This document shows, in pieces, positions 1 to 64,000 of a DNA stretch of 64,000 nt. The position numbers and the translations under genes were made by a program. A model generated the notes under the pieces. It searched no databases. It worked only from the letters and a program-made list of their open reading frames with translations, and was not told where the DNA came from. This DNA comes from Mobula hypostoma (Eukaryota): NCBI RefSeq assembly GCF_963921235.1, contig NC_086097.1, positions 33,544,001 through 33,608,000 on the forward strand, given 5' to 3'. Each line of letters begins with the position of its first letter. Position 1 is the first letter of the stretch.

Positions 1-849
1 TGGTGCTGTAGCAGTGTCATGCTAATGCTAACCGACACTACCGTGCTGCCTGGAGGGGGCAGACGTGTTAGTGAGGTGGTGAAGTGCCCCTCACTGGGCA
101 GAATACAGAAAATCAGAGCAGGGCACAGGTAGTACAATGTTGGCTGGAGCAGTGTGCACAGTTGTGGTCTTCGCACAATGGGCAGCATGCGAATGTGCTG
201 GCGAGGGTGGGGAAGTTTGGGGGTCACCAGGTTGCTGAACTCCAGTTACAAGGGGTTGTTGGGTTTTCATTGGACATGGGGGACCTGCTCCCTGAGGGGG
301 TATTGCAAGCAGAGTGTGTCACATTGAAGTATCTGGACCAAGCTTGGAGGGCTGCAAGAAAGTGCTGGTCGATGGGATTAGTATAGATGGTTACTGAATG
401 GACAGGGTGAGCCAAAGGGCCTGGATTTATGCTGTCCAACTGGGTCACCATACCTGCCTTTCATAGGATTAAAACATCCTCTTGGCAGATAGCAATCATT
501 CCATAAACTGGTGGCTGCTCCGCCATCAGCACCCACCCCTACTGCTCCCTCCTTCGCACATTTCTGCTGCTCAATGAGTCCCCCCCCCCCACTCCCACCT
601 TCCTGGTGCTCCCCCCCCCACACACATCCCTGTAGCTGTGAGTGTATCCAGTTGTAGTGCCTGTGGGATCTCTTCACCCAGTGACAAGAGCTGGGCTCTC
701 ACTGAAGGCTAGCGCCTTGCACAGTGTGACATTTCTTCGAACTGGTGGTCCTACACCCCCTTGGACAGTTGCACCATCTATGACAGCCCTTCATACTTTG
801 ACCACATTCTGTCCTTGTAAACTCAGGCTTGGCTACAGCTCCGTAAGAC

Positions 850-1484
850 CATAGTCATAGTCATACTTTATTAATCCCGGGGGAAATTGGTTTTCATTAC
901 AGTTGCTCCATAAATAATAAATAGTAATAGAACCATAAATAGTTAAATAGTAATATGTAAATTATGCCAATAAATTATGAAATAAGTCCAGGACCAGCCT
1001 ATTGGCTCAGGGTGTCTGACCCTCCAAAGGAGGAGTTGTAAAGTTTGATGGCCACAGGCGGGAATGACTTCCTATGACGCTCAGTGCTGCATCTCGGTGG
1101 GATGAGTCTCTGGCTGAATGTACTCCTGTGCCCAACCAGTACATTACGTAGTGGATGGGAGACATTGACCAAGATGGCATGCAACTTGGACAGCATCCTC
1201 TTTTCAGACACCACCGTGAGAGAGTCCAGTTCCATCCTCACAACATCACTGGCCTTACGAATGAGTTTGTTGATTCTGTTGGTGTCTGCTACCCTCAGCC
1301 TGCTGCCCCAGCACACAACAGCAAAAATGATAGCACTAGCCACCACAGACTCGTAGAACATCCTCAGCATCGTCCGGCAGATGTTAAAGGACCTCAGTCT
1401 CCTCAGGAAGTAGAGACGTCTCTGACCCTTCTTGTAGACAGCCTAAGTGTTCTTTGACCAGTCCAGTTTATTGTCAATTCGTAT
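850..1484 (-). mobile_element. Rex1/Babar-type LINE, 3' part (RT C-terminus and 3' UTR), split by a CR1 insertion
   Basis: The minus-strand reading continues into ORF 999..1370 (MLRMFYESVVASAIIFAVVCWGSRL...HPL...F.PVAIKLYN), typical of Rex1 C-termini. It ends in AATAAA followed by short TATGAC repeats near 850-872. Confidence 0.85.
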
Positions 1485-1495
1485 TCGTATTCGTA

Positions 1496-3274
1496 GGTGA
1501 ATTGATTATGGGGAGCAAGGACATGGCAGACCAATTGAATAATTACTTTGGTTCTGTCTTCACTAAGGAGGACATAAATAATCTTCCAGAAATAGTAAGG
1601 GACAGAGGGTCCAGTGAGATGGAGGAACTGAGCGAAATACATGTTAGTAGGGAAGTGGTGTTAGGTAAATTGAAGGGATTGAAGGCAGATAAATCCCCAG
1701 GGCCAGATGGTCTGCATCCCAGAGTGCTTAAGGAAGTGGCCCAAGAAATAGTGGATGCATTAGTGATAATTTTTCAAAACTCGTTAGATTCTGGACTAGT
1801 TCCTGAGGATTGGAGGGTGGCTAATGTAACCCCACTTTTTAAAAAAGGAGGGAGAGAGAAACCGGGGAATTATAGGCCGGTTAGCCTAACGTCGGTGGTG
1901 GGGAAACTGCTGGAGTCAGTTATCAAGGATGTGATAACAGCACATTTGGAAAGCGGTGAAATGATCGGACAAAGTCAGCATGGATTTGTGAAAGGAAAAT
2001 CATGTCTGACGAATCTCATAGAATTTTTTGAGGATGTAACTAGTAGAGTGGATAGGGGAGAACCAGTGGATGTGGTATATTTGGATTTTCAAAAGGCTTT
2101 TGACAAGGTCCCACATAGGAGATTAGTGTGCAAACTTAAAGCACACGGTATTGGGGGTAAGGTATTGGTGTGGGTGGAGAATTGGTTAGCAGACAGGAAG
2201 CAAAGAGTGGGAATAAACGGGACCTTTTCAGAATGGCAGGCGGTGACTAGTGGGGTACCGCAAGGCTCAGTGCTGGGACCCCAGTTGTTTACAATATATA
2301 TTAATGACTTGGATGAGGGAATTAAATGCAGCATCTCCAAGTTTGCGGATGACACGAAGCTGGGTGGCAGTGTTAGCAGTGAGGAGGATGCTAAGAGGAT
2401 GCAGGGTGACTTGGATAGGTTGGGTGAGTGGGCAAACTCATGGCAGATGCAATTTAATGTGGATAAATGTGAAGTTATCCACTTTGGTGGCAAAAATAGG
2501 AAAACAGATTATTATCTGAATGGTGGCCGATTAGGAAAAGGGGAGGTGCAACGAGACCTGGGTGTCATTATACACCAGTCATTGAAAGTGGGCATGCAGG
2601 TACAGCAGGCGGTGAAAAAGGCGAACGGTATGCTGGCATTTATAGCGAGAGGATTCGAGTACAGGAGCAGGGAGGTACTACTGCAGTTGTACAAGGCCTT
2701 GGTGAGACCACACCTGGAGTATTGTGTGCAGTTTTGGTCCCCTAATCTGAGGAAAGACATCTTTGCCATAGAGGGAGTACAAAGAAGGTTCACCAGATTG
2801 ATTCCTGGGATGGCAGGTCTTTCATATGAAGAAAGACTGGATGAACTGGGCTTGTACTCGTTGGAATTTAGAAGATTGAGGGGGGATCTGATTGAAACGT
2901 ATAAGATCCTAAAGGGATTGGACAGGCTAGATGCAGGAAGATTGTTCCCGATGTTGGGGAGGTCTAGAACGAGGGGTCACAGTTTGAGGATAGAGGGGAA
3001 GCCTTTTAGGACCGAGGTTAGGAAAAACTTCTTCACACAGAGAGTGGTGAATCTGTGGAATTCTCTGCCACAGCAAACTGTTGAGGCCAGTTCATTAGCT
3101 ATGTTTAAAAGGAAGTTAGATATGGCCCTTGTGGCTACAGGGGTCAGGGGGTATGGAGGGAAGGCTGGGTTCTGAGTTGGATGATCAGCCATGATCATAA
3201 TAAATGGCGGTGCAGGCTCGAAGGGCCGAATGGCCTACTCCTGCACCTATTTTCTATGTTTCTATGTTTCTATG
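1496..3274 (+). mobile_element. Young 5'-truncated CR1 LINE with an uninterrupted RT reading frame (to stop at 3175)
   Basis: ORF 1454..3175 contains KSPGPDG, NYRPVSLTS, YLDFQKAFDKV, GVPQGSVLGP, FADD and RPHLEYC with no stops. The 3' tail is (TTTCTATG)x3 at 3251-3274. Confidence 0.95.
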
Positions 3275-3530
3275 TATCCCCAGGTATTTGTAATCCTCCA
3301 CCATGTCCACATTGACCCCCTGGATGGAAACAAGGGTCACCGGTACCTTAGCTCTCCTCAGGTCTACCATCAGTTCCTTAGTCTTTTTCACATTAAACTG
3401 CAGATAATTCTGCTCACACCATGTGACAAAGTTTCCTACTGTAGCCCTGTACTCAACCTCATCTCCCTTGCTGATACATTCAACTATGGCAGAGTCATCC
3501 GAAAACTTCTGAAGATGACAAGACTCTGCG
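3274..3530 (-). mobile_element. Rex1/Babar LINE, upstream part of the element at 850-1484
   Basis: ORF 3254..3559 reads KFSDDSAIV...WCEQNYLQFNVKKTKELMVD...YKYLGI. It joins RIDNKLDWSKN at 1484 once the CR1 is removed. Confidence 0.85.
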
Positions 3531-5048
3531 CATAAGGTATAGGAGCAGAATTGGGCCATTTAGCCCATCGAGTCTACTCCACCATTTCATCATGGCTGAT
3601 CCATTTTCCCTCTCAGCCCCAATCTCTTGCCTTCTTTCCATATCCCTTCATGCCCTGACTAACCAAGAACCTATCTACCTCTCCCTTAAATATACCCAAT
3701 GACTTGGCCTCCACAGCCACCTTTGGCAATGAATTCCACAGATTCACTATTCTCAGTCTAAAGAAACACCTCCTCATCTCTGTTCCAAAAGGGCACCCCT
3801 TTATTCTGAGGCTGTGTCCTCTGGTCTTGGGCTCCCCCATCATAGGAAACATCCTCCCCACATCCATTCTATCCAGGCCTTTCAACATTCAATAGGTTTC
3901 AGTGAAGTCACCCCTCATTCCAGTGAGTACAGGCCCAGAGCCATCAGATGCTCCTCATGTGACAAGCCTTTTAATCCCAGAAACATTTTTGTGAACCTCC
4001 TTTGAACTCTTTCCAATGTCAGCACATCCCAAAACTGCTCACAATACTCCATGTGAGACCTCTCCAGTGCCTTATAAAGTCTCAACATTACATGTTTTCT
4101 TTTATATTCTAGTCCCCTAAAATGAACACTAACACCACATTTGCCTTTCCGCACCATCGACTCAACCTGCAAATGAACCTTTAGGGAATCCTGCATGAGG
4201 ACTCCCAAGTCTCTTTGCACCTCAGATTCGTGAATTTTCTCTCCATTTAGAAAATAGTCTACCCTTTTATTTCTTCTACCGAAGTGCATGACCATACACT
4301 TCCTGACACTGTATTCTATCTGCTACTTCTTTGCCCATTCTCCTAATCTAAGTCCTTATTTAGCATCTGCTTCCTCAAAACTACCTGTCCCTCCACCTGT
4401 CTTCGTATTGTCTGCAAACTTGACCACAAAACAATCAATTCTGTCATTCAAATCACTGGGATATAATTTTTTTTTAAAAAAAAGTGGTTCCAGCACAGAC
4501 CCCTGTGGAACATCACTAGTCACCGGCTGCCAATTAGAAAAACCTCCCTTTATTCCCACTCTTTGCCTCCTGCCAATCAACTAATGACCTATCCATGCTA
4601 GTATCTTTCCTGTCACACCATGGGCTCTTAACTTGTTAAGCAGCCTTGGGTGGCACCTTGTCAAAGACCTTCTGAAAATCCAAGTACACAATATCCACCC
4701 ATTTCTCTTTTGTCTATCCTGCTTGTTATTTCTTCAAAGAATTCCAACAGATTTGTCGGGCAAGATTTTCCTTTAAGATAACCATGCTGACTATGACCTG
4801 TTTTATTATGTGCCTCCAAGTACCCTGAAACCACATTTTAACAATTAACTCCGGCATTTTCCCAACCACTGAGGTCAGACGAACTGGCTTATAATTACTT
4901 TTCTTCTGCCTCTCCCTTTTTGAAGAGTGGAGTGACATTTGCAATTTTCCACTACTTCAGAACAATTGATTCTGAATTGAATCGGAATAATAAAAGATCA
5001 TTATTAATGCCTCCATAATCTCTTCAACCACTTCTTTCAGTGCCCTGC
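3531..5048 (-). mobile_element. Older degenerate CR1 LINE, segment 1 (RT and 3' end)
   Basis: Broken ORFs 3613..3888, 3915..4295, 4356..4580 and 4726..4944 carry CR1 motifs (TRGHSL, VPQGSVL, KFADN, NYKPVRLTS). Confidence 0.85.
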
Positions 5049-5785
5049 TGTTGGCCATGATGTATTTAAAATATGGAAGATAATGTCAAACTCAAATGGG
5101 TCAAGGACAGTGGAAGCAGACAGATCAATTGTCTTTGTTTCTGCCATGTGTTTGGAGATGGAGGCAGCCATTCAGTGAAACTGTTTTACGTCTGCCATTT
5201 TGTGAGGTGAAGTTGCTTGGCTATCTGTGTTTTAAAGTAGACACAATGATGCTTCAGGTTATCTGTTGGACTAAAGAAAAATTCCAAATAAGCTATCTGT
5301 GAGGTGTTCTTTGATATAATATAACTTGCAAGTTTCAGAATATTGGGGACTGTGCCTGACTGGAGTGATTGGAGCTGGTTACTAAAGAGTGCCATAAATT
5401 ACCAGTTGTCACTTTTGGATTAGAGCCAATAAAAATATGTTTAAGGTGCCAATGACACTGAAAGGTGATACTTGATAAAAGCAGATGCTTTAAGTGTGCT
5501 ATCAGCAGTAACTCTCAAGAGACCCACCATTGCAAGGAAGGATCCCCACGCCAGGAACTGGGAGAAGAAAGGGTCAATCGTCTGGCCTGCGGAGTTCCCC
5601 TACTTTGGTGTTATAAATTAGGAAAATGGTCTGAGTGAGTATTGGTACAGAGGAATCAGAAGAATTAAGGTTTTAAGTTGTTGACCTGGGGACAACATAG
5701 TTATGTTGTTTGTGCAGAGACAATAAAGTTCGAGCTTTGATTAATTAAACATTGTATAGTGAGTTTCGTTGATGAATGGTCACCA
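5049..5785. mobile_element. Probable solo LTR (737 bp) inserted in the older CR1
   Basis: It begins TGTTGGCCAT and ends ATGGTCACCA (TG...CA, 8/10 inverted match). Flanks are CTGC and CTGT, a 4-bp TSD with one mismatch. CR1 sequence resumes on both sides, there is an AATAAA near 5722, and no TE-like ORF. Confidence 0.65.
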
Positions 5786-6200
5786 CTGTGGTATAGTCCA
5801 TCTATCCAGGTGACTTGTCTACCTTCACAGTTTTCAGTTTCCCAAGAACCTTCTCCCTAGTAATGACAACTTCACCCACTTCTGGCATACTGCTAATGCC
5901 TTCCACAGCAAAGACTGATGCAAAATACTGATTCACTTCATCTGCCATTTACTATTACTATTGCCATTCCCCATTACTACCTCTCCAGCACCATTTTCCA
6001 GTGGTCCAATATCTACTCTCCACTCTTACACTTTACATATCTCAAGAAACTTTTGGTGTCCTCTTTAATATTTTTAGCTAATTTACCCTTGAATTCCATC
6101 TTTTTCTTCTTTATGTCTTTTCAGTTGCCTCCTGCTGGTTTTTAGAAGCTTCCCAGTCCTCTAACTTCCCACTAATTTTTGCTCTATTCTATGCCTTCTC
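5786..6200 (-). mobile_element. Older CR1 LINE, segment 2
   Basis: CR1 linker sequence (GPDG region, tagtccatct..ccaggtgacttgtct) continues segment 1. Confidence 0.7.
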
Positions 6201-9200
6201 CATAGAAACCATAGAAACTACAGCACAGAAACAGGCCTTTTGGCCCTTCTTGGCTGTGCCGAACCATTTTCTGCCTAGTCCCACTGACCTGCACACGGAC
6301 CATATCCCTCCATACACCTCCCATCCATGTATCTGTCCAATTTATTCTTAAATGTTAAAAAAGAACCCGCATTTACCACCTCGTCTGGCAGCTCATTCCA
6401 TACTCCCACCACTCTCTGTGTGAAGAAGCCCCCCCCCAATGTTCCCTTTAAACTTTTCCCCCCTCACCCTTAACCCATGTCCTCTGGTTTTTTTCTCCCC
6501 TTGCCTCAGTGGAAAAAGCCTGCTTGCATTCACTCTATCTATACCCATCATAATTTTATATACCTCTATCAAATCTCCCCTCATTCTTCTACGCTCCAGG
6601 GAATAAAGTCCTAACCTATTCAACCTTTCTCTGTAACTGAGTTTCTCAAGTCCCAGCAACATCCTTGTAAACCTTCTCTGCACTCTTTCAACCTTATTAA
6701 TATCCTTCCTGTAATTTGGTGACCAAAACTGAACACAATACTCCAGATTCGGCCTCACCAATGCCTTATACAACCTTATCATAACCTTCCAGCTCTTATA
6801 CTCAATACTTCGATTAATAAAGGCCAATGTAACAAAAGCTCTCTTTACAACCCTATCTACCTGTGATGCTACTTTTAGGGAATTTTGTATCTGTTTTCCC
6901 AGATCCCTCTGTTCCACTGTACTCCTCAGTGCCTTACCATTAAATCTGTATGTTCTACCTTGGTTTGTCCTTCCAACGTGCAATACCTCACACTTGTCTG
7001 TATTTAACTCCATCTGCCATTTTTCAGCCCATTTTTCCAGCTGGTCCAAGTCCCTCTGCAGGCTGTGAAAACCTTCCTCACTGTCTACTACACCTCCAAT
7101 CTTTGTATCATCAGCAAATTTGCTGATCCAATTTACCACATTATCATCCAGATCATTGATATAGATGACAAATAACAATGGACCCAGCACTGATCCCTGT
7201 GGCACACCACTAGTCACAGGCCTCCACTTGGAGAAGCAATTCTCTACTACCACTCTTTGGCTTCTTCCATTGAGCCAATGTCTAATCCAATTTACCACCT
7301 CTCCATGTATACCTAGCGAATGAATTTTCCTAACTAATCTCCCATGCGGGACCTTGTCAAAGGCCTTACTGAAGTCCATGTAGACAATACTCACTGCCTT
7401 CCCTTCATCCACTTTCTTGGTATCCTCCTCGAAAAACTCCAATAGATTGGTCAAACATGACCTACCACGCACAAAGCCATGTTGACTCTCCCTAATAAGT
7501 CCCTGTCTATCCAAATGCTTGTAGATTCTGTCTCTTAGTACTCCCTCCAATAACTTACCTACTACCGACGTTAAACTTACTGGCCTATAATTGTCCAGAT
7601 TACTTTTCGATCCTTTTTTAAACAACGGAACAACATGAACCACTCTCCAATCCTCCGGCACCTCACCTGTAGACAGCGACATTTTAAATATTGCTGCCAG
7701 GGCCCCTGCAATTTCAACACTAGTCTCCTTCAAGGTCCGAGGGAACACCCTGTCAGGTCCCGGGGATTTATCCACTTTAATTTTCCTCAAGACAGCAAGG
7801 ACCTCCTCTTTTTCGATCTGTACAGTTTCCATGATCTCACTACCTGTTTCCCTTAATTCCATAGACTTCATGCCAGTTTCCTTAGTAAACACAGACGCAA
7901 AAAACCTATTTAAGATCTCCCCCATTTCCTTTGGTTCCGCACATAGCCGACCACTCTGATCTTCAAGAGGACCAATTTTATCCCTTACAATCCTTTTGCT
8001 CTTAATATACCTGTAAAAGCTCTTTGGATTATCCTTCACTTTGACTGCCAAGGCAACCTCATGTCCTCTTTTAGCCCTCCTGATTTCTTTCTTAAGTATT
8101 TTCTTGCACTTCTTATACTCCTCAAGCACCTTATTTACTCCCTGCTTCCTACACATGTCATATAACTCCCTCTTCCTCTTTATCAGAGTTGCAATATCCC
8201 TTGAGAACCAAGGTTCCTTATTCCTATTCACTTTGCCTTTAATCCTGACAGGAACATACAAATTCTGCACTCTCAAAATTTCTGCTTTGAAGGCTTCCCA
8301 CCTACCGATCACATCCTTGCCAGAGAACAACCTGTCCCAATCCACGCTTTTTAGATCCTTTCTCATTTCTTCAGATTTGGCCTTCTTCCAGTTAAGAACC
8401 TCAACCCTAGGACCAGATCTATCCTTGTCCATGATCAAATTAAAACTAATAGTGTTATGATCACTGGAACCAAAGTGCTCCCCTACACAGACTTCCGTCA
8501 CTTGTCCTAACTCGTTTCCTAACAGGAGATCCAATATTGCATCCCCTCTAGTTGGTCCCTCTATATATTGATTTAGAAAACTTTCCTGAACATATTTTAC
8601 AAACTCTAAACCATCTAGACCCCTAACAGTATGGGAGACCCAATCAATGTATGGAAAATTAAAATCCCCTACCACCACAACTTTATGTTTCCTGCAGTTG
8701 CCTGCTATCTCTCGCAGATTTGCTCTTCCAATTCTCGTTGACTATTGGGTGGTCTGTAATACAATCCCACTAATGTGGCCATACCTTTCCTGTTTCTCAG
8801 CTCCACCCATAAGGCCTCAGTAGACAAGCCCTCTAATCTGTCCTGCCTGAGCACTGCTGTAATATTTTCCCTAACAAGCAATGCTACTCCCCCACCTTTC
8901 ATTCCTCTGCCTCGATCACATCTGAAACATCGGAACCCTGGAATATTAAGCTGCCAGTCCTGCCACTCCTGTAGCCAAGTTTCACTAATTGCTATAATGT
9001 CATAATGCCACATGTCAATCCACGCCCTCAACTCATTCGCCTTCCCCACAATACTCCTAGCATTGAAATATATACACCTCAGAAGATTTTTACCACCACT
9101 CACAACCTTTCTATTAGTGGATTTGCTTGAACTTTTAACATCATTTATTTTCACCCCAGCCACACTTTCACTCTGGTACTGTGGTTCCCATCCCCCTGCA

Positions 9201-9639
9201 AATCTAGTTTAAAGCCCCCCCAATAGCATTAACAAACCTCCCTGAAAGGATATTGGTTCCCCTGTAGTTCAAGTGTAACCCGTCTCTCTTGTACAGGTCC
9301 CACCTGCCCCAGAAGAGGTCCCAATTATCCTGAAATCTGAAACCCTGCCCCCTGCACCAGTTCCTCAGCCACTTGTTCATCCTCCAGAGCATCCTATTCC
9401 TACCCTCACTGGCACGTAGCACAGGTAGCAATCCTGAGGTTACCACCCTCGAGGTCCTGCTTTTCAACTTTCTACTAAGCTCTCTATACTCACTCTCCAG
9501 GACCTCCTCACTCTTCCTTGCTATGTCATTGGTACCGATGTGCACCACGACATCTGGCTGATCACCCTCCCACTTCAGAATGTCATGCAATCGATCAGAG
9601 ACATCCTTGACCCTAGCACCCGGGAGGTAACAAACCATC
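6201..9639 (-). mobile_element. Younger, near-complete CR1 LINE: partial ORF1 (SGNH/GDSL esterase) and ORF2 (APE endonuclease + RT) with frameshifts
   Basis: ORF 9204..9638 has VVVHIGTND and DGLHLN (esterase). ORF 8705..9163 has YFNARSI and ISETWL (APE). ORF 6393..8678 has GDFN, SDH and the RT motifs. Frameshifts lie near 8700 and 6430. The 3' tail is (GTTTCTATG)x2 at 6201-6218. Confidence 0.95.
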
Positions 9640-10700
9640 CTTGGCTTTTATGTTGGCTTTGATGTCCCGTGTCAGCCACAATTGTATCATCCTGCCTTTA
9701 GAATACTTCTTTTGGATGTAGCCGTCCTGCACCTTCTGAATTGCTCCCAGAAAGTCCGGCCATTGTTGCTCTGCTGTCATTCCCACTTGAGTTCCCTTCC
9801 AATCAACTTCAGCCAGCTCCTCTCTCATGCCTCTAATTCACTTTACTTCACTGTAATACTGATATATCTGACATTAACTTCTCCTCAAACTGCAGGGTAA
9901 ATTCTATCATATTATGATCACTGGCCCTAAGGGTTTACCGTAAGGTCTCTAATCAATTCTGGTTTATTGCACAACACCCAATCCACAATGGCCAATCCCC
10001 TAGACTCTACCACAAGTTGCTCTAAAAAGCCTTTTCATAGGCATTCTAGAAATTCCCCCTCTTGAGATCCTGTAGCAACCTGATTTTCCCAATACCTGAA
10101 TATTGAAATTCCCTATGTCTATTGTAACATTACTCTTTTGACATCAATTTTCTATATATCGCTGTACTTTGTAGACCATATCTGTACTACTGCTCAGAGG
10201 TCTGTATATAACTCCCATTAGGGTCTTTTTACCTTTGCATTTCCCTAGCTCTACCCACAACGATTCTACACCTTCCGATCCTATTTCACTTCTTTCTAAT
10301 GATTTGATTTCATTTTTTTTTTACCATCAGATCCACCCCACCACCTCTGCCTACCTCCCTGTCCTTACGATGCAATGTGTATCCTTGGACGTTAAGCTCC
10401 CAGCTATAATCTTTCAGCCACGATTCAGTGACGCTCACTACATCATTCATGGCAATCCGTAACCGTGCTCTAACTTATTCCGTATGCTGCGAGCATTCAA
10501 ACGTTACACTTTCAGTCCTGTATTCATCACCCCTTTCGATTTTGTCCGCCCTTTACATTGCAACTCATCCCGTTGACTACAATTTTGCCCTATCATCAGC
10601 CTCTCCTTGCTAGCAGTCTCACTACGCACTGCCTCTCTGTGTAAACCAACTGCTCTGTCCTCAGCATGATCACCCAGTTCCCACACCTCTGCCGAATTAG
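9640..10700 (-). mobile_element. Older CR1 LINE, segment 3 (endonuclease region)
   Basis: ttggcttttatgttggc at ~9641 continues atgccttctc at 6200. ORF 9613..9828 (MREELAEVDW...) is CR1 linker sequence. Confidence 0.75.
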
Positions 10701-11299
10701 CTTCCGTCTGATGCTGGTGTGGTGGTTTTGGAAGACCCGGACGGTGAGGGTTCCCTCTGACACAAGTTTCACTCCTGATCACCCATCCCTGACTGCCTCT
10801 GAGAAGCTGGAGCTCCCCTTGGAGCACCGTAATCCTTCTGGTGAAGAGACGCCCACGGCGCTGGTGGGGAGGGAGTTTCCCAGGTTTGTACCCCAAGACA
10901 GGATGGCGTGAGATTGTGGTGGGGGTGGGGGGAGAGGGGTGACCTGAAGGTGGTGGTGTTCCCTGCGCCAATGCCCACGTCCGTCAGGGAGGGCGAGTTG
11001 GGGTGTGGAAGGGGCTGACGGAGTAGCCTGGGTAAGTAACTGCGGTGAGTTTTGTACGTACATATGTCTCCCCTCCCTAGCGTCCTGTACAACCGCTACG
11101 GTCCTCAATGAGTTACTCCGGAATCCAGTCTGGATGGAGACCATGCATCAATGACATGTCGTGAAAGTTGTTTGCGACAGTGGACTGTATAAAATTACTA
11201 TATTACAATAAGAAACACATAATAAACTTTTAAAATTAAATGCGTAGTTCAAAAATAGTGAGGAAGTGTTCAGAAATCTGATGGCTGTGTCTTTTAGGG

Positions 11300-11660
11300 C
11301 TTTTCCCTTTGGAGCGAAGTGACTTGACGGAGGTGTACAAGATGACAGGAGGCAGATTGAATAGCCAGAGACTTTTTCCCAGGGCTGAAATGGCTCATTC
11401 GAGGGGCTGAATTTTAAGGTAATTGGAGGAAAGTATAGAGATGTCCGAGGCAGGGTTTTAAACGCAGTGGCGTGTGTGTGGAACGCTCTGCCAGGGATGG
11501 TGGCAGGACAGATACATTACCAGCATTTAAGAAACTCTTGGATAGACACATAGATAGAAAAATGAAAGGTTATGTGGGAGGGGAGACTAGGTTAGGTTAA
11601 AAGATCGGCACTACAACGCGGGCCGTAGGGCCTATACTGCGCTGTAGTTTTCTATGTTCT
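11300..11660 (+). mobile_element. CR1 3'-end fragment
   Basis: CR1 terminal coding relic (gaggtgtacaagatg..., tggaacgctctgcc) ending in ttctatgttcta. Confidence 0.7.
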
Positions 11661-12506
11661 ACTCAGTGTGTCAAACACCCTGTCCACCTTTGGCTCCACT
11701 TTTAGGGAACTATGTATTTGTACTCCAAGGTCTCTCTGTTCTACAACACTCACCAAGATGGACCTGAACCAGTGAGGCTCAGCATCCTGGGGCGTTGGGA
11801 TGGGGGAGGCAAGGGCACCCTAGGGTGGGCACAGATGCTGTTTGCAGCAAGCTGCAGCCTCTGAGCACTTTCCTGTGGATGGAGGGAGCGACAGATCCTT
11901 GAGAGTAACAGACAGAACGGACCATCCCCACCATCGGTGATGGATGATGAGACGCCGGGCGGAGCTGGTGCCGATGGAAGGTGTCGAGAAAACAGTGTAC
12001 TCACAGGACACGGGCGCAGGATCCTTATTACTCACCTCCCACACCCACACCTCCGGTCCCCAACACATATACAGCCATAATCAGTCCTCAGGGAGGGCAG
12101 GGTGCGCGCACCCGGAGCGGAGCCCTGGTGCTCAGCTCCCCAATCCGATCGATCTGTCCGTCCGTCCATCCGTCCGTCCATCCGTCCCCTGCTGTTTTCC
12201 CTGTTACTACTCTATTGTGAACAGGGGTATCAGTACTACTACTTTCTGGTCTCCGATATAATCATGTCCCCATTAAGTTCCTAACTGGATTCAACAAGCT
12301 TGCATCATTGGTCTATCGGCCGGCTAATGTCATTAAAGTGTTTGGTCTCGGTGTGTTAATGAGCGCCTGACTGCCTGTGCTGAGCCCAAGGGTTGGGGCA
12401 GCTGCCGCCGGCTCGCGGGTATTTACAAAGATTCATCTTTTACCCTGATGCTGATTGATCACCAAGTGACAGGCTTTCTCCTAGATTAATACAACGATAC
12501 CATCTT

Positions 12507-12600
12507 TACCCGGATGGGTTGGGCGCAATTATCTCGCAATATATCATTCTGAATACCTGGATGGGTTGGGCGCAATTATCTCGCAATATATCATTCTGAA
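12507..12600 (+). repeat. 47-bp direct tandem duplication (2 copies)
   Basis: tacc(c/t)ggatgggttgggcgcaattatctcgcaatatatcattctgaa occurs at 12507 and 12554. Confidence 0.95.
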
Positions 12601-12855
12601 TATCTTTCTGATTGAAAACTGTTCGTCCATATAACCGAAATTACCTTAGATCAGACCAGAATTTATGCTCCACATTACAGATTTTCCAACAATGAATCAG
12701 GGCAGAACATATGACCTTTTATACTTCCCTCCACTCCCCTCTCCACCCTCTCCTGCCTTTCTCCTTTCTTCCACCCCTCCCCTCTCTCTCTATCTCCTCC
12801 CCTTCCTTCTTTCCCCATCTCCCATCTCCTTCTCTCTCCCCTCATATGTCAAGGA

Positions 12856-13325
12856 CATATGTACAGAAAGGTGCTGGAAAAGGGGCAGTAACCCATCCTG
12901 TTCATGGACTGTTTGTCCCACTCCCATTGGGAAAGAGATTACATAATATCTGCACCAAGATCACCAGAATCAAGAAGTTCCTTTCCCCAAGCAGTAAGGC
13001 TGATCAACACCTCCACCACTAACCAATCCTTCCACACCCCAGTCACCACTACTTTATCATTTCCTGTCAGTCAGAATGGCTAAAATATGGTGAAAAGGGG
13101 CCAAATGAACTGAGTACAGGCACTCCTGTACACAGCATCACTTTATGAACATAAAATCAATCTATGTATATAAGCTAAATTATGTATTTAGATTGTGTTT
13201 TTAAAGTGATTATTGTGTTCTTTATTTTATGGTGTATTTTTTGGGCTGCAATGGATGCATAATAAAAATTATTTTGTTCTCATTTACACATGTGTACTCG
13301 AAATGACATTAAACAATCCTGAATT
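12856..13325 (+). mobile_element. Rex1-like LINE 3' fragment
   Basis: Degenerate HP.H.LF..LP.G.R C-terminus (ORF 12711..13022) followed by an AT-rich 3' UTR. Confidence 0.6.
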
Positions 13326-13542
13326 TTGAATCTCTCCCACCTTTCTCCCTCTTTCCCCTCTCTCTCCTTCCCACTCTCTCCCTTTCTGCATTACTCCCCT
13401 TTCCCCTCCCCCCTCTGCCATTCTTCTCCCCTTTGCTCTGTTCTGACTCCCTTTCCTCTGTACTTCTCTCTCCTATCTTTGACACGATCCAAACATCAGT
13501 GAACGGCAAGTTTTTGGAAGAAACCCGAGAGGCAGGACAATG

Positions 13543-13685
13543 GATGGTACAGTAGTGTGGTAGTCAGCTTAATGTTTTACAGTGCCAGTGATTGGGTTCA
13601 ATTCCTGCTGCTTTCTGTAAGGAGTATGAATGTTTTCCCCATGACTGTGTAGATTTCCCCCAGATGATCCAGTTTCCTCCCGTAT
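13543..13685 (+). mobile_element. tRNA-derived V-SINE-like fragment
   Basis: B-box-like gggttcaattcc followed by a V-domain-like ...ccagtttcctcc segment. Confidence 0.55.
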
Positions 13686-14408
13686 TCCAGCTGCTCCAAT
13701 CGCTGCTGCTGTCGGTGGTCACTTTGGTCTTCATCTCCAGATCCAGAGCAACACATGGAAGCAGCATCTGTTCTGATCTAATTGATTTGAGATTCAAAAT
13801 GCTGATCAAACATTCAAATCTTCAAAGTGTTTAAAATGATATTCACACAAATGGGCAGGACATTTGTACTCAGTTCATTTGACCCTTTCTTGCCATATTT
13901 TTGCCATTCTCTTCTCACCAAGTCCCAGGAAACACAGAATTGATATTTGGAACAAATTTAAATAATAAAACCCACATTTTAAAAACTCCTAACACAGCAG
14001 TACACACTGAGATTCTCAAAAGTGGTTCAATGCAATGCTGTCTTAACAGGTTTGATGGCGTCAAGATTGGCATATTGAAACTGCTTTTTTAATGGAGGGA
14101 CTTCAGTGGGTTGCCTTTGGACCTGCCACACACTTTCTGTCCCTTCCCTGACATCCCTGTATGAGCACACTGGCCCTGAATTTCCCACTTATCCAATGTC
14201 AGACTACCTACCACACTACCTTTATCATGTTCTCTTGAATGATATTGTGATCTCTCTTCATCCTGCAATTCACAGCCTTAATTTTCCAACCTTATTCCTT
14301 TCCATACCTTCCTTGCAGCCTACAGAGTTGTGGTTATCTCCAAAACACTGCTCCACAGACACTGCAACCACTTGCCCAGTGATATTCTCTGTGATTACAT
14401 AGAGCATA

Positions 14409-15569
14409 CAGTGCCTATAAAAAGTATTCACCCCCTTGGAAGTTTTCGAGTTTTATTGTTTTACAACATTGAATCACAGTGGATTTAATTTGGTTTTTTT
14501 TTGATACTGATCAACAGAAAAAGACTCCTTCGTGTCAAAGTGAAAACAGATCTCTACAAAGCGATCTAAATTAATTACAAATATAAAACACAAGATAATT
14601 GATTGCATAAGTATTCACCTCCTTTAATATGACACACCAAGTCATCACTGGCGCAGACAGTTAGTTTTAGAAATCACATAATTAGTTAAATGGAGATCCA
14701 TTTTCGGAGACCCGTGTGCAGTCAAGGTGTTTCAAGGTTTTAGAAGTGACATAATTGGTTAAATGGAGATCACCTGTGTGCAGTCAAGGTGTTTCAAGGT
14801 GCTTCACCTGTATCTGGAAGGTCCAACTGCTGGTGAGTCAGTATCCTGGCAAAAACTACACCATGAAGACAAAGGAACACTCCAAGCAACTCCACAAAAA
14901 GGTTATTGAAAAGCACAAGTCAGGAGATGGATACAAGGAAATCTCCAAGTCACTGAGTATCCCTTGAAGTACAGTTATGTCAATCAAGAGATGGAAAGAA
15001 TATTGTACAGCTGTAAATCTGCCTAGAGCAGGCTATCCTAAAAAACTGAGTGACCATGCAAGAAGGGGACTAGTGAGTGAGACCACCAAGAGACCTATGA
15101 CAACTCTGGAGGAGATACAAGCTTCAGAAGCTGAGATGGGAGAGACTGCACATACAACAGCTGTTGCCCAGGTACTTCACCAGTTGCAGCTTTATGGGAC
15201 AGTGGCAAAGAGAAAGCCACTGTTGAAATAAACTCACATGAAAGCTCATCTACAGTTTACCTGAAGGTAAGTTGGAGATGCTGAAGTCAGCTGGAAGAAG
15301 GTTCTATGGTCTGATGAAAGCAAAATTGAGCTTTTTTTGGCCATCAGACTAAATGCTATGTTTGGTGTAAGCTATACACCACACAACGTCAAAAACGCAC
15401 CATCCCTACCATGAAGCATGGTGGTGACTGCATCATGCTGTGGGATTGCTTCACTTCAACAGGTCCTGGAAGGCTTATGAAGGTAGAGGGTAAAACGAAT
15501 GCAGCAAAGTACAGGGAAATCCTGGAGGAAACCTGATGCATCTGCAAAAGAACTGCAACTTGGGAGAAG
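14409..15569 (+). mobile_element. Tc1-family DNA transposon (IR/DR type), left half, defective transposase
   Basis: TA then CAGTGCCTATAAAAAGTATTCACCCCC terminus, with an inner AAGTATTCACC direct repeat at 14609. The transposase from ATG 14863 reads MKTKEHSKQL...GYKEISKSL, VLWSDESKIELF and KHGG..IMLW, with stops and frameshifts. It is cut by a CR1 at ~15570. Confidence 0.9.
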
Positions 15570-17310
15570 CCAATAATATAAAAGAGTACACAAAAAGTTT
15601 TCTCAGATGTATAAAGAATAAAAGAGAGATGAAAGTGGATATTGGACCTTTGGAAAATTATGCTGGAGAAGGGCACCAAAGAAACTGCAGATAGACTTAA
15701 TAAGTATTTTACACCAGTCTTCACAGTGGAAATCACTAGCAGAATGCCAGAAATGCAACAGTGTCAGGGAACAGAAGTGTGTGTTGTTGCTATTACTAAG
15801 GAGAAGGTGCTTGGAAGCTAAAAAGTCTTAAGTAGATTAGTCACCAAGACCAGATGGACTATGCCCCTGTGTTTTTGAAAGGACTATCTGAAGAGATTGT
15901 GGAGGCAATAGTAATGATCTTCCAAGAGTCACTAGATTTTAGAATGGTTCCTGAGGACTAAAAATTTGCAAAAGTCACTCCTCTCTTTAAGAAGGGAGGG
16001 AGGCTGAAGAAAGGAAATTATAGTAACCTGACTTCACTGATTGGAATGATGTTGGAGTCTATTATTAAGGATGAGGTTTCAGGGTACTTAGAACACATGA
16101 CAAAAAAGGCCAAAGTCAGCATGGTTGTATAATGTAAACATACTTTTATAGTAAATGAACTTTGAACTTAAGGGGAAATCTTGCCTAACAAACCTATTGG
16201 AATTATTTGAGAAAATAACAGGCAGGATAGACAGGATAGTCAGTGGACGTTCTTTATTTGAATTTTCAGAAGGTCTTTAACAAGATAAGAGCACATGGTA
16301 TCACAGGAAGATATTAGCATGGATAGAAGACTGGATAACTGGCAGGAAGCAAAAAGTGAGAATAAAGGGAGTCTTGTCTAGTTGGTTGCCAGCGACTATT
16401 GGTGCTCCACAGGGGTCAGTGTTGGGACTGTTCCTTTTCACACAATATGTTGATGATTTGGATGAAGAAATTGATTACTTTGTGGCCAAGTTTGCGGACA
16501 TACGAAGATAAGTGGAGAGCCAGGTAGTGTTGAGGAAGCGGGGTATCTGCATAGGGGCTTAAACAGATTCAGAGAATGGGTAAAGAAGTGGCAAATGGAA
16601 TTTTGTGTAGAGAAGTGCATGGTCATGCACTTTGGCAAAGTAATAAAGGCATGGACTATTTTCTAAATGGGGAGAAAATTAAAAACTCCGAGGTGCAAAA
16701 GGATTTCGGAGTCCTCATGCAGGATTCCCTAAAGGTTAACTTGCAGGTTGAGTTGGTGGTAAGGAAGGCAAATGCAATGTTTACAATAATTTCGAGAGGA
16801 CTAGAATACAAAAGCAAGGATGTAATTTTGGGATTTTATAAGGTATTGGTCAGACAGCACTTGGAATATTGTGAGCAGTTTTAGACTGCTTATCTAAGAA
16901 AAGATGTACTGGCATTGGAGAGGGTCCAGAAGAGGTTCATGAGATTGTTTCCAGGAACTAAAGGGTTAACATATGAGGAGTGTTTGATGGTTCTAGACCA
17001 GTACTCACTGGAGTTTAGAAGAATGGGGGGGGGGATCTCATTGACACCTATTGTATATTGAAAGGTCTAGAGTGTATGTGAAGGGGATGTTTTTGATTGT
17101 GGGTAAGTCTAGGACCAGAGGGACAGCCTCAGAATAGAGGGACATCTACTTATAAAAGAGATGAGGAAAAATTTCTTTAGCCAGAGGGTGGTGAATCTGT
17201 GAAATTCATTGTCACAGTCAGCAGTGCAGGTCATCTCACTGCGTATACTTAAGGCGGAGGTTGAGGAGAAGGGTGGGGAATGGAGTTGAGAGGGATAATA
17301 AATCAGTCCT
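15570..17310 (+). mobile_element. Degenerate CR1 LINE (RT and 3' end)
   Basis: CR1 motifs in broken frames, e.g. ORF 16576..16884 (KANAM...HLEYCEQF). Confidence 0.85.
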
Positions 17311-18230
17311 GGGCTATAACAAGAGGTTCTACAAATGGGTTGTTTTCTCCGGAGTGGGGGAGATTAGGAAAGGCATCAATAGGGTAGACATCTTTTTTCC
17401 AGGGTTGGATTGTCTGAAACCAGTCTAATGCATGTAAGGTGAGAAGAAGGGAGTTCAAAGGAGATATGTGGGGCAAGACTTTTGCACAGAGAGTGGTGGG
17501 TGCCTGGAATATGCTGTTTCGGGTGGTGGTAGAGGCAGATACGTTGCAGGGGTCCCAGCCTGAGGTACACTGACCCCTCAGTTAATGGTAAGTCTCCACG
17601 GCATACAAAGTGGTTGAGAACTCCAGTATTGGATATTTTTGAGAGACATTCAGATAGACAAATAAATGTGAGGGAAATGGAAGCATATGAACATTGTGTA
17701 GGCAGAAGGGATTAGTTTAGTTGGCCATTTGATTGCTAATTTAATTGTTGTGACACAACAGTGTGAGCTGAAGGGCATGTTCCTGTGCTGTTCTGTTCAT
17801 CTGTATGTTCTATGTCTAACTGTACATCTCATAAGTTCATAAACCTCTGTTAGATCTCCCTTCAGCATTCAACACTGCAGAGAAACAACCCAAGTCTGCC
17901 CAACCTCTCCTTATAGCACATGCTCGCTAATCCAGGTAGCATCATGGCGAACCTGCTGCACCCTCTCTAAAACCTCCACATTCCTCCTGTATTGGGGTAA
18001 CCAAAACTCTCACAATACTCCAAGTATAGTCTAACCAAAATTTTATACTTCCTGATTCTCAGTGCCCTGACCAATGAAGGAAAGCATCCCATATACCTTT
18101 CTTTACCACCCTATTCATCTACACAGCCACTTCAGATCCCTCTGTACATCAATGCTCCTTTGTGACCTGATATTTTTTGTTTCCTCTTACATTTGACCTT
18201 CCACATTGCGATGCTTCATCCCACTGCACT
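17311..18230. mobile_element. Further CR1 fragments (+ to ~17815, then -)
   Basis: CR1 3' features (cacagagagtggtgggtgcctggaa, ttctatgt tail) followed by the antisense cacaatactccaagt (LEYC) motif. Confidence 0.6.
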
Positions 18231-19206
18231 TGCTGGTGGTGTGGATGGTGAGGAAGGTTGCCCATGGGTACAGCAGTATATGGACCAGCTGGAAAGGTAC
18301 ATAGGTGGAGATGCGGCTGGTACAAGGTGATACATTTTAAAGTAAGGCACTGAGGAATGTTGATGGAGAGATCCATAGGCTCCTGGAAGTGGTGACACAG
18401 AGAGAAGGGTGGGGAAGGTATATATCCCCACAGCTCAGGGCACAGGATGTGAGTTGGGACATCATGTCAGAATCAGAATTATTATCTCTGGCATATGTTG
18501 TGAAATTTGTTGTTTTGTGACAGCAGTGCAGTGCAAGACATAAAATACTATAAATTACAATCAGAAATATATATGAGGGCAAAAATAATGATGCCACCTT
18601 CTTGGGTACATGGACCATTTGGAGTTCTGATGGCTGATCCTAAAATTTGGAGTGTGGGTCTTCAGGCTCCTGTACTTTCTCCCTGATGGTTATAACAAGG
18701 TTCCTTCATGATGGATGTTGCTCTGTGAGGCTAGTGTGGAAATGGCAGAGTTTACATCCCTCTGCAGCTTTTCCAATCCTGTACATTGACCACTCCATGT
18801 CAGACAGTGATACAACCAGTTAGAATGTTCTCCATGGTATACACAGTATGTAGATATTTGCTATAAGCTTTGGTGACATACCAAATCTCTTCAAACTCCT
18901 AATGAAATATAGCACTGGTGTGCCTTCTTCATAATTGCATCAATATATTGGGAGCAGGATAGATCTTCAGTGATGTTGACATGAGATGTTGTAACTTTTC
19001 AAAAGTACTTGGACTACTATGTGCATTTGTGATCATCACTCTGTAGGAAGAGTGTGGTTGTGCTGGAGATATTGTAGACGAGATTCACCAGGATACACGA
19101 ATGATTCTGCAAATGCTGTAAATCTTGAAGAACACATATGAACTGCTGGAGGAACTCAGCAGGTCAGGCAGCATTTATGGAGAGGAATGATGTTTCAGAC
19201 CGATGA

Positions 19207-19326
19207 TCGATGCCCAGCGCCTCACCCAGGCGCCTCCCTCCCCACCTCCCACCACGTTCTCCACTATCCCCGGTCGGGCTGGGTGTGTAGGTCACCAGAC
19301 TCTCACTGGTCACCATCCAGGGAAGC
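19207..19326 (+). pseudogene. Possible heavily decayed relic of the ESRR zinc-finger-1 exon 3' end
   Basis: Ordered anchors tcgatgccc-agcgcctc (SMP[K]RL), cactat (HY) and accatccagg (TIQG), then g[t]aagc, with spacing close to the ERR exon. The cysteine codons are not recognisable. Confidence 0.3.
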
Positions 19327-20772
19327 AGAGAACTGAGCGGTGGAGAGTGGGGATGCGAATGGGGAAAGGGTGAGGGGATGAGGGGTTGAGGGAGAGTGTG
19401 CGGTTGGAGAGGGTTGCGGCTGAAATGGGGCGTGAGGAAGCGGGTGGGAGTGAAAGTGGGAGTGGTGGTGCTATGAGAAAGGGGGTGAGATAGGCAGGGG
19501 AAGTGAGGAGTTTGTGAGGGAGGGCATGGTGCGTCGGTAAAGGAGAAGGTTGTCACGGGTGAGTGAGTGGGTAGGGGGTGAGGGAGGGGATGAGCAGACC
19601 TCCGGAGAGGGGGCGGTCCTCCCCCCATCTGTGGGTGGCTCTCCCTCCTCCCCGTGTGTGGGGTGAATCCGACCCTCTCGTGGACAGGAGCAAGGGGGCA
19701 GCCTCTGATCGCCTGTCGGATCGGCGTGGAGCTGTGCGATCACGGTGTAGGTTTGCGCCGCAAAGCCACTGAGCTCCCGGTCTTTGTCCGTCCGTCTCGT
19801 CGATCTCCCTCTCCCTCCCTTTCCCCCCCCCCCTCACCTCCTGTCATCCCTCCTTCCTTTCCCTAAACCGGCCTTGCATTCCGCCCTCTACCTCCATCCA
19901 TCCTTCCTTCTCCCTCCCTCCGTTTCCCACCCTCCCGTCCATTCCTCTCCCCCTCGTCCTCTCTCTCCCTCCTTCTTTCCCCATATCTTCCTCCTTCCGT
20001 TCCTCCCTCCCTCTCTCTCTTCCTTGCACTCCCTGTTTCCCTCCCTCCCTCCCTCACACCCTTCTCCTTCCTTCCCTCACTCCCTCACTTAGGCCGTGAC
20101 CCATCGAGTCTACTCCGCCATCCCAAAACGGTTTATTTATGAGACCTCTCAAACCCATCCTCCTGTCTTCTCCATCTTTCCTCCCTCCTTCGATTCATTT
20201 CCTTCTCCACCTTCTGTCTATCGCTCTTTCGTCCATTCTCCCCCTTTCTCTCTCTCTCTCCCACTGCCTCTTCTCCCTTCTTCCATCCTCTCTACCCCTC
20301 CCTCTCTCGGACTCTGAGGAACAAGGTTAAGGAGTTTCCGATGCAGCCTCCGGGCGGACACTGATGGTCGGGGACCTCCGCCGCTCTCGGTCCCGTTCGA
20401 CTATCTCCCGTGTCCTACGCTCAGCGGTGGGAACCCCGTTGCTCCCGTCCTCGTGCTTCTGCTGCTCTTCCAATCACGATCTAAATCCCATCGCCCACCG
20501 CAGCTCTCCCTCCCTCTTGCTCTCACCCCCACACCGCCCCCGTCTCTCCCTCACCTCCAGCTTCAACATCCTCCCCCCGGGCATTTTCCCCGGCCTTGTA
20601 CTGGTGTCGGGAATTTACCTCTCCCGCTCCGGGTCGTCCGGGTTTTGACCCACTCCCTGTCACCTTTCACTCCCTCGCTATTCCTGTCCTTCCTTCCTTC
20701 TCTTCCCTTTTACTCCTCTCCCCCACCCCCTTACTCTCTTGCGACTTCACTCCCTCCCCTCCCTTTCTACCT

Positions 20773-20775
<3 letters not shown>

Positions 20776-20829
<54 letters not shown>
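20776..20829 (+). repeat. (TC)n microsatellite within a long polypyrimidine tract
   Basis: Perfect TC run. Confidence 0.95.
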
Positions 20830-20831
<2 letters not shown>

Positions 20832-21193
20832 CCTTGGCCCCTCTCTCTTTCTCTCAGACACTCGTTCCTTCTCTGCAGCCAATGCCCCTCTCCCCAGTCA
20901 CTCCAACACCTCCAGCTGTCGCTCCCCCACTTTCACTCTCCACTCTCCTTCTCTCTGCCAATCTGTATCTCGTTGCCCTAGCTCCCCTTTGCCATCTCTC
21001 TCTCTGTCCCTATTCTCCCCATCTACCCAACCCTTTCATGCCTTCCTCCACCCACCCCACCCCTCGCACAGAGGTTTTCTGGAATTCTGTTTCCCCAAAT
21101 CAGCCTGTCATTGGAGAGTCCTGTGGAAAAATCCCCAACACCTCCCTTCTCCTCCCTTCCCCACCCCCTCTCCCCTCTCCTCCCTCCTCCCAT

Positions 21194-21668
21194 CACAGGA
21201 AGGGTGTGGAAGCTTTAGAGAGGATGCAGAGGAGATTTACCAGGAGGCTGCCTGGTTTAGAGAGCATTTCTTATGAGGGAAGTTTGAGTGAGCTGGGGCT
21301 TTTTCTCTTTGGAGTGAAAGAGGAAGAGGGGAGGCTTGATGGATGTGTACAAGATCAGAGGCATAGTTAGAGTGGACAGCGAGAGACTATTTCCATGGGT
21401 GGAAATGTGAGGTGATTGGAGAAAAGTACGGGGGGGATTTCAAAGGTAGGTTTCTACATGGAGAGAGGTAAGTGCATGGAATGTGTTGCCTGGGTGGTGA
21501 TGGATATAAACACATTAGGGACAGTTAAGAGGCACTTGGGCACATAGATAGAAAAATAGATCCTGTGTGGGAGGGAAGGGTTAGATCGATCTTACAATAG
21601 GACAAAGAGTCAGCACAATGTTGAGGGTCCCGGGGCCTGTACTGTGCTGTACTGTACTGTTCTATGTT
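21194..21668 (+). mobile_element. CR1 3' fragment
   Basis: End of ORF 20453..21370 (ALERMQRRFTR.LPGL...LGLF) and a ttctatgt tail. Confidence 0.75.
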
Positions 21669-22565
21669 TTGAGAGTATAATACAAACAAAATGAGGATAA
21701 AAAGTGAGCCGCGAAATGTCACTGGCAGACAATGGGAAGGAAAATCCCAAGGCATTTTCTGTTCTGGGACCACTGCTGTTTATCATCTATAATAACAATC
21801 TGGATGTGAATGTAGCTGATGTAGTTACTAAGTTGGCAGATGTCACTAAAGTTACTCGTGTGGTGGATGTTGAAGAAGGATATCTGCAATCACAACAGAA
21901 TCGATATCAACTGGGAAAGTGGCCCAAGGCCAGGGAATGGCTGATGGGACATAATTCAGACTAGTGCAAAATGATGCATTTTGGTCAGTTACACCAGAGC
22001 AGACCACACACTAATAAGAGTCCTATTAGTTTTCAATTAGTTATGGAAATGGACAGATCTGGTCCAAATTGCGGTCAGGGAAATTTTCAGAGTATTAGAC
22101 AGTCACTTGCAAAAGTTGAGTTAGTTGTTTCAGGTCATGGGAATCGGGTGGATAGAGAGAGTTGAAAGTCTGCCTGTTGCTGCCAGGGTGAAGGGGGAGG
22201 CTGGCGGGGTTAGGTAACCCTGGACGGTGAGGGATATTGAGGCTCTGATCAGGAAAAAGGAGTCGGCATAGGTCAGGTACAGGCAATTGGAACCAGTGAA
22301 TCACTGGGAGGGTTTGGGGGTGTGCGAGTGTACTGCTGAAGGACCTGTTTGTATGCTGTGTGAAGGGTTTGGGGAGGGATGTGTGTGTGTTGGGCGGAAT
22401 TATGTGGGATGTGGGTGGGTGGAGGGCTGTTGTATATGTGTGGGGGTGTGGATGGGTTACTGTATAGGGGGTTGTTGTGGGTTTGTGGGGGTGTGGGTGG
22501 GTTGCTGTGTGCAGGGGGTTGTCATCGTCAGTTTGTGGGGTGTGTGTTGGCATGTGGGGGTGTCA

Positions 22566-22840
22566 TTCATTTATTTATTGAGATACAGTGCAGAATAGGC
22601 CCTTTTGGCCCTTCTAGCCGCACTACCCAGAAACCCCTATTTAACCCTATCCTAATCATGGGGCAATTTAACAACCAATTAACTTATCACCTGGTACGTC
22701 TTTGGACTGTGGGAGGAAACCAGAGCACTCAGAGGAAACCCATGCAATTACGGGGAGAACATGATTACAAACAGCGATGGGAATTGAACCCGGGTCACTG
22801 GTACTATAAAGTGTGCCAACCACTACACTGCCATACCACC
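22566..22840 (-). mobile_element. V-SINE/HE1-like SINE
   Basis: Antisense V-domain (gtacgtctttggactgtgggaggaaacc) and antisense B-box (ggaattgaacccgg). Confidence 0.7.
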
Positions 22841-23154
22841 CCAAGTGTTGCAGGGAACGGGGCAAAACCAAACGCAGGACACTGGCACGGAGATTGAGTT
22901 AGGTCCTTTAGGATAGCTTCCGATAACTTACCCACAACAGATGTCAGGATCACTGTCATATAATTTCCTGGCTTGATCTAAGAGTCTTTCTTAAACAACA
23001 GAACAACATTAACTATCTGACAATCCTCCAGCACCTCATCCATTGCTAATGACATTTTACCTCTGCCAGGACCCCTGTAATTGCTGATTTTGCCTCCCAC
23101 AAGCTCCAAGGGAACACCTTATTAGGCACTGGGGACTTATCCACCCTCATTTGC

Positions 23155-23410
23155 TTTATTCATTTATTTAGCAATACAATGCGGACTAGGCCCTTCCATG
23201 GCACCCCAGCAACCCCAGACTAACCCGATTAATCCTACCTAATCACCGGGCAACTTACAATTACCAATTTATCTACCCGGTACATCTCTCGACTGTGGGA
23301 GGAAACCGGAGGACCTGGAGAAAACCCACCCAGTCCAAGGGGAGGACGTACAGAGACTCCTTACAGAATGGCTCTGGAATTAAACTCCTAAACTGCTACA
23401 CTACCATGAC
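23155..23410 (-). mobile_element. V-SINE/HE1-like SINE inserted in a CR1 relic
   Basis: Same gactgtgggaggaaaccgg core as the element at 22566-22840. Confidence 0.65.
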
Positions 23411-23454
23411 CCCCAAGGACAGAAAACTCCTCCTCCTCTGTAATCCGTACATCA

Positions 23455-24807
23455 ATTGATATGAAGTGCTTCGAGAGATTGGTTATGGCACACATCAACC
23501 ACAGCCTACTGGTCAACCTCGACGCTTTGCAATTCGCCTACCAGAGCAACAGGTCATTGGCAGATGCCATCTCTCTGGCCCTACATTCCTCCTTAGAACA
23601 CCTGGAGAATAAAGATGCATACGTAAGGCTCCTTTTTATTGACTACAGCTCTGCCTTTAATACCATCATTCCAAATAAACTGATTCCTAAGCTCCGGAAC
23701 CTGGACCTTAGCACTCAGATCTGCATCTTCAACTTCCTCACAGACAGGACCCAGGCTGTAAAAATAGGGGACAAGCTCTCCTCTACAAACACTCTGAGCA
23801 CTGGTGCCCCACAAGGCTGTGTACTCAGGCCCCTGCTGTACTCACTGTATACCCATGATTGTGTAGCCAAGTTTCCATCAAATTCAATATATAAGTTTGC
23901 TGATGACACAACAATCGTAGGCCGTATCTTGGGTAATGATGATTTTGAGTACAGAGAGGAAATTAAGAACCTGGAGGCATGGTGCGAAGACAATAACCTA
24001 TCCCTCAACATCAGCAAGACGAAGGAATTGGTTGTTGACTTCAGAAGGAGTAGCGAACCGCACAACCCAATTTACATCGGTGGTGCGCAAGTGGAACAGG
24101 TCAAAAGCTTTAAGTTCCTCGGGGTCAATATCACAAATGACCTGACTTGGTCCAACCAAGCAGAGTTCACTGCCAAGAAGGCCCACCAGTGCCTTTACTT
24201 CCTGAGAAAACTAAAGAAATTTGGCCTGTCCCCTAAAACCCTAATTTTCATAGAAAGCATTCTTCTTGGGTGCATCACAACCTGGTATGGAAGTTGTCCT
24301 GTCCAAGACCGAAAGAAGCTGCAGAAGATCGTGAACACGGCGCAGCACATCACACAAACCAATCTTCCGTCCATGGATTCACTTTACACCACACGCTGTC
24401 GGAGCAGTGCTGCCAGGATAATCAAGGACACGACCCACCCAGCCAACAGACTTTTCGTCCCTCTTCCCTCCAGGAAAAGGTTCAGGAGCTTGAAGACTCA
24501 TACAGCCAGATTTGGGAACAGCTTCTTTCCAACTGTGTAAGACTGCTGAACGGATCCTGACCCGGATCTGGGCCGTACCCTCCAAATATCCGGACCTGCC
24601 TCTCGGTTTTTTTGCACTACCTTACTTCCCATTTTTCTACAAATGTATTTTCTATTTATGATTTATAATTTAAATTTTTAATATTTACTAATTTTAACTA
24701 TTTTTAATATTTATTATTTGTAATCCAGGGAGTGTGAAGCGCAGAATCAAATATCGCTGTGATGATTGTACGTTCTAATACTAATTATTTGGCGACAATA
24801 AAGTATG
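23455..24807 (+). mobile_element. Rex1/Babar LINE, 5'-truncated, long open RT frame
   Basis: ORF 23461..24540 reads MKCFERLV...[11 protein letters not shown]...GAPQGCVL...KFADDT...KFLG...SFFP. It ends AATAAAGTATG and sits inside a minus-strand CR1 relic (22905-25350). Confidence 0.9.
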
Positions 24808-25751
24808 ATCCATGACCTGACTAGTGTTCTGCCTCACTTCTATAGACTCTGTGTACATCCCCCTAGTAAATACAGATGGAAGTAATCTCCCCATCTCTTT
24901 CGCCTCCGTGTATAGATAACCACACTGATCTTAAAGTGAACTAACTTTATCCTTTGCTATTCTTTTGTTGTTAATATTTCTGTAGAAGCTCTTGAGATTA
25001 TCCTTCATCTTGTCTGCTAGAGCAACCTTATGTCTTTTGTTTTAGCCCCCTTTAGTGTTCTCTTACATTTCATATATTCCTCAAGCACCTCTTTTGTTCC
25101 TTGTTGCCCATACCTGCTATGCCCCCCCCCGTCTTAACCAGAGCATTAATATCCCTCACAAAACAAGTTTCTCTAAACCTGTTAGCCTTGTCTTTTATTC
25201 TGACATGAATACACAAACTCTGTACTCTCAAAATTCTACTTTAGAAGGCCTCCCACTTACCAAGTACACATTTGCCAGAAAACTTGTTCCAATCCACACT
25301 TGCCCGATCTTTTCTGATACCATCAAAATCGGCCCTTCTCTAGTTTAGAAACATGTTACCTACTCCCTCCCTTCTCCCCTGTTCCCAACTATGATTCCAC
25401 TCTCCCTGCCCCATTTCCAATCTCAGCCCACAAAAGAGAACAGAATCAGGTTTATCATCACTCACATACTGTCTCATGACATTTGTTTTGTTTTCTTTTT
25501 GCCACAGCACTACAGTGCAATACATAAAATGACTACAGTACTCTGCAAGAGCTTGGGCACCAGGTGCTGAAGATGTTTGCTCAGTATTGTATGTGAGCGG
25601 GAAGAGTTTGATCATGGAGTGGGTTAAAAGGTTGGCACAATATTGTAGGCTGAAGGGCCTGTACTGTACTATAGTGTTCTAATATTCTTATATAAACAAT
25701 ATCAGCACCTTCACCTTCTGGTATCTTGTCTGTGGATAAGGATGGTGCAAA

Positions 25752-27387
25752 GACCCTGGGGGTGTGTGACGGGACAGTGTGGAGGGAGCTTCACTCTGTG
25801 TGACCCCAGGGGTGTGTGATGGAACAGTGTGGAGCGAGCTTCACTCTGTGCGACCCCAGGGGTGTGTGATGGAACATGTGGAGGGAGCTTCACTCTGTGT
25901 GACCCCAGGGGTGTGTGATGGAACATGTGGAGGGAGCTTCACTCTGTGTGACCCCAGGGGTGTGTGATGGAACATGTGGAGGGAGCTTCACTCTGTGTGA
26001 CCCCAGGGGTGTGTGATGGAACAGTGTGGAGGGAGCTTCACTCTGTGTGACCCCAGGGGTGTGTGATGGAACAGTGTGGAGCGAGCTTCACTCTGTGCGA
26101 CCCCAGGGGTGTGTGATGGAACAGTGTGGAGGGAGCTTCACTCTGTGTGACCCCAGGGGTGTGTGATGGAACAGTGTGGAGCGAGCTTCACTCTGTGCGA
26201 CCCCAGGGGTGTGTGATGGAACAGTGTGGAGGGAGCTTCACTCTGTGCGACCCCAGGGGTGTGTGATGGAACAGTGTGGAGCGAGCTTCACTCTGTGCGA
26301 CCCCAGGGGTGTGTGATGGAACAGTGTGGAGGGAGCTTCACTCTGTGTGACCCCAGGGGTGTGTGATGGAACAGTGTGGAGCGAGCTTCACTCTGTGCGA
26401 CCCCAGGGGTGTGTGATGGAACAGTGTGGAGGGAGCTTCACTCTGTGTGACCCCAGGGGTGTGTGATGGAACATGTGGAGGGAGCTTCACTCTGTGTGAC
26501 CCCAGGGGTGTGTGATGGAACAGTGTGGAGGGAGCTTCACTCTGTGTGACCCCAGGGGTGTGTGATGGAACAGTGTGGAGGGAGCTTCACTCTGTGTGAC
26601 CCCAGGGGTGTGTGATGGAACATGTGGAGGGAGCTTCACTCTGTGTGACCCCAGGGGTGTGTGATGGAACAGTGTGGAGCGAGCTTCACTCTGTGCGACC
26701 CCAGGGGTGTGTGATGGAACAGTGTGGAGGGAGCTTCACTCTGTGTGACCCCAGGGGTGTGTGATGGAACAGTGTGGAGCGAGCTTCACTCTGTGCGACC
26801 CCAGGGGTGTGTGATGGAACAGTGTGGAGGGAGCTTCACTCTGTGTGACCCCAGGGGTGTGTGATGGAACATGTGGAGGGAGCTTCACTCTGTGCGACCC
26901 CAGGCGTGTGTGATGGAACAGTGTGGAGGGAGCTTCACTCTGTGTGACCCCAGGGGTGTGTGATGGAACATGTGGAGGGAGCTTCACTCTGTGTGACCCC
27001 AGGGGTGTGTGATGGAACATGTGGAGGGAGCTTCACTCTGTGTGACCCCAGGGGTGTGTGATGGAACATGTGGAGGGAGCTTCACTCTGTGTGACCCCAG
27101 GGGTGTGTGATGGAACAGTGTGGAGGGAGCTTCACTCTGTGTGACCCCAGAGGTGTGTGATGGAACATGTGGAGGGAGCTTCACTCTGTGTGACCCCAGG
27201 GGTGTGTGATGGAACAGTGTGGAGGGAGCTTCACTCTGTGTGACCCCAGGGGTGTGTGATGGAACAGTGTGGAGGGAGCTTCACTCTGTGTGACACCAAG
27301 GGTGTGTGATGGGACAGTGAAGTTGGAGGGAGCTTCACTCTGTGTGACCCCAGGGGTGTGTGATGGAACATGTGGGGGGAGCTTCAC
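25752..27387 (+). repeat. Minisatellite, 49/50-bp unit, about 33 copies
   Basis: Unit ccccaggggtgtgtgatggaacagtgtggagggagcttcactctgtgtga; copies are nearly identical. Confidence 0.97.
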
Positions 27388-27467
27388 CACATCTCCACAG
27401 ACCATCCAACTGAAACTCCGTTTCCCCTGGACTTGGTGATGGTAACAGCTGTTGTGTTTTGGTGCAG

Positions 27468-27584
27468 GCAACATTGAGTACAGCTGTCCCGCTAGCCAGA
27501 CGTGTGACATCGCCAAACCGCGGCACAAGTCCTGCCAGGCCTGTCGATTTGTGAAGTGCCTGAAGGTGGGAATGCTGAGAGAAG
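27468..27584 (+). CDS. ESRRB: Estrogen-related receptor (NR3B, ESRRB/G-like) exon, second zinc finger; gene may be a pseudogene and paralog identity is unresolved
   Basis: tgcag|...|gtatgg, 117 nt, phase 1-1. Encodes (G)[38 protein letters not shown](G) versus [43 protein letters not shown]. Confidence 0.85.
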
Positions 27585-27809
27585 GTATGGACAGGGAGAC
27601 CACACACCCGTCCAACCATACACTCACCCCACACTATTCCCCACCTCTGCCGCATCACGCATTTTCCCCTATGCCATTCCAGCATACACTCAGCCCACCA
27701 CAGACTGCTCACACTATCCACCACAGACTCCTCCCACACCATCCCAAGATACATTCCCCCTACACCTTCTCAGCACACTCTTCCCACACTGTCTCTCCAT
27801 GTTGCCTAA

Positions 27810-28035
27810 TCACACATTCCTGAGGTCAAATACCGAGTGAAACTCCCTCCACACTGTCCCATCACTCACTCCCAGGGTCAGACACAGAGTGAAGCTCCCT
27901 CCACACTGTCCCATCACTCACTCCCAGAGTCAAACACAGAGTGAAGCTTCCTCCACACTGTCCCATCACTCACTCCCAGGGTCAAACACAGAGTGAAGCT
28001 CCCTCTACACCACACACTCCCTGGGTCAGAGTGAA
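27810..28035 (-). repeat. About 4 inverted copies of the 50-bp minisatellite family
   Basis: acacagagtgaagctccctccacactgtcccatcac is essentially the reverse complement of the array unit. Confidence 0.9.
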
Positions 28036-28710
28036 CCCAAATCTGAGCAAGTATCTGGGGAGGAAGGACAGAGTCACTGGAATATAAGCCCAATGATTGT
28101 TATTGTTTCAAAATAGAGGAGTGAACAGCAAAATTAACTCCTTCCCCCTCCTCTCTCCCCTTATATCCTTTTCTCCCACTCACCCCTCTCTCCCTCTTAA
28201 TCCTCTCCCCAACCCTTCTCACGCCTCTTGCACCCGACCCCCTTCCTCTCTCCATGCCCTCTCACTCCCTGCCCTCTCCCTCACAATCTCTGCACCCGCC
28301 TCTCTTTGTGTAACTCCGTCACATCACCTCCTTTCTCCATGCTCTGATCATTCCCCATTCCCCTTCCCACTGACTCTCCTGCCCTCCCTCATGATCTCCC
28401 CAATCTCCTGCCCTTCCACCTTCTCCCGCCCTCCCTCTACCTTCCCTCCCAATGGTCAACCGCTCCAACGAACCTCCTACCCCTCCCTACTTTTCTCACC
28501 TCTCCTCATCGACCTTCCTTCCTCTCCTTTCCCACCCTCCCTCACCTACCCCACCCTCTCTCCCATACACTCCCTCTCCTACTCCCTTCCTCTCCTCCCC
28601 CTCAATCGACATTTCTTCTACCATTTTCCACCCATCATTCCTCTTCTGCCGCCTTACACACTTCTTCTCTCCTCCTCCCCATCTCCCCCTTCCCTTCTCC
28701 CTTCTCCCAG

Positions 28711-28824
28711 GAGTGCGACTGGATCGTGTACGGGGAGACCGACAGAAGTACCGGCGACGCTCGGATGTGGATCGGAGCCCCGGGCTTCGAGCGCCGCCGT
28801 TCCCAGCGCTGGATCGTCCTCCCT
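28711..28824 (+). CDS. ESRRB: ESRR exon: DBD C-terminal extension and hinge
   Basis: Polypyrimidine tract and cccag| acceptor, |gtaact donor, 114 nt, phase 1-1. Encodes (G)VRLDRVRGDRQKYRRRSDVDRSPGLRAPPFPALDRPP versus ERR GVRLDRVRGGRQKYKRR. Confidence 0.85.
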
Positions 28825-29218
28825 GTAACTACCGGAGGAGGCAAGATGGAGGTCACACACCTTCACCCCTTGGAAACAGACCGACGAGGAGGTTCCCTGG
28901 ACCGAATCATCACCCCCCTCCCACCCCCCACCTCCGCACAAGGTGGTCAGGAACCTGGGAGTCCGGGAAGCATTTACACATACCGCTAGGTGCAGCGCTT
29001 CTACCGCTGTCAGGGGAAAGGCCCGGTCGACGAGAACCCCACCTCCCTCTCCCCCCGCCATACGGAAGACCGGACCGTCACAGTCGAGGACGTGGAGAGT
29101 GTGCAGGGAAAGCCCGTACTAAACCACTTCCGTGAGGGGAGGAACGGTAGAGAAGGCCGACAAAACTAGCGTTCTGTGGGTCCGGGTCCGACGAGCAGTT
29201 CCGACCAACCGGGGTCAG

Positions 29219-29364
29219 TGCAGAGGGATCACTCCTCACCCGGACATCTGTCACCGGCCACACCGGTCATTGCCTGATTCCGGACCTCCCCCCGAAGAGC
29301 AGGGTAGGGGGTTGGGTTGCGAATTGGTGGATTTTCTGCAGATGTGAATGTTGGTGGATGGGAG
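29219..29364 (+). pseudogene. Possible decayed first ligand-binding-domain exon of the ESRR gene
   Basis: cag| ... I-T-P-H ... LPD ... CELVD ... (frameshift) GW ... |gtgagg resembles IVSH...MPD...CDLAD...GW in order and spacing. In-frame TGA at 29345. Confidence 0.3.
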
Positions 29365-29744
29365 GTGAGGATACGGGGACTGTCGTGTGTCCGGTGAAGA
29401 GAAGGAATCCGCGTCGGCGAGCCATCGGCTACAGCAGAAGTGGCTTGCGGGAAGATGGGGTAATCCCGGAGACATTTCAGTACGTTGCGGAGAGTGAGCA
29501 TCACATTGAGAACAGATGTAGTGAGAATGGAGAAAAAAGAACTAACTTCCTTACAGGAGGCGGGGTGGGAGGAGTAGCCACGTTATTAAGTACACTAGCT
29601 CGTTAATGCAACTACCTATGTTGTGCTGACCTTCTAGCCGAATCGAAGATGAATCTAACATTTCCCTCCCATATAAACCTCCATTTTCGATCATCCATGT
29701 ACATATCTAAGTGTCTCTGAAAGGTCCCTAACGTAGTAGGTGTG

Positions 29745-30390
29745 GAATTGAACCATTGAACCCATCGAATCTGCTCCGCCATTCCATTATAGTTGATTTA
29801 TTTTCCCTATCAATCCAATTCTGCTGCCTTCTCCTACCAAACTCTGCTTTAAATACAATCAGTGACTTGGCCTCCACAGTTGTCTGTGGCAATGAAGTCC
29901 ACAGATTCGCCGCACTCAGGCTAAAGAAATTCCTCCTGATCTCTATTTTGAGGAGACCTGTTTCTATTCCGAGGCTGTGCTCTCTGGTCCTAGACTCCCA
30001 CACTACAGGAAACATCCTCTGCACAACCACTCTATGTATGACTTCCAATATTCGGTAGGTTCCCGGGAGATCCCCGCCCCCCCCCCCCCCCGCATTCTTA
30101 TCACTCCAGTTAGTACAGGCCAAGAATCATCAAACGATCACTTTCATTCCCGGATCATTCTCGTGAACCTCCCTCACACTCTCTCCAATGCCAACACATC
30201 CTTTCCTAGAAAAGTGGCCAAAACTGCTCACAATACTCCGTGTGGTCTGACCGTTGCCCAGTGCCTTATAACGCCTCAGCATTTCGTCCTTGCTTTTGTG
30301 TCCTAGTCCTCTTGAAATTAATGACAACATTGCATTTGCCTTTCTTATAACGACCCAACAAGCAAGGATTCTTTACAGAATCTTGCACTA
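29745..30390 (-). mobile_element. CR1 3' fragment
   Basis: ORFs 29728..30123 and 30130..30330 carry RMFP, TREHSL, RRNFFS and YKAL motifs. Confidence 0.75.
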
Positions 30391-30624
30391 CGATTCTCCA
30401 AAAGAGTTTTTTTTTACCTTTTTTTGGGAGGGGGTAACATTTTCTGCTGTAATGTTAATATAGAATATATACAAAAAGTGATTACTTATTTGAAGTATTA
30501 AAGCTACCACTGGTGCAATGCAGTCACATATTTTCTAACTCTAGAGATGTACTGTATACCTTACCAAAGATCACTATGAGCGTTATTCCCCTCAGATGGT
30601 ACCGACCAACCCGACTGGCTCACG

Positions 30625-31572
30625 GACTAACTGTGTGGCTAGGCATAGCTCAAATACCATCTATAAATTTGCTGACGATACAACCATTGTTGGCAGAATC
30701 TCAGGTGGTGACGAGAGGGCATACAGGAGTGAGATATTCCAACTAGTGGAATGGTGTCGCAGCAACAACCTGGCACTCAACAACAGTAAGACGAAAGAGC
30801 TGATTGTGGACTTCAGGAAGGGTAAGACGAAGGAACACATACCAATCCTCATAGAGGGATCAGAAATGCAGAGAGGGAGCAGCTTCAAGTTCCTGGGTGT
30901 CAAGATCTCTAAGGATCTAACCTGGTCCCAACATATTGATGTAGTCATAAAAAGGCAAGACAGCAGCTATACTTTATTAGCAGTTTGAAGAGATTTGGCA
31001 TGTCCACAAATACACTCAAAAACTTCTATAGTTGTACCGTGGAGAGCATTCTGACAGGCTGCATCACTGTCTGGTATGGAGGGGCTACTGCACAGGACCG
31101 AAAGAAGCTGCAGAAGGTTGTAAATTTAGTCAGCTCCATCTTGTGCACTAGCCTACAAAGTATCCAGGACATCTTTAGGAAGCGGTGTCTCAGAAAGCCA
31201 GTGTCCATTATTAAGGACCCCCATCACCCAGGGCATGCCCTTTTCTCACTGTTACCATCAGGTAGGAGGTACAGAAGCCTGAAGGCACACACTCAGTGAT
31301 TCAGGAAAATCTTCTTCCCCTCTGCCATCCGATTCCTAAATGGACTTTGAATCTTTGGTCACTATCTCACTTTTTAAAAATATACAATAGTTCTGTTTTT
31401 GCACGTTTTTAAAAATCTATTCATTATACGTAATTGATTTACTTGTCTATTTATTATTATTATATTATTTATTTTTTCTGCTACATTATATATTGCATTG
31501 AACTGCTGCTGCTAAGTTAACAAATTTCACGTCACATGCCGGTGATGATAAACCTGATTCTGATCCTGATTT
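30625..31572 (+). mobile_element. Rex1/Babar LINE 3' fragment
   Basis: IYKFADDTT...KTKELIVDFRK...FKFLG; ESILTGCITVWYG...HPGHALFSLLPSGRRYRS; tail aataaacctgattctgat. Confidence 0.9.
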
Positions 31573-32799
31573 AGCTGGCTGAGTCTCATTGCTCTGCAAC
31601 TTCCGACCCGGTGCCTTGGAACCTCCACACCAGGCGGCGATGCAACCAGTCAGAATGCTCTCCACAGTACGTCTGTAGAAATCTGCAAGTCTTTGATGAC
31701 ATACCAAGTCTCCTAACAGTGGCTGGAAGAGACAGTTGATGTTTCGGAAGAGAACCTACATCAGAACAGTGTTACAGAGAACAATGTGTGACTGAAACGA
31801 AGATCGCTACAGGAAGCCACGGCACAGAGTGAGTGGGGGTCCTGCTGAGAAGCAGATACACAATAGGGGAAGGTTCATGAGATGTCCGCCTTCCTTCAGG
31901 GAGGGAGGTGTCAAGGTGACTGTCCAGACTCTAGTGAGACCACCACAAACAGGGTTAGGCCCGTCGTCATAGTCATACAACACTGAAACAGGCCATTCGG
32001 CCCAAATGGTCTATGCCGACCACAGCATCCTCCCTGCTAGTCCTAGTTGCCGGCGTTCGGCCCATAACCTCCCAAACCCTAATCTCCGTGTACCTATCCA
32101 AATGCCTCTTAAATTTTGCAGGTACGTGCCTCAACCACTTCATCTGGCACCTCACTCCAGGACTCACTACCTTCTGTGTAAAGAAGTTACCTCTCAGGAC
32201 TCTTATAAATCCCTCCACTCTAATCTTCTATCTGTAGCTTCTTATCTTGGACTCCCTAAACCTGAGGAGAATATTATGACCGTCCGCCTTATCTATACCT
32301 TTCATGATTTTATAAACTTCCATGAGATCGCCCCTCATTCCCCTCCGCTCGAATCAGGAATATGATTCCACTGGAGACAGTTAAGCGGGATGATTGCAGA
32401 AGGGTTGTCCTGAGCGGGAAGTTGAAAACATTGCGCTTCTCTCACTGTTTAAAAGGAGAGATGATCCGGAGAGTGTTTGTGGGCAGGATAAATCGGTTCA
32501 CGGGAAGCTTCGGAACCAGAGACACCGGCTGAGATGAGAAAGGATTTCTCCCCTTCGAAGCTCCGTAGCACAGACAGCACTGGGAGTTCCAATACCCTCC
32601 ATTCACTGAGGGCCTACTTGCCGCTACCTAACCAGGTCAGTATGGACTAGATGGGTTGAAGGACTTGTTTTTGTGCCGTAGTGAGCGCTCTATGGTCCTA
32701 CATAAACTCACACTCTCCGTCCCCACCAACTTTTGAGAGAGCGAATTCTAAATCTTCACAACCCTCAAGAGAAAAAAAAAGTCTTTGTCTTTGATCAGG

Positions 32800-33910
32800 G
32801 ATGACCTATCTGGGCAAGGCAGCAGCAGCCAGACCAATAGCACTTTGGTCGACTCTGAGTCTCAGAGGTCAGGCGGAGCAATAGTCATGGGGGGCTCGAT
32901 GGTTAGGGGAACAGATAAGAGATTCTGCAGTAGAGATGCCAGGATAGTGTGTTGCCTCCCGGGTGCTAAGGTCCAGAATATTCTTGAAGGGGACGGTGAG
33001 CAGCCGGAGGTTTGGTACATGGTGGTACCAATGACATAGGCAGGAGAGGGGTAGAGGTCCTACGCAGTCAGTTTTGGGAGATAGGAAGGAGACTGAAGAG
33101 AAGGACCTCCGCATACTCCCGGTGCAATGAGCTAGGGAAGGTCAAAGCAGGAAGATAGCGCAGACGAATAAATGGCCGAGGAGATGGCGCAGAGGGCAAG
33201 GTTTCAAGTTCTTGGATCCTTGGAGCCTTTTCTGGGGAAGGGGGTGACCTGTACAAGGGAAACCAATCTCCTGGGAGGGAGGTTTGCTATTGCTATTGGG
33301 GCGGGTTTAGACTAGATTTTCAGGGGTTTGGGAACCGAAGTGAAGAGTCAGAGGACGGGGCGGTTCGCACACATGTAGAGACAGCTTGTAGAGAGTTTGT
33401 GAGGATGGACAAGCAGATGATAGAGCAAAGGTGCACTCAGCCAGATGGTTTAAGATGTGTCTATTTTAATGCAAGGAGTATCATGAACAAGGCGGATGAA
33501 TTTAGAGTGTGGATCAATACGTGGAACTATGACAATATGGCCATTACCGAGACTTGGATGTCTCAGGGGCAGGAATGGCTGCTGACTGTGTCAGGCTTTA
33601 GGTGTTTCAGAAAAGACGGGTGGGTGGGGGGCGGCGGTGGAGTGAGAGGTGGCGGCGTGGCATGGTAAGATAGCACAATAACTTTACTGGATGTTTTATA
33701 GACCCCCTAATAGTAATAGAGACATCGAGAATCAGATAGGGAGGCAGATTCTGGAAGGATGCAATAATAAAAGGGTTGTTCTGATGGGTGATTTTAACTT
33801 TCCTAATATTGACTGGCACCTCCTTTGAGCAAGGGGTTTAGATGGGGTGAAGTTTGTTAGGTATGTTCAGGAAGGTTTCCTGACGCAATCAATCAATCAA
33901 TCAATCAATC

Positions 33911-33944
<34 letters not shown>

Positions 33945-36245
33945 TACCAACTAGAGGAGAGGCTGTACTGATCTGGTATTGGGAAATGAATCCGGTCAGG
34001 TGTCAGATTTCTCAGACGGAGGGCATTTTGGAGGCAGTGATCACAACTCTGTCTCCTTTACCATAGCGCTGGAGAGGGATAGGAGCAAACTATTTGGGGA
34101 AAAAAATTAATTGGGGTAGGGGGAAATATGATGCTCTCAGGCAAAAACTTGGGATCATAAATTGGGAGCAGATGTTCTCAGGGAAATGCACGGCAGAAAT
34201 GTGGCAAATATTCAGAGAATATTTGCATGGCATTCTGCATAGGTATGTTCCATTGAGGCAGGGAAAGGATGGCAGGGTAAAAGAACCATGGTGCACAAAG
34301 GATGTAGAAAATCTAGTTAAGAAGAAAAGCTTAAGAAAGGTTTAAGAAACTGGGTACTGTTAGAGCTCTAGAAAATTACAAAGTTGCCAGGAAAGAGCTT
34401 AAGAATGAAATTGGGAGAGTCAGAAGGGGCCATGAAAATGCCTTGGCGAGAAGGATTAAGGAAAACCCCAAGGCATTCTACAAGTATGTGAAGAGCAACA
34501 GGATGAGCCATGTGAGAATAGGACCAATCAGGTGCTATAGTGGAAACATGTGCATGGAGTCGGAGGAGGTAGCGGAGGTACTCAATGGGTAATTTGCTTC
34601 AGTATTCACCGATGAAAAGGACTTTGGCAATTGTGGAGAGTTACAGCGGACTGAAACGCTTATTAAGACAGAGGGTGTGCTGGATAATTTGAAAAGCATT
34701 TAGATAAGTTGCTGGGTCCAGACGAGATATATCCCAGACTACTGTGGTAAGCGAGGGGGGAGATTGCTGAGCCTCTGACGATGATCTTTGCATCATCAAT
34801 AGGGACAGGAGAAGAACTAGAGGAGTGGAGGGTTGCAAATGTTGTTCCCTGTTCAAGAAAGTGAGTAGAGATAACCCAGGAAATTATAGACCAATGAGTC
34901 TTACTTCAGTAGTGGGCAAGTTATTGGAGAAGATCCTGAAAGGCAGGATTTATGAGCATTTGGAAAGACATAATCTGGTTAGGGATAGTCAGCATGGCTT
35001 TGTCAAGGGCAGGTCATGCCTTACGAGCCTGATTGAATTATTTGAGGATATAACAAATTACATTGAAGGTAGAACAGTGGATGTAGTGTATATGGATTTC
35101 AGTAAAGCAATTGATCATGTTCCCCATGCAAGGCTCATTCAGAAAGTAAGGAGGTGTGGGATTCAAGGAGACCTTGCTTTATGGATCCAGAACTGGCTTG
35201 CCCACAGAAGGCAAAGAGTAGTTGTAGATGGGTCATATTCTGCATGGAGGTCGGTGACCAGTGGTGTGCCTCAGGGATCTGTTGTGGTACTCCTCGTCTT
35301 TATGATTTTTATAAATGACCTGGATGAGGAAGTGGAGGGATGGGTTAGTAAGTTTTCTGATGACACAAACGTTGGGGGTGTTGCGGATAGTCTGGAGAAT
35401 TGTCAGAGATTACAGATAGGATGCAAAACTGGGCTGAGAAATGGCAGATGGAGTTCAACCCAGATAAGTGTGGAGTAGTTAACTTTGGGAGGTCAAATTT
35501 GAAGACAGAATATAATATTAATGGTAACACTCTTGGCAGTTTGGAGGATCAGAGAGATCTTGCAGTCCGTGTCCACAGGACACTCAAAGCTGCTACGCAG
35601 GTCGACAGTGTTGTTAAGAATGCGTATGGTGTGTTGGCCTTCATCCACCGTGGGATTGAGTTCAAGAGCCCTGAGATAATGTTACAGCTATATAAGACCT
35701 GGGTTAGACCCCACTTGGAGTACTGTGTTCAGTTCTGGTAACCTCACTACAGGAAGGATGTGGATACTATAGAGAGAGTGTAGAGGAGATTTACGAGGAT
35801 GTTGCCTGGATTGGAGAGCGCGCCTTACGAGAATAGGTTGAGTGAACTTGGCCTTTTCTCCTTGGAGCGACGGAGGAGGTGATATGACCTGACAGAGGTG
35901 TATAAGATGATGAGAGGCATTGATCGTGTGATTAGCAGAGGCTTTTTTTCCCCAGAGCTGAAATGGCTAACACGAGGGGGCATAGTTTTAAGGTGCTTGG
36001 AATTAGGTACAAGGGAGATGTCAGGGGTAAGTTTTTCACTCAGAGAGTGGTGGGTGCGTGGACTGCACTGCCAGCGACAGTGGTAGAGGCGGATACAATC
36101 GGGTCTTTTAAGAGCCTTTTAGATAGGTACATGGAGCTTAGAAAAATAGAGGGGTATGCGGTAGGGAAATTTTAGGCAGTTTCTAGAGTAGGTTACATTG
36201 TGGGCCGAAGGGTCTGTAATTTGCTGTAGATTTCTATGTTCTATG
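32800..36245 (+). mobile_element. Near full-length degenerate CR1 (ORF1 esterase relic and ORF2)
   Basis: IVCCLPGAKV (ORF1), YFNARSI/ITETW (APE), and RT ORFs 34825..35478 and 35400..35741. Tail ttctatgttctatg. A (TCAA)n(TA)n(CA)n run lies inside at ~33886-33946. Confidence 0.9.
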
Positions 36246-36489
36246 ATAGCTGGTTCCACTTTCTCCCTCTCCGCACTTACGTTCCTCGGGTTGTTTGAGT
36301 TGTCGCCTCTCTCTCTCTCTCTCTCTCTCCTCCAAGCCCAGCTCCCCGCCCCCCTTCTCCCCACCATGACCATTCAGATAAATGAACAGGCCGATACTAT
36401 AAACCACACTCCGCCGGTGGTCTCACCAAGGCCCTGTACAACAGTCCTACAGTAAACGGAACGTCCCGGTAACGTTCTTAATGGAACGC

Positions 36490-36730
36490 TCGTGTGAACA
36501 GCCAACAGTCCGAGGATGCGCCGGGGGCGGTCCGAAAGTGTCGCCATACTTCCGGCGCAAGCACAGCATGCCCAGAATTTACTAATCCTGACCCGTAAAT
36601 CTTTGGGATATGGGAAGAAACTGGAGCACCTGGAGGAAACCCACCCTGTCACGGGAAGAATGCACAAACTCCTTGCAGACTTCGGTCAGAATCGAATTTA
36701 GATCAGTGAGTTGCTTTGCACACTCACCTC
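36490..36730 (-). mobile_element. V-SINE-like element
   Basis: Antisense aaactggagcacctggaggaaaccc V-domain; same family as 37178-37475. Confidence 0.6.
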
Positions 36731-37177
36731 TGTAGGTCACGCACAAGGATACCCATATCTGTCTGACCATCTTTCACCAGCCCGAATTCTCCGCCCTAAA
36801 CTGACAATTTCACATTTTCCTCATGTTCTAGTTATTCCAAACCTGCGTATGGCCACCCTCTGTTTCCCGTTAGCCCTCCCCTGCTCAATTCCTCCAAAAT
36901 ATTATGTGTTACTCTGTTACCCAGATAGTATTACCTGTTCCCTCCTACACCATGAGTACGTTTTCTACAATCGCCTTTGATGTGGTACCTTATCATATGC
37001 CTTCTGGTATAGAACACTGTCCTCTTATCCGGAGCATAGCAGAAACACCCCCCCCCTCCCCACCGCCCCGCATGAGTTGAACAAACACCTTCTTTCACAA
37101 ACTGTATTGCCTTTGCCCGATTTCCTTGACATAATGTCACAGAAATGATGCCCACAATGAAATCTTATTGTCGGGGA

Positions 37178-37475
37178 AGGCGTGATAGCGCAGGGTTGTG
37201 TAATCGCTTGACAGCACCACGGATTATAGATACTGTATGGGTTCGATTCCTGCTGCTGTCCGTAAGGAGTTCGTACGTTCTCCCCGTGACCGAGTGGGTT
37301 CCCTCCCACGTTTCAAAGACCTACAGGTTAGGTTCTGGGCTTGCTATGTTGGCGCCAGAAGTATGGCGATACTTGTGGGTTACCCCCGGCACATGCTCGG
37401 ATTGTGTTGGTCATTGCCGCAAACTACGCATTTCACGGTGTGTTTTGATGTTTCGAAGTATTGGACAAATAAAGC
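37178..37475 (+). mobile_element. V-SINE-like element
   Basis: B-box gggttcgattcc, gtaaggagttcgtacgttctccccgtgacc core, ending acaaataaagc. Confidence 0.7.
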
Positions 37476-40062
37476 TCATTTCTTTCTTTCTCTGCCCCAT
37501 TTCCCACATTTGCCCATATCCACTCTAACCCTTGCCAATTCATGTACCTGTCCAAGTGTATTTTAATCGTAGCAATTGTGCCTTTTCCGGCAGTTCGTTC
37601 CACACACCCGCCACGTTCTGCGTGGAAAAAAAAATGTTTTTCTGTTCCCCTTTAAATAAGACCATAAGACACAGGACTAGAATTAGGCCATTCGGCCCCA
37701 TCAAGTCTGCTCCGTCATTCCACCATGGCTGATTTATTACCCCTCTCAGCCCCTTTCTCCTGCCTTCTCCCTGTAACCTTTGAACCCTTATTATTAAAGA
37801 ATCTATCAATCTCTGCTTTAATCTTTCCCCTCTTATCTTAATTCTGTGCCCTCTAGTTTTAAATTCCCGCTCCCGCAGAAAACAATGGCCGTCCTTTCCT
37901 CCGCACCTCATGATTTTTTAAACCTCTATAAGGTCACCCCTCAGCCTCCTTCACTCAGTGGGAAAATAGTCCCGGCCTGTCTGTCCAGTCTCCACTGAAA
38001 GCTCAAGCCCTGCAGTCCGGGTAACATCTTTGTGACCAGAACCACACACAATACCCCCAAGTCCGTGTCACCAACCTCTTGTACAGCGACAACGTGAGTC
38101 CCAACAACTCCGGAGTCGGGAACGAGTTTGGGAATGTGGGCAGGTGCGATCATCGATTCTGCAGCCGACCCAGCAGTTGAAGGAGGCACGTTAAAGATGC
38201 AACGGGACATGGATCGCATGGAGCGTTGGGAGAAACGGCTGCAAGTGGGTCTGATCTGGACAAACCTTCACCTGACGGGAACCGAATCCAGGAGCTGGCA
38301 CCAGGCAAAATAACAGTTCGGCCCAGACTAGATCAGGTGTGCTTTCTGACTCTACGGGCAGCTGGGATTAAGTGGATCTCTGTAGAATTATAACTGTAAT
38401 GGTACCGACGGGGAATACCAGGAAGGCAAAAAGAAGACAAGAAGAGAATCCCTAAGAAATTCCACAGGTATATCGAAAGCAAAAGAATAATTAGGGAGAG
38501 AGTAGGTCCTCTTGGGAATCAACATGGCAACAAGTTTGCAGATACACGAAGCTTGGTGGAGTTGTGCAGAGGATTGTCGTAGAGAAGTACAATGCAGAAG
38601 TAGGAGATACCGCCTATCTAGTCCACGCAGAACAATTGTTCAGTCTAGTCCCATAGACCATAGTTCCCTCCATACCCCTTTCCATCTTTGTATTTATTCA
38701 TATTTCAATGTTGAAATCGAACCTGTATCCACCACTTCCGGTGGCAGCTTGTTCCACACCCTGAGTGAAGAGATCCCTCTTAAACATTTAACCTTTCATC
38801 CTTAACCCATGATCTCTAATTCTCGTCTTACCCGACCTCAGTGGAAAAAGACTGGTTACTTTATCCACACTCCTCATCATAATGTTGTATACCCCTATCA
38901 AATCTCCTCTCATTCTCCTGCGCTCCAGTGAATAAAGTCCTTTCTCTATAACTTGGGCCCTCAAGTTGTAGGGAACAGCGGGACATTGACAGGATGCAGA
39001 GCTGGGCATACAAGAGGCAGATGGAGTTCAACCCGGAAAAGCGTGAAGTGATTCACGTTGGAAGGTCGAATTCGAAGGCAGAATACTGGGCTAATGGCAG
39101 GTTTGTTCGCAGTGTGCAGCAATGTGGGCAAATAATACTAGCTCAGATAGACATTTTGGTTAGCATGGATGGGTTGGGCCGAAGGTCCCGTTTCCACGTT
39201 GTGTGACTTTTTGATCAAAACTTATTTTAAAAAATTTAAAAAAAAACACAAACCAGTGGACAATGGTTGAAAGGGGTTCGAGACCGAAGAAAGACCGGAT
39301 ATGCAGCTCCAGGTGGAGGAACAGGGTCTGCATCAGTGTCAGAATGAGACGGTGCATTCGCCGCTCAGCCTCTCACACTCCACCAGCTATTCCTCATCCG
39401 GCTCCCACTTCACCTGGCTGCTGCGGTGATCTTAGACACCCGTCTGTACCGCCCACCATACCGCCTGTGTTAGGTTCATCCACAAAACTACTGGCCGCTA
39501 AGCACCATTGCAACACGCCTGCAACTCAGTCCACATTTCAGAGGAACTTGAATTGATTTATTATTGTAGCATCTATCGAGATACAGTGAAAAGCTTGTCT
39601 TGGCATACAAGGCACTGAGGGAAAACAATAACAAAGCAGAATATAGTGTAAAACTATCAGAAAAAGTGCAGGTAAATTATAACGTGCAGGATCACAAAGG
39701 GATAGATAATGGGGATAAGAGTCAAACTTATCGTACAAGGGAGCTGTTTACTAGTCTGACAACAGCAGGGTAGAAAGCTGTCCTTGGGTCTGGTGGTACA
39801 TCTTTTCAGACGATTGTATCTTCTGCCCCCATGGGAGAAGAGAGAACGTCCGGGGTGGGCCGGAACTGTCATTATGGGGTAAACAAAACTAAACCCATTT
39901 CGCAAAGATCTTGTCGCCACCCCAGGGAGATGTTCCTTACTGAAGGACGGGTTCATCTCTGCCCCAGAGTGCTGACCCTCACTGGGGTAATAATCCCTCC
40001 ACGCCTCAAAGCGCGGACGCCCCCGGGTTTGGTGTAGGGCTCGCTCTGATATTAAAAGACAA

Positions 40063-41083
40063 TAAGATACGGGAGCCATTTAGGCCATTTGGCCCACCGA
40101 ATCTGCTCCGCCATTCTATCATGGCTTTAGTATCCTTCTCTACTCCATTCTCCTGTCTTCTCCCCGTAACCTTTGGCACCCTGACTAATAAAGAACCAAT
40201 TAAAACCCGCTTAAATTGACAATGAATTCCACAGATTCACCACCCTCTGGCTAAACGAACTTCCTCATCTCTGTTCTAAAGGGATGACTTTCATACTGTG
40301 CCCTCTGCTTCTAGACTCCCTGAGTATAGGGAACATCCTCTCTCCGACCATGTATCCATGACTTTCAATATTCAATAGGCTTCAATGAGATCCTCGCTCA
40401 TTGATCTAAACTCCAACGAGTACAGGCCACTAATCGCGCCTCATACGTTAACCTTTTCATTCTTGGGATTATTCTCCTGAACCTCCTCTGGACCAATGCA
40501 GATCATCTTTTCTTAAATGAGGAGCCCAAATCTGCTCACAATACTCCGTGGGGTATGACCAATCGTTCAGCATTACATCCCTGCGTTCATATTTGTCTTC
40601 TCGAAATGAATGGAAACATTGCACTTACCTTCCAACTGCAGTTAACCCTTAGGGAATATTGCACCTCTAATTTCTGAAATTTTTCCCCGTTTAGAAAATC
40701 TACCAAAGTGCTTCATCTACACTGTATTCCGTCTGCCACTTCTTGGTCCATTCTCTTAACCTAAGTCCTTCCGCACACTCCCCAGTTCCTCAACCCTACC
40801 TGCCCCTTCACCTATCTACGTATCGTCCGCAAACTTGACAACAAAGGCATCAGTTCCGTCATCCAAATCATTGGCATTTAATGTGAAAGGAAACGGTCCC
40901 AACTCAGATCCCCCCACGGAGCACCACTCGTCACCGGCAGCCAATTAGAAAAGGCTCCATTTTCCCCACTCTTTCCCTTTTGCCAATCTTCAATTCACGA
41001 TAGTATCTTTCCTGTATTACCATATAATGTCTTATTTAGCAGCCTCATATGCTGCACCTTGTCAACAGCCTTCTGAAAATCAT
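40063..41083 (-). mobile_element. Degenerate CR1 (RT and 3' end)
   Basis: Antisense FADD (atcgtccgcaaact), KA.DKV (caccttgtcaacagccttctgaaaatc) and CR1 3' UTR. Confidence 0.8.
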
Positions 41084-41119
41084 TATGGGATGTATCGTTC
41101 GGTACGCATCTTTGCCGCT

Positions 41120-41200
41120 TCTTTCCGTTGCTTCGGAAAGCAGCAACAGGTCAGGTGACATCATGCAGTATCCCGGCAACCGGTGTAAACAACAGGAAAC
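41120..41200 (+). promoter_or_regulatory. Putative ZC2HC1C-like promoter with RFX X-box, forkhead and CRE-like motifs
   Basis: GTTGCTTCGGAAAG at 41127, TGACATCA at 41156, GTATCCCGGCAAC at 41168 and TGTAAACAA at 41184, in a CpG-rich unique block ~1.9 kb upstream of the coding exon. Confidence 0.5.
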
Positions 41201-43038
41201 TGACAGAGACCCGAGTAACTAGATCGGAGGGTCAGAGAAAGAGTATCTGCGTGTAACTGGATCGGAGTGTAACCGATTCAGAGTGTAATCGGATCGGAAA
41301 GAGAAACCGGGTCAAGGAAACAGTATCGGAGTGTAACCTGATCACAGAAACAGAAGCACATAAACCGGATCGGAGAGAGAAACAGGGTTAGGGAAAAAGT
41401 ATATGGGTGTAACCAGATCAGAGACACGGGGAATCTGAGAGAAACCGGATCGGTATCCAGACCCGATGTAGCTGCAGAAGGAACAGGTCCCAGGTCTGTA
41501 AAAACTACTTTCCGAGAAAAATTTCCTTGGGGGAGTGAGCGTTGGAGAGAGGGATGGGGGGTGCGATGGAGAGAGGGAAGGGGTGGAATGGGGGAGAGAA
41601 GGGATGGGGGTGAGGGAAGTGAAATTAGTAGTCAATTGGGGATATTAAAGAGGTGTTGTCTATTTTGGGAGGAGGTCGGGAGATGCGGAAGTTCAGCACG
41701 TGAAAAAGTGGATAACGCGCTGGGCCCAGATGCCCCCAGGGCACTAACAACAGTTGATCTTCTCCATTCACTCCAACCTCCCCGCCACCTCCCCCCCCCC
41801 CCCCCCCGCCAGAAAGGAATGACTTTGCCCGGGGTTTCAAATTGAGGACGGCATTCACCAAGTAACTGGTGAGCAGTTATATCATAAGACATAGGAGCAG
41901 AAATAGGCCATTTGGACCATCGATTCTGCTCCGACTTTCAATCATGGCTGTTCCCTTTTTCCCTCTCCTCAGCCCCACTCCCCGTAACCTTTGATGCCTT
42001 AAATACACCCAAACGACCTGGCCCCCACAGCTGCCTGTGGTAACAGATTCCACAAATTCACCACCCTCTGGCTAAAGAAATTTCTCCGCATATCAGTTAG
42101 ACTTGGGGAATGGATATACAGTATACAGGAGTCGATGGCGACTGGAGCATTGGGCCGCAGGTGGGGAGACTGAGCCAGATCTAAAGGACAAATGGTCGAA
42201 TGGGCAGGGCAGAGAGTTCGGTTCGGGACCAGGGTGATGAGGGAGGCTGTCGGAGACGTCAGCTGATCCCTACGATGGTGTTTTAGAGGGTTGGGAGCTT
42301 AAAGTTCCGAGCTGTACAAGTTTCAGGTGTGACGTGGAGGATTTAAGTCAGGAGCGGGAGTCACAGCTCTGAATATAGAGATTCACGGGGGGAGGGGGAA
42401 TGCAGGGATCTTCCAATGAGGCTACAGAAGCAGAACGGATCTCTGCGCCGGGTTATACAGTCAATGGTCAAAGTGAATTGGAGGGACAGACGTCGCCAAC
42501 GTTAGCAAGGTGGAAGGGCAGTGGGTTACCTGAGTACCTTAACTTCCCCCGTGTGCTCTGGCATTGTCGTAAACTCCCTCACTACCGACCCGCTGAACAA
42601 ACGACGCAACCTCATTACCGTCCCAGCCACAGTGTGGTCCTCTCTAAGTACTGATTACTTCTAGAGTGCGGCGCTCCCTCAGCATTGCTTCTCCCGCAGT
42701 GTGATCCCCCATTTGTACCGACGCTCCCTCATTACCACCCCTCCCTCAGTGTAAGCCGCAGTGCTGCTTTTCCCACAGTGCGACTCTTCTTAGATACCAA
42801 TGTGCCATGGATCCCAAGGGTTTCTGGAGATTGTTTCCACACAGACACTATGGCTGACCTCGTTGGGCAGGGGGTTGTGAATGAAGGTTCTTCTGTCAGG
42901 TCTCCCCTTCCTCGCAGCCCCCGCCCTTGTCTTATCTCCCCGTCCCACTTCCTCTGCCCTGGCTCCTCCACCTCCCATCCCCTCTCCACCCAACAATAAT
43001 CTCGCTCTCCTTACCCTCACAGATCACTGGGCCAGTTA

Positions 43039-44604
43039 ATGGCCGTTTGGCCCATGGGCCCCTATCTACAGATCGACCCACTCTCCCCCATCGGCAGGGG
43101 GAGGGGCTCCAGCAAGCTGCCCCCCATCAGCTCTGAAACCCCCAGCTTTTCCAAACTGGATGTGCTGAGGGAGCGGCTGCAGCAGAGGCTGGAGAAGGAG
43201 AGACAGGCGAAACTGACGGCCATATACCGACAGCAGTACCACCAGGCTCTGCTCCGACTACGGGCCACCTGCCTCCCCCAGGCTCCCCGCCCGCCACAGC
43301 CTTACCGCGCCGAAGAGCAACAGCCCAGTTGGTTACCTGGGTCCAAGCGGTGCCCGGGAATCGACAGGTCCCAGCCCCTGAAGCCCATCGACAGAACAGC
43401 CGGACCCTGCAGCGACGTCAGCCCAGGGGGCCCTGGATCGGACTGGCAGAGGCTCCTGCGACAGGAAGCCCCGCCATGGCCTGGCGTCACCTACCGTCCC
43501 TCTCCGCACAAAGCCCCCAGCGACAGGGCCAGGGAGACGGAGCTCGAGCCGCCGCGACCTCGCCACCGAGGTCGGGCAGGGCAGCGGCCCCAGCCTTGCT
43601 CACTGGCAGACCAGGGACGCAGCAGGGAGAACGTCATCGAGCAGCAGCTGAGGAGGATCGAGGCGGAGCTGAGGGGCATCCAGAGGCAGCGGGAGGCTGA
43701 GGAGGACGAAGAGGGGGCAGAAGGCGTCGAGATAATGAGGATGGAGAGGGAGTGGGAGAGGGAGAGGGGGTGGCAGAGGGAGAGGAGGGACAGTTTGGGG
43801 AAGCACAGGTCGGAGGGGGAGAGGTCAGAAGGGGGAAGTTCAGAGGGGGAGAGGTCAGAGAGAGAGGGGTCAGAAGGGGATAGGGAGAGGTCAGAGAGAA
43901 GGCGATCAGAGAGGCAAAGGTCAAGAAGAACAGGGGACAGGTCAAAAAGATCAGAAGGGGAAAGCTCAGGGAGGCATTGGTCGGAGGGCGAGCGAGCGAA
44001 AAGAGAAATAGGGAGTGAGAGGGAAGAGAGAGGAAGGGCGAGGGAGAGGATCAAAAGGGAGAAGTGGGAGAGGTCGGAGAAAGAAAGGCTGGGTGAAATA
44101 GATAGAGAAGTGAGGCTGAGGGATAGAGTGAGGGTGAGGGGAGACAGTCGAGTGGGTGGCGGAAACTGGGAGAGTGCAAATGGCCACTGGGCGGGAGGAG
44201 AGAGTGACAGGAGGGAAGGAGGGAGAGACAGAGGGGCAGCAGTCAGAGACGAGAGCCCGCAGGTCGCAGAAGACGACTGCGACCACTCAAACCCATTTGC
44301 AGGTTACACCGAGAGTCCAGCCGAAGTGAAGCAGAACTCACGGAACACGGAAGTTGATGAGACAGAGCGCGGAGACGGCGTGCAGAGCGGGGATGTGGGC
44401 TGGGACGGACACTACTCCCCCGAGGAGAAGTCTCACTGCTCGTACTGCGGCCGCCGATTCGTTCTGGATCGACTCGACACACACATGGAGATCTGTAAGA
44501 AGGTGTACAAGCGGAAACGGAAAATATACGACTCTGCGCAAAAGAGGGCCAAGGGGACGGATCTGGAGAACTATCAATGCAGCCACAAGATTGTTCCGAT
44601 ACCG
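43039..44604 (+). CDS. ZC2HC1C: ZC2HC1C-like zinc finger C2HC protein, large first coding exon (522 codons)
   Basis: Acceptor cctcacag| at 43022, ATG at 43039, long ORF with a coiled/charged region and CSYCGRRFVLDRLDTHMEICKK...KRKIYDSAQKRAKGTDLENY. Phase-0 donor ccg|gtgagg. Tail-to-tail with a NEK9-like gene, as in human. Confidence 0.85.
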
Positions 44605-45089
44605 GTGAGGAAAGGGGCTTCCCCAGAAGGGGTACAGGGGGACGGGAGGATGTGACACAACAAACCTGTCCAGGAGTCCATTGCCTAAGAGTGATTGATT
44701 GTCCGACAGTTTTTGAAACCTGCGCGGGAGAGTCCTTCTGAAATGGAAACGCCATTGCATTAGGACAATTCTCTCTCGACCTCAGAGGTCTGGGTCCAGT
44801 GGTACGAGTAATAGTCACAATTGGGGGCTTCCTTGATTGCAGTGGAAGATCATGACTTCTGTGCCTTGTCAGGCGCTTCGCTTTCAACGAAGCGTTGCAG
44901 AACCGCTTTCCTGGCCGGTGGATCTCATTCGTCCACGGCGCCGGAGCTGACATCACATGCTAGGGCAAAAATGTCCCCATCTCACAGGGGTATGGGGCCC
45001 GCCGGCTACCCTCACCTGGTTTACCCCACCTGCTGAAGCCGTATACTGTAGTGGGTGGGCATGCTGGTTAAATGGACACAACACGGCCT

Positions 45090-45770
45090 CGGTAACCGGA
45101 GGCGGCGTGGTGGCGATGGATGGACATCTCGCTGACCGGAAGTCTGTGACCAGTGGTACACCGCACAGATCGCGGCTGGGGCCCTTCTGGTTTGTGATTC
45201 ATATTAGCGACTTGGATGTAGGTGGGGTATATACAGCGTGGAATATTATTGCACACAATACTCCAAATTTGGCGAAAGAAAACATTGTGTGCAGTTCTGG
45301 GCACGTACTTACAGGAAAGATGTCAATAAGATTGAAAGAGTATAGAGAAAAATTACAAGGATTTTACCAGGACTTGAGGACCCGAGATGACAAGGAAAGG
45401 TTGAATAGGTTAAGACTTTGTTCTCTGGAGGGTTGGAGAATGAAGGGAGATTTGATAGAGGTATATAAAATTAGGTGGGGTATAGATAGGTTAAACGCAA
45501 GCAGGCTTTTCCCACTGAGCTTGGGTGAGACTAGAACTCGAGGTAGTGGGGTTAAGAGTGAAAGGTTAAATATTTAAGGGGAAGATGAAGGGGATCTTTA
45601 CTCCGAAGGTGGTCAGAGTGTGGAAGGACTGCCAGCGGAAGTGGTAAATGCGGGTTCGGTTTCAACATTGATGAGAAGTTTGGATAGGTACGTGGATGGG
45701 AGGGGCATGGTCCAAGTACGGATCGATGGGACTAGGCAGGGTAACAGGTCAGCACGGGACGGAAGGGCCT
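45090..45770 (+). mobile_element. Degenerate CR1 fragments (intronic)
   Basis: ORF 44957..45577 contains SVTSG.P, GDLIEVYKI and RLFPL...TRTRG. Confidence 0.7.
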
Positions 45771-46454
45771 CAACTTGTGGGAGGTTTTGCACTTTGGAAA
45801 GTCTCACTGGTGTTGGGCCCCAGAGAGTACTCTAAAGGTGAAGAAGACTTGCTTAATGAGTCAGAGCAGAGTCATAAACATAAGAGATTCTGCAGTTGGT
45901 GGAAATCCAGAGTAAAACACACAAAAAAAAAGCTGGAGAAAATCAGCCGGTCAGACCTTCATCAGTCTCGGCCGGTAACGTCAACTTTCGATAGCTGCTG
46001 TTTGACCTGCTGAGTTCCTCCAGCATTTTGTGTGTGAGCCAGAGCAGAAAATGTCCGAGTAAACATGTTGGTAAACATTGGCTAGACCACAGGCGAAGAT
46101 CTCTGTCCAGTGGCTGGACAGGGTACAAAGGAGTCTGGCATGGAGTGTTTCAGTTCTCAGGCTGTCTCTCATCTCTCTGTGGGAATTGCAAAAATTATGG
46201 AACTCTGGGGTTGTTAGAAACCCGAAATGCAGAGGCTTAGAACAAGAACTGAGGGCAGAAGTGAATGTAAGAGAGGATACACGCTGTTCCACCCTCTCAT
46301 TGTGCCAAACTAACCAGTTTCCACCCAAAGGATGGCACAGGAGTGTGTTGGGAGCGGGTCTCAGAAATACTCTCACAAGCTCTTGAATCAAGTTTCAAAG
46401 GGCTGGTTAAAAAAATGCACTGGGGTACCGTACCCCAGTGTTATACAGTGGCAG

Positions 46455-48080
46455 GCCGTCTCCACCGGCACTATACCCGGTGTCATAGAGACATGCCGTC
46501 TCCACCGGTACTTTACCCGATATCATAGAGACATGCCATCTCCACCGGCACTATGTCCCGATGTCATAGAGATAAGCCATCTCCACCGGTACTATACCCG
46601 ATGTCATAGAGACATGCCGTCTCCACCGGTACTATACCCGGTGTCATAGAGACATGCCGTCTTCACCGGCACTATACCCGATGTCATAGAGACAAGCCAT
46701 CTCCACCGGTACTATGCCCTGATGTCATAGAGACATGCCGTCTCCACCGGCACTATGTCCCGATGTCATAGAGATAAGCCATCTCCACCGGTACTATACC
46801 CGATGTCATAGAGACATGCCTTCTCCACCGGTACTATGTCCCGGTGTCATAGAGACATGCCGTTTCCACCGGCACTATGTCCCGGTGTCATAGAGACATG
46901 CCGTCTCCACCGGTACTATGTCCCGGTGTCATAGAGACATGCCGTCTCCACCGGCACTATGTCCCGGTGTCATAGAGACATGCCGTCTCCACCGGTACTA
47001 TACCCGGTGTCATAGAGACATGCCGTCTCCACCGGTACTATGTCCCGGTGTCATAGAGACATGCCGTCTCCACCGGCACTATGTCCCGGTGTCATAGAGA
47101 CAAGCCGTCTCCACCGGCACTATGCCCTGGTGTCATAGAGACATGCCGTCTCCACCGGCACTATACCCGGTGTCATAGAGACATGCCGTCTCCACCGGTA
47201 CTATACCCGGTGTCATAGAGACATGCCGTCTCCACCGGTACTATACCCGGTGTCATAGAGACATGCCATCTCCACCGGCACTATGCCCCGGTGTTATAGA
47301 GACATGCCGTCTCCACCGGCACTATGCCCCGGTGTCATAGAGACATGCCATCTCCACCGGCACTATGTCCCGGTGTCATAGAGACATGCCGTCTCCACCG
47401 GTACTATACCCGGTGTCATAGAGACATGCCGTCTCCACCGGTACTTTACCCGGTGTCATAGAGATAAGCCATCTCCACCGGTACTATACCCGATGTCATA
47501 GAGACATGCCGTCTCCACCGGTACTATGCCCTGGTGTCATACAGACATGCCGTCTCCACCGGCACTATGCCCCGGTGTCATAGAGACATGCCATCTCCAC
47601 CGGTACTATACCCGGTGTCATAGAGACATGCCGTCTCCACCGGCACTATACCCGATTTCATAGAGACAAGCCATCTCCACCGGTACTATGCCCCGGTGTC
47701 ATAGAGACAAGCCATCTCCACCGGTACTATGCCCCGGTGTCATAGCGACAAGCCATCTCCACCGGTACTATGCCCTGGTGTCATAGAGACATGCCGTCTC
47801 CACCGGTACTATACCCGGTGTCATAGAGACATGCCGTCTCCACCGGCACTATACCCGATTTCATAGAGACAAGCCATCTCCACCGGTACTATGCCCCGGT
47901 GTCATAGAGACAAGCCATCTCCACCGGTACTATGCCCCGGTGTCATAGAGACAAGCCATCTCCACCGGCACTATGCCCCGGTGTCATAGAGACAAGCCAT
48001 CTCCACCGGTACTATGCCCCGGTGTCATAGAGACAAGCCATCCCCGCCGGTACTATGCCCTGGTGTTATAGAGATAGGCC
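46455..48080 (+). repeat. Minisatellite, 40/41-bp unit, about 40 copies (intronic)
   Basis: Unit tacccggtgtcatagagacatgccgtctccaccggtacta with variants. Confidence 0.97.
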
Positions 48081-48099
48081 CGGTCCCAACGACACCGTG

Positions 48100-49290
48100 G
48101 AACGCACACAAAATGTTGGAAGAACTCAGCAGGTCAGGTGGCATCTATAGAGAGTAATGAATAGTCGACGTTTAGGGCTGAGCCCCTTTATCAGGCCTAG
48201 AAAGGGGGTGGGGGGGGGCAGAAGCCGGAGTAGCACAATATTCTCCCTAACTTCCGCCATCTCCAACGGGATCCTGCCAGCAAGTTCATCTTCCACAGCA
48301 ACCCCCACTCCCCCGCACACGCATTTCACTTTCCGCAGAGATCGCTCGATTTCTGAATTTGCCCCGTTTAGAAGAGCCTATGCCTCTATTCCTTCTATCA
48401 AGAGCATGACCATACACTTTCCTACTCTATATTCCATCAGCCACTTCTTTGCCCATTCTCATAATCAGTCTTCCTGTAGACTTTCTGCTTGCTCAACACC
48501 ACCTGCCCCATCTTTGTATCGTCTGCAAACTTGGCCACACAGCCATCAATTCCATCTTCCAAATCGTTGACCTATATTGCGAAGAGAAGCTGTCCCAATA
48601 CAGACTCCTGCAGAACACCACTGGCCACCAGCAGCCAACCAGAAGAACGGCCCTCTATTCACCTCCTCCTTCGCTACTATTCTGGGTCCCGAATAATCTT
48701 TTCAGGTGATGCAACATTTCGCCTGCAAGTTTATTGAGGTTATCTACTGTACCTGCTGTTCCCAGTGTGGCCTCCTCTACATCGTTACGACCTGATGTAG
48801 TTTCTGGCACCTCTTCGTCAAGCACCTTTACTTTGTCCGCTATACAAGGTAGAATTTTCCGACGGTAACTCACTTCATATTCCCATTCTGACAAAGTCTG
48901 TCCACGGCTTCTAATGCAACAATGAGGTCGTTCTCAGGTTTCAGGAGCTACACCTCATATTCTGTCTTAACTGACGGCATGAACATCGATTTCCTCTCCT
49001 CTCCCACTTCTCTTTTCCCATTCTCCATTCTGGTTACCCTCTCACCCCTTCTCGTTACCTGTCCATCACCCCCCTCTGGTGTCTGTTCTCTTTCTCCCAT
49101 GGTCCACTGTTCTCTCCTATCAAAATCCTCTTATTCTGGCTTCTGCCCCCTTCCTTTCCAATCCAGGTGAAGGGTCTCGGCCCAAAATGTCAACTGTTCA
49201 TATCCCTCCATAGATGCTGCCTGACCTGCTGAATTCCTCCAGCATTTTGTGTGTGCTGCTCAAGACCTCCACCAGTATCTGCAGATTTGT
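48100..49290. mobile_element. Penelope-like relic with inverted termini and an internal CR1 fragment
   Basis: The terminal motif (gacctgctgagttc.tcca.cattttgtgtg) is present antisense at ~48105-48200 and sense at ~49160-49255. A GIY-YIG-region relic similar to 63200-63500 lies at ~48700-48990, and a CR1 piece at ~48350-48660. Confidence 0.7.
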
Positions 49291-49540
49291 TTCTGTTCAT
49301 GACCCACTGATACTGTAACCTGGTGTTATACAGTGACAGGCACGTCTCCACCAGTACTGATCCCAGTATTCTCTACACTCTGTATTGGAGTGTTGTCCAG
49401 ACCCGTCCTTCAGGACAGTCTTGGTTGACAGGATAGACACATGATGTTGTAAACTGCTGCCTGTGTGTGTGGGGACGGGTGGTCTTGGCTCACTGTGGAG
49501 GGTACTGAAATAGATCTTTTCCCATTCATCCTTGGCACAG

Positions 49541-49777
49541 AAAGTCAACTGGAAGAAGAAGCACGATTCCTTTATCCGGATGCTGCACGCTGCCCAGCAG
49601 GCCGAGTTGGAGGTGTACCGCCGCAGGAAGGCGGCTCAAACAGCACCAGCGGGCGCAAACCGCCCGGACTTCATGCAGTGCCCTTCCTGCAGCCGCCGCT
49701 TTGAGCACAGCATTGCTGAGGGACACATCTCCAAGTGCATGAGTCTGCGCAGCTGGCCTGGCCCTTCCAAGAGGTAG
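49541..49777 (+). CDS. ZC2HC1C: ZC2HC1C-like last coding exon (second C2HC finger)
   Basis: cacag| acceptor, phase 0. Encodes KVNWKKKHDSFIRML...DFMQCPSCSRRFEHSIAEGHISKC...stop. The joined protein is about 600 aa. Confidence 0.85.
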   Translation, partial: KVNWKKKHDSFIRMLHAAQQAELEVYRRRKAAQTAPAGANRPDFMQCPSCSRRFEHSIAEGHISKCMSLRSWPGPSKR

Positions 49778-49906
49778 CTCAACCACTCACCCAGCCCTGG
49801 GCAGTGGACCAAGCAGGGAGCGGGGAGGAGGGAGCTGTTCCCAGGCTGAAAACACCAGCCCCAGCAAAAGGAGAGATTTATCAAATTGTATCACTTCATT
49901 TATTTA

Positions 49907-49912
49907 AATAAA
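49907..49912 (+). terminator. Polyadenylation signal of the ZC2HC1C-like gene
   Basis: AATAAA 130 nt after the stop codon. Confidence 0.6.
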
Positions 49913-52296
49913 GAAATAGAATTATCAAATGGCAGTAGCCGTAAAGGAACAGCGTCTCAACTGTGTCAGTCCTTCAGAGATCCATCACAGTCAGGAACAC
50001 TATAGTAGAGTAGAGTACTGTCACTACTATAGAGCCCGACAATTACAAGGCTTTGAGCCTAATGTCAGAATAGGGAAGTTATTGGGATATATTCTGTAGT
50101 ATTAAACACTGCTTCAATAGGGAATGATCAGAGACTGACAGCAGAATAGCGTCAAGGGCCGACCTGGTGTGATGAATTGGACTACTTTTTTGTGTGGAAT
50201 TATTAGTATATTGATGACTGCAGGGCAGTAGATGGGGATCTTCACTATCTCTAAGCAAATTAACACAGCCACGCACCAGCAGAGCCAGGCTGACTATCCC
50301 AATCAACCCCTACCAGTAGATAGTTTGCCTCAGAGCATTTTTTATTGGAGTCCTACAGCATGGAAACAGCCCTTTGGCCCAACTCATCTATGCTGACCAT
50401 GTTGCCCAGCAAGCTGCTCCCACTAAGTTTGGATTCATAGGACGGGAATTACCTGCCGTATCCCAGGTGCCCTTTATTGGCTATCTAGTTATCTATTACC
50501 CCACTTATGGCAATGAAAGACTTCTCTGCCCCTCATGGACCTTGCTCCAGAGCCCTGGGATTATCTGAGCAATCTCATCTTTCCCCATCACAGACTCACT
50601 CTGTCCTATCCATCTCTCTCGCACTCACTTTCAAACTTAACCCCAATGTTTTCTCTCTGTCCCAGTACCGGTGAAGCCAACAACTGTTCTTACCTGCATG
50701 AACTGTTTGTACTTTCGGAACACAGGGAACCTTCTTGCTCCCAGAGAAACCTCTGCACCTCTACCTCACAGTCTATTCTCTGGCTTCAACCTACTTGCCT
50801 GACGCCAGTGCCTGTTGTCCCCTAGGTGTATGCTGAGCCTGGCAGTGTTCTGTAAGAATGCCACGTCACCCTGGATCCAGCTCCGAGGAGTGAGGGCACA
50901 GAGTGCAGCCGCCCTTCCCCACCCTCTCCCTCCCCCCGTCCGTCAATGCTGCACACACTCCCTCACCTGCCCCAGTAGGAACGAGTCCTCATCTGGTGGA
51001 CAGAACGTTTCCAAAGCTGGGAGAGTCTAGAACCAGAGGGTAGCCTCAGAATACAAGGAGACCCCTTTAGAACAGAGATGAGGAGGAATTTCTATAGCTG
51101 GAGGGTGCAGAGTGTGTGGAATTCATTGCCATGGACAGCTGTGGAGGCCAAGTCATTGGGTATATTTAAAGTGGGGGTTGAGAGGTTCTTGATTAGTAAG
51201 GGTATCAAAGGTTATGGGGAGAAGGCAGAAGGGTAGGGTTGAAAGGGATAATAAATCAGCTATGATGGAGTGGTGGAGGATTCTCAATGGGCTGAATGTC
51301 TTCATTGTTGCGAACAGCCCTCACTGAGTTTCATCTACTCAAGACACCTTTAATTCACCGAGTCACACAAGCTTGGTGGAGTATGGCAGATTTCAAACTG
51401 TTTAATTCTGATTACACCCTTTCTCAAAGTAACAATGAGCATAAAAAAAAATTAGTGTTCAAACTTTTAGCGTCTGAGGTCTCAGCTCACCGGGCTGTGG
51501 AGTGTATGTGAACCCGGGAACGGAGGGGAGGGAGGCAGCTCCAAACATTCCTGGCCCCCATGAGTCAGCAGCCGGGAATATTCCCAGGACACGCAGTGAA
51601 GTGGGAAAAAGAGCATAGGGATTGATGGAACAGGAGGGAGCAGCATGCCTCATACTGATCACTGGGCTGTTCCTGGTCACACTGACCCTCCCTGGGGCCC
51701 TGAGCCAGACACAGGAACACCAGGTGCACTGGCAGCGGAGATGGCATAAGTTCATGAGATCCCACACACAGCTAGCAAGGTGCCTGAAGATTTGTGGCTT
51801 CCTTGCACCTTTGCTCCATCACTCTGCTCCATCGACTAGCTGCTTTTTCCCACAGCGCTGGGGAAGAGGGGGTGAAGCAGGGAGAAGCCCCAACCCTTCT
51901 CCTGCCGAACCCAGGCATCTGTGCAAAGCGCTGCTCAACACTGTAAACTCACTGAGGGTGTTCGGTTCTAAGGCACAGGAGTGCGCTGAGCGCGGGGTGG
52001 ATCTGAACTACTTTAAGGCACCGAACTTAAAAGTGACCCAAGCCGTAATCTACAAATAGTGGGCTTGGATCACCTCTGGGAAAGATATACACTGAAGCAA
52101 ACTCACCATGTACAGCGTGAGGAGTGAACAGGTAAATGTTCCAACACCATTCCCAGTCAGCGTCGACACCCGCATACATAACACACCATCACACTGCCTC
52201 ACCCCTGGGTGCTAAACATTTCAATGGCCAGTGGCAGCCTGCTGTAGTATGGGTTTTCTCATAATCCCGGGCTCTTTCCTGCGGGGTGGATGTATA

Positions 52297-52330
<34 letters not shown>

Positions 52331-52640
52331 TTTGTGTGTGTGTGAGAGAGAGAGTGTGAGTGTATGTGAGAGTGTGTGTGTGTGTGTGTGAGAAAGAGCG
52401 AGAGAGAGTGTGTGTGTGAGTGTGAGTGTATGTGAGAGAGAGAGTGTGTGTCTGTGTGTGTGTGAGAGAGAGAGAGAGAGAATGTGAGAGTGAGAGGGTG
52501 AGTGAAAGGGTATGCGAGTGTGCGAGCGAGAGTGCAAGCGAATGAGTGTGTGCAAGCGGGAGAGTGTGAGTGAGTGTGTGTGCGAGCGAGAGAGTGCGTG
52601 AGAGTGAGTGTGTGTATGTGTGTGTGTATGTGTGAGAGAG
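52297..52640 (+). repeat. Compound (GT)n/(GA)n microsatellite in the presumed NEK9-like 3' UTR
   Basis: Mixed dinucleotide runs. Confidence 0.9.
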
Positions 52641-52743
52641 AGGGAGCCACACAGAAGGCTGCATGACACTGACACACTCAGGGAAGTGTCCTGTGTCAGC
52701 TTGGATGGAGGCAGAGGAAGTAAGGGCAGGCAGATAGCCCACA

Positions 52744-52914
52744 CTACTCGATGTGGCAGAAGGAGCCGGAGCCTGGGGGTGAGGCAGGACTGGGGGGCTG
52801 GGAAGGTCCTGCTTCAGCCTCTGTCACCCTCTCCCCACTGCTACCCGTTCGTTGCTCTCCCAGGGCACGCACAGCAGCCCACAGCCGACGATTCTCCTCC
52901 TCCTGACTCTGCAC
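52744..52914 (-). CDS. NEK9: NEK9-like, predicted last coding exon
   Basis: ctacag| acceptor, phase 0. Encodes VQSQEEENRRLWAAVRAL...PGSGSFCHIE then TAG at 52746-52744. Assigned by splice signals and coiled-coil continuity, not by clear homology. Confidence 0.6.
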   Translation of the reverse strand: MQSQEEENRRLWAAVRALGEQRTGSSGERVTEAEAGPSQPPSPASPPGSGSFCHIE

Positions 52915-53443
52915 CTGTAGACAAAGGGCATCGTCACAGCGCGGAGTACAGGCAGATTAGTGGGTAAAGGACATTGTCACCCAGCACAGAATACAGGCAA
53001 ACTAGTCACCCAGTGCAAAGTACAGGCTGACCAGTAGGCAAATGGCATCGTCACCAAGCACAAAGTACAGGCGGACAGTGAACACAGTCACCCAATGCAA
53101 GAGTATGTGGACTAATAGGCAGGGAGCATCGTCACTCAGTACAGAGTACAGATGGACAAGTGGACAAAGGGCACCCACTGCAGAATGCAGAGGGACAAGA
53201 GGACAGAGGGCATCACCACCCAATGCGAGTACAGACAGAACAGGAGACAGGGAGCACCATCACTTAACACAGAGTACAGGTGGACAGTGGACATACAGAA
53301 CTGTACATGCAAACTGGGACTCAAACCCATGCCACTGGCACAGCATTCTGACAGAACCCAAGCACGGAAGAGACTCCATTAAAAGCCCTGGGGAACACGG
53401 TCCCGCACCCTGGGGTTAGTGGTGGGGGGAGGTGTCCACTGAC

Positions 53444-53497
53444 CTGCTGTTCCAAACGATTCACCGTCTCCTCATTAACCTTCAGCCTCTGTTCCAT
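53444..53497 (-). CDS. NEK9: NEK9-like, 54-nt coiled-coil exon
   Basis: gacag|MEQRLKVNEETVNRLEQQ|gtcagt, phase 0-0. Confidence 0.65.
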
Positions 53498-53888
53498 CTG
53501 TCATAACAGAACAGACAAGGGGTTTCAGTGGAGAACATCAGAGTGAGCTGAGGGGTAGGGAATGGGATAGGGTGCAGGGAGTGGGGTGGGCTGGAGGCAG
53601 CAGGACGGAGCTGTAGGGAGTGAGGCAGAATGGGGTGCAGGGCGTGGGGCGGGCTGGAGGAAATGAGGCAGAATGGGGTGGGCTGGAGGGAACAGGATGT
53701 GGGTGTAGGGAGTGAGGCAGCATGGAGTGCAGGGAGTGGGGTGGAAGTTCCGTGCGTTGCAGGTAGCAGCGTAGGCTGGAGAGAGCCTAGTGACCCTGCA
53801 TCTCTCTCTCAGTCCTGTTGTGCTAGGGATGAGGCTGTGGGGCGGTTCGTATAGGGAAGGGGGTTGGTGATAGCAAACGCACATTTAC

Positions 53889-54086
53889 CCGGGAAAGTAA
53901 CTCCAGCACCTCGCTCAGGCGGTGGATCTCGGCCCCAGAGTGCCGGTTCTCCTCTTCCAATGCCTGCTGCCGCCTGAGGCACTCTGTCAGTCGTTGCTCC
54001 AGCTGTCCAAGCTCTGCCTGTACTTCACTACACACACACCGTTGCCCGGGAAATGTGGAACCGTCCCCTGAGTTTGCTCCATTCAC
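53889..54086 (-). CDS. NEK9: NEK9-like C-terminal coiled-coil exon
   Basis: tgcag|...CVCSEVQAELGQLEQRLTECLRRQQALEEEN...|gtaaat, 198 nt. Resembles NEK9 [31 protein letters not shown]. Confidence 0.8.
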
Positions 54087-55031
54087 CTGCATGGGGGGGT
54101 GGTGGGGAGAGACACCGGGGGTGCAGGGGGGAACACATTCAATCAATTGCACCAGGCATCCCTCCCAGCTCCAGTCATCTCACCCCTCCTCTCCCCGTCC
54201 CCATCACCGGTGACCAGGGACCAGGTAACCAGATCCCCTACCCACAGGAAACCCCGTTAACCAGATGTATGCCCATCCCTATTGGTGAGTGTGTTAGCCA
54301 CCTGCTGTAACCCAACCTCCCTTCCCCTCAATGGTCTGTGGGATTGCTGTCATCAGAGGAACTTAGTGGATCATGGTTCAAAACCCCTCCACCCTCTGAT
54401 GACAACCACCTCACGCTACACCATCACCCCCACCATCTCCTCTCCACTCCCCATTAGTAACTGCGTCCACTACCCCCCCCACCCCACCCTTTTAGGGCAG
54501 TTCTTGGGTGTGGTCCCACTAGATGTTTCAATACATAACTGCTCCTGTTACCTCCCCTATATTGGTTGGGAGTCTCTGCCTCCACACCACCTCGGGGAGC
54601 ACAGTCAGACACCCTCCACCTTTCGGCTGAAAATCTCTAGAGCTCCTCCGGGCTCTTCCCTCACAAATCAGACCCATGTCTCTCTGACATCAGACAGCTC
54701 TTCATGTAGAAATATCTCTCACCATCCAGCTGATCTACTCCCTCATAACAACAGCCCTCCCTCATACCAGATCTGTGTCCATTCCTCTGATATTAAATAT
54801 CCCTGCCATCTAGAAACACATCTCACCACTCAAGTCATTCACCCTCTTGTAATACCAACCCCCCCCCATCCTCAGTACCAGGAGAACAGACCCAGCCTAT
54901 CCTGTCTCTCATCATCAGCACATCCAATGGCTACTGTGTCACCTGTGAACCTCCTCTGGACCCTTTCTGACGTCAGCACATCCTTTCTTAGATAAGGGGC
55001 TCATCAGGTACCAAAACTGATCCCTATGTAC

Positions 55032-55109
55032 GGCGCAGGTCCCAGCTCCCATCTCTCCCTGCTTGTCATGGTTCTGCTGCAGTGAGTGCTCCCTGCTCCT
55101 GACCTGGAC
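55032..55109 (-). CDS. Possible additional NEK9-like exon (78 nt)
   Basis: cacag|VQVRSREHSLQQNHDKQGEMGAGTCA|gtacat, phase 0-0. Weak donor and no recognisable homology. Confidence 0.35.
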
Positions 55110-55308
55110 CTGTGACATAGGGTGGTTGTGCAGCTCTCAGTACAGAGGACAAAATGTAGCTGCTCTAACCCAGCGCCCTGCCCAGCCGCCCCACCTATAG
55201 TGACATGGGCCCACAAACTGAGGAACCCACCCCCCCATTCTCCATACAAAGTCCTGAGCCCTAACCCCTGTCTATTGACAGACTCAAGCACAGCGCATCT
55301 TTCCTTAC

Positions 55309-55464
55309 CACTGCTGGCACATCAGCCGAGCCCGCTGCCTGACCCCTCTCCTCCATTGCCCTTGGCTGCCCATAGGGAAGGGTTTCTGCTTTCGATCGAG
55401 ATGGCGGCTTAGCTGCTTCCACTGGGCTCTCTGGGACTGCGATGAACTCGGTGTTCTCCAGTTC
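55309..55464 (-). CDS. NEK9: NEK9-like duplicated ELEN.EFI exon, copy 2
   Basis: cgcag|ELENTEFIAVPESPVEAAKPPSRSKAETLPYGQPRAMEERGQAAGSADVPAV|gtaagg, 156 nt, phase 0-0. Confidence 0.75.
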
Positions 55465-56189
55465 CTGCGGAGTGACAGGACGCAGATGTTAAACTGGTTT
55501 CTCAATTCGCACACAGTATGCAGCAAAACCCATGAGCCCCAGAAACACAGAGTGACATGTACACACATACCCAGATACACATGCAGTCTGCATGGACACG
55601 GGAGACAGTTGAGGTGGGGGAGATAAAGGAGGTGTCAGTCCAATTGCCTCTATCAGTCAGGGCACTGAGCCCAGCATAGAACATTACAGCACAATGTTGT
55701 GTTGACCCTTTAACCTACTCTAAGATCAATCGAACACTTCCCTCCCACATAGCCCTACAGTTTTCTATCAACCATGTGCTTATCTATGAGTTTCTTAAAT
55801 GTCCTAATGTATCTGCCACTACCACTACCACCACCCTGGCAGCGTGGTCCATGCATCCACCGCTTTGTGTAAAGAACTTACCTCTGACATCTCCCCTATA
55901 CTTTCCTCCAATCACCTTAAAATTATGCCCTCTTGTATTAGCCATCTCCTTCCTTGCAAAAATTCTCTGGCTATCCACTCAATCTGTGCCTCTTAGCATC
56001 TTATACACCTCTATCAAGTCACCTCTCATCCTCCTTTGCTCGAAAGAGAAAAGACCCAGGTTGCTCAACCTCTCCTCATAAGACGTGCTCTGTAAACCAG
56101 GCAGCATCCTGAATAGACTGGAAATGTTTTCCCTGGGGTGAAGGAAGCTGAGGTGTCAGGCAAAGAGTGTCTAAATCTAGAGTGATGTC

Positions 56190-56497
56190 CCTCTTCCTTC
56201 CCTTTCTCCCATAGTCTCCTCTCCTCTCCTTTCACATACCTTCTTCTCCAGCTCTTTACCTTTTTCACCTATCACCTCCCAGCTTCTTACTTCATCCACC
56301 CTCCCTGCCCCAGCTGGCTTCACCTATCGCCTTCTAGCTTGTCCTTCTTCCACTCACCCCAACCGTCTTATTCTGGCTTCTTCCCTCTTACTTTCCAGTC
56401 CTGAAGAAGGGTCTCAGCCCGAAAGGTCGACATTTTTCCTTTTCCACAGATGCTGCCTGACCTGCTAAGTTCCTCCAGCACTTAGTGTGTTTTGCTC
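56190..56497 (+). mobile_element. Penelope-derived 3' terminal fragment with a degenerate hammerhead motif
   Basis: agtc-CTGAAGA-agggtctcagccc-GAAA-ggtc-gac at 56397-56431, followed by the PLE terminal motif. Confidence 0.7.
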
Positions 56498-57193
56498 TAA
56501 ACCAAGAGGCACAGGTTTAAGATGAAAGGGGAAAGATCTAAAGGGAAACTAAGGGTCAAGTTTTTCCACACAGAGGGTGATGGAGGGAGATGAAACTACA
56601 GTTTGGACTTGGCACTTGGACACATACATGGACACAAAAGGTTAGAGGGATCTGGTCCAAATGCCGGCAAATGGAACTGACTTACATGGGTAATGGCCTG
56701 GATGAGTTGGCTGAAGGGCCTTTTTCTATGCTGTGTGATTCTATGACCGAGGTGTACGCGGGGTGTGCAGAAACTGTTTTGTACAGGTTGACGCACAGCA
56801 TGAACACACAGGTAGACAACCACATGGAAGCACACTGGGCAGGCTCAGCCGCAGATGTGTACGCACACACCTGTGGACGGATACACACACAACACACCCT
56901 ATGGATACCTGGACACATACATGCACACACCCCATGGATACGTGGACACACACAAACACACACCCACCCCACCTTTGGTCCCTCGACATACACACCGGGC
57001 ACACATGGACACACTGAGCAACACTCACCAGGACAGAGTGAGGGAAACATGAGATCTGATACACAGAGCAAGAGACAGTGGACACACATGCAGAACACTG
57101 AGAGACATTGTTCAAAGAGAGAGAGACACATACCAAGAGGTGCTCCGGAGTGGGAGAGGGGAGACAGGAGAGGGGAGAGGGACACACACACAC

Positions 57194-57364
57194 CGAGAGA
57201 TGCTGGGTTGAAGAGTAAACATCTGTCTCTAGCAGCTGACCCTCCTTGTCCTTCATCGCCCTCAGCTGCCCATAAGGAAGGGTGTCCGCCTCTGATCTGG
57301 ATGGCTGCCTAGGTGCTTCAGCTGGGCTCTCTGGAATTGGGATGAACTCGGCATTCTCCAGTTC
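57194..57364 (-). CDS. NEK9: NEK9-like ELENAEFIP exon, copy 1
   Basis: tgcag|ELENAEFIPIPESPAEAPRQPSRSEADTLPYGQLRAM...HLS|gtgtgt, 171 nt. Matches NEK9 ELENAEFIPMPDSP...DTLPY. Confidence 0.85.
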
Positions 57365-57630
57365 CTGCAGAATGATAGGGCGCAGGCGTTAAACCAACTT
57401 CTCAACTCGAATACACCCAGGTGTGCACCCACACACCTATGTCCCAGACATGCACACCACAGACACATATGCCCAGAGAGGAAGGTCAGTCTATGTGGAG
57501 AGGGAGTGTGGGGCAGTCATTCTGGGGGAAACGGAGAGTCAATCTTCTCCAGATGAGCTATCCACCCCCACCCCACACCCACTCCCATGCATGTGTGGAC
57601 CCCCCCCCCCGCCCCCAGGCTCCACCCTAC

Positions 57631-57791
57631 CTGTAGTAGCCACTGGGGGCAGGAGGTGTCGGTCAGCTGGCTGGAGGTGGTGAGCCGGTTGAAGAGGCCG
57701 ACGCCTCGTCTGTCCTCAGCCGTTCGTTTCATCCGGTTTTGCCGCTCACACTCAGAGACGGTGTCATCCTCTGGCAGAGAGCCCTGTGTAA
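57631..57791 (-). CDS. NEK9: NEK9-like exon ending SCPQWLLQ
   Basis: cccag|(V)TQGSLPEDD...EDRRGVG...SCPQWLLQ|gtaggg, phase 1-0. Matches NEK9 SCPGWLRK. Confidence 0.8.
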
Positions 57792-58340
57792 CTGGGCACA
57801 CCACAGGGTCAGCCCAGGGAAGGGAAAGCGAGTGAGTGAGGGAGGGTCTCAGGGGAAGGGTGAGTGAGGGAGGGTCTCAGGGGCAGGGCAAGGGAGGGAG
57901 GGATGAGAGAGGTATCCAGGGTGAAGGGAAGGATCAGGAAACCAGTTACAACCTCCTAAAGCCCCATCCACTGATCTTAAGGGAAGAGCCACTGGACACT
58001 GACCACCCTCACCCCAAACCCTGGACAGTGAATACATACACACACAGTACACACATGACAATTACACCCATTCACTGATTGTAGTTCACTCCCCTACATA
58101 TATTACACCCAGTATCTCACACACACACAGTATTAAACACAATGTTATACACAACATATCTTGTTCTTCTCCGTGATCACACATTTTAAGTTAAGTGCCA
58201 CTAACACACATTCACCCTATCACGTGACGGTGCACACTGACTGTAGCACACACAGTACGACACTCGTTCCACATGACAGGTCAGTCGCACACCAACACTG
58301 ACAGTGCCTGCTGGGTTCAGCGATGCCATGCGGTACTCAC

Positions 58341-58400
58341 CAGCTCCAATGGAGAGCCCACTGCTGTTGGAGCGAATGGTTTTGGACACAAACACGATTT
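58341..58400 (-). CDS. NEK9: NEK9-like 60-nt exon
   Basis: ccag|(E)IVFVSKTIRSNSSGLSIGA|gtgagt; SKTIRSNSSGLSIG is as in NEK9. Confidence 0.92.
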
Positions 58401-58845
58401 CTGGAATGGCAAGACCAGGGAGTGGGTTTCTGGAGACTGTTCCATGCATCATGCCCACCCTGCAGAGTACCGGGTGCCCTTGAGACGGGAGACGGGATCT
58501 CACCCACACCCGCAGACCTCACTGGGACTGCTAGCGGTACAGGTGAACCATACTCTGCACATCCTGAGCACTAACTGGCAGGAATACAGGCACCCATCTG
58601 TCAGTGCCACCAATCCAGACCAGACAGCAGGGAAAGACTCCATCCTACACTGGGAATGTAGACTACCTGGGGGGTGGTACTGAGGGAGCATCCCACTGTG
58701 GGGGGGGGGTGGTACTGAGGAAGGGTCACATTGCGGTAGGGAGCAGTACTGAGGGAGTATCACATGGTGGGAGGGGCAGGAGCCTTGGACTGTTGGGGGC
58801 GGGGCGACCAGGGGGAGACGGTATCGGCCAGCTGCAGGCACTCAC

Positions 58846-59016
58846 CAGCTATGAGGATGGTATGCCAGCCCCTACAGGACAAGTCTGATACGTTGTGCAG
58901 TGAACCGAAGATGGGCCGCGGCCATGAGGTGCAGATCTCTGAGCCGAACCCTTTTTCGTTGACTGTCATTCCAAGCCGACCATTCCCTCCGTTACCCCAG
59001 GCGAAGATCTGGTTAT
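58846..59016 (-). CDS. NEK9: NEK9-like RCC1-repeat exon
   Basis: gcag|(D)[16 protein letters not shown]...[30 protein letters not shown]|gtgagt. Confidence 0.95.
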
Positions 59017-59255
59017 CTGCCAAACATTCAGAGCCGTCAGCACTGACACAACACTGGGGGCGGGGGGAGTGCGATGGAGGCAGCCCGAAGATCGGGGCAC
59101 AGACGCCAGACGGGATCATGGATTGGAGCACAGAAACCTCATGCATGATGTTGTGTATGCAGGCACACACTTGTGATGCTGTGTGTGGGTGTGTGAGATG
59201 TGTGCGTGCACGTGCATATGTAGGAGTAGGCTAAATCCGACTTTCCCTAACGTAC

Positions 59256-59417
59256 CATCAGTGGATGCGATGGTGAACCCGTCTCCACACGACACTCTGG
59301 TCACCTGCTTCCCTCCAAGGGCCCCCACCAGAACGTTGATGCCATCTCGTTTCCTGTAGTCTCCTACACCCAGCTGCCCGTACTTGTTACAGCCGAACGT
59401 CAACAGGCGCCCTCGTT
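59256..59417 (-). CDS. NEK9: NEK9-like RCC1-repeat exon
   Basis: atag|(E)[22 protein letters not shown]...[21 protein letters not shown]|gtacgt. Confidence 0.95.
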
Positions 59418-60647
59418 CTATGTAACAGACACAGACACATTAAATCACCCCTTGTCCCACCCCGATCCTGGACCCAGGGGTAATGTTGACTGTGCCCTTC
59501 CCCAGCCCTGATTCAAGGATGATGTTAACTGTGTGCCCCAACTGACCCCTGAACCACTGGGTAACGTTGATCCTGTCCCACCCCAGTTTCCTAACGATTT
59601 CTTCCATGGGTCGGTTGGCGTAGGAGGCCATGCGTGGGTGTAGTGCTGAAAACAGCCGTCCGGTTAGGCAGTGTCTATGGAGACAGAATGAGGTACGGTG
59701 ATGGGCGAGGAAGAAACCTTCGTCACAATTCTAAGCAATGATCCGTTCTGACTTTGATGCCAAATTAAAATAACATTCCCCCACCCAGGTTAGTTCATGT
59801 GCTTAAGAGCCTTTTAATTCTCTATCCTATCAGCCTCATCCACTATCCTTAGCAGCACAATCCAGCCACCCATTACTCTCTGTGTGAAATACTTGCTTCA
59901 TAAACCCCATTTGAACTCTCCCCCACACCTAAAGCTGTGTCCACTAGTGTTTGACATTTCCACCCTGGAGAAGACTAGCTGTCTGCTCTACCAGTACCTC
60001 TCATAATTTTATACAAGTTAGTTCTCCCCCAAGTCTCTGCTGCTCCACAGAAAGCAACCCAAGTTCATCTAACCTCTCCTGATAAGCTCATGCCCTCTAA
60101 TCCAAGCAGCATCCTGGTGAAGCTCTTCTGCACCCTCTCCAAAGCCTTTACATCCTTCTTATAGAGGGGTGACCGGAACCGGACACAATACTGCAAATAT
60201 GGTCGTACTAAAACTTTATACAGCTGCAAGGACCTCCTGAATTTTATTTCCAGGATCAACAGATGTTGCCTGATCCACTCAGTGCTTCTAACATATTCAG
60301 TTTTTATTTCTGCTGTTCGGGTCATAGAGCACTACAACAAAGAAACAGACCCTTCAACCCATTTAGTCTGTGCTGGCCTAATCTGATTAGTCCCACTGAC
60401 CCAAACCCAAACCATAGTCCTCCATATCTCTCATCCATGTACTTATCCAAGTAACTCTTAAATGTTACAATCGAATCCTCATCCATCACTTCCACACTCG
60501 CACTCTCTGAGTGAAGAAGTTTCCCCTCACGTTCCCCTTGTTTGTCACTATTCCCATTGGACTGAGGGATACACGGACCTCCATGTGGTTTTACATGGAT
60601 CTCCTTGTGATCTGATCATTTCACCCATCGTTCTCCCACTTGCTCAC

Positions 60648-60756
60648 CGTCAATGGCTGCGGTGTGGGTCTTGCCTGCAGCGATGGTCTTCACCCTGTAG
60701 ATGGCCAGCTGCTTGGATAAGGTCAGTGTTGTCATGTAGGGCACCTCCTGGTCAGG
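60648..60756 (-). CDS. NEK9: NEK9-like RCC1-repeat exon
   Basis: acag|[36 protein letters not shown]|gtgagc, 109 nt, phase 0-1. Confidence 0.92.
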
Positions 60757-61205
60757 CTGTAGAGTGAACAATGCAGCTGAGTAGTTGGGTCACCACTGCT
60801 GGCTCTGACCTGCTCACTAACCCCCTCCCCTGGGGTCACCACTGCACCTCCAACCTGCTCGCTGTCCCTACCTTCCGGGACGCAGAGCGCATGGCAGAGA
60901 TATCCCACCCGTCACTTGAAAACCCAGCCCTTGCCGTGGGCTTATACTAGAAGGCACAGGGGAAAAGGGAGGTTTCCCACCATGACCTCCTCTTCATTAT
61001 CACCCATATCACCCCCCGCAGTGTAAACAGCCGAAATTACAATGTCAGCACGTGTCGGGGAGGGGTGATGCGTCAAGGGTAGGGTGACAGGGAAGGTGGT
61101 ATTTCGGGGTGGAAGGAGGTATCAGGGAAACGGAGGGGAAGGTGCATGTATCAGGGAGGGGTTATAGCGGAGGGGTGATATGGGCTGGGCTGAGCCCACC
61201 CTCAC

Positions 61206-61367
61206 CTTGCTGTGCTGGGTCCTGAGACCTCTCATGTAGTGGTTGAGGCCGAGCTTGTTGTACTCGTTGTTGCCACAGGCCAGCACCTTCCCACTCTGGG
61301 TGACGAAGAAAGTGCCATCAGACCCACACTGCACCGACACCACACTCAGGCTCACTGGCACGTCCAC
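61206..61367 (-). CDS. NEK9: NEK9-like RCC1-repeat exon (kinase-domain exons lie beyond the window)
   Basis: atag|[42 protein letters not shown]...SK|gtgagg, 162 nt. Confidence 0.95.
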
Positions 61368-61405
61368 CTATGGCAGAAGAACATCATTAACCAGAACATC
61401 ATTAA

Positions 61406-63921
61406 AGGCCTCACCTTTGTCCCCCTTCGCCCACACCTCAGCGAGTTCCGTGTTCGCCATGATGCGGAACTCTTCTTCCGCCGTCTCCGTCTCCGAGCCT
61501 ACTTCTTCGGCAAGGACTCTTCCACCCCCACCAATGACCCCTTCTCCCGTCTTCAACCCTCCTCTTCTTCATGGACACCCCGCTCTGGTCTTCTGCCTGC
61601 TCTGGATCTCTTTATCGCTAACTGCCGACGGGACATCAACCGTCTCGACTTTGCCGCATCTTGTTCCCATTCCAACCTCACTCCTTCCGAATGCTCTGCT
61701 CTCCACTCCCTCCGCACTAATCCTAACCTTACTATTAAACCCGCTGATAAGGGAGGGTGCTGTTGTAGTCTGGCAGACTGACCTCTACCTTGCCAAGGCA
61801 CAGCGACAACTCGCGGATACCTCCTCTTATTTATCCCTCGATCGTGACCCCACTAAGGAGCACCAGGCCATTGTCTCCCACACCATCACCGACTTTATCC
61901 GCTCAGGGGATCTCCCATCCACTGCTACCAACCTTATAGTTCCCACACCTCGCACTTCCCGTTTCTACCTCCTACCCAAGATCCACAAACCTGCCTGTCC
62001 TGGCAGACCTACTGTCTCAGTTTGCTCCTGCCCCACTGAACTCGTTTCTGCATACCTCGAAACGGTTCTATCCCCCCTTGTTCAATCCCTTCCTACCTAT
62101 GTCCGTGACACTTCTCCCGCTCTTAAACTTTTCAATGATTTTAAGTTCCCTGGCCCCCACTGCTTTATTTTCACCATGTATGTCCAGTCCCTATATACTT
62201 CCATCCCCCATCAGGAAGGTCTCAAAGCTCTCCGCTTCTTTTTGGATTCCAGACCTAATCAGTTCCCCTCTACCACCACTCTGCTCCGTCTAGCGGAATT
62301 AGTCCTTACTCTCAATAATTTCTCCTTTGGCTCCTCCCACCTCCTCCAAACTAAAGGTGTAGCTATGGGCACCCGTATGGGTCCTAGCTATGCCTGCCTT
62401 TTTGTTGGCTTTGTGGAACAACCTATGTTCCATACCTATTGTGGTATCTGTCCCCCACTTTTCCTTTGCTACATCGACGACTGCATTGGCGCTGCTTCCT
62501 GCACGCATGCTGAGCTCGTTGACTTTATTAACTTTGCCTCCAACTTTCACCCTGCCCTCAAATTTACCTGGTCCATTTCCGACACCTCCCTCCCCTTTCT
62601 AGATCTTTCTGTCTCTGTCTCTGGAGACAGCTTATCCACTGATGTCTACTATAAGACTACTGACTCTCACAGCTCTCTGGACTATTCCACTTCTCACCCT
62701 GTCTCCTGCAAAAATGCCATCCCCTTCTCGTAATTCCTCCGTCTCCGCCGCATCTGCTCTCAGGATGAGACTTTTCATTCCAGGACGAGGGTGATGTCCT
62801 CCTTTTTTAAAGAAAGGGGCTTCCCTTCTTCCACCATCAACTCTGCTCTCAAATGCATCTCCCCCATTACCACATTTGCTCTCACTCCATCCTCCTGCCA
62901 CCCCACTAGGAATAGGGTTCCCCTGGTCCTCACCTACCACCCCACCAGCCTCCGGGTCCAACATATTATTCTCCGTAACTTCCGCCACCTCCAACGGGAT
63001 CCCACCACTAAGCACATCTTTCCCTCCCCGCCCCCCCGCTTTCCGCAGGGATCGCTCCCTACGCGACTCCCTTGTCCATTTGTCTCCCCCCCATCCCTCC
63101 CCACTGATCTCCCTCCTGACACTTATCCTTGTAAGCGGAACAAGTGCTACACATGCCCTTACACTTCCTCCCTTACCACCATTCAGGGCCCCAGACAGTC
63201 CTTCCAGGTGAGGCGACACTTCACCTGTGAGTCGGCTGGGGTGATATACTGCGTCCGGTGCTCCCGATGTGGCCTTCTATATATTGGTGAGACCCGACGC
63301 AGATTGGGAGACCGCTTTGCTGAACACCTACGCTCTGTCAGAGAAAGCAGGATCTCCCAGTGACCACACATTTTAATTCCACATCCCATTCCCATTCTGA
63401 CATGTCTATCCACTGCCTCCTCTACTGTAAAGATGAAGCCACACTCAGGTTGGAGGAACAACACCTTATATTCCGTCTGGGTAGCCTCCAACCTGATGAA
63501 CATTGACTTCTCTAACTTCCGCTAATGCCCCCCCTCCCCCTCATACCCCATCCGTTATTTATTTTTATACATACATTCTTTCTCTCACTCTCCTTTTTCT
63601 CCCTCTGTCCCTCTGACTATACCCCTTGCCCATCCTCTGGGTTCCCCCCCCCCACTTGTCTTTCTCCCTGGGCCTACTGTCCCATGATCCTCTCATATCC
63701 CCTTTGCCAATCATCTGTCCAGCTCTTGGCTCCATCCCTCCCCCGCCTGTCTTCTCCTATCATTTTGGTTCCCCCCCTCCCCCTCCCACTTTCAAATCTC
63801 TTACGAACTCTTCCTTCAGTTAGTCCTGACGAAGGGTCTCGGCCTGAAACGTCGACTGTACCTCTTCCTAGAGATGCTGCCTGGCCTGCTGCGTTCACCA
63901 GCAACTTTGATGTGTGTTGTT
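61406..63921 (+). mobile_element. Penelope-like retroelement (RT + GIY-YIG endonuclease), 5'-truncated and mildly disrupted
   Basis: KGLTFVP, KPADKG, FYLLPKIHK, SLYTSIP, GVAMGTRMGP, YIDD, LPFLD and VIYCVRCSRCGLLYIGET...RFAEH. Frameshifts near 61755 and 63030, stops at 62731 and 63361. TSD TCATTAACCAG at 61384 and 63922. Confidence 0.95.
63822..63857 (+). ncRNA. Minimal type I hammerhead ribozyme in the Penelope terminal repeat
   Basis: AGTC-CTGACGA-AGG(gtctcgg)CCT-GAAA-CG-TC^GACT: stem I AGUC/GACU, intact core, palindromic ACGU stem III. Confidence 0.75.
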
Positions 63922-64000
63922 TCATTAACCAGTTACACTGGCTGTGGTAACCACAGTCTCTGTTAACCAATTACACTGATACGCACATCCCCTGTTAATC

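Follow-up and report, generated by a model that had tools for sequence, protein, structure and literature searches.

An exon carrying half of the NEK6/7-docking motif of NEK9 is duplicated in tandem in Mobula hypostoma and other batoids, and both copies enter one transcript

Most tandemly duplicated exons end up as constitutive ones (PMC8373072, accessible sections), and symmetric exons, which often originate from internal tandem duplications, tend to encode disordered segments (PMC3632108, accessible sections). The exon pair described here, in the NEK9 gene of the ray Mobula hypostoma, resembles the constitutive cases as far as those sections describe them: it consists of a symmetric linker exon copied head-to-tail together with its acceptor, and both copies appear in the main isoform. 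However, it differs from them in that a mapped kinase-docking motif straddles the exon boundary and in that the exon has been multiplied in several fish lineages.

In human NEK9, binding of NEK7 was mapped to residues 810-828 (Haq et al., PMC4632185, from the accessible portions of which this and the following details are taken). Mutation of P809, W811, L812, L816, F821 or I822 abolishes this binding, W811 being hydrogen-bonded to the hinge region of NEK7. Activation of NEK7 requires this docking as well as dimerisation through the coiled coil of NEK9, for which the native coiled coil outperforms an artificial dimer. An initial annotation of the ray sequence had named the segment WL..ELENAEFIP as the NEK6/NEK7-binding region, which agrees with this map. 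To carry human residue numbers over to the ray, we used a mammalian record of 979 aa in which position 811 is Trp.

We analysed a stretch of 64,000 nt, hereafter the window, whose minus strand encodes the 3' part of NEK9, with the kinase exons located outside of it. Translation of the six 3' exons reproduces exactly the C-terminal 302 aa of RefSeq Nek9 isoform X2 (P0006), and copy 1 corresponds to residues 789-845 of the M. hypostoma NCBI Nek9 isoform X1 with a 100% match. The architecture is that of NEK9, with an N-terminal kinase, an RCC1 propeller and a C-terminal linker plus coiled coil (Pfam on record P0003; helix in the AlphaFold model). The features of the locus are the following:

57631..57651, minus strand: last part of the upstream exon, with the codons for C808-P809-x-W811-L812, one half of the docking motif; single, unduplicated.
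57365..57544, minus strand: intron segment 5' of copy 1, homologous to the segment 5' of copy 2, with a branch-like TTAAC at -28.
57194..57364, minus strand: copy 1 exon of 171 nt in phase 0-0 (57 aa), with the C-terminal half of the docking motif, TLPY and a 17-aa tail.
57242..57244, minus strand: codon 41 (GAG) of copy 1, directly before which the stingray copy 1 models stop; Val in sawfish and electric ray; presumably a lost GT donor.
55465..57193, minus strand: inter-copy intron, 1729 nt, GT-AG, removed in 4/4 runs; repeat-rich at about 55645-56770.
55465..55640, minus strand: intron segment 5' of copy 2, duplicated; 120/169 aligned nt identical.
55309..55464, minus strand: copy 2 exon of 156 nt in phase 0-0 (52 aa), with a degenerate half-site (equivalents of A819T and P823A) and TLPY.
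53889..54086, minus strand: next exon, covering the last part of the linker and the first part of the coiled coil; RefSeq isoforms X1-X3 arise from its alternative donors.
52744..53497, minus strand: last two NEK9 coding exons (53444-53497 and 52744-52914), with the coiled coil and the C-terminal tail.

A repeat scan returned the two copies as a 172-nt direct repeat with 78% identity and a spacing of 1900. Along the first 39 codons, 94/117 nt are identical, and the homology dwindles past approximately codon 40, the tails being hardly alignable. Both exon lengths are divisible by 3 and free of stops at the predicted coordinates. The claim that 57194-57364 and 55309-55464 are paralogous, intact and phase 0-0 agrees with the repeat, with the open frames and with the exon boundaries of RNA-derived contigs. 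The similarity that had been noted along some 50 nt of the upstream intron is also present, but by alignment it extends along about 180 nt (57365-57544 versus 55465-55640), its score of 79 exceeding both the highest value among 300 shuffles (33) and those of seven other NEK9 introns (at most 37). This similarity is far above chance and demonstrates a tandem duplication at the DNA level that carried along the acceptor and the branch-like motif, with TTAAC kept at -28 in front of both copies. No homology was detected between the inter-copy intron and the intron 3' of copy 2 (score 28; shuffle maximum 43), and its comparison with the intron 5' of copy 1 gave a marginal score of 42 versus 36, corresponding to a low-complexity match. 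Adjacent homologous exons with a homologous flanking intron, as found here, are what defines a tandem exon duplication. The splice sites had been described as good, and both copies are indeed used at GT-AG ends, although the donor of copy 1 (TCG|gtgtgt) is off consensus and opens a GT repeat; this non-consensus donor appears to be lineage-specific. Pfam returned no family for either exon alone, and no match was obtained in a PDB sequence search with copy 1.

The splicing of the copies was followed in four runs from two organisms and two studies (two runs each), out of eight runs guessed to be RNA. We accepted these runs as transcripts on the grounds that exons are joined at GT-AG boundaries in their contigs, their RNA nature being otherwise guessed. 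Organism A is identical to the window in those parts of the exons that could be compared and is possibly not independent of the RefSeq models. Joints 57630/57363, 57193/55463 and 55307/54084 were found in 4/4 runs, and in each run one unbroken contig (3491, 3443, 886 and 1225 nt) spanned both copies. Both copies share one mature transcript in these 4/4 runs, as both or all copies share one protein in 14/14 batoid records, and the two are included by default in the major transcript. Of the two modes of splicing proposed at first, mutually exclusive or additive, the additive one is what the contigs contain. The junctions suggested then from the upstream exon to copy 1 and from copy 1 to copy 2 were seen in all the runs, and copy 2, whose permanent omission and disruption in related species would have refuted the initial reading, is spliced in and open in all the relatives' records examined.

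Adjacency, homology, equal phase and similar length make the pair similar to the substitutions derived from tandem exon duplication, or mutually exclusive exons, described in the accessible sections of PMC8373072. However, the one-or-other inclusion that defines this class was not what we found, as the ray copies are included together in one contig, and we rejected this assignment. No exclusion mechanism was found among steric, spliceosome-type or frameshift barriers to double inclusion: the intron between the copies is a 1729-nt GT-AG intron with its own branch-like motif at -28, and the lengths are in frame. A scan of the window sequence for inverted repeats that could act as selector pairings returned 44 short imperfect repeats, the longest of 22 nt and none of them prominent.

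Skipping of copy 1 in a minor or tissue-specific isoform would be a different matter, as it would join the W-L half to copy 2 and generate a complete site of altered affinity on a tether of shark length. Either skip would be in frame, both exons being phase 0-0, copy 2 bears E815, L816, F821 and I822, the donor of copy 1 is the non-consensus one, and contigs lose rare variants. However, the corresponding joint (57631->55464), whose search had also been suggested, was absent, like any other skip joint, among the 15 listed of 408 joints; the spliced contigs break across neither copy in 4/4 runs; no skip isoform exists among the 14 batoid NEK9 records; nothing bars the inclusion of both exons; and the swap product of Hypanus would bear L816P. 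A search for short proteins matched three shark fragments and no ray skip isoform. Such skipping seems to us improbable. The three Mobula RefSeq isoforms in the cluster differ solely at the donor of the exon after copy 2. In this coiled-coil exon (53889-54086, minus strand), alternative 5' splice sites generate isoforms X1, X2 and X3 (+2, 0 and -7 aa), changing the coiled coil, and the contigs of the examined runs use the X2 donor.

With respect to docking, the exon boundary falls between residues 814 and 815, so that P809, W811 and L812, encoded by the upstream exon, were left out of the duplication. By sequence, site 1 (upstream exon plus copy 1) has 6/6 of the residues essential for binding, as in human NEK9 810-828 (PMC4632185, accessible portions). 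Unlike the human protein described there, ray NEK9 has in addition a site 2 (copy 1 tail plus copy 2) with 3/6 of these residues, having S, Q and H at 809, 811 and 812, and a tether around 50 aa longer. The docking site had been proposed to be duplicated in part, and this holds for its C-terminal half, the P809/W811/L812 half being single. Copy 2 of the window keeps E815, L816, F821 and I822 and is altered at A819 and P823.

Among 12 later copies, including a moray copy whose alignment register is uncertain, W811 was found in 0/12, P809 in 0/12 and L812 in 1/12. The C-P-x-W-L pattern was present in 156/156 NEK9 records covering site 1, a count in which the pattern itself served as search anchor and which missed no NEK9 other than two short fragments. 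Residues E815, L816, A819, E820, I822 and P823 were invariant in 156/156. At eight near-invariant docking positions within the exon, the residue was kept in 56/56 cases for first copies, 64/64 for single copies and 49/64 for later copies, which shed invariant residues differently from lineage to lineage (L816P in Hypanus copy 2, for example). At site 2, the register of W811/L812 is filled by the 3' end of copy 1, whose length varies among rays. Site 2 most likely binds NEK6/7 weakly, if at all.

The analysis of 168 NEK9 records covering the region, mostly gene models and phylogenetically non-independent, revealed 18 multi-copy and 150 single-copy records, the call being based on self-scores that split cleanly (>=70 versus <=30). 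All the batoid records (14/14, every member of four batoid clusters having been read) were multi-copy and span four orders, with two copies in Mobula, Hypanus, Hemitrygon, Pristis, Leucoraja, Amblyraja and two further skate-cluster records, and three copies in Narcine. The examination of other rays and sharks, advised in the initial annotation, separated the batoids from six galeomorph genera of sharks and from the chimaera, whose complete records all have a single copy; the squalomorph records of Heptranchias and Pristiophorus, which end at or just past the exon, were left out for copy number. Outside the batoids, multiple copies were detected in two bichirs, one moray eel and one unverified sturgeon record. 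We discounted the latter (Acipenser sinensis), an unverified entry with identical copies; the other sturgeon and paddlefish records are single.

That sturgeon record indicates that false duplicates of this NEK9 exon may occur. For the Mobula window, however, we give practically no weight to the possibility that the assembly or the annotation is at fault or that one copy is a silent pseudo-exon: the copies differ at 23/117 nt and are common to other rays, and their splicing in contigs of two organisms refutes this reading.

A scan for self-repeats in 148 C-terminal regions gave 23 matches, 17 of them corresponding to the exon in question; no other duplicated C-terminal NEK9 exon was detected among these regions, the remaining 6/23 being low-complexity or weak coiled-coil matches. 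A profile search against 1.84 billion representatives returned five matches, two shark NEK9s and three repeat proteins that were unrelated on inspection.

Regarding the history of the copies, a tree was built from 25 exon peptides and 39 columns, with many open forks and with Rhincodon and Mustelus left out. The three copies of Narcine grouped together (100/98), and so did the skate copies (100/100). Holding all batoid first copies together was rejected (p-AU 2e-5), which rules out a single batoid event without later homogenisation. As several lineages have this exon doubled and the copies cluster by lineage, it was either duplicated repeatedly or homogenised, and the data fit both repeated independent duplications and one old event followed by gene conversion. 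A constraint joining copy 1 of sawfish with that of stingrays and Mobula was compatible with the data (p 0.066), as was one that united the two myliobatiform copies in a clade (p 0.23). The copy 1 tails of Mobula and sawfish share 5/11 residues, compared with 1-2 in cross comparisons. From the sequences, the duplication in the window is older than the split between Mobula and stingrays. Copy 1 has 40 aa in each of the two stingrays and 57 in Mobula, whose 17-aa tail is missing from the stingray models, while in sawfish its length is 50 or 53; codon 41, GAG in Mobula, lies in a context that differs by one base from a good donor, and we infer a shift of the donor at this codon between stingrays and Mobula.

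The comparison of copy 1 with copy 2 (33-39 codons) gave a dS of 0.52-0.59, a dN of 0.13-0.15 and a dN/dS of 0.22-0.26, with a bootstrap interval of about 0.08-0.68, below 1, a value that belongs to the pair and cannot be assigned to either copy; for the first 14 codons only, dN/dS was 0.38 with an interval that includes 1. Copy 2 of Mobula differs from those of two stingrays at 2/51 and 5/51 aa, a divergence no greater than that of the flanking linker exons (5/54 and 7-9/66 aa). In organism B, the two visible differences in copy 2, among three, are synonymous. A TLPY-like motif was present in 150/168 NEK9 records, and 34/40 positions of the TLPY block are kept in later copies.

These data bear on a reading in which the copy number itself is selected, the extra copy adding a second weak contact through half-site avidity for NEK6/7 or through a partner of TLPY. 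The persistence of the TLPY block, the low dN/dS between copies and the presence of multiple copies in four batoid orders, bichirs and one moray are in its favour, as is the weaker binding of a human NEK9 fragment ending at 826 compared with one ending at 859 (PMC4632185, accessible portions). However, mutations outside 810-828 did not affect NEK7 binding according to the same portions of that paper, the later copies drop invariant residues in different ways in each lineage, and one copy suffices in 150/168 records. We consider this multivalency unlikely, though less so than the skipping of copy 1.

The explanation that we favour, with moderate confidence, is that a symmetric exon from a disordered linker was duplicated in tandem and is spliced constitutively in both copies, leaving one intact docking site, an orphan half-site and a longer tether. 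One phase 0-0 exon was copied in tandem, taking along the branch point, the acceptor and no less than 180 nt of the intron before it; the upstream exon and copy 1 form a docking site for NEK6/7 that is intact by sequence, the orphan half-site follows, and in later copies the frame stays open while the docking residues drift. The chief effect would be geometric, a longer disordered tether between the docking site and the dimerising coiled coil. Single-copy species have 69-80 aa between W811 and a marker Cys that precedes the coiled coil, compared with 112-161 aa in six batoid records and 121 in reedfish. Such a tether would lower the effective concentration of the two NEK6/7 molecules docked per NEK9 dimer, and the activation driven by dimerisation would be loosened rather than abolished. 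The AlphaFold model of ray NEK9, of low confidence (mean pLDDT 52), has one helix at 784-791, another at 819-833 and the coiled-coil helix at 916-1006, whereas copy 2, thinly covered by aligned rows, is without any. As the model is weak overall, its low confidence along the linker is poor evidence of disorder.

The duplication was presumably tolerated because the frame is preserved and the exon lies in a linker, and such tolerance is supported by the last residues of copy 1, which occupy the W811/L812 register of site 2 and vary freely. In contrast, the divergence of copy 2, no faster than that of the flanking linker exons, the low dN/dS between copies and the synonymous differences of organism B weigh against pure tolerance, which also explains only in part why several lineages have this exon doubled, and no other C-terminal one. 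A bolder proposal, which we regard as doubtful, is that the exon represents a selected signalling module multiplied repeatedly (stingrays, sawfish, electric rays, skates, bichirs, moray) by independent duplication or ongoing conversion. It would tune the activation of NEK6/7 by NEK9 through tether length and weak contacts, TLPY would be an unrecognised binding motif with selected copy number, and rare skipping of copy 1 would yield a swap isoform. The duplication is expressed and conserved, and most likely mechanistically ordinary.

Both exons are already in RefSeq models, and the duplication as such seems to be undescribed: a literature search whose scope excluded most subscription papers found no description of NEK9 exon duplication in rays. 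With one, two or three copies of the exon and tethers that range between about 75 and 160 aa, rays form a natural series in which the effects of linker length and weak sites on NEK7 activation by NEK9 could be tested. In addition, the multi-copy state of all sampled batoids is a possible clade marker, and the locus is a small case of one exon repeatedly duplicated or converted. If the extra copy is a mere spacer, the finding is an ordinary one; what makes it worth following is the recurrence of the duplication together with the tether series.

Several other observations were made on NEK9 and its surroundings. The C-termini of ray and shark NEK9 end in F-C-x-I-E (window 52750-52761, minus strand; P0003, P0008, P0009, P0011, P0012, P0134), which we take to fit the LIR core, aromatic-x-x-aliphatic. 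This end was absent from the skate, chimaera and Carcharodon NEK9 records. The NEK9 LIR is said to be limited to land vertebrates and coelacanth in PMC8172835, whose accessible sections do not mention sharks. If F-C-x-I-E were functional, the LIR of NEK9 would be older and would have been lost in ray-finned fish. TQT, the core of the LC8-binding motif, was present in the last 120 aa of NEK9 in 5/7 tetrapod records and in 0/14 of the fish records checked, P0003 included, and an LC8 gate on NEK6/7 binding may be tetrapod-specific, to judge from these sequences. In isoform X1 of Acipenser ruthenus (P0170), the NEK9 tail is replaced by another sequence, suggesting read-through into a neighbouring gene, and the replacement presumably resembles acylphosphatase.

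Tail to tail with NEK9, the window contains a 551-aa open frame (43000-44655, plus strand) with a C2HC zinc finger below the curated cut-off, probably ZC2HC1C, which we take to be the neighbour of NEK9 in human. Two satellite arrays were found at 25752-28035 (units of ~50 nt), with an inverted block at 27809-28035, and at 46424-48080 (units of ~40 nt). Finally, the regions 999-8741, 23410-24540, 34771-35478 and 61400-63800 hold what we assume to be reverse-transcriptase-like remnants of retrotransposons.
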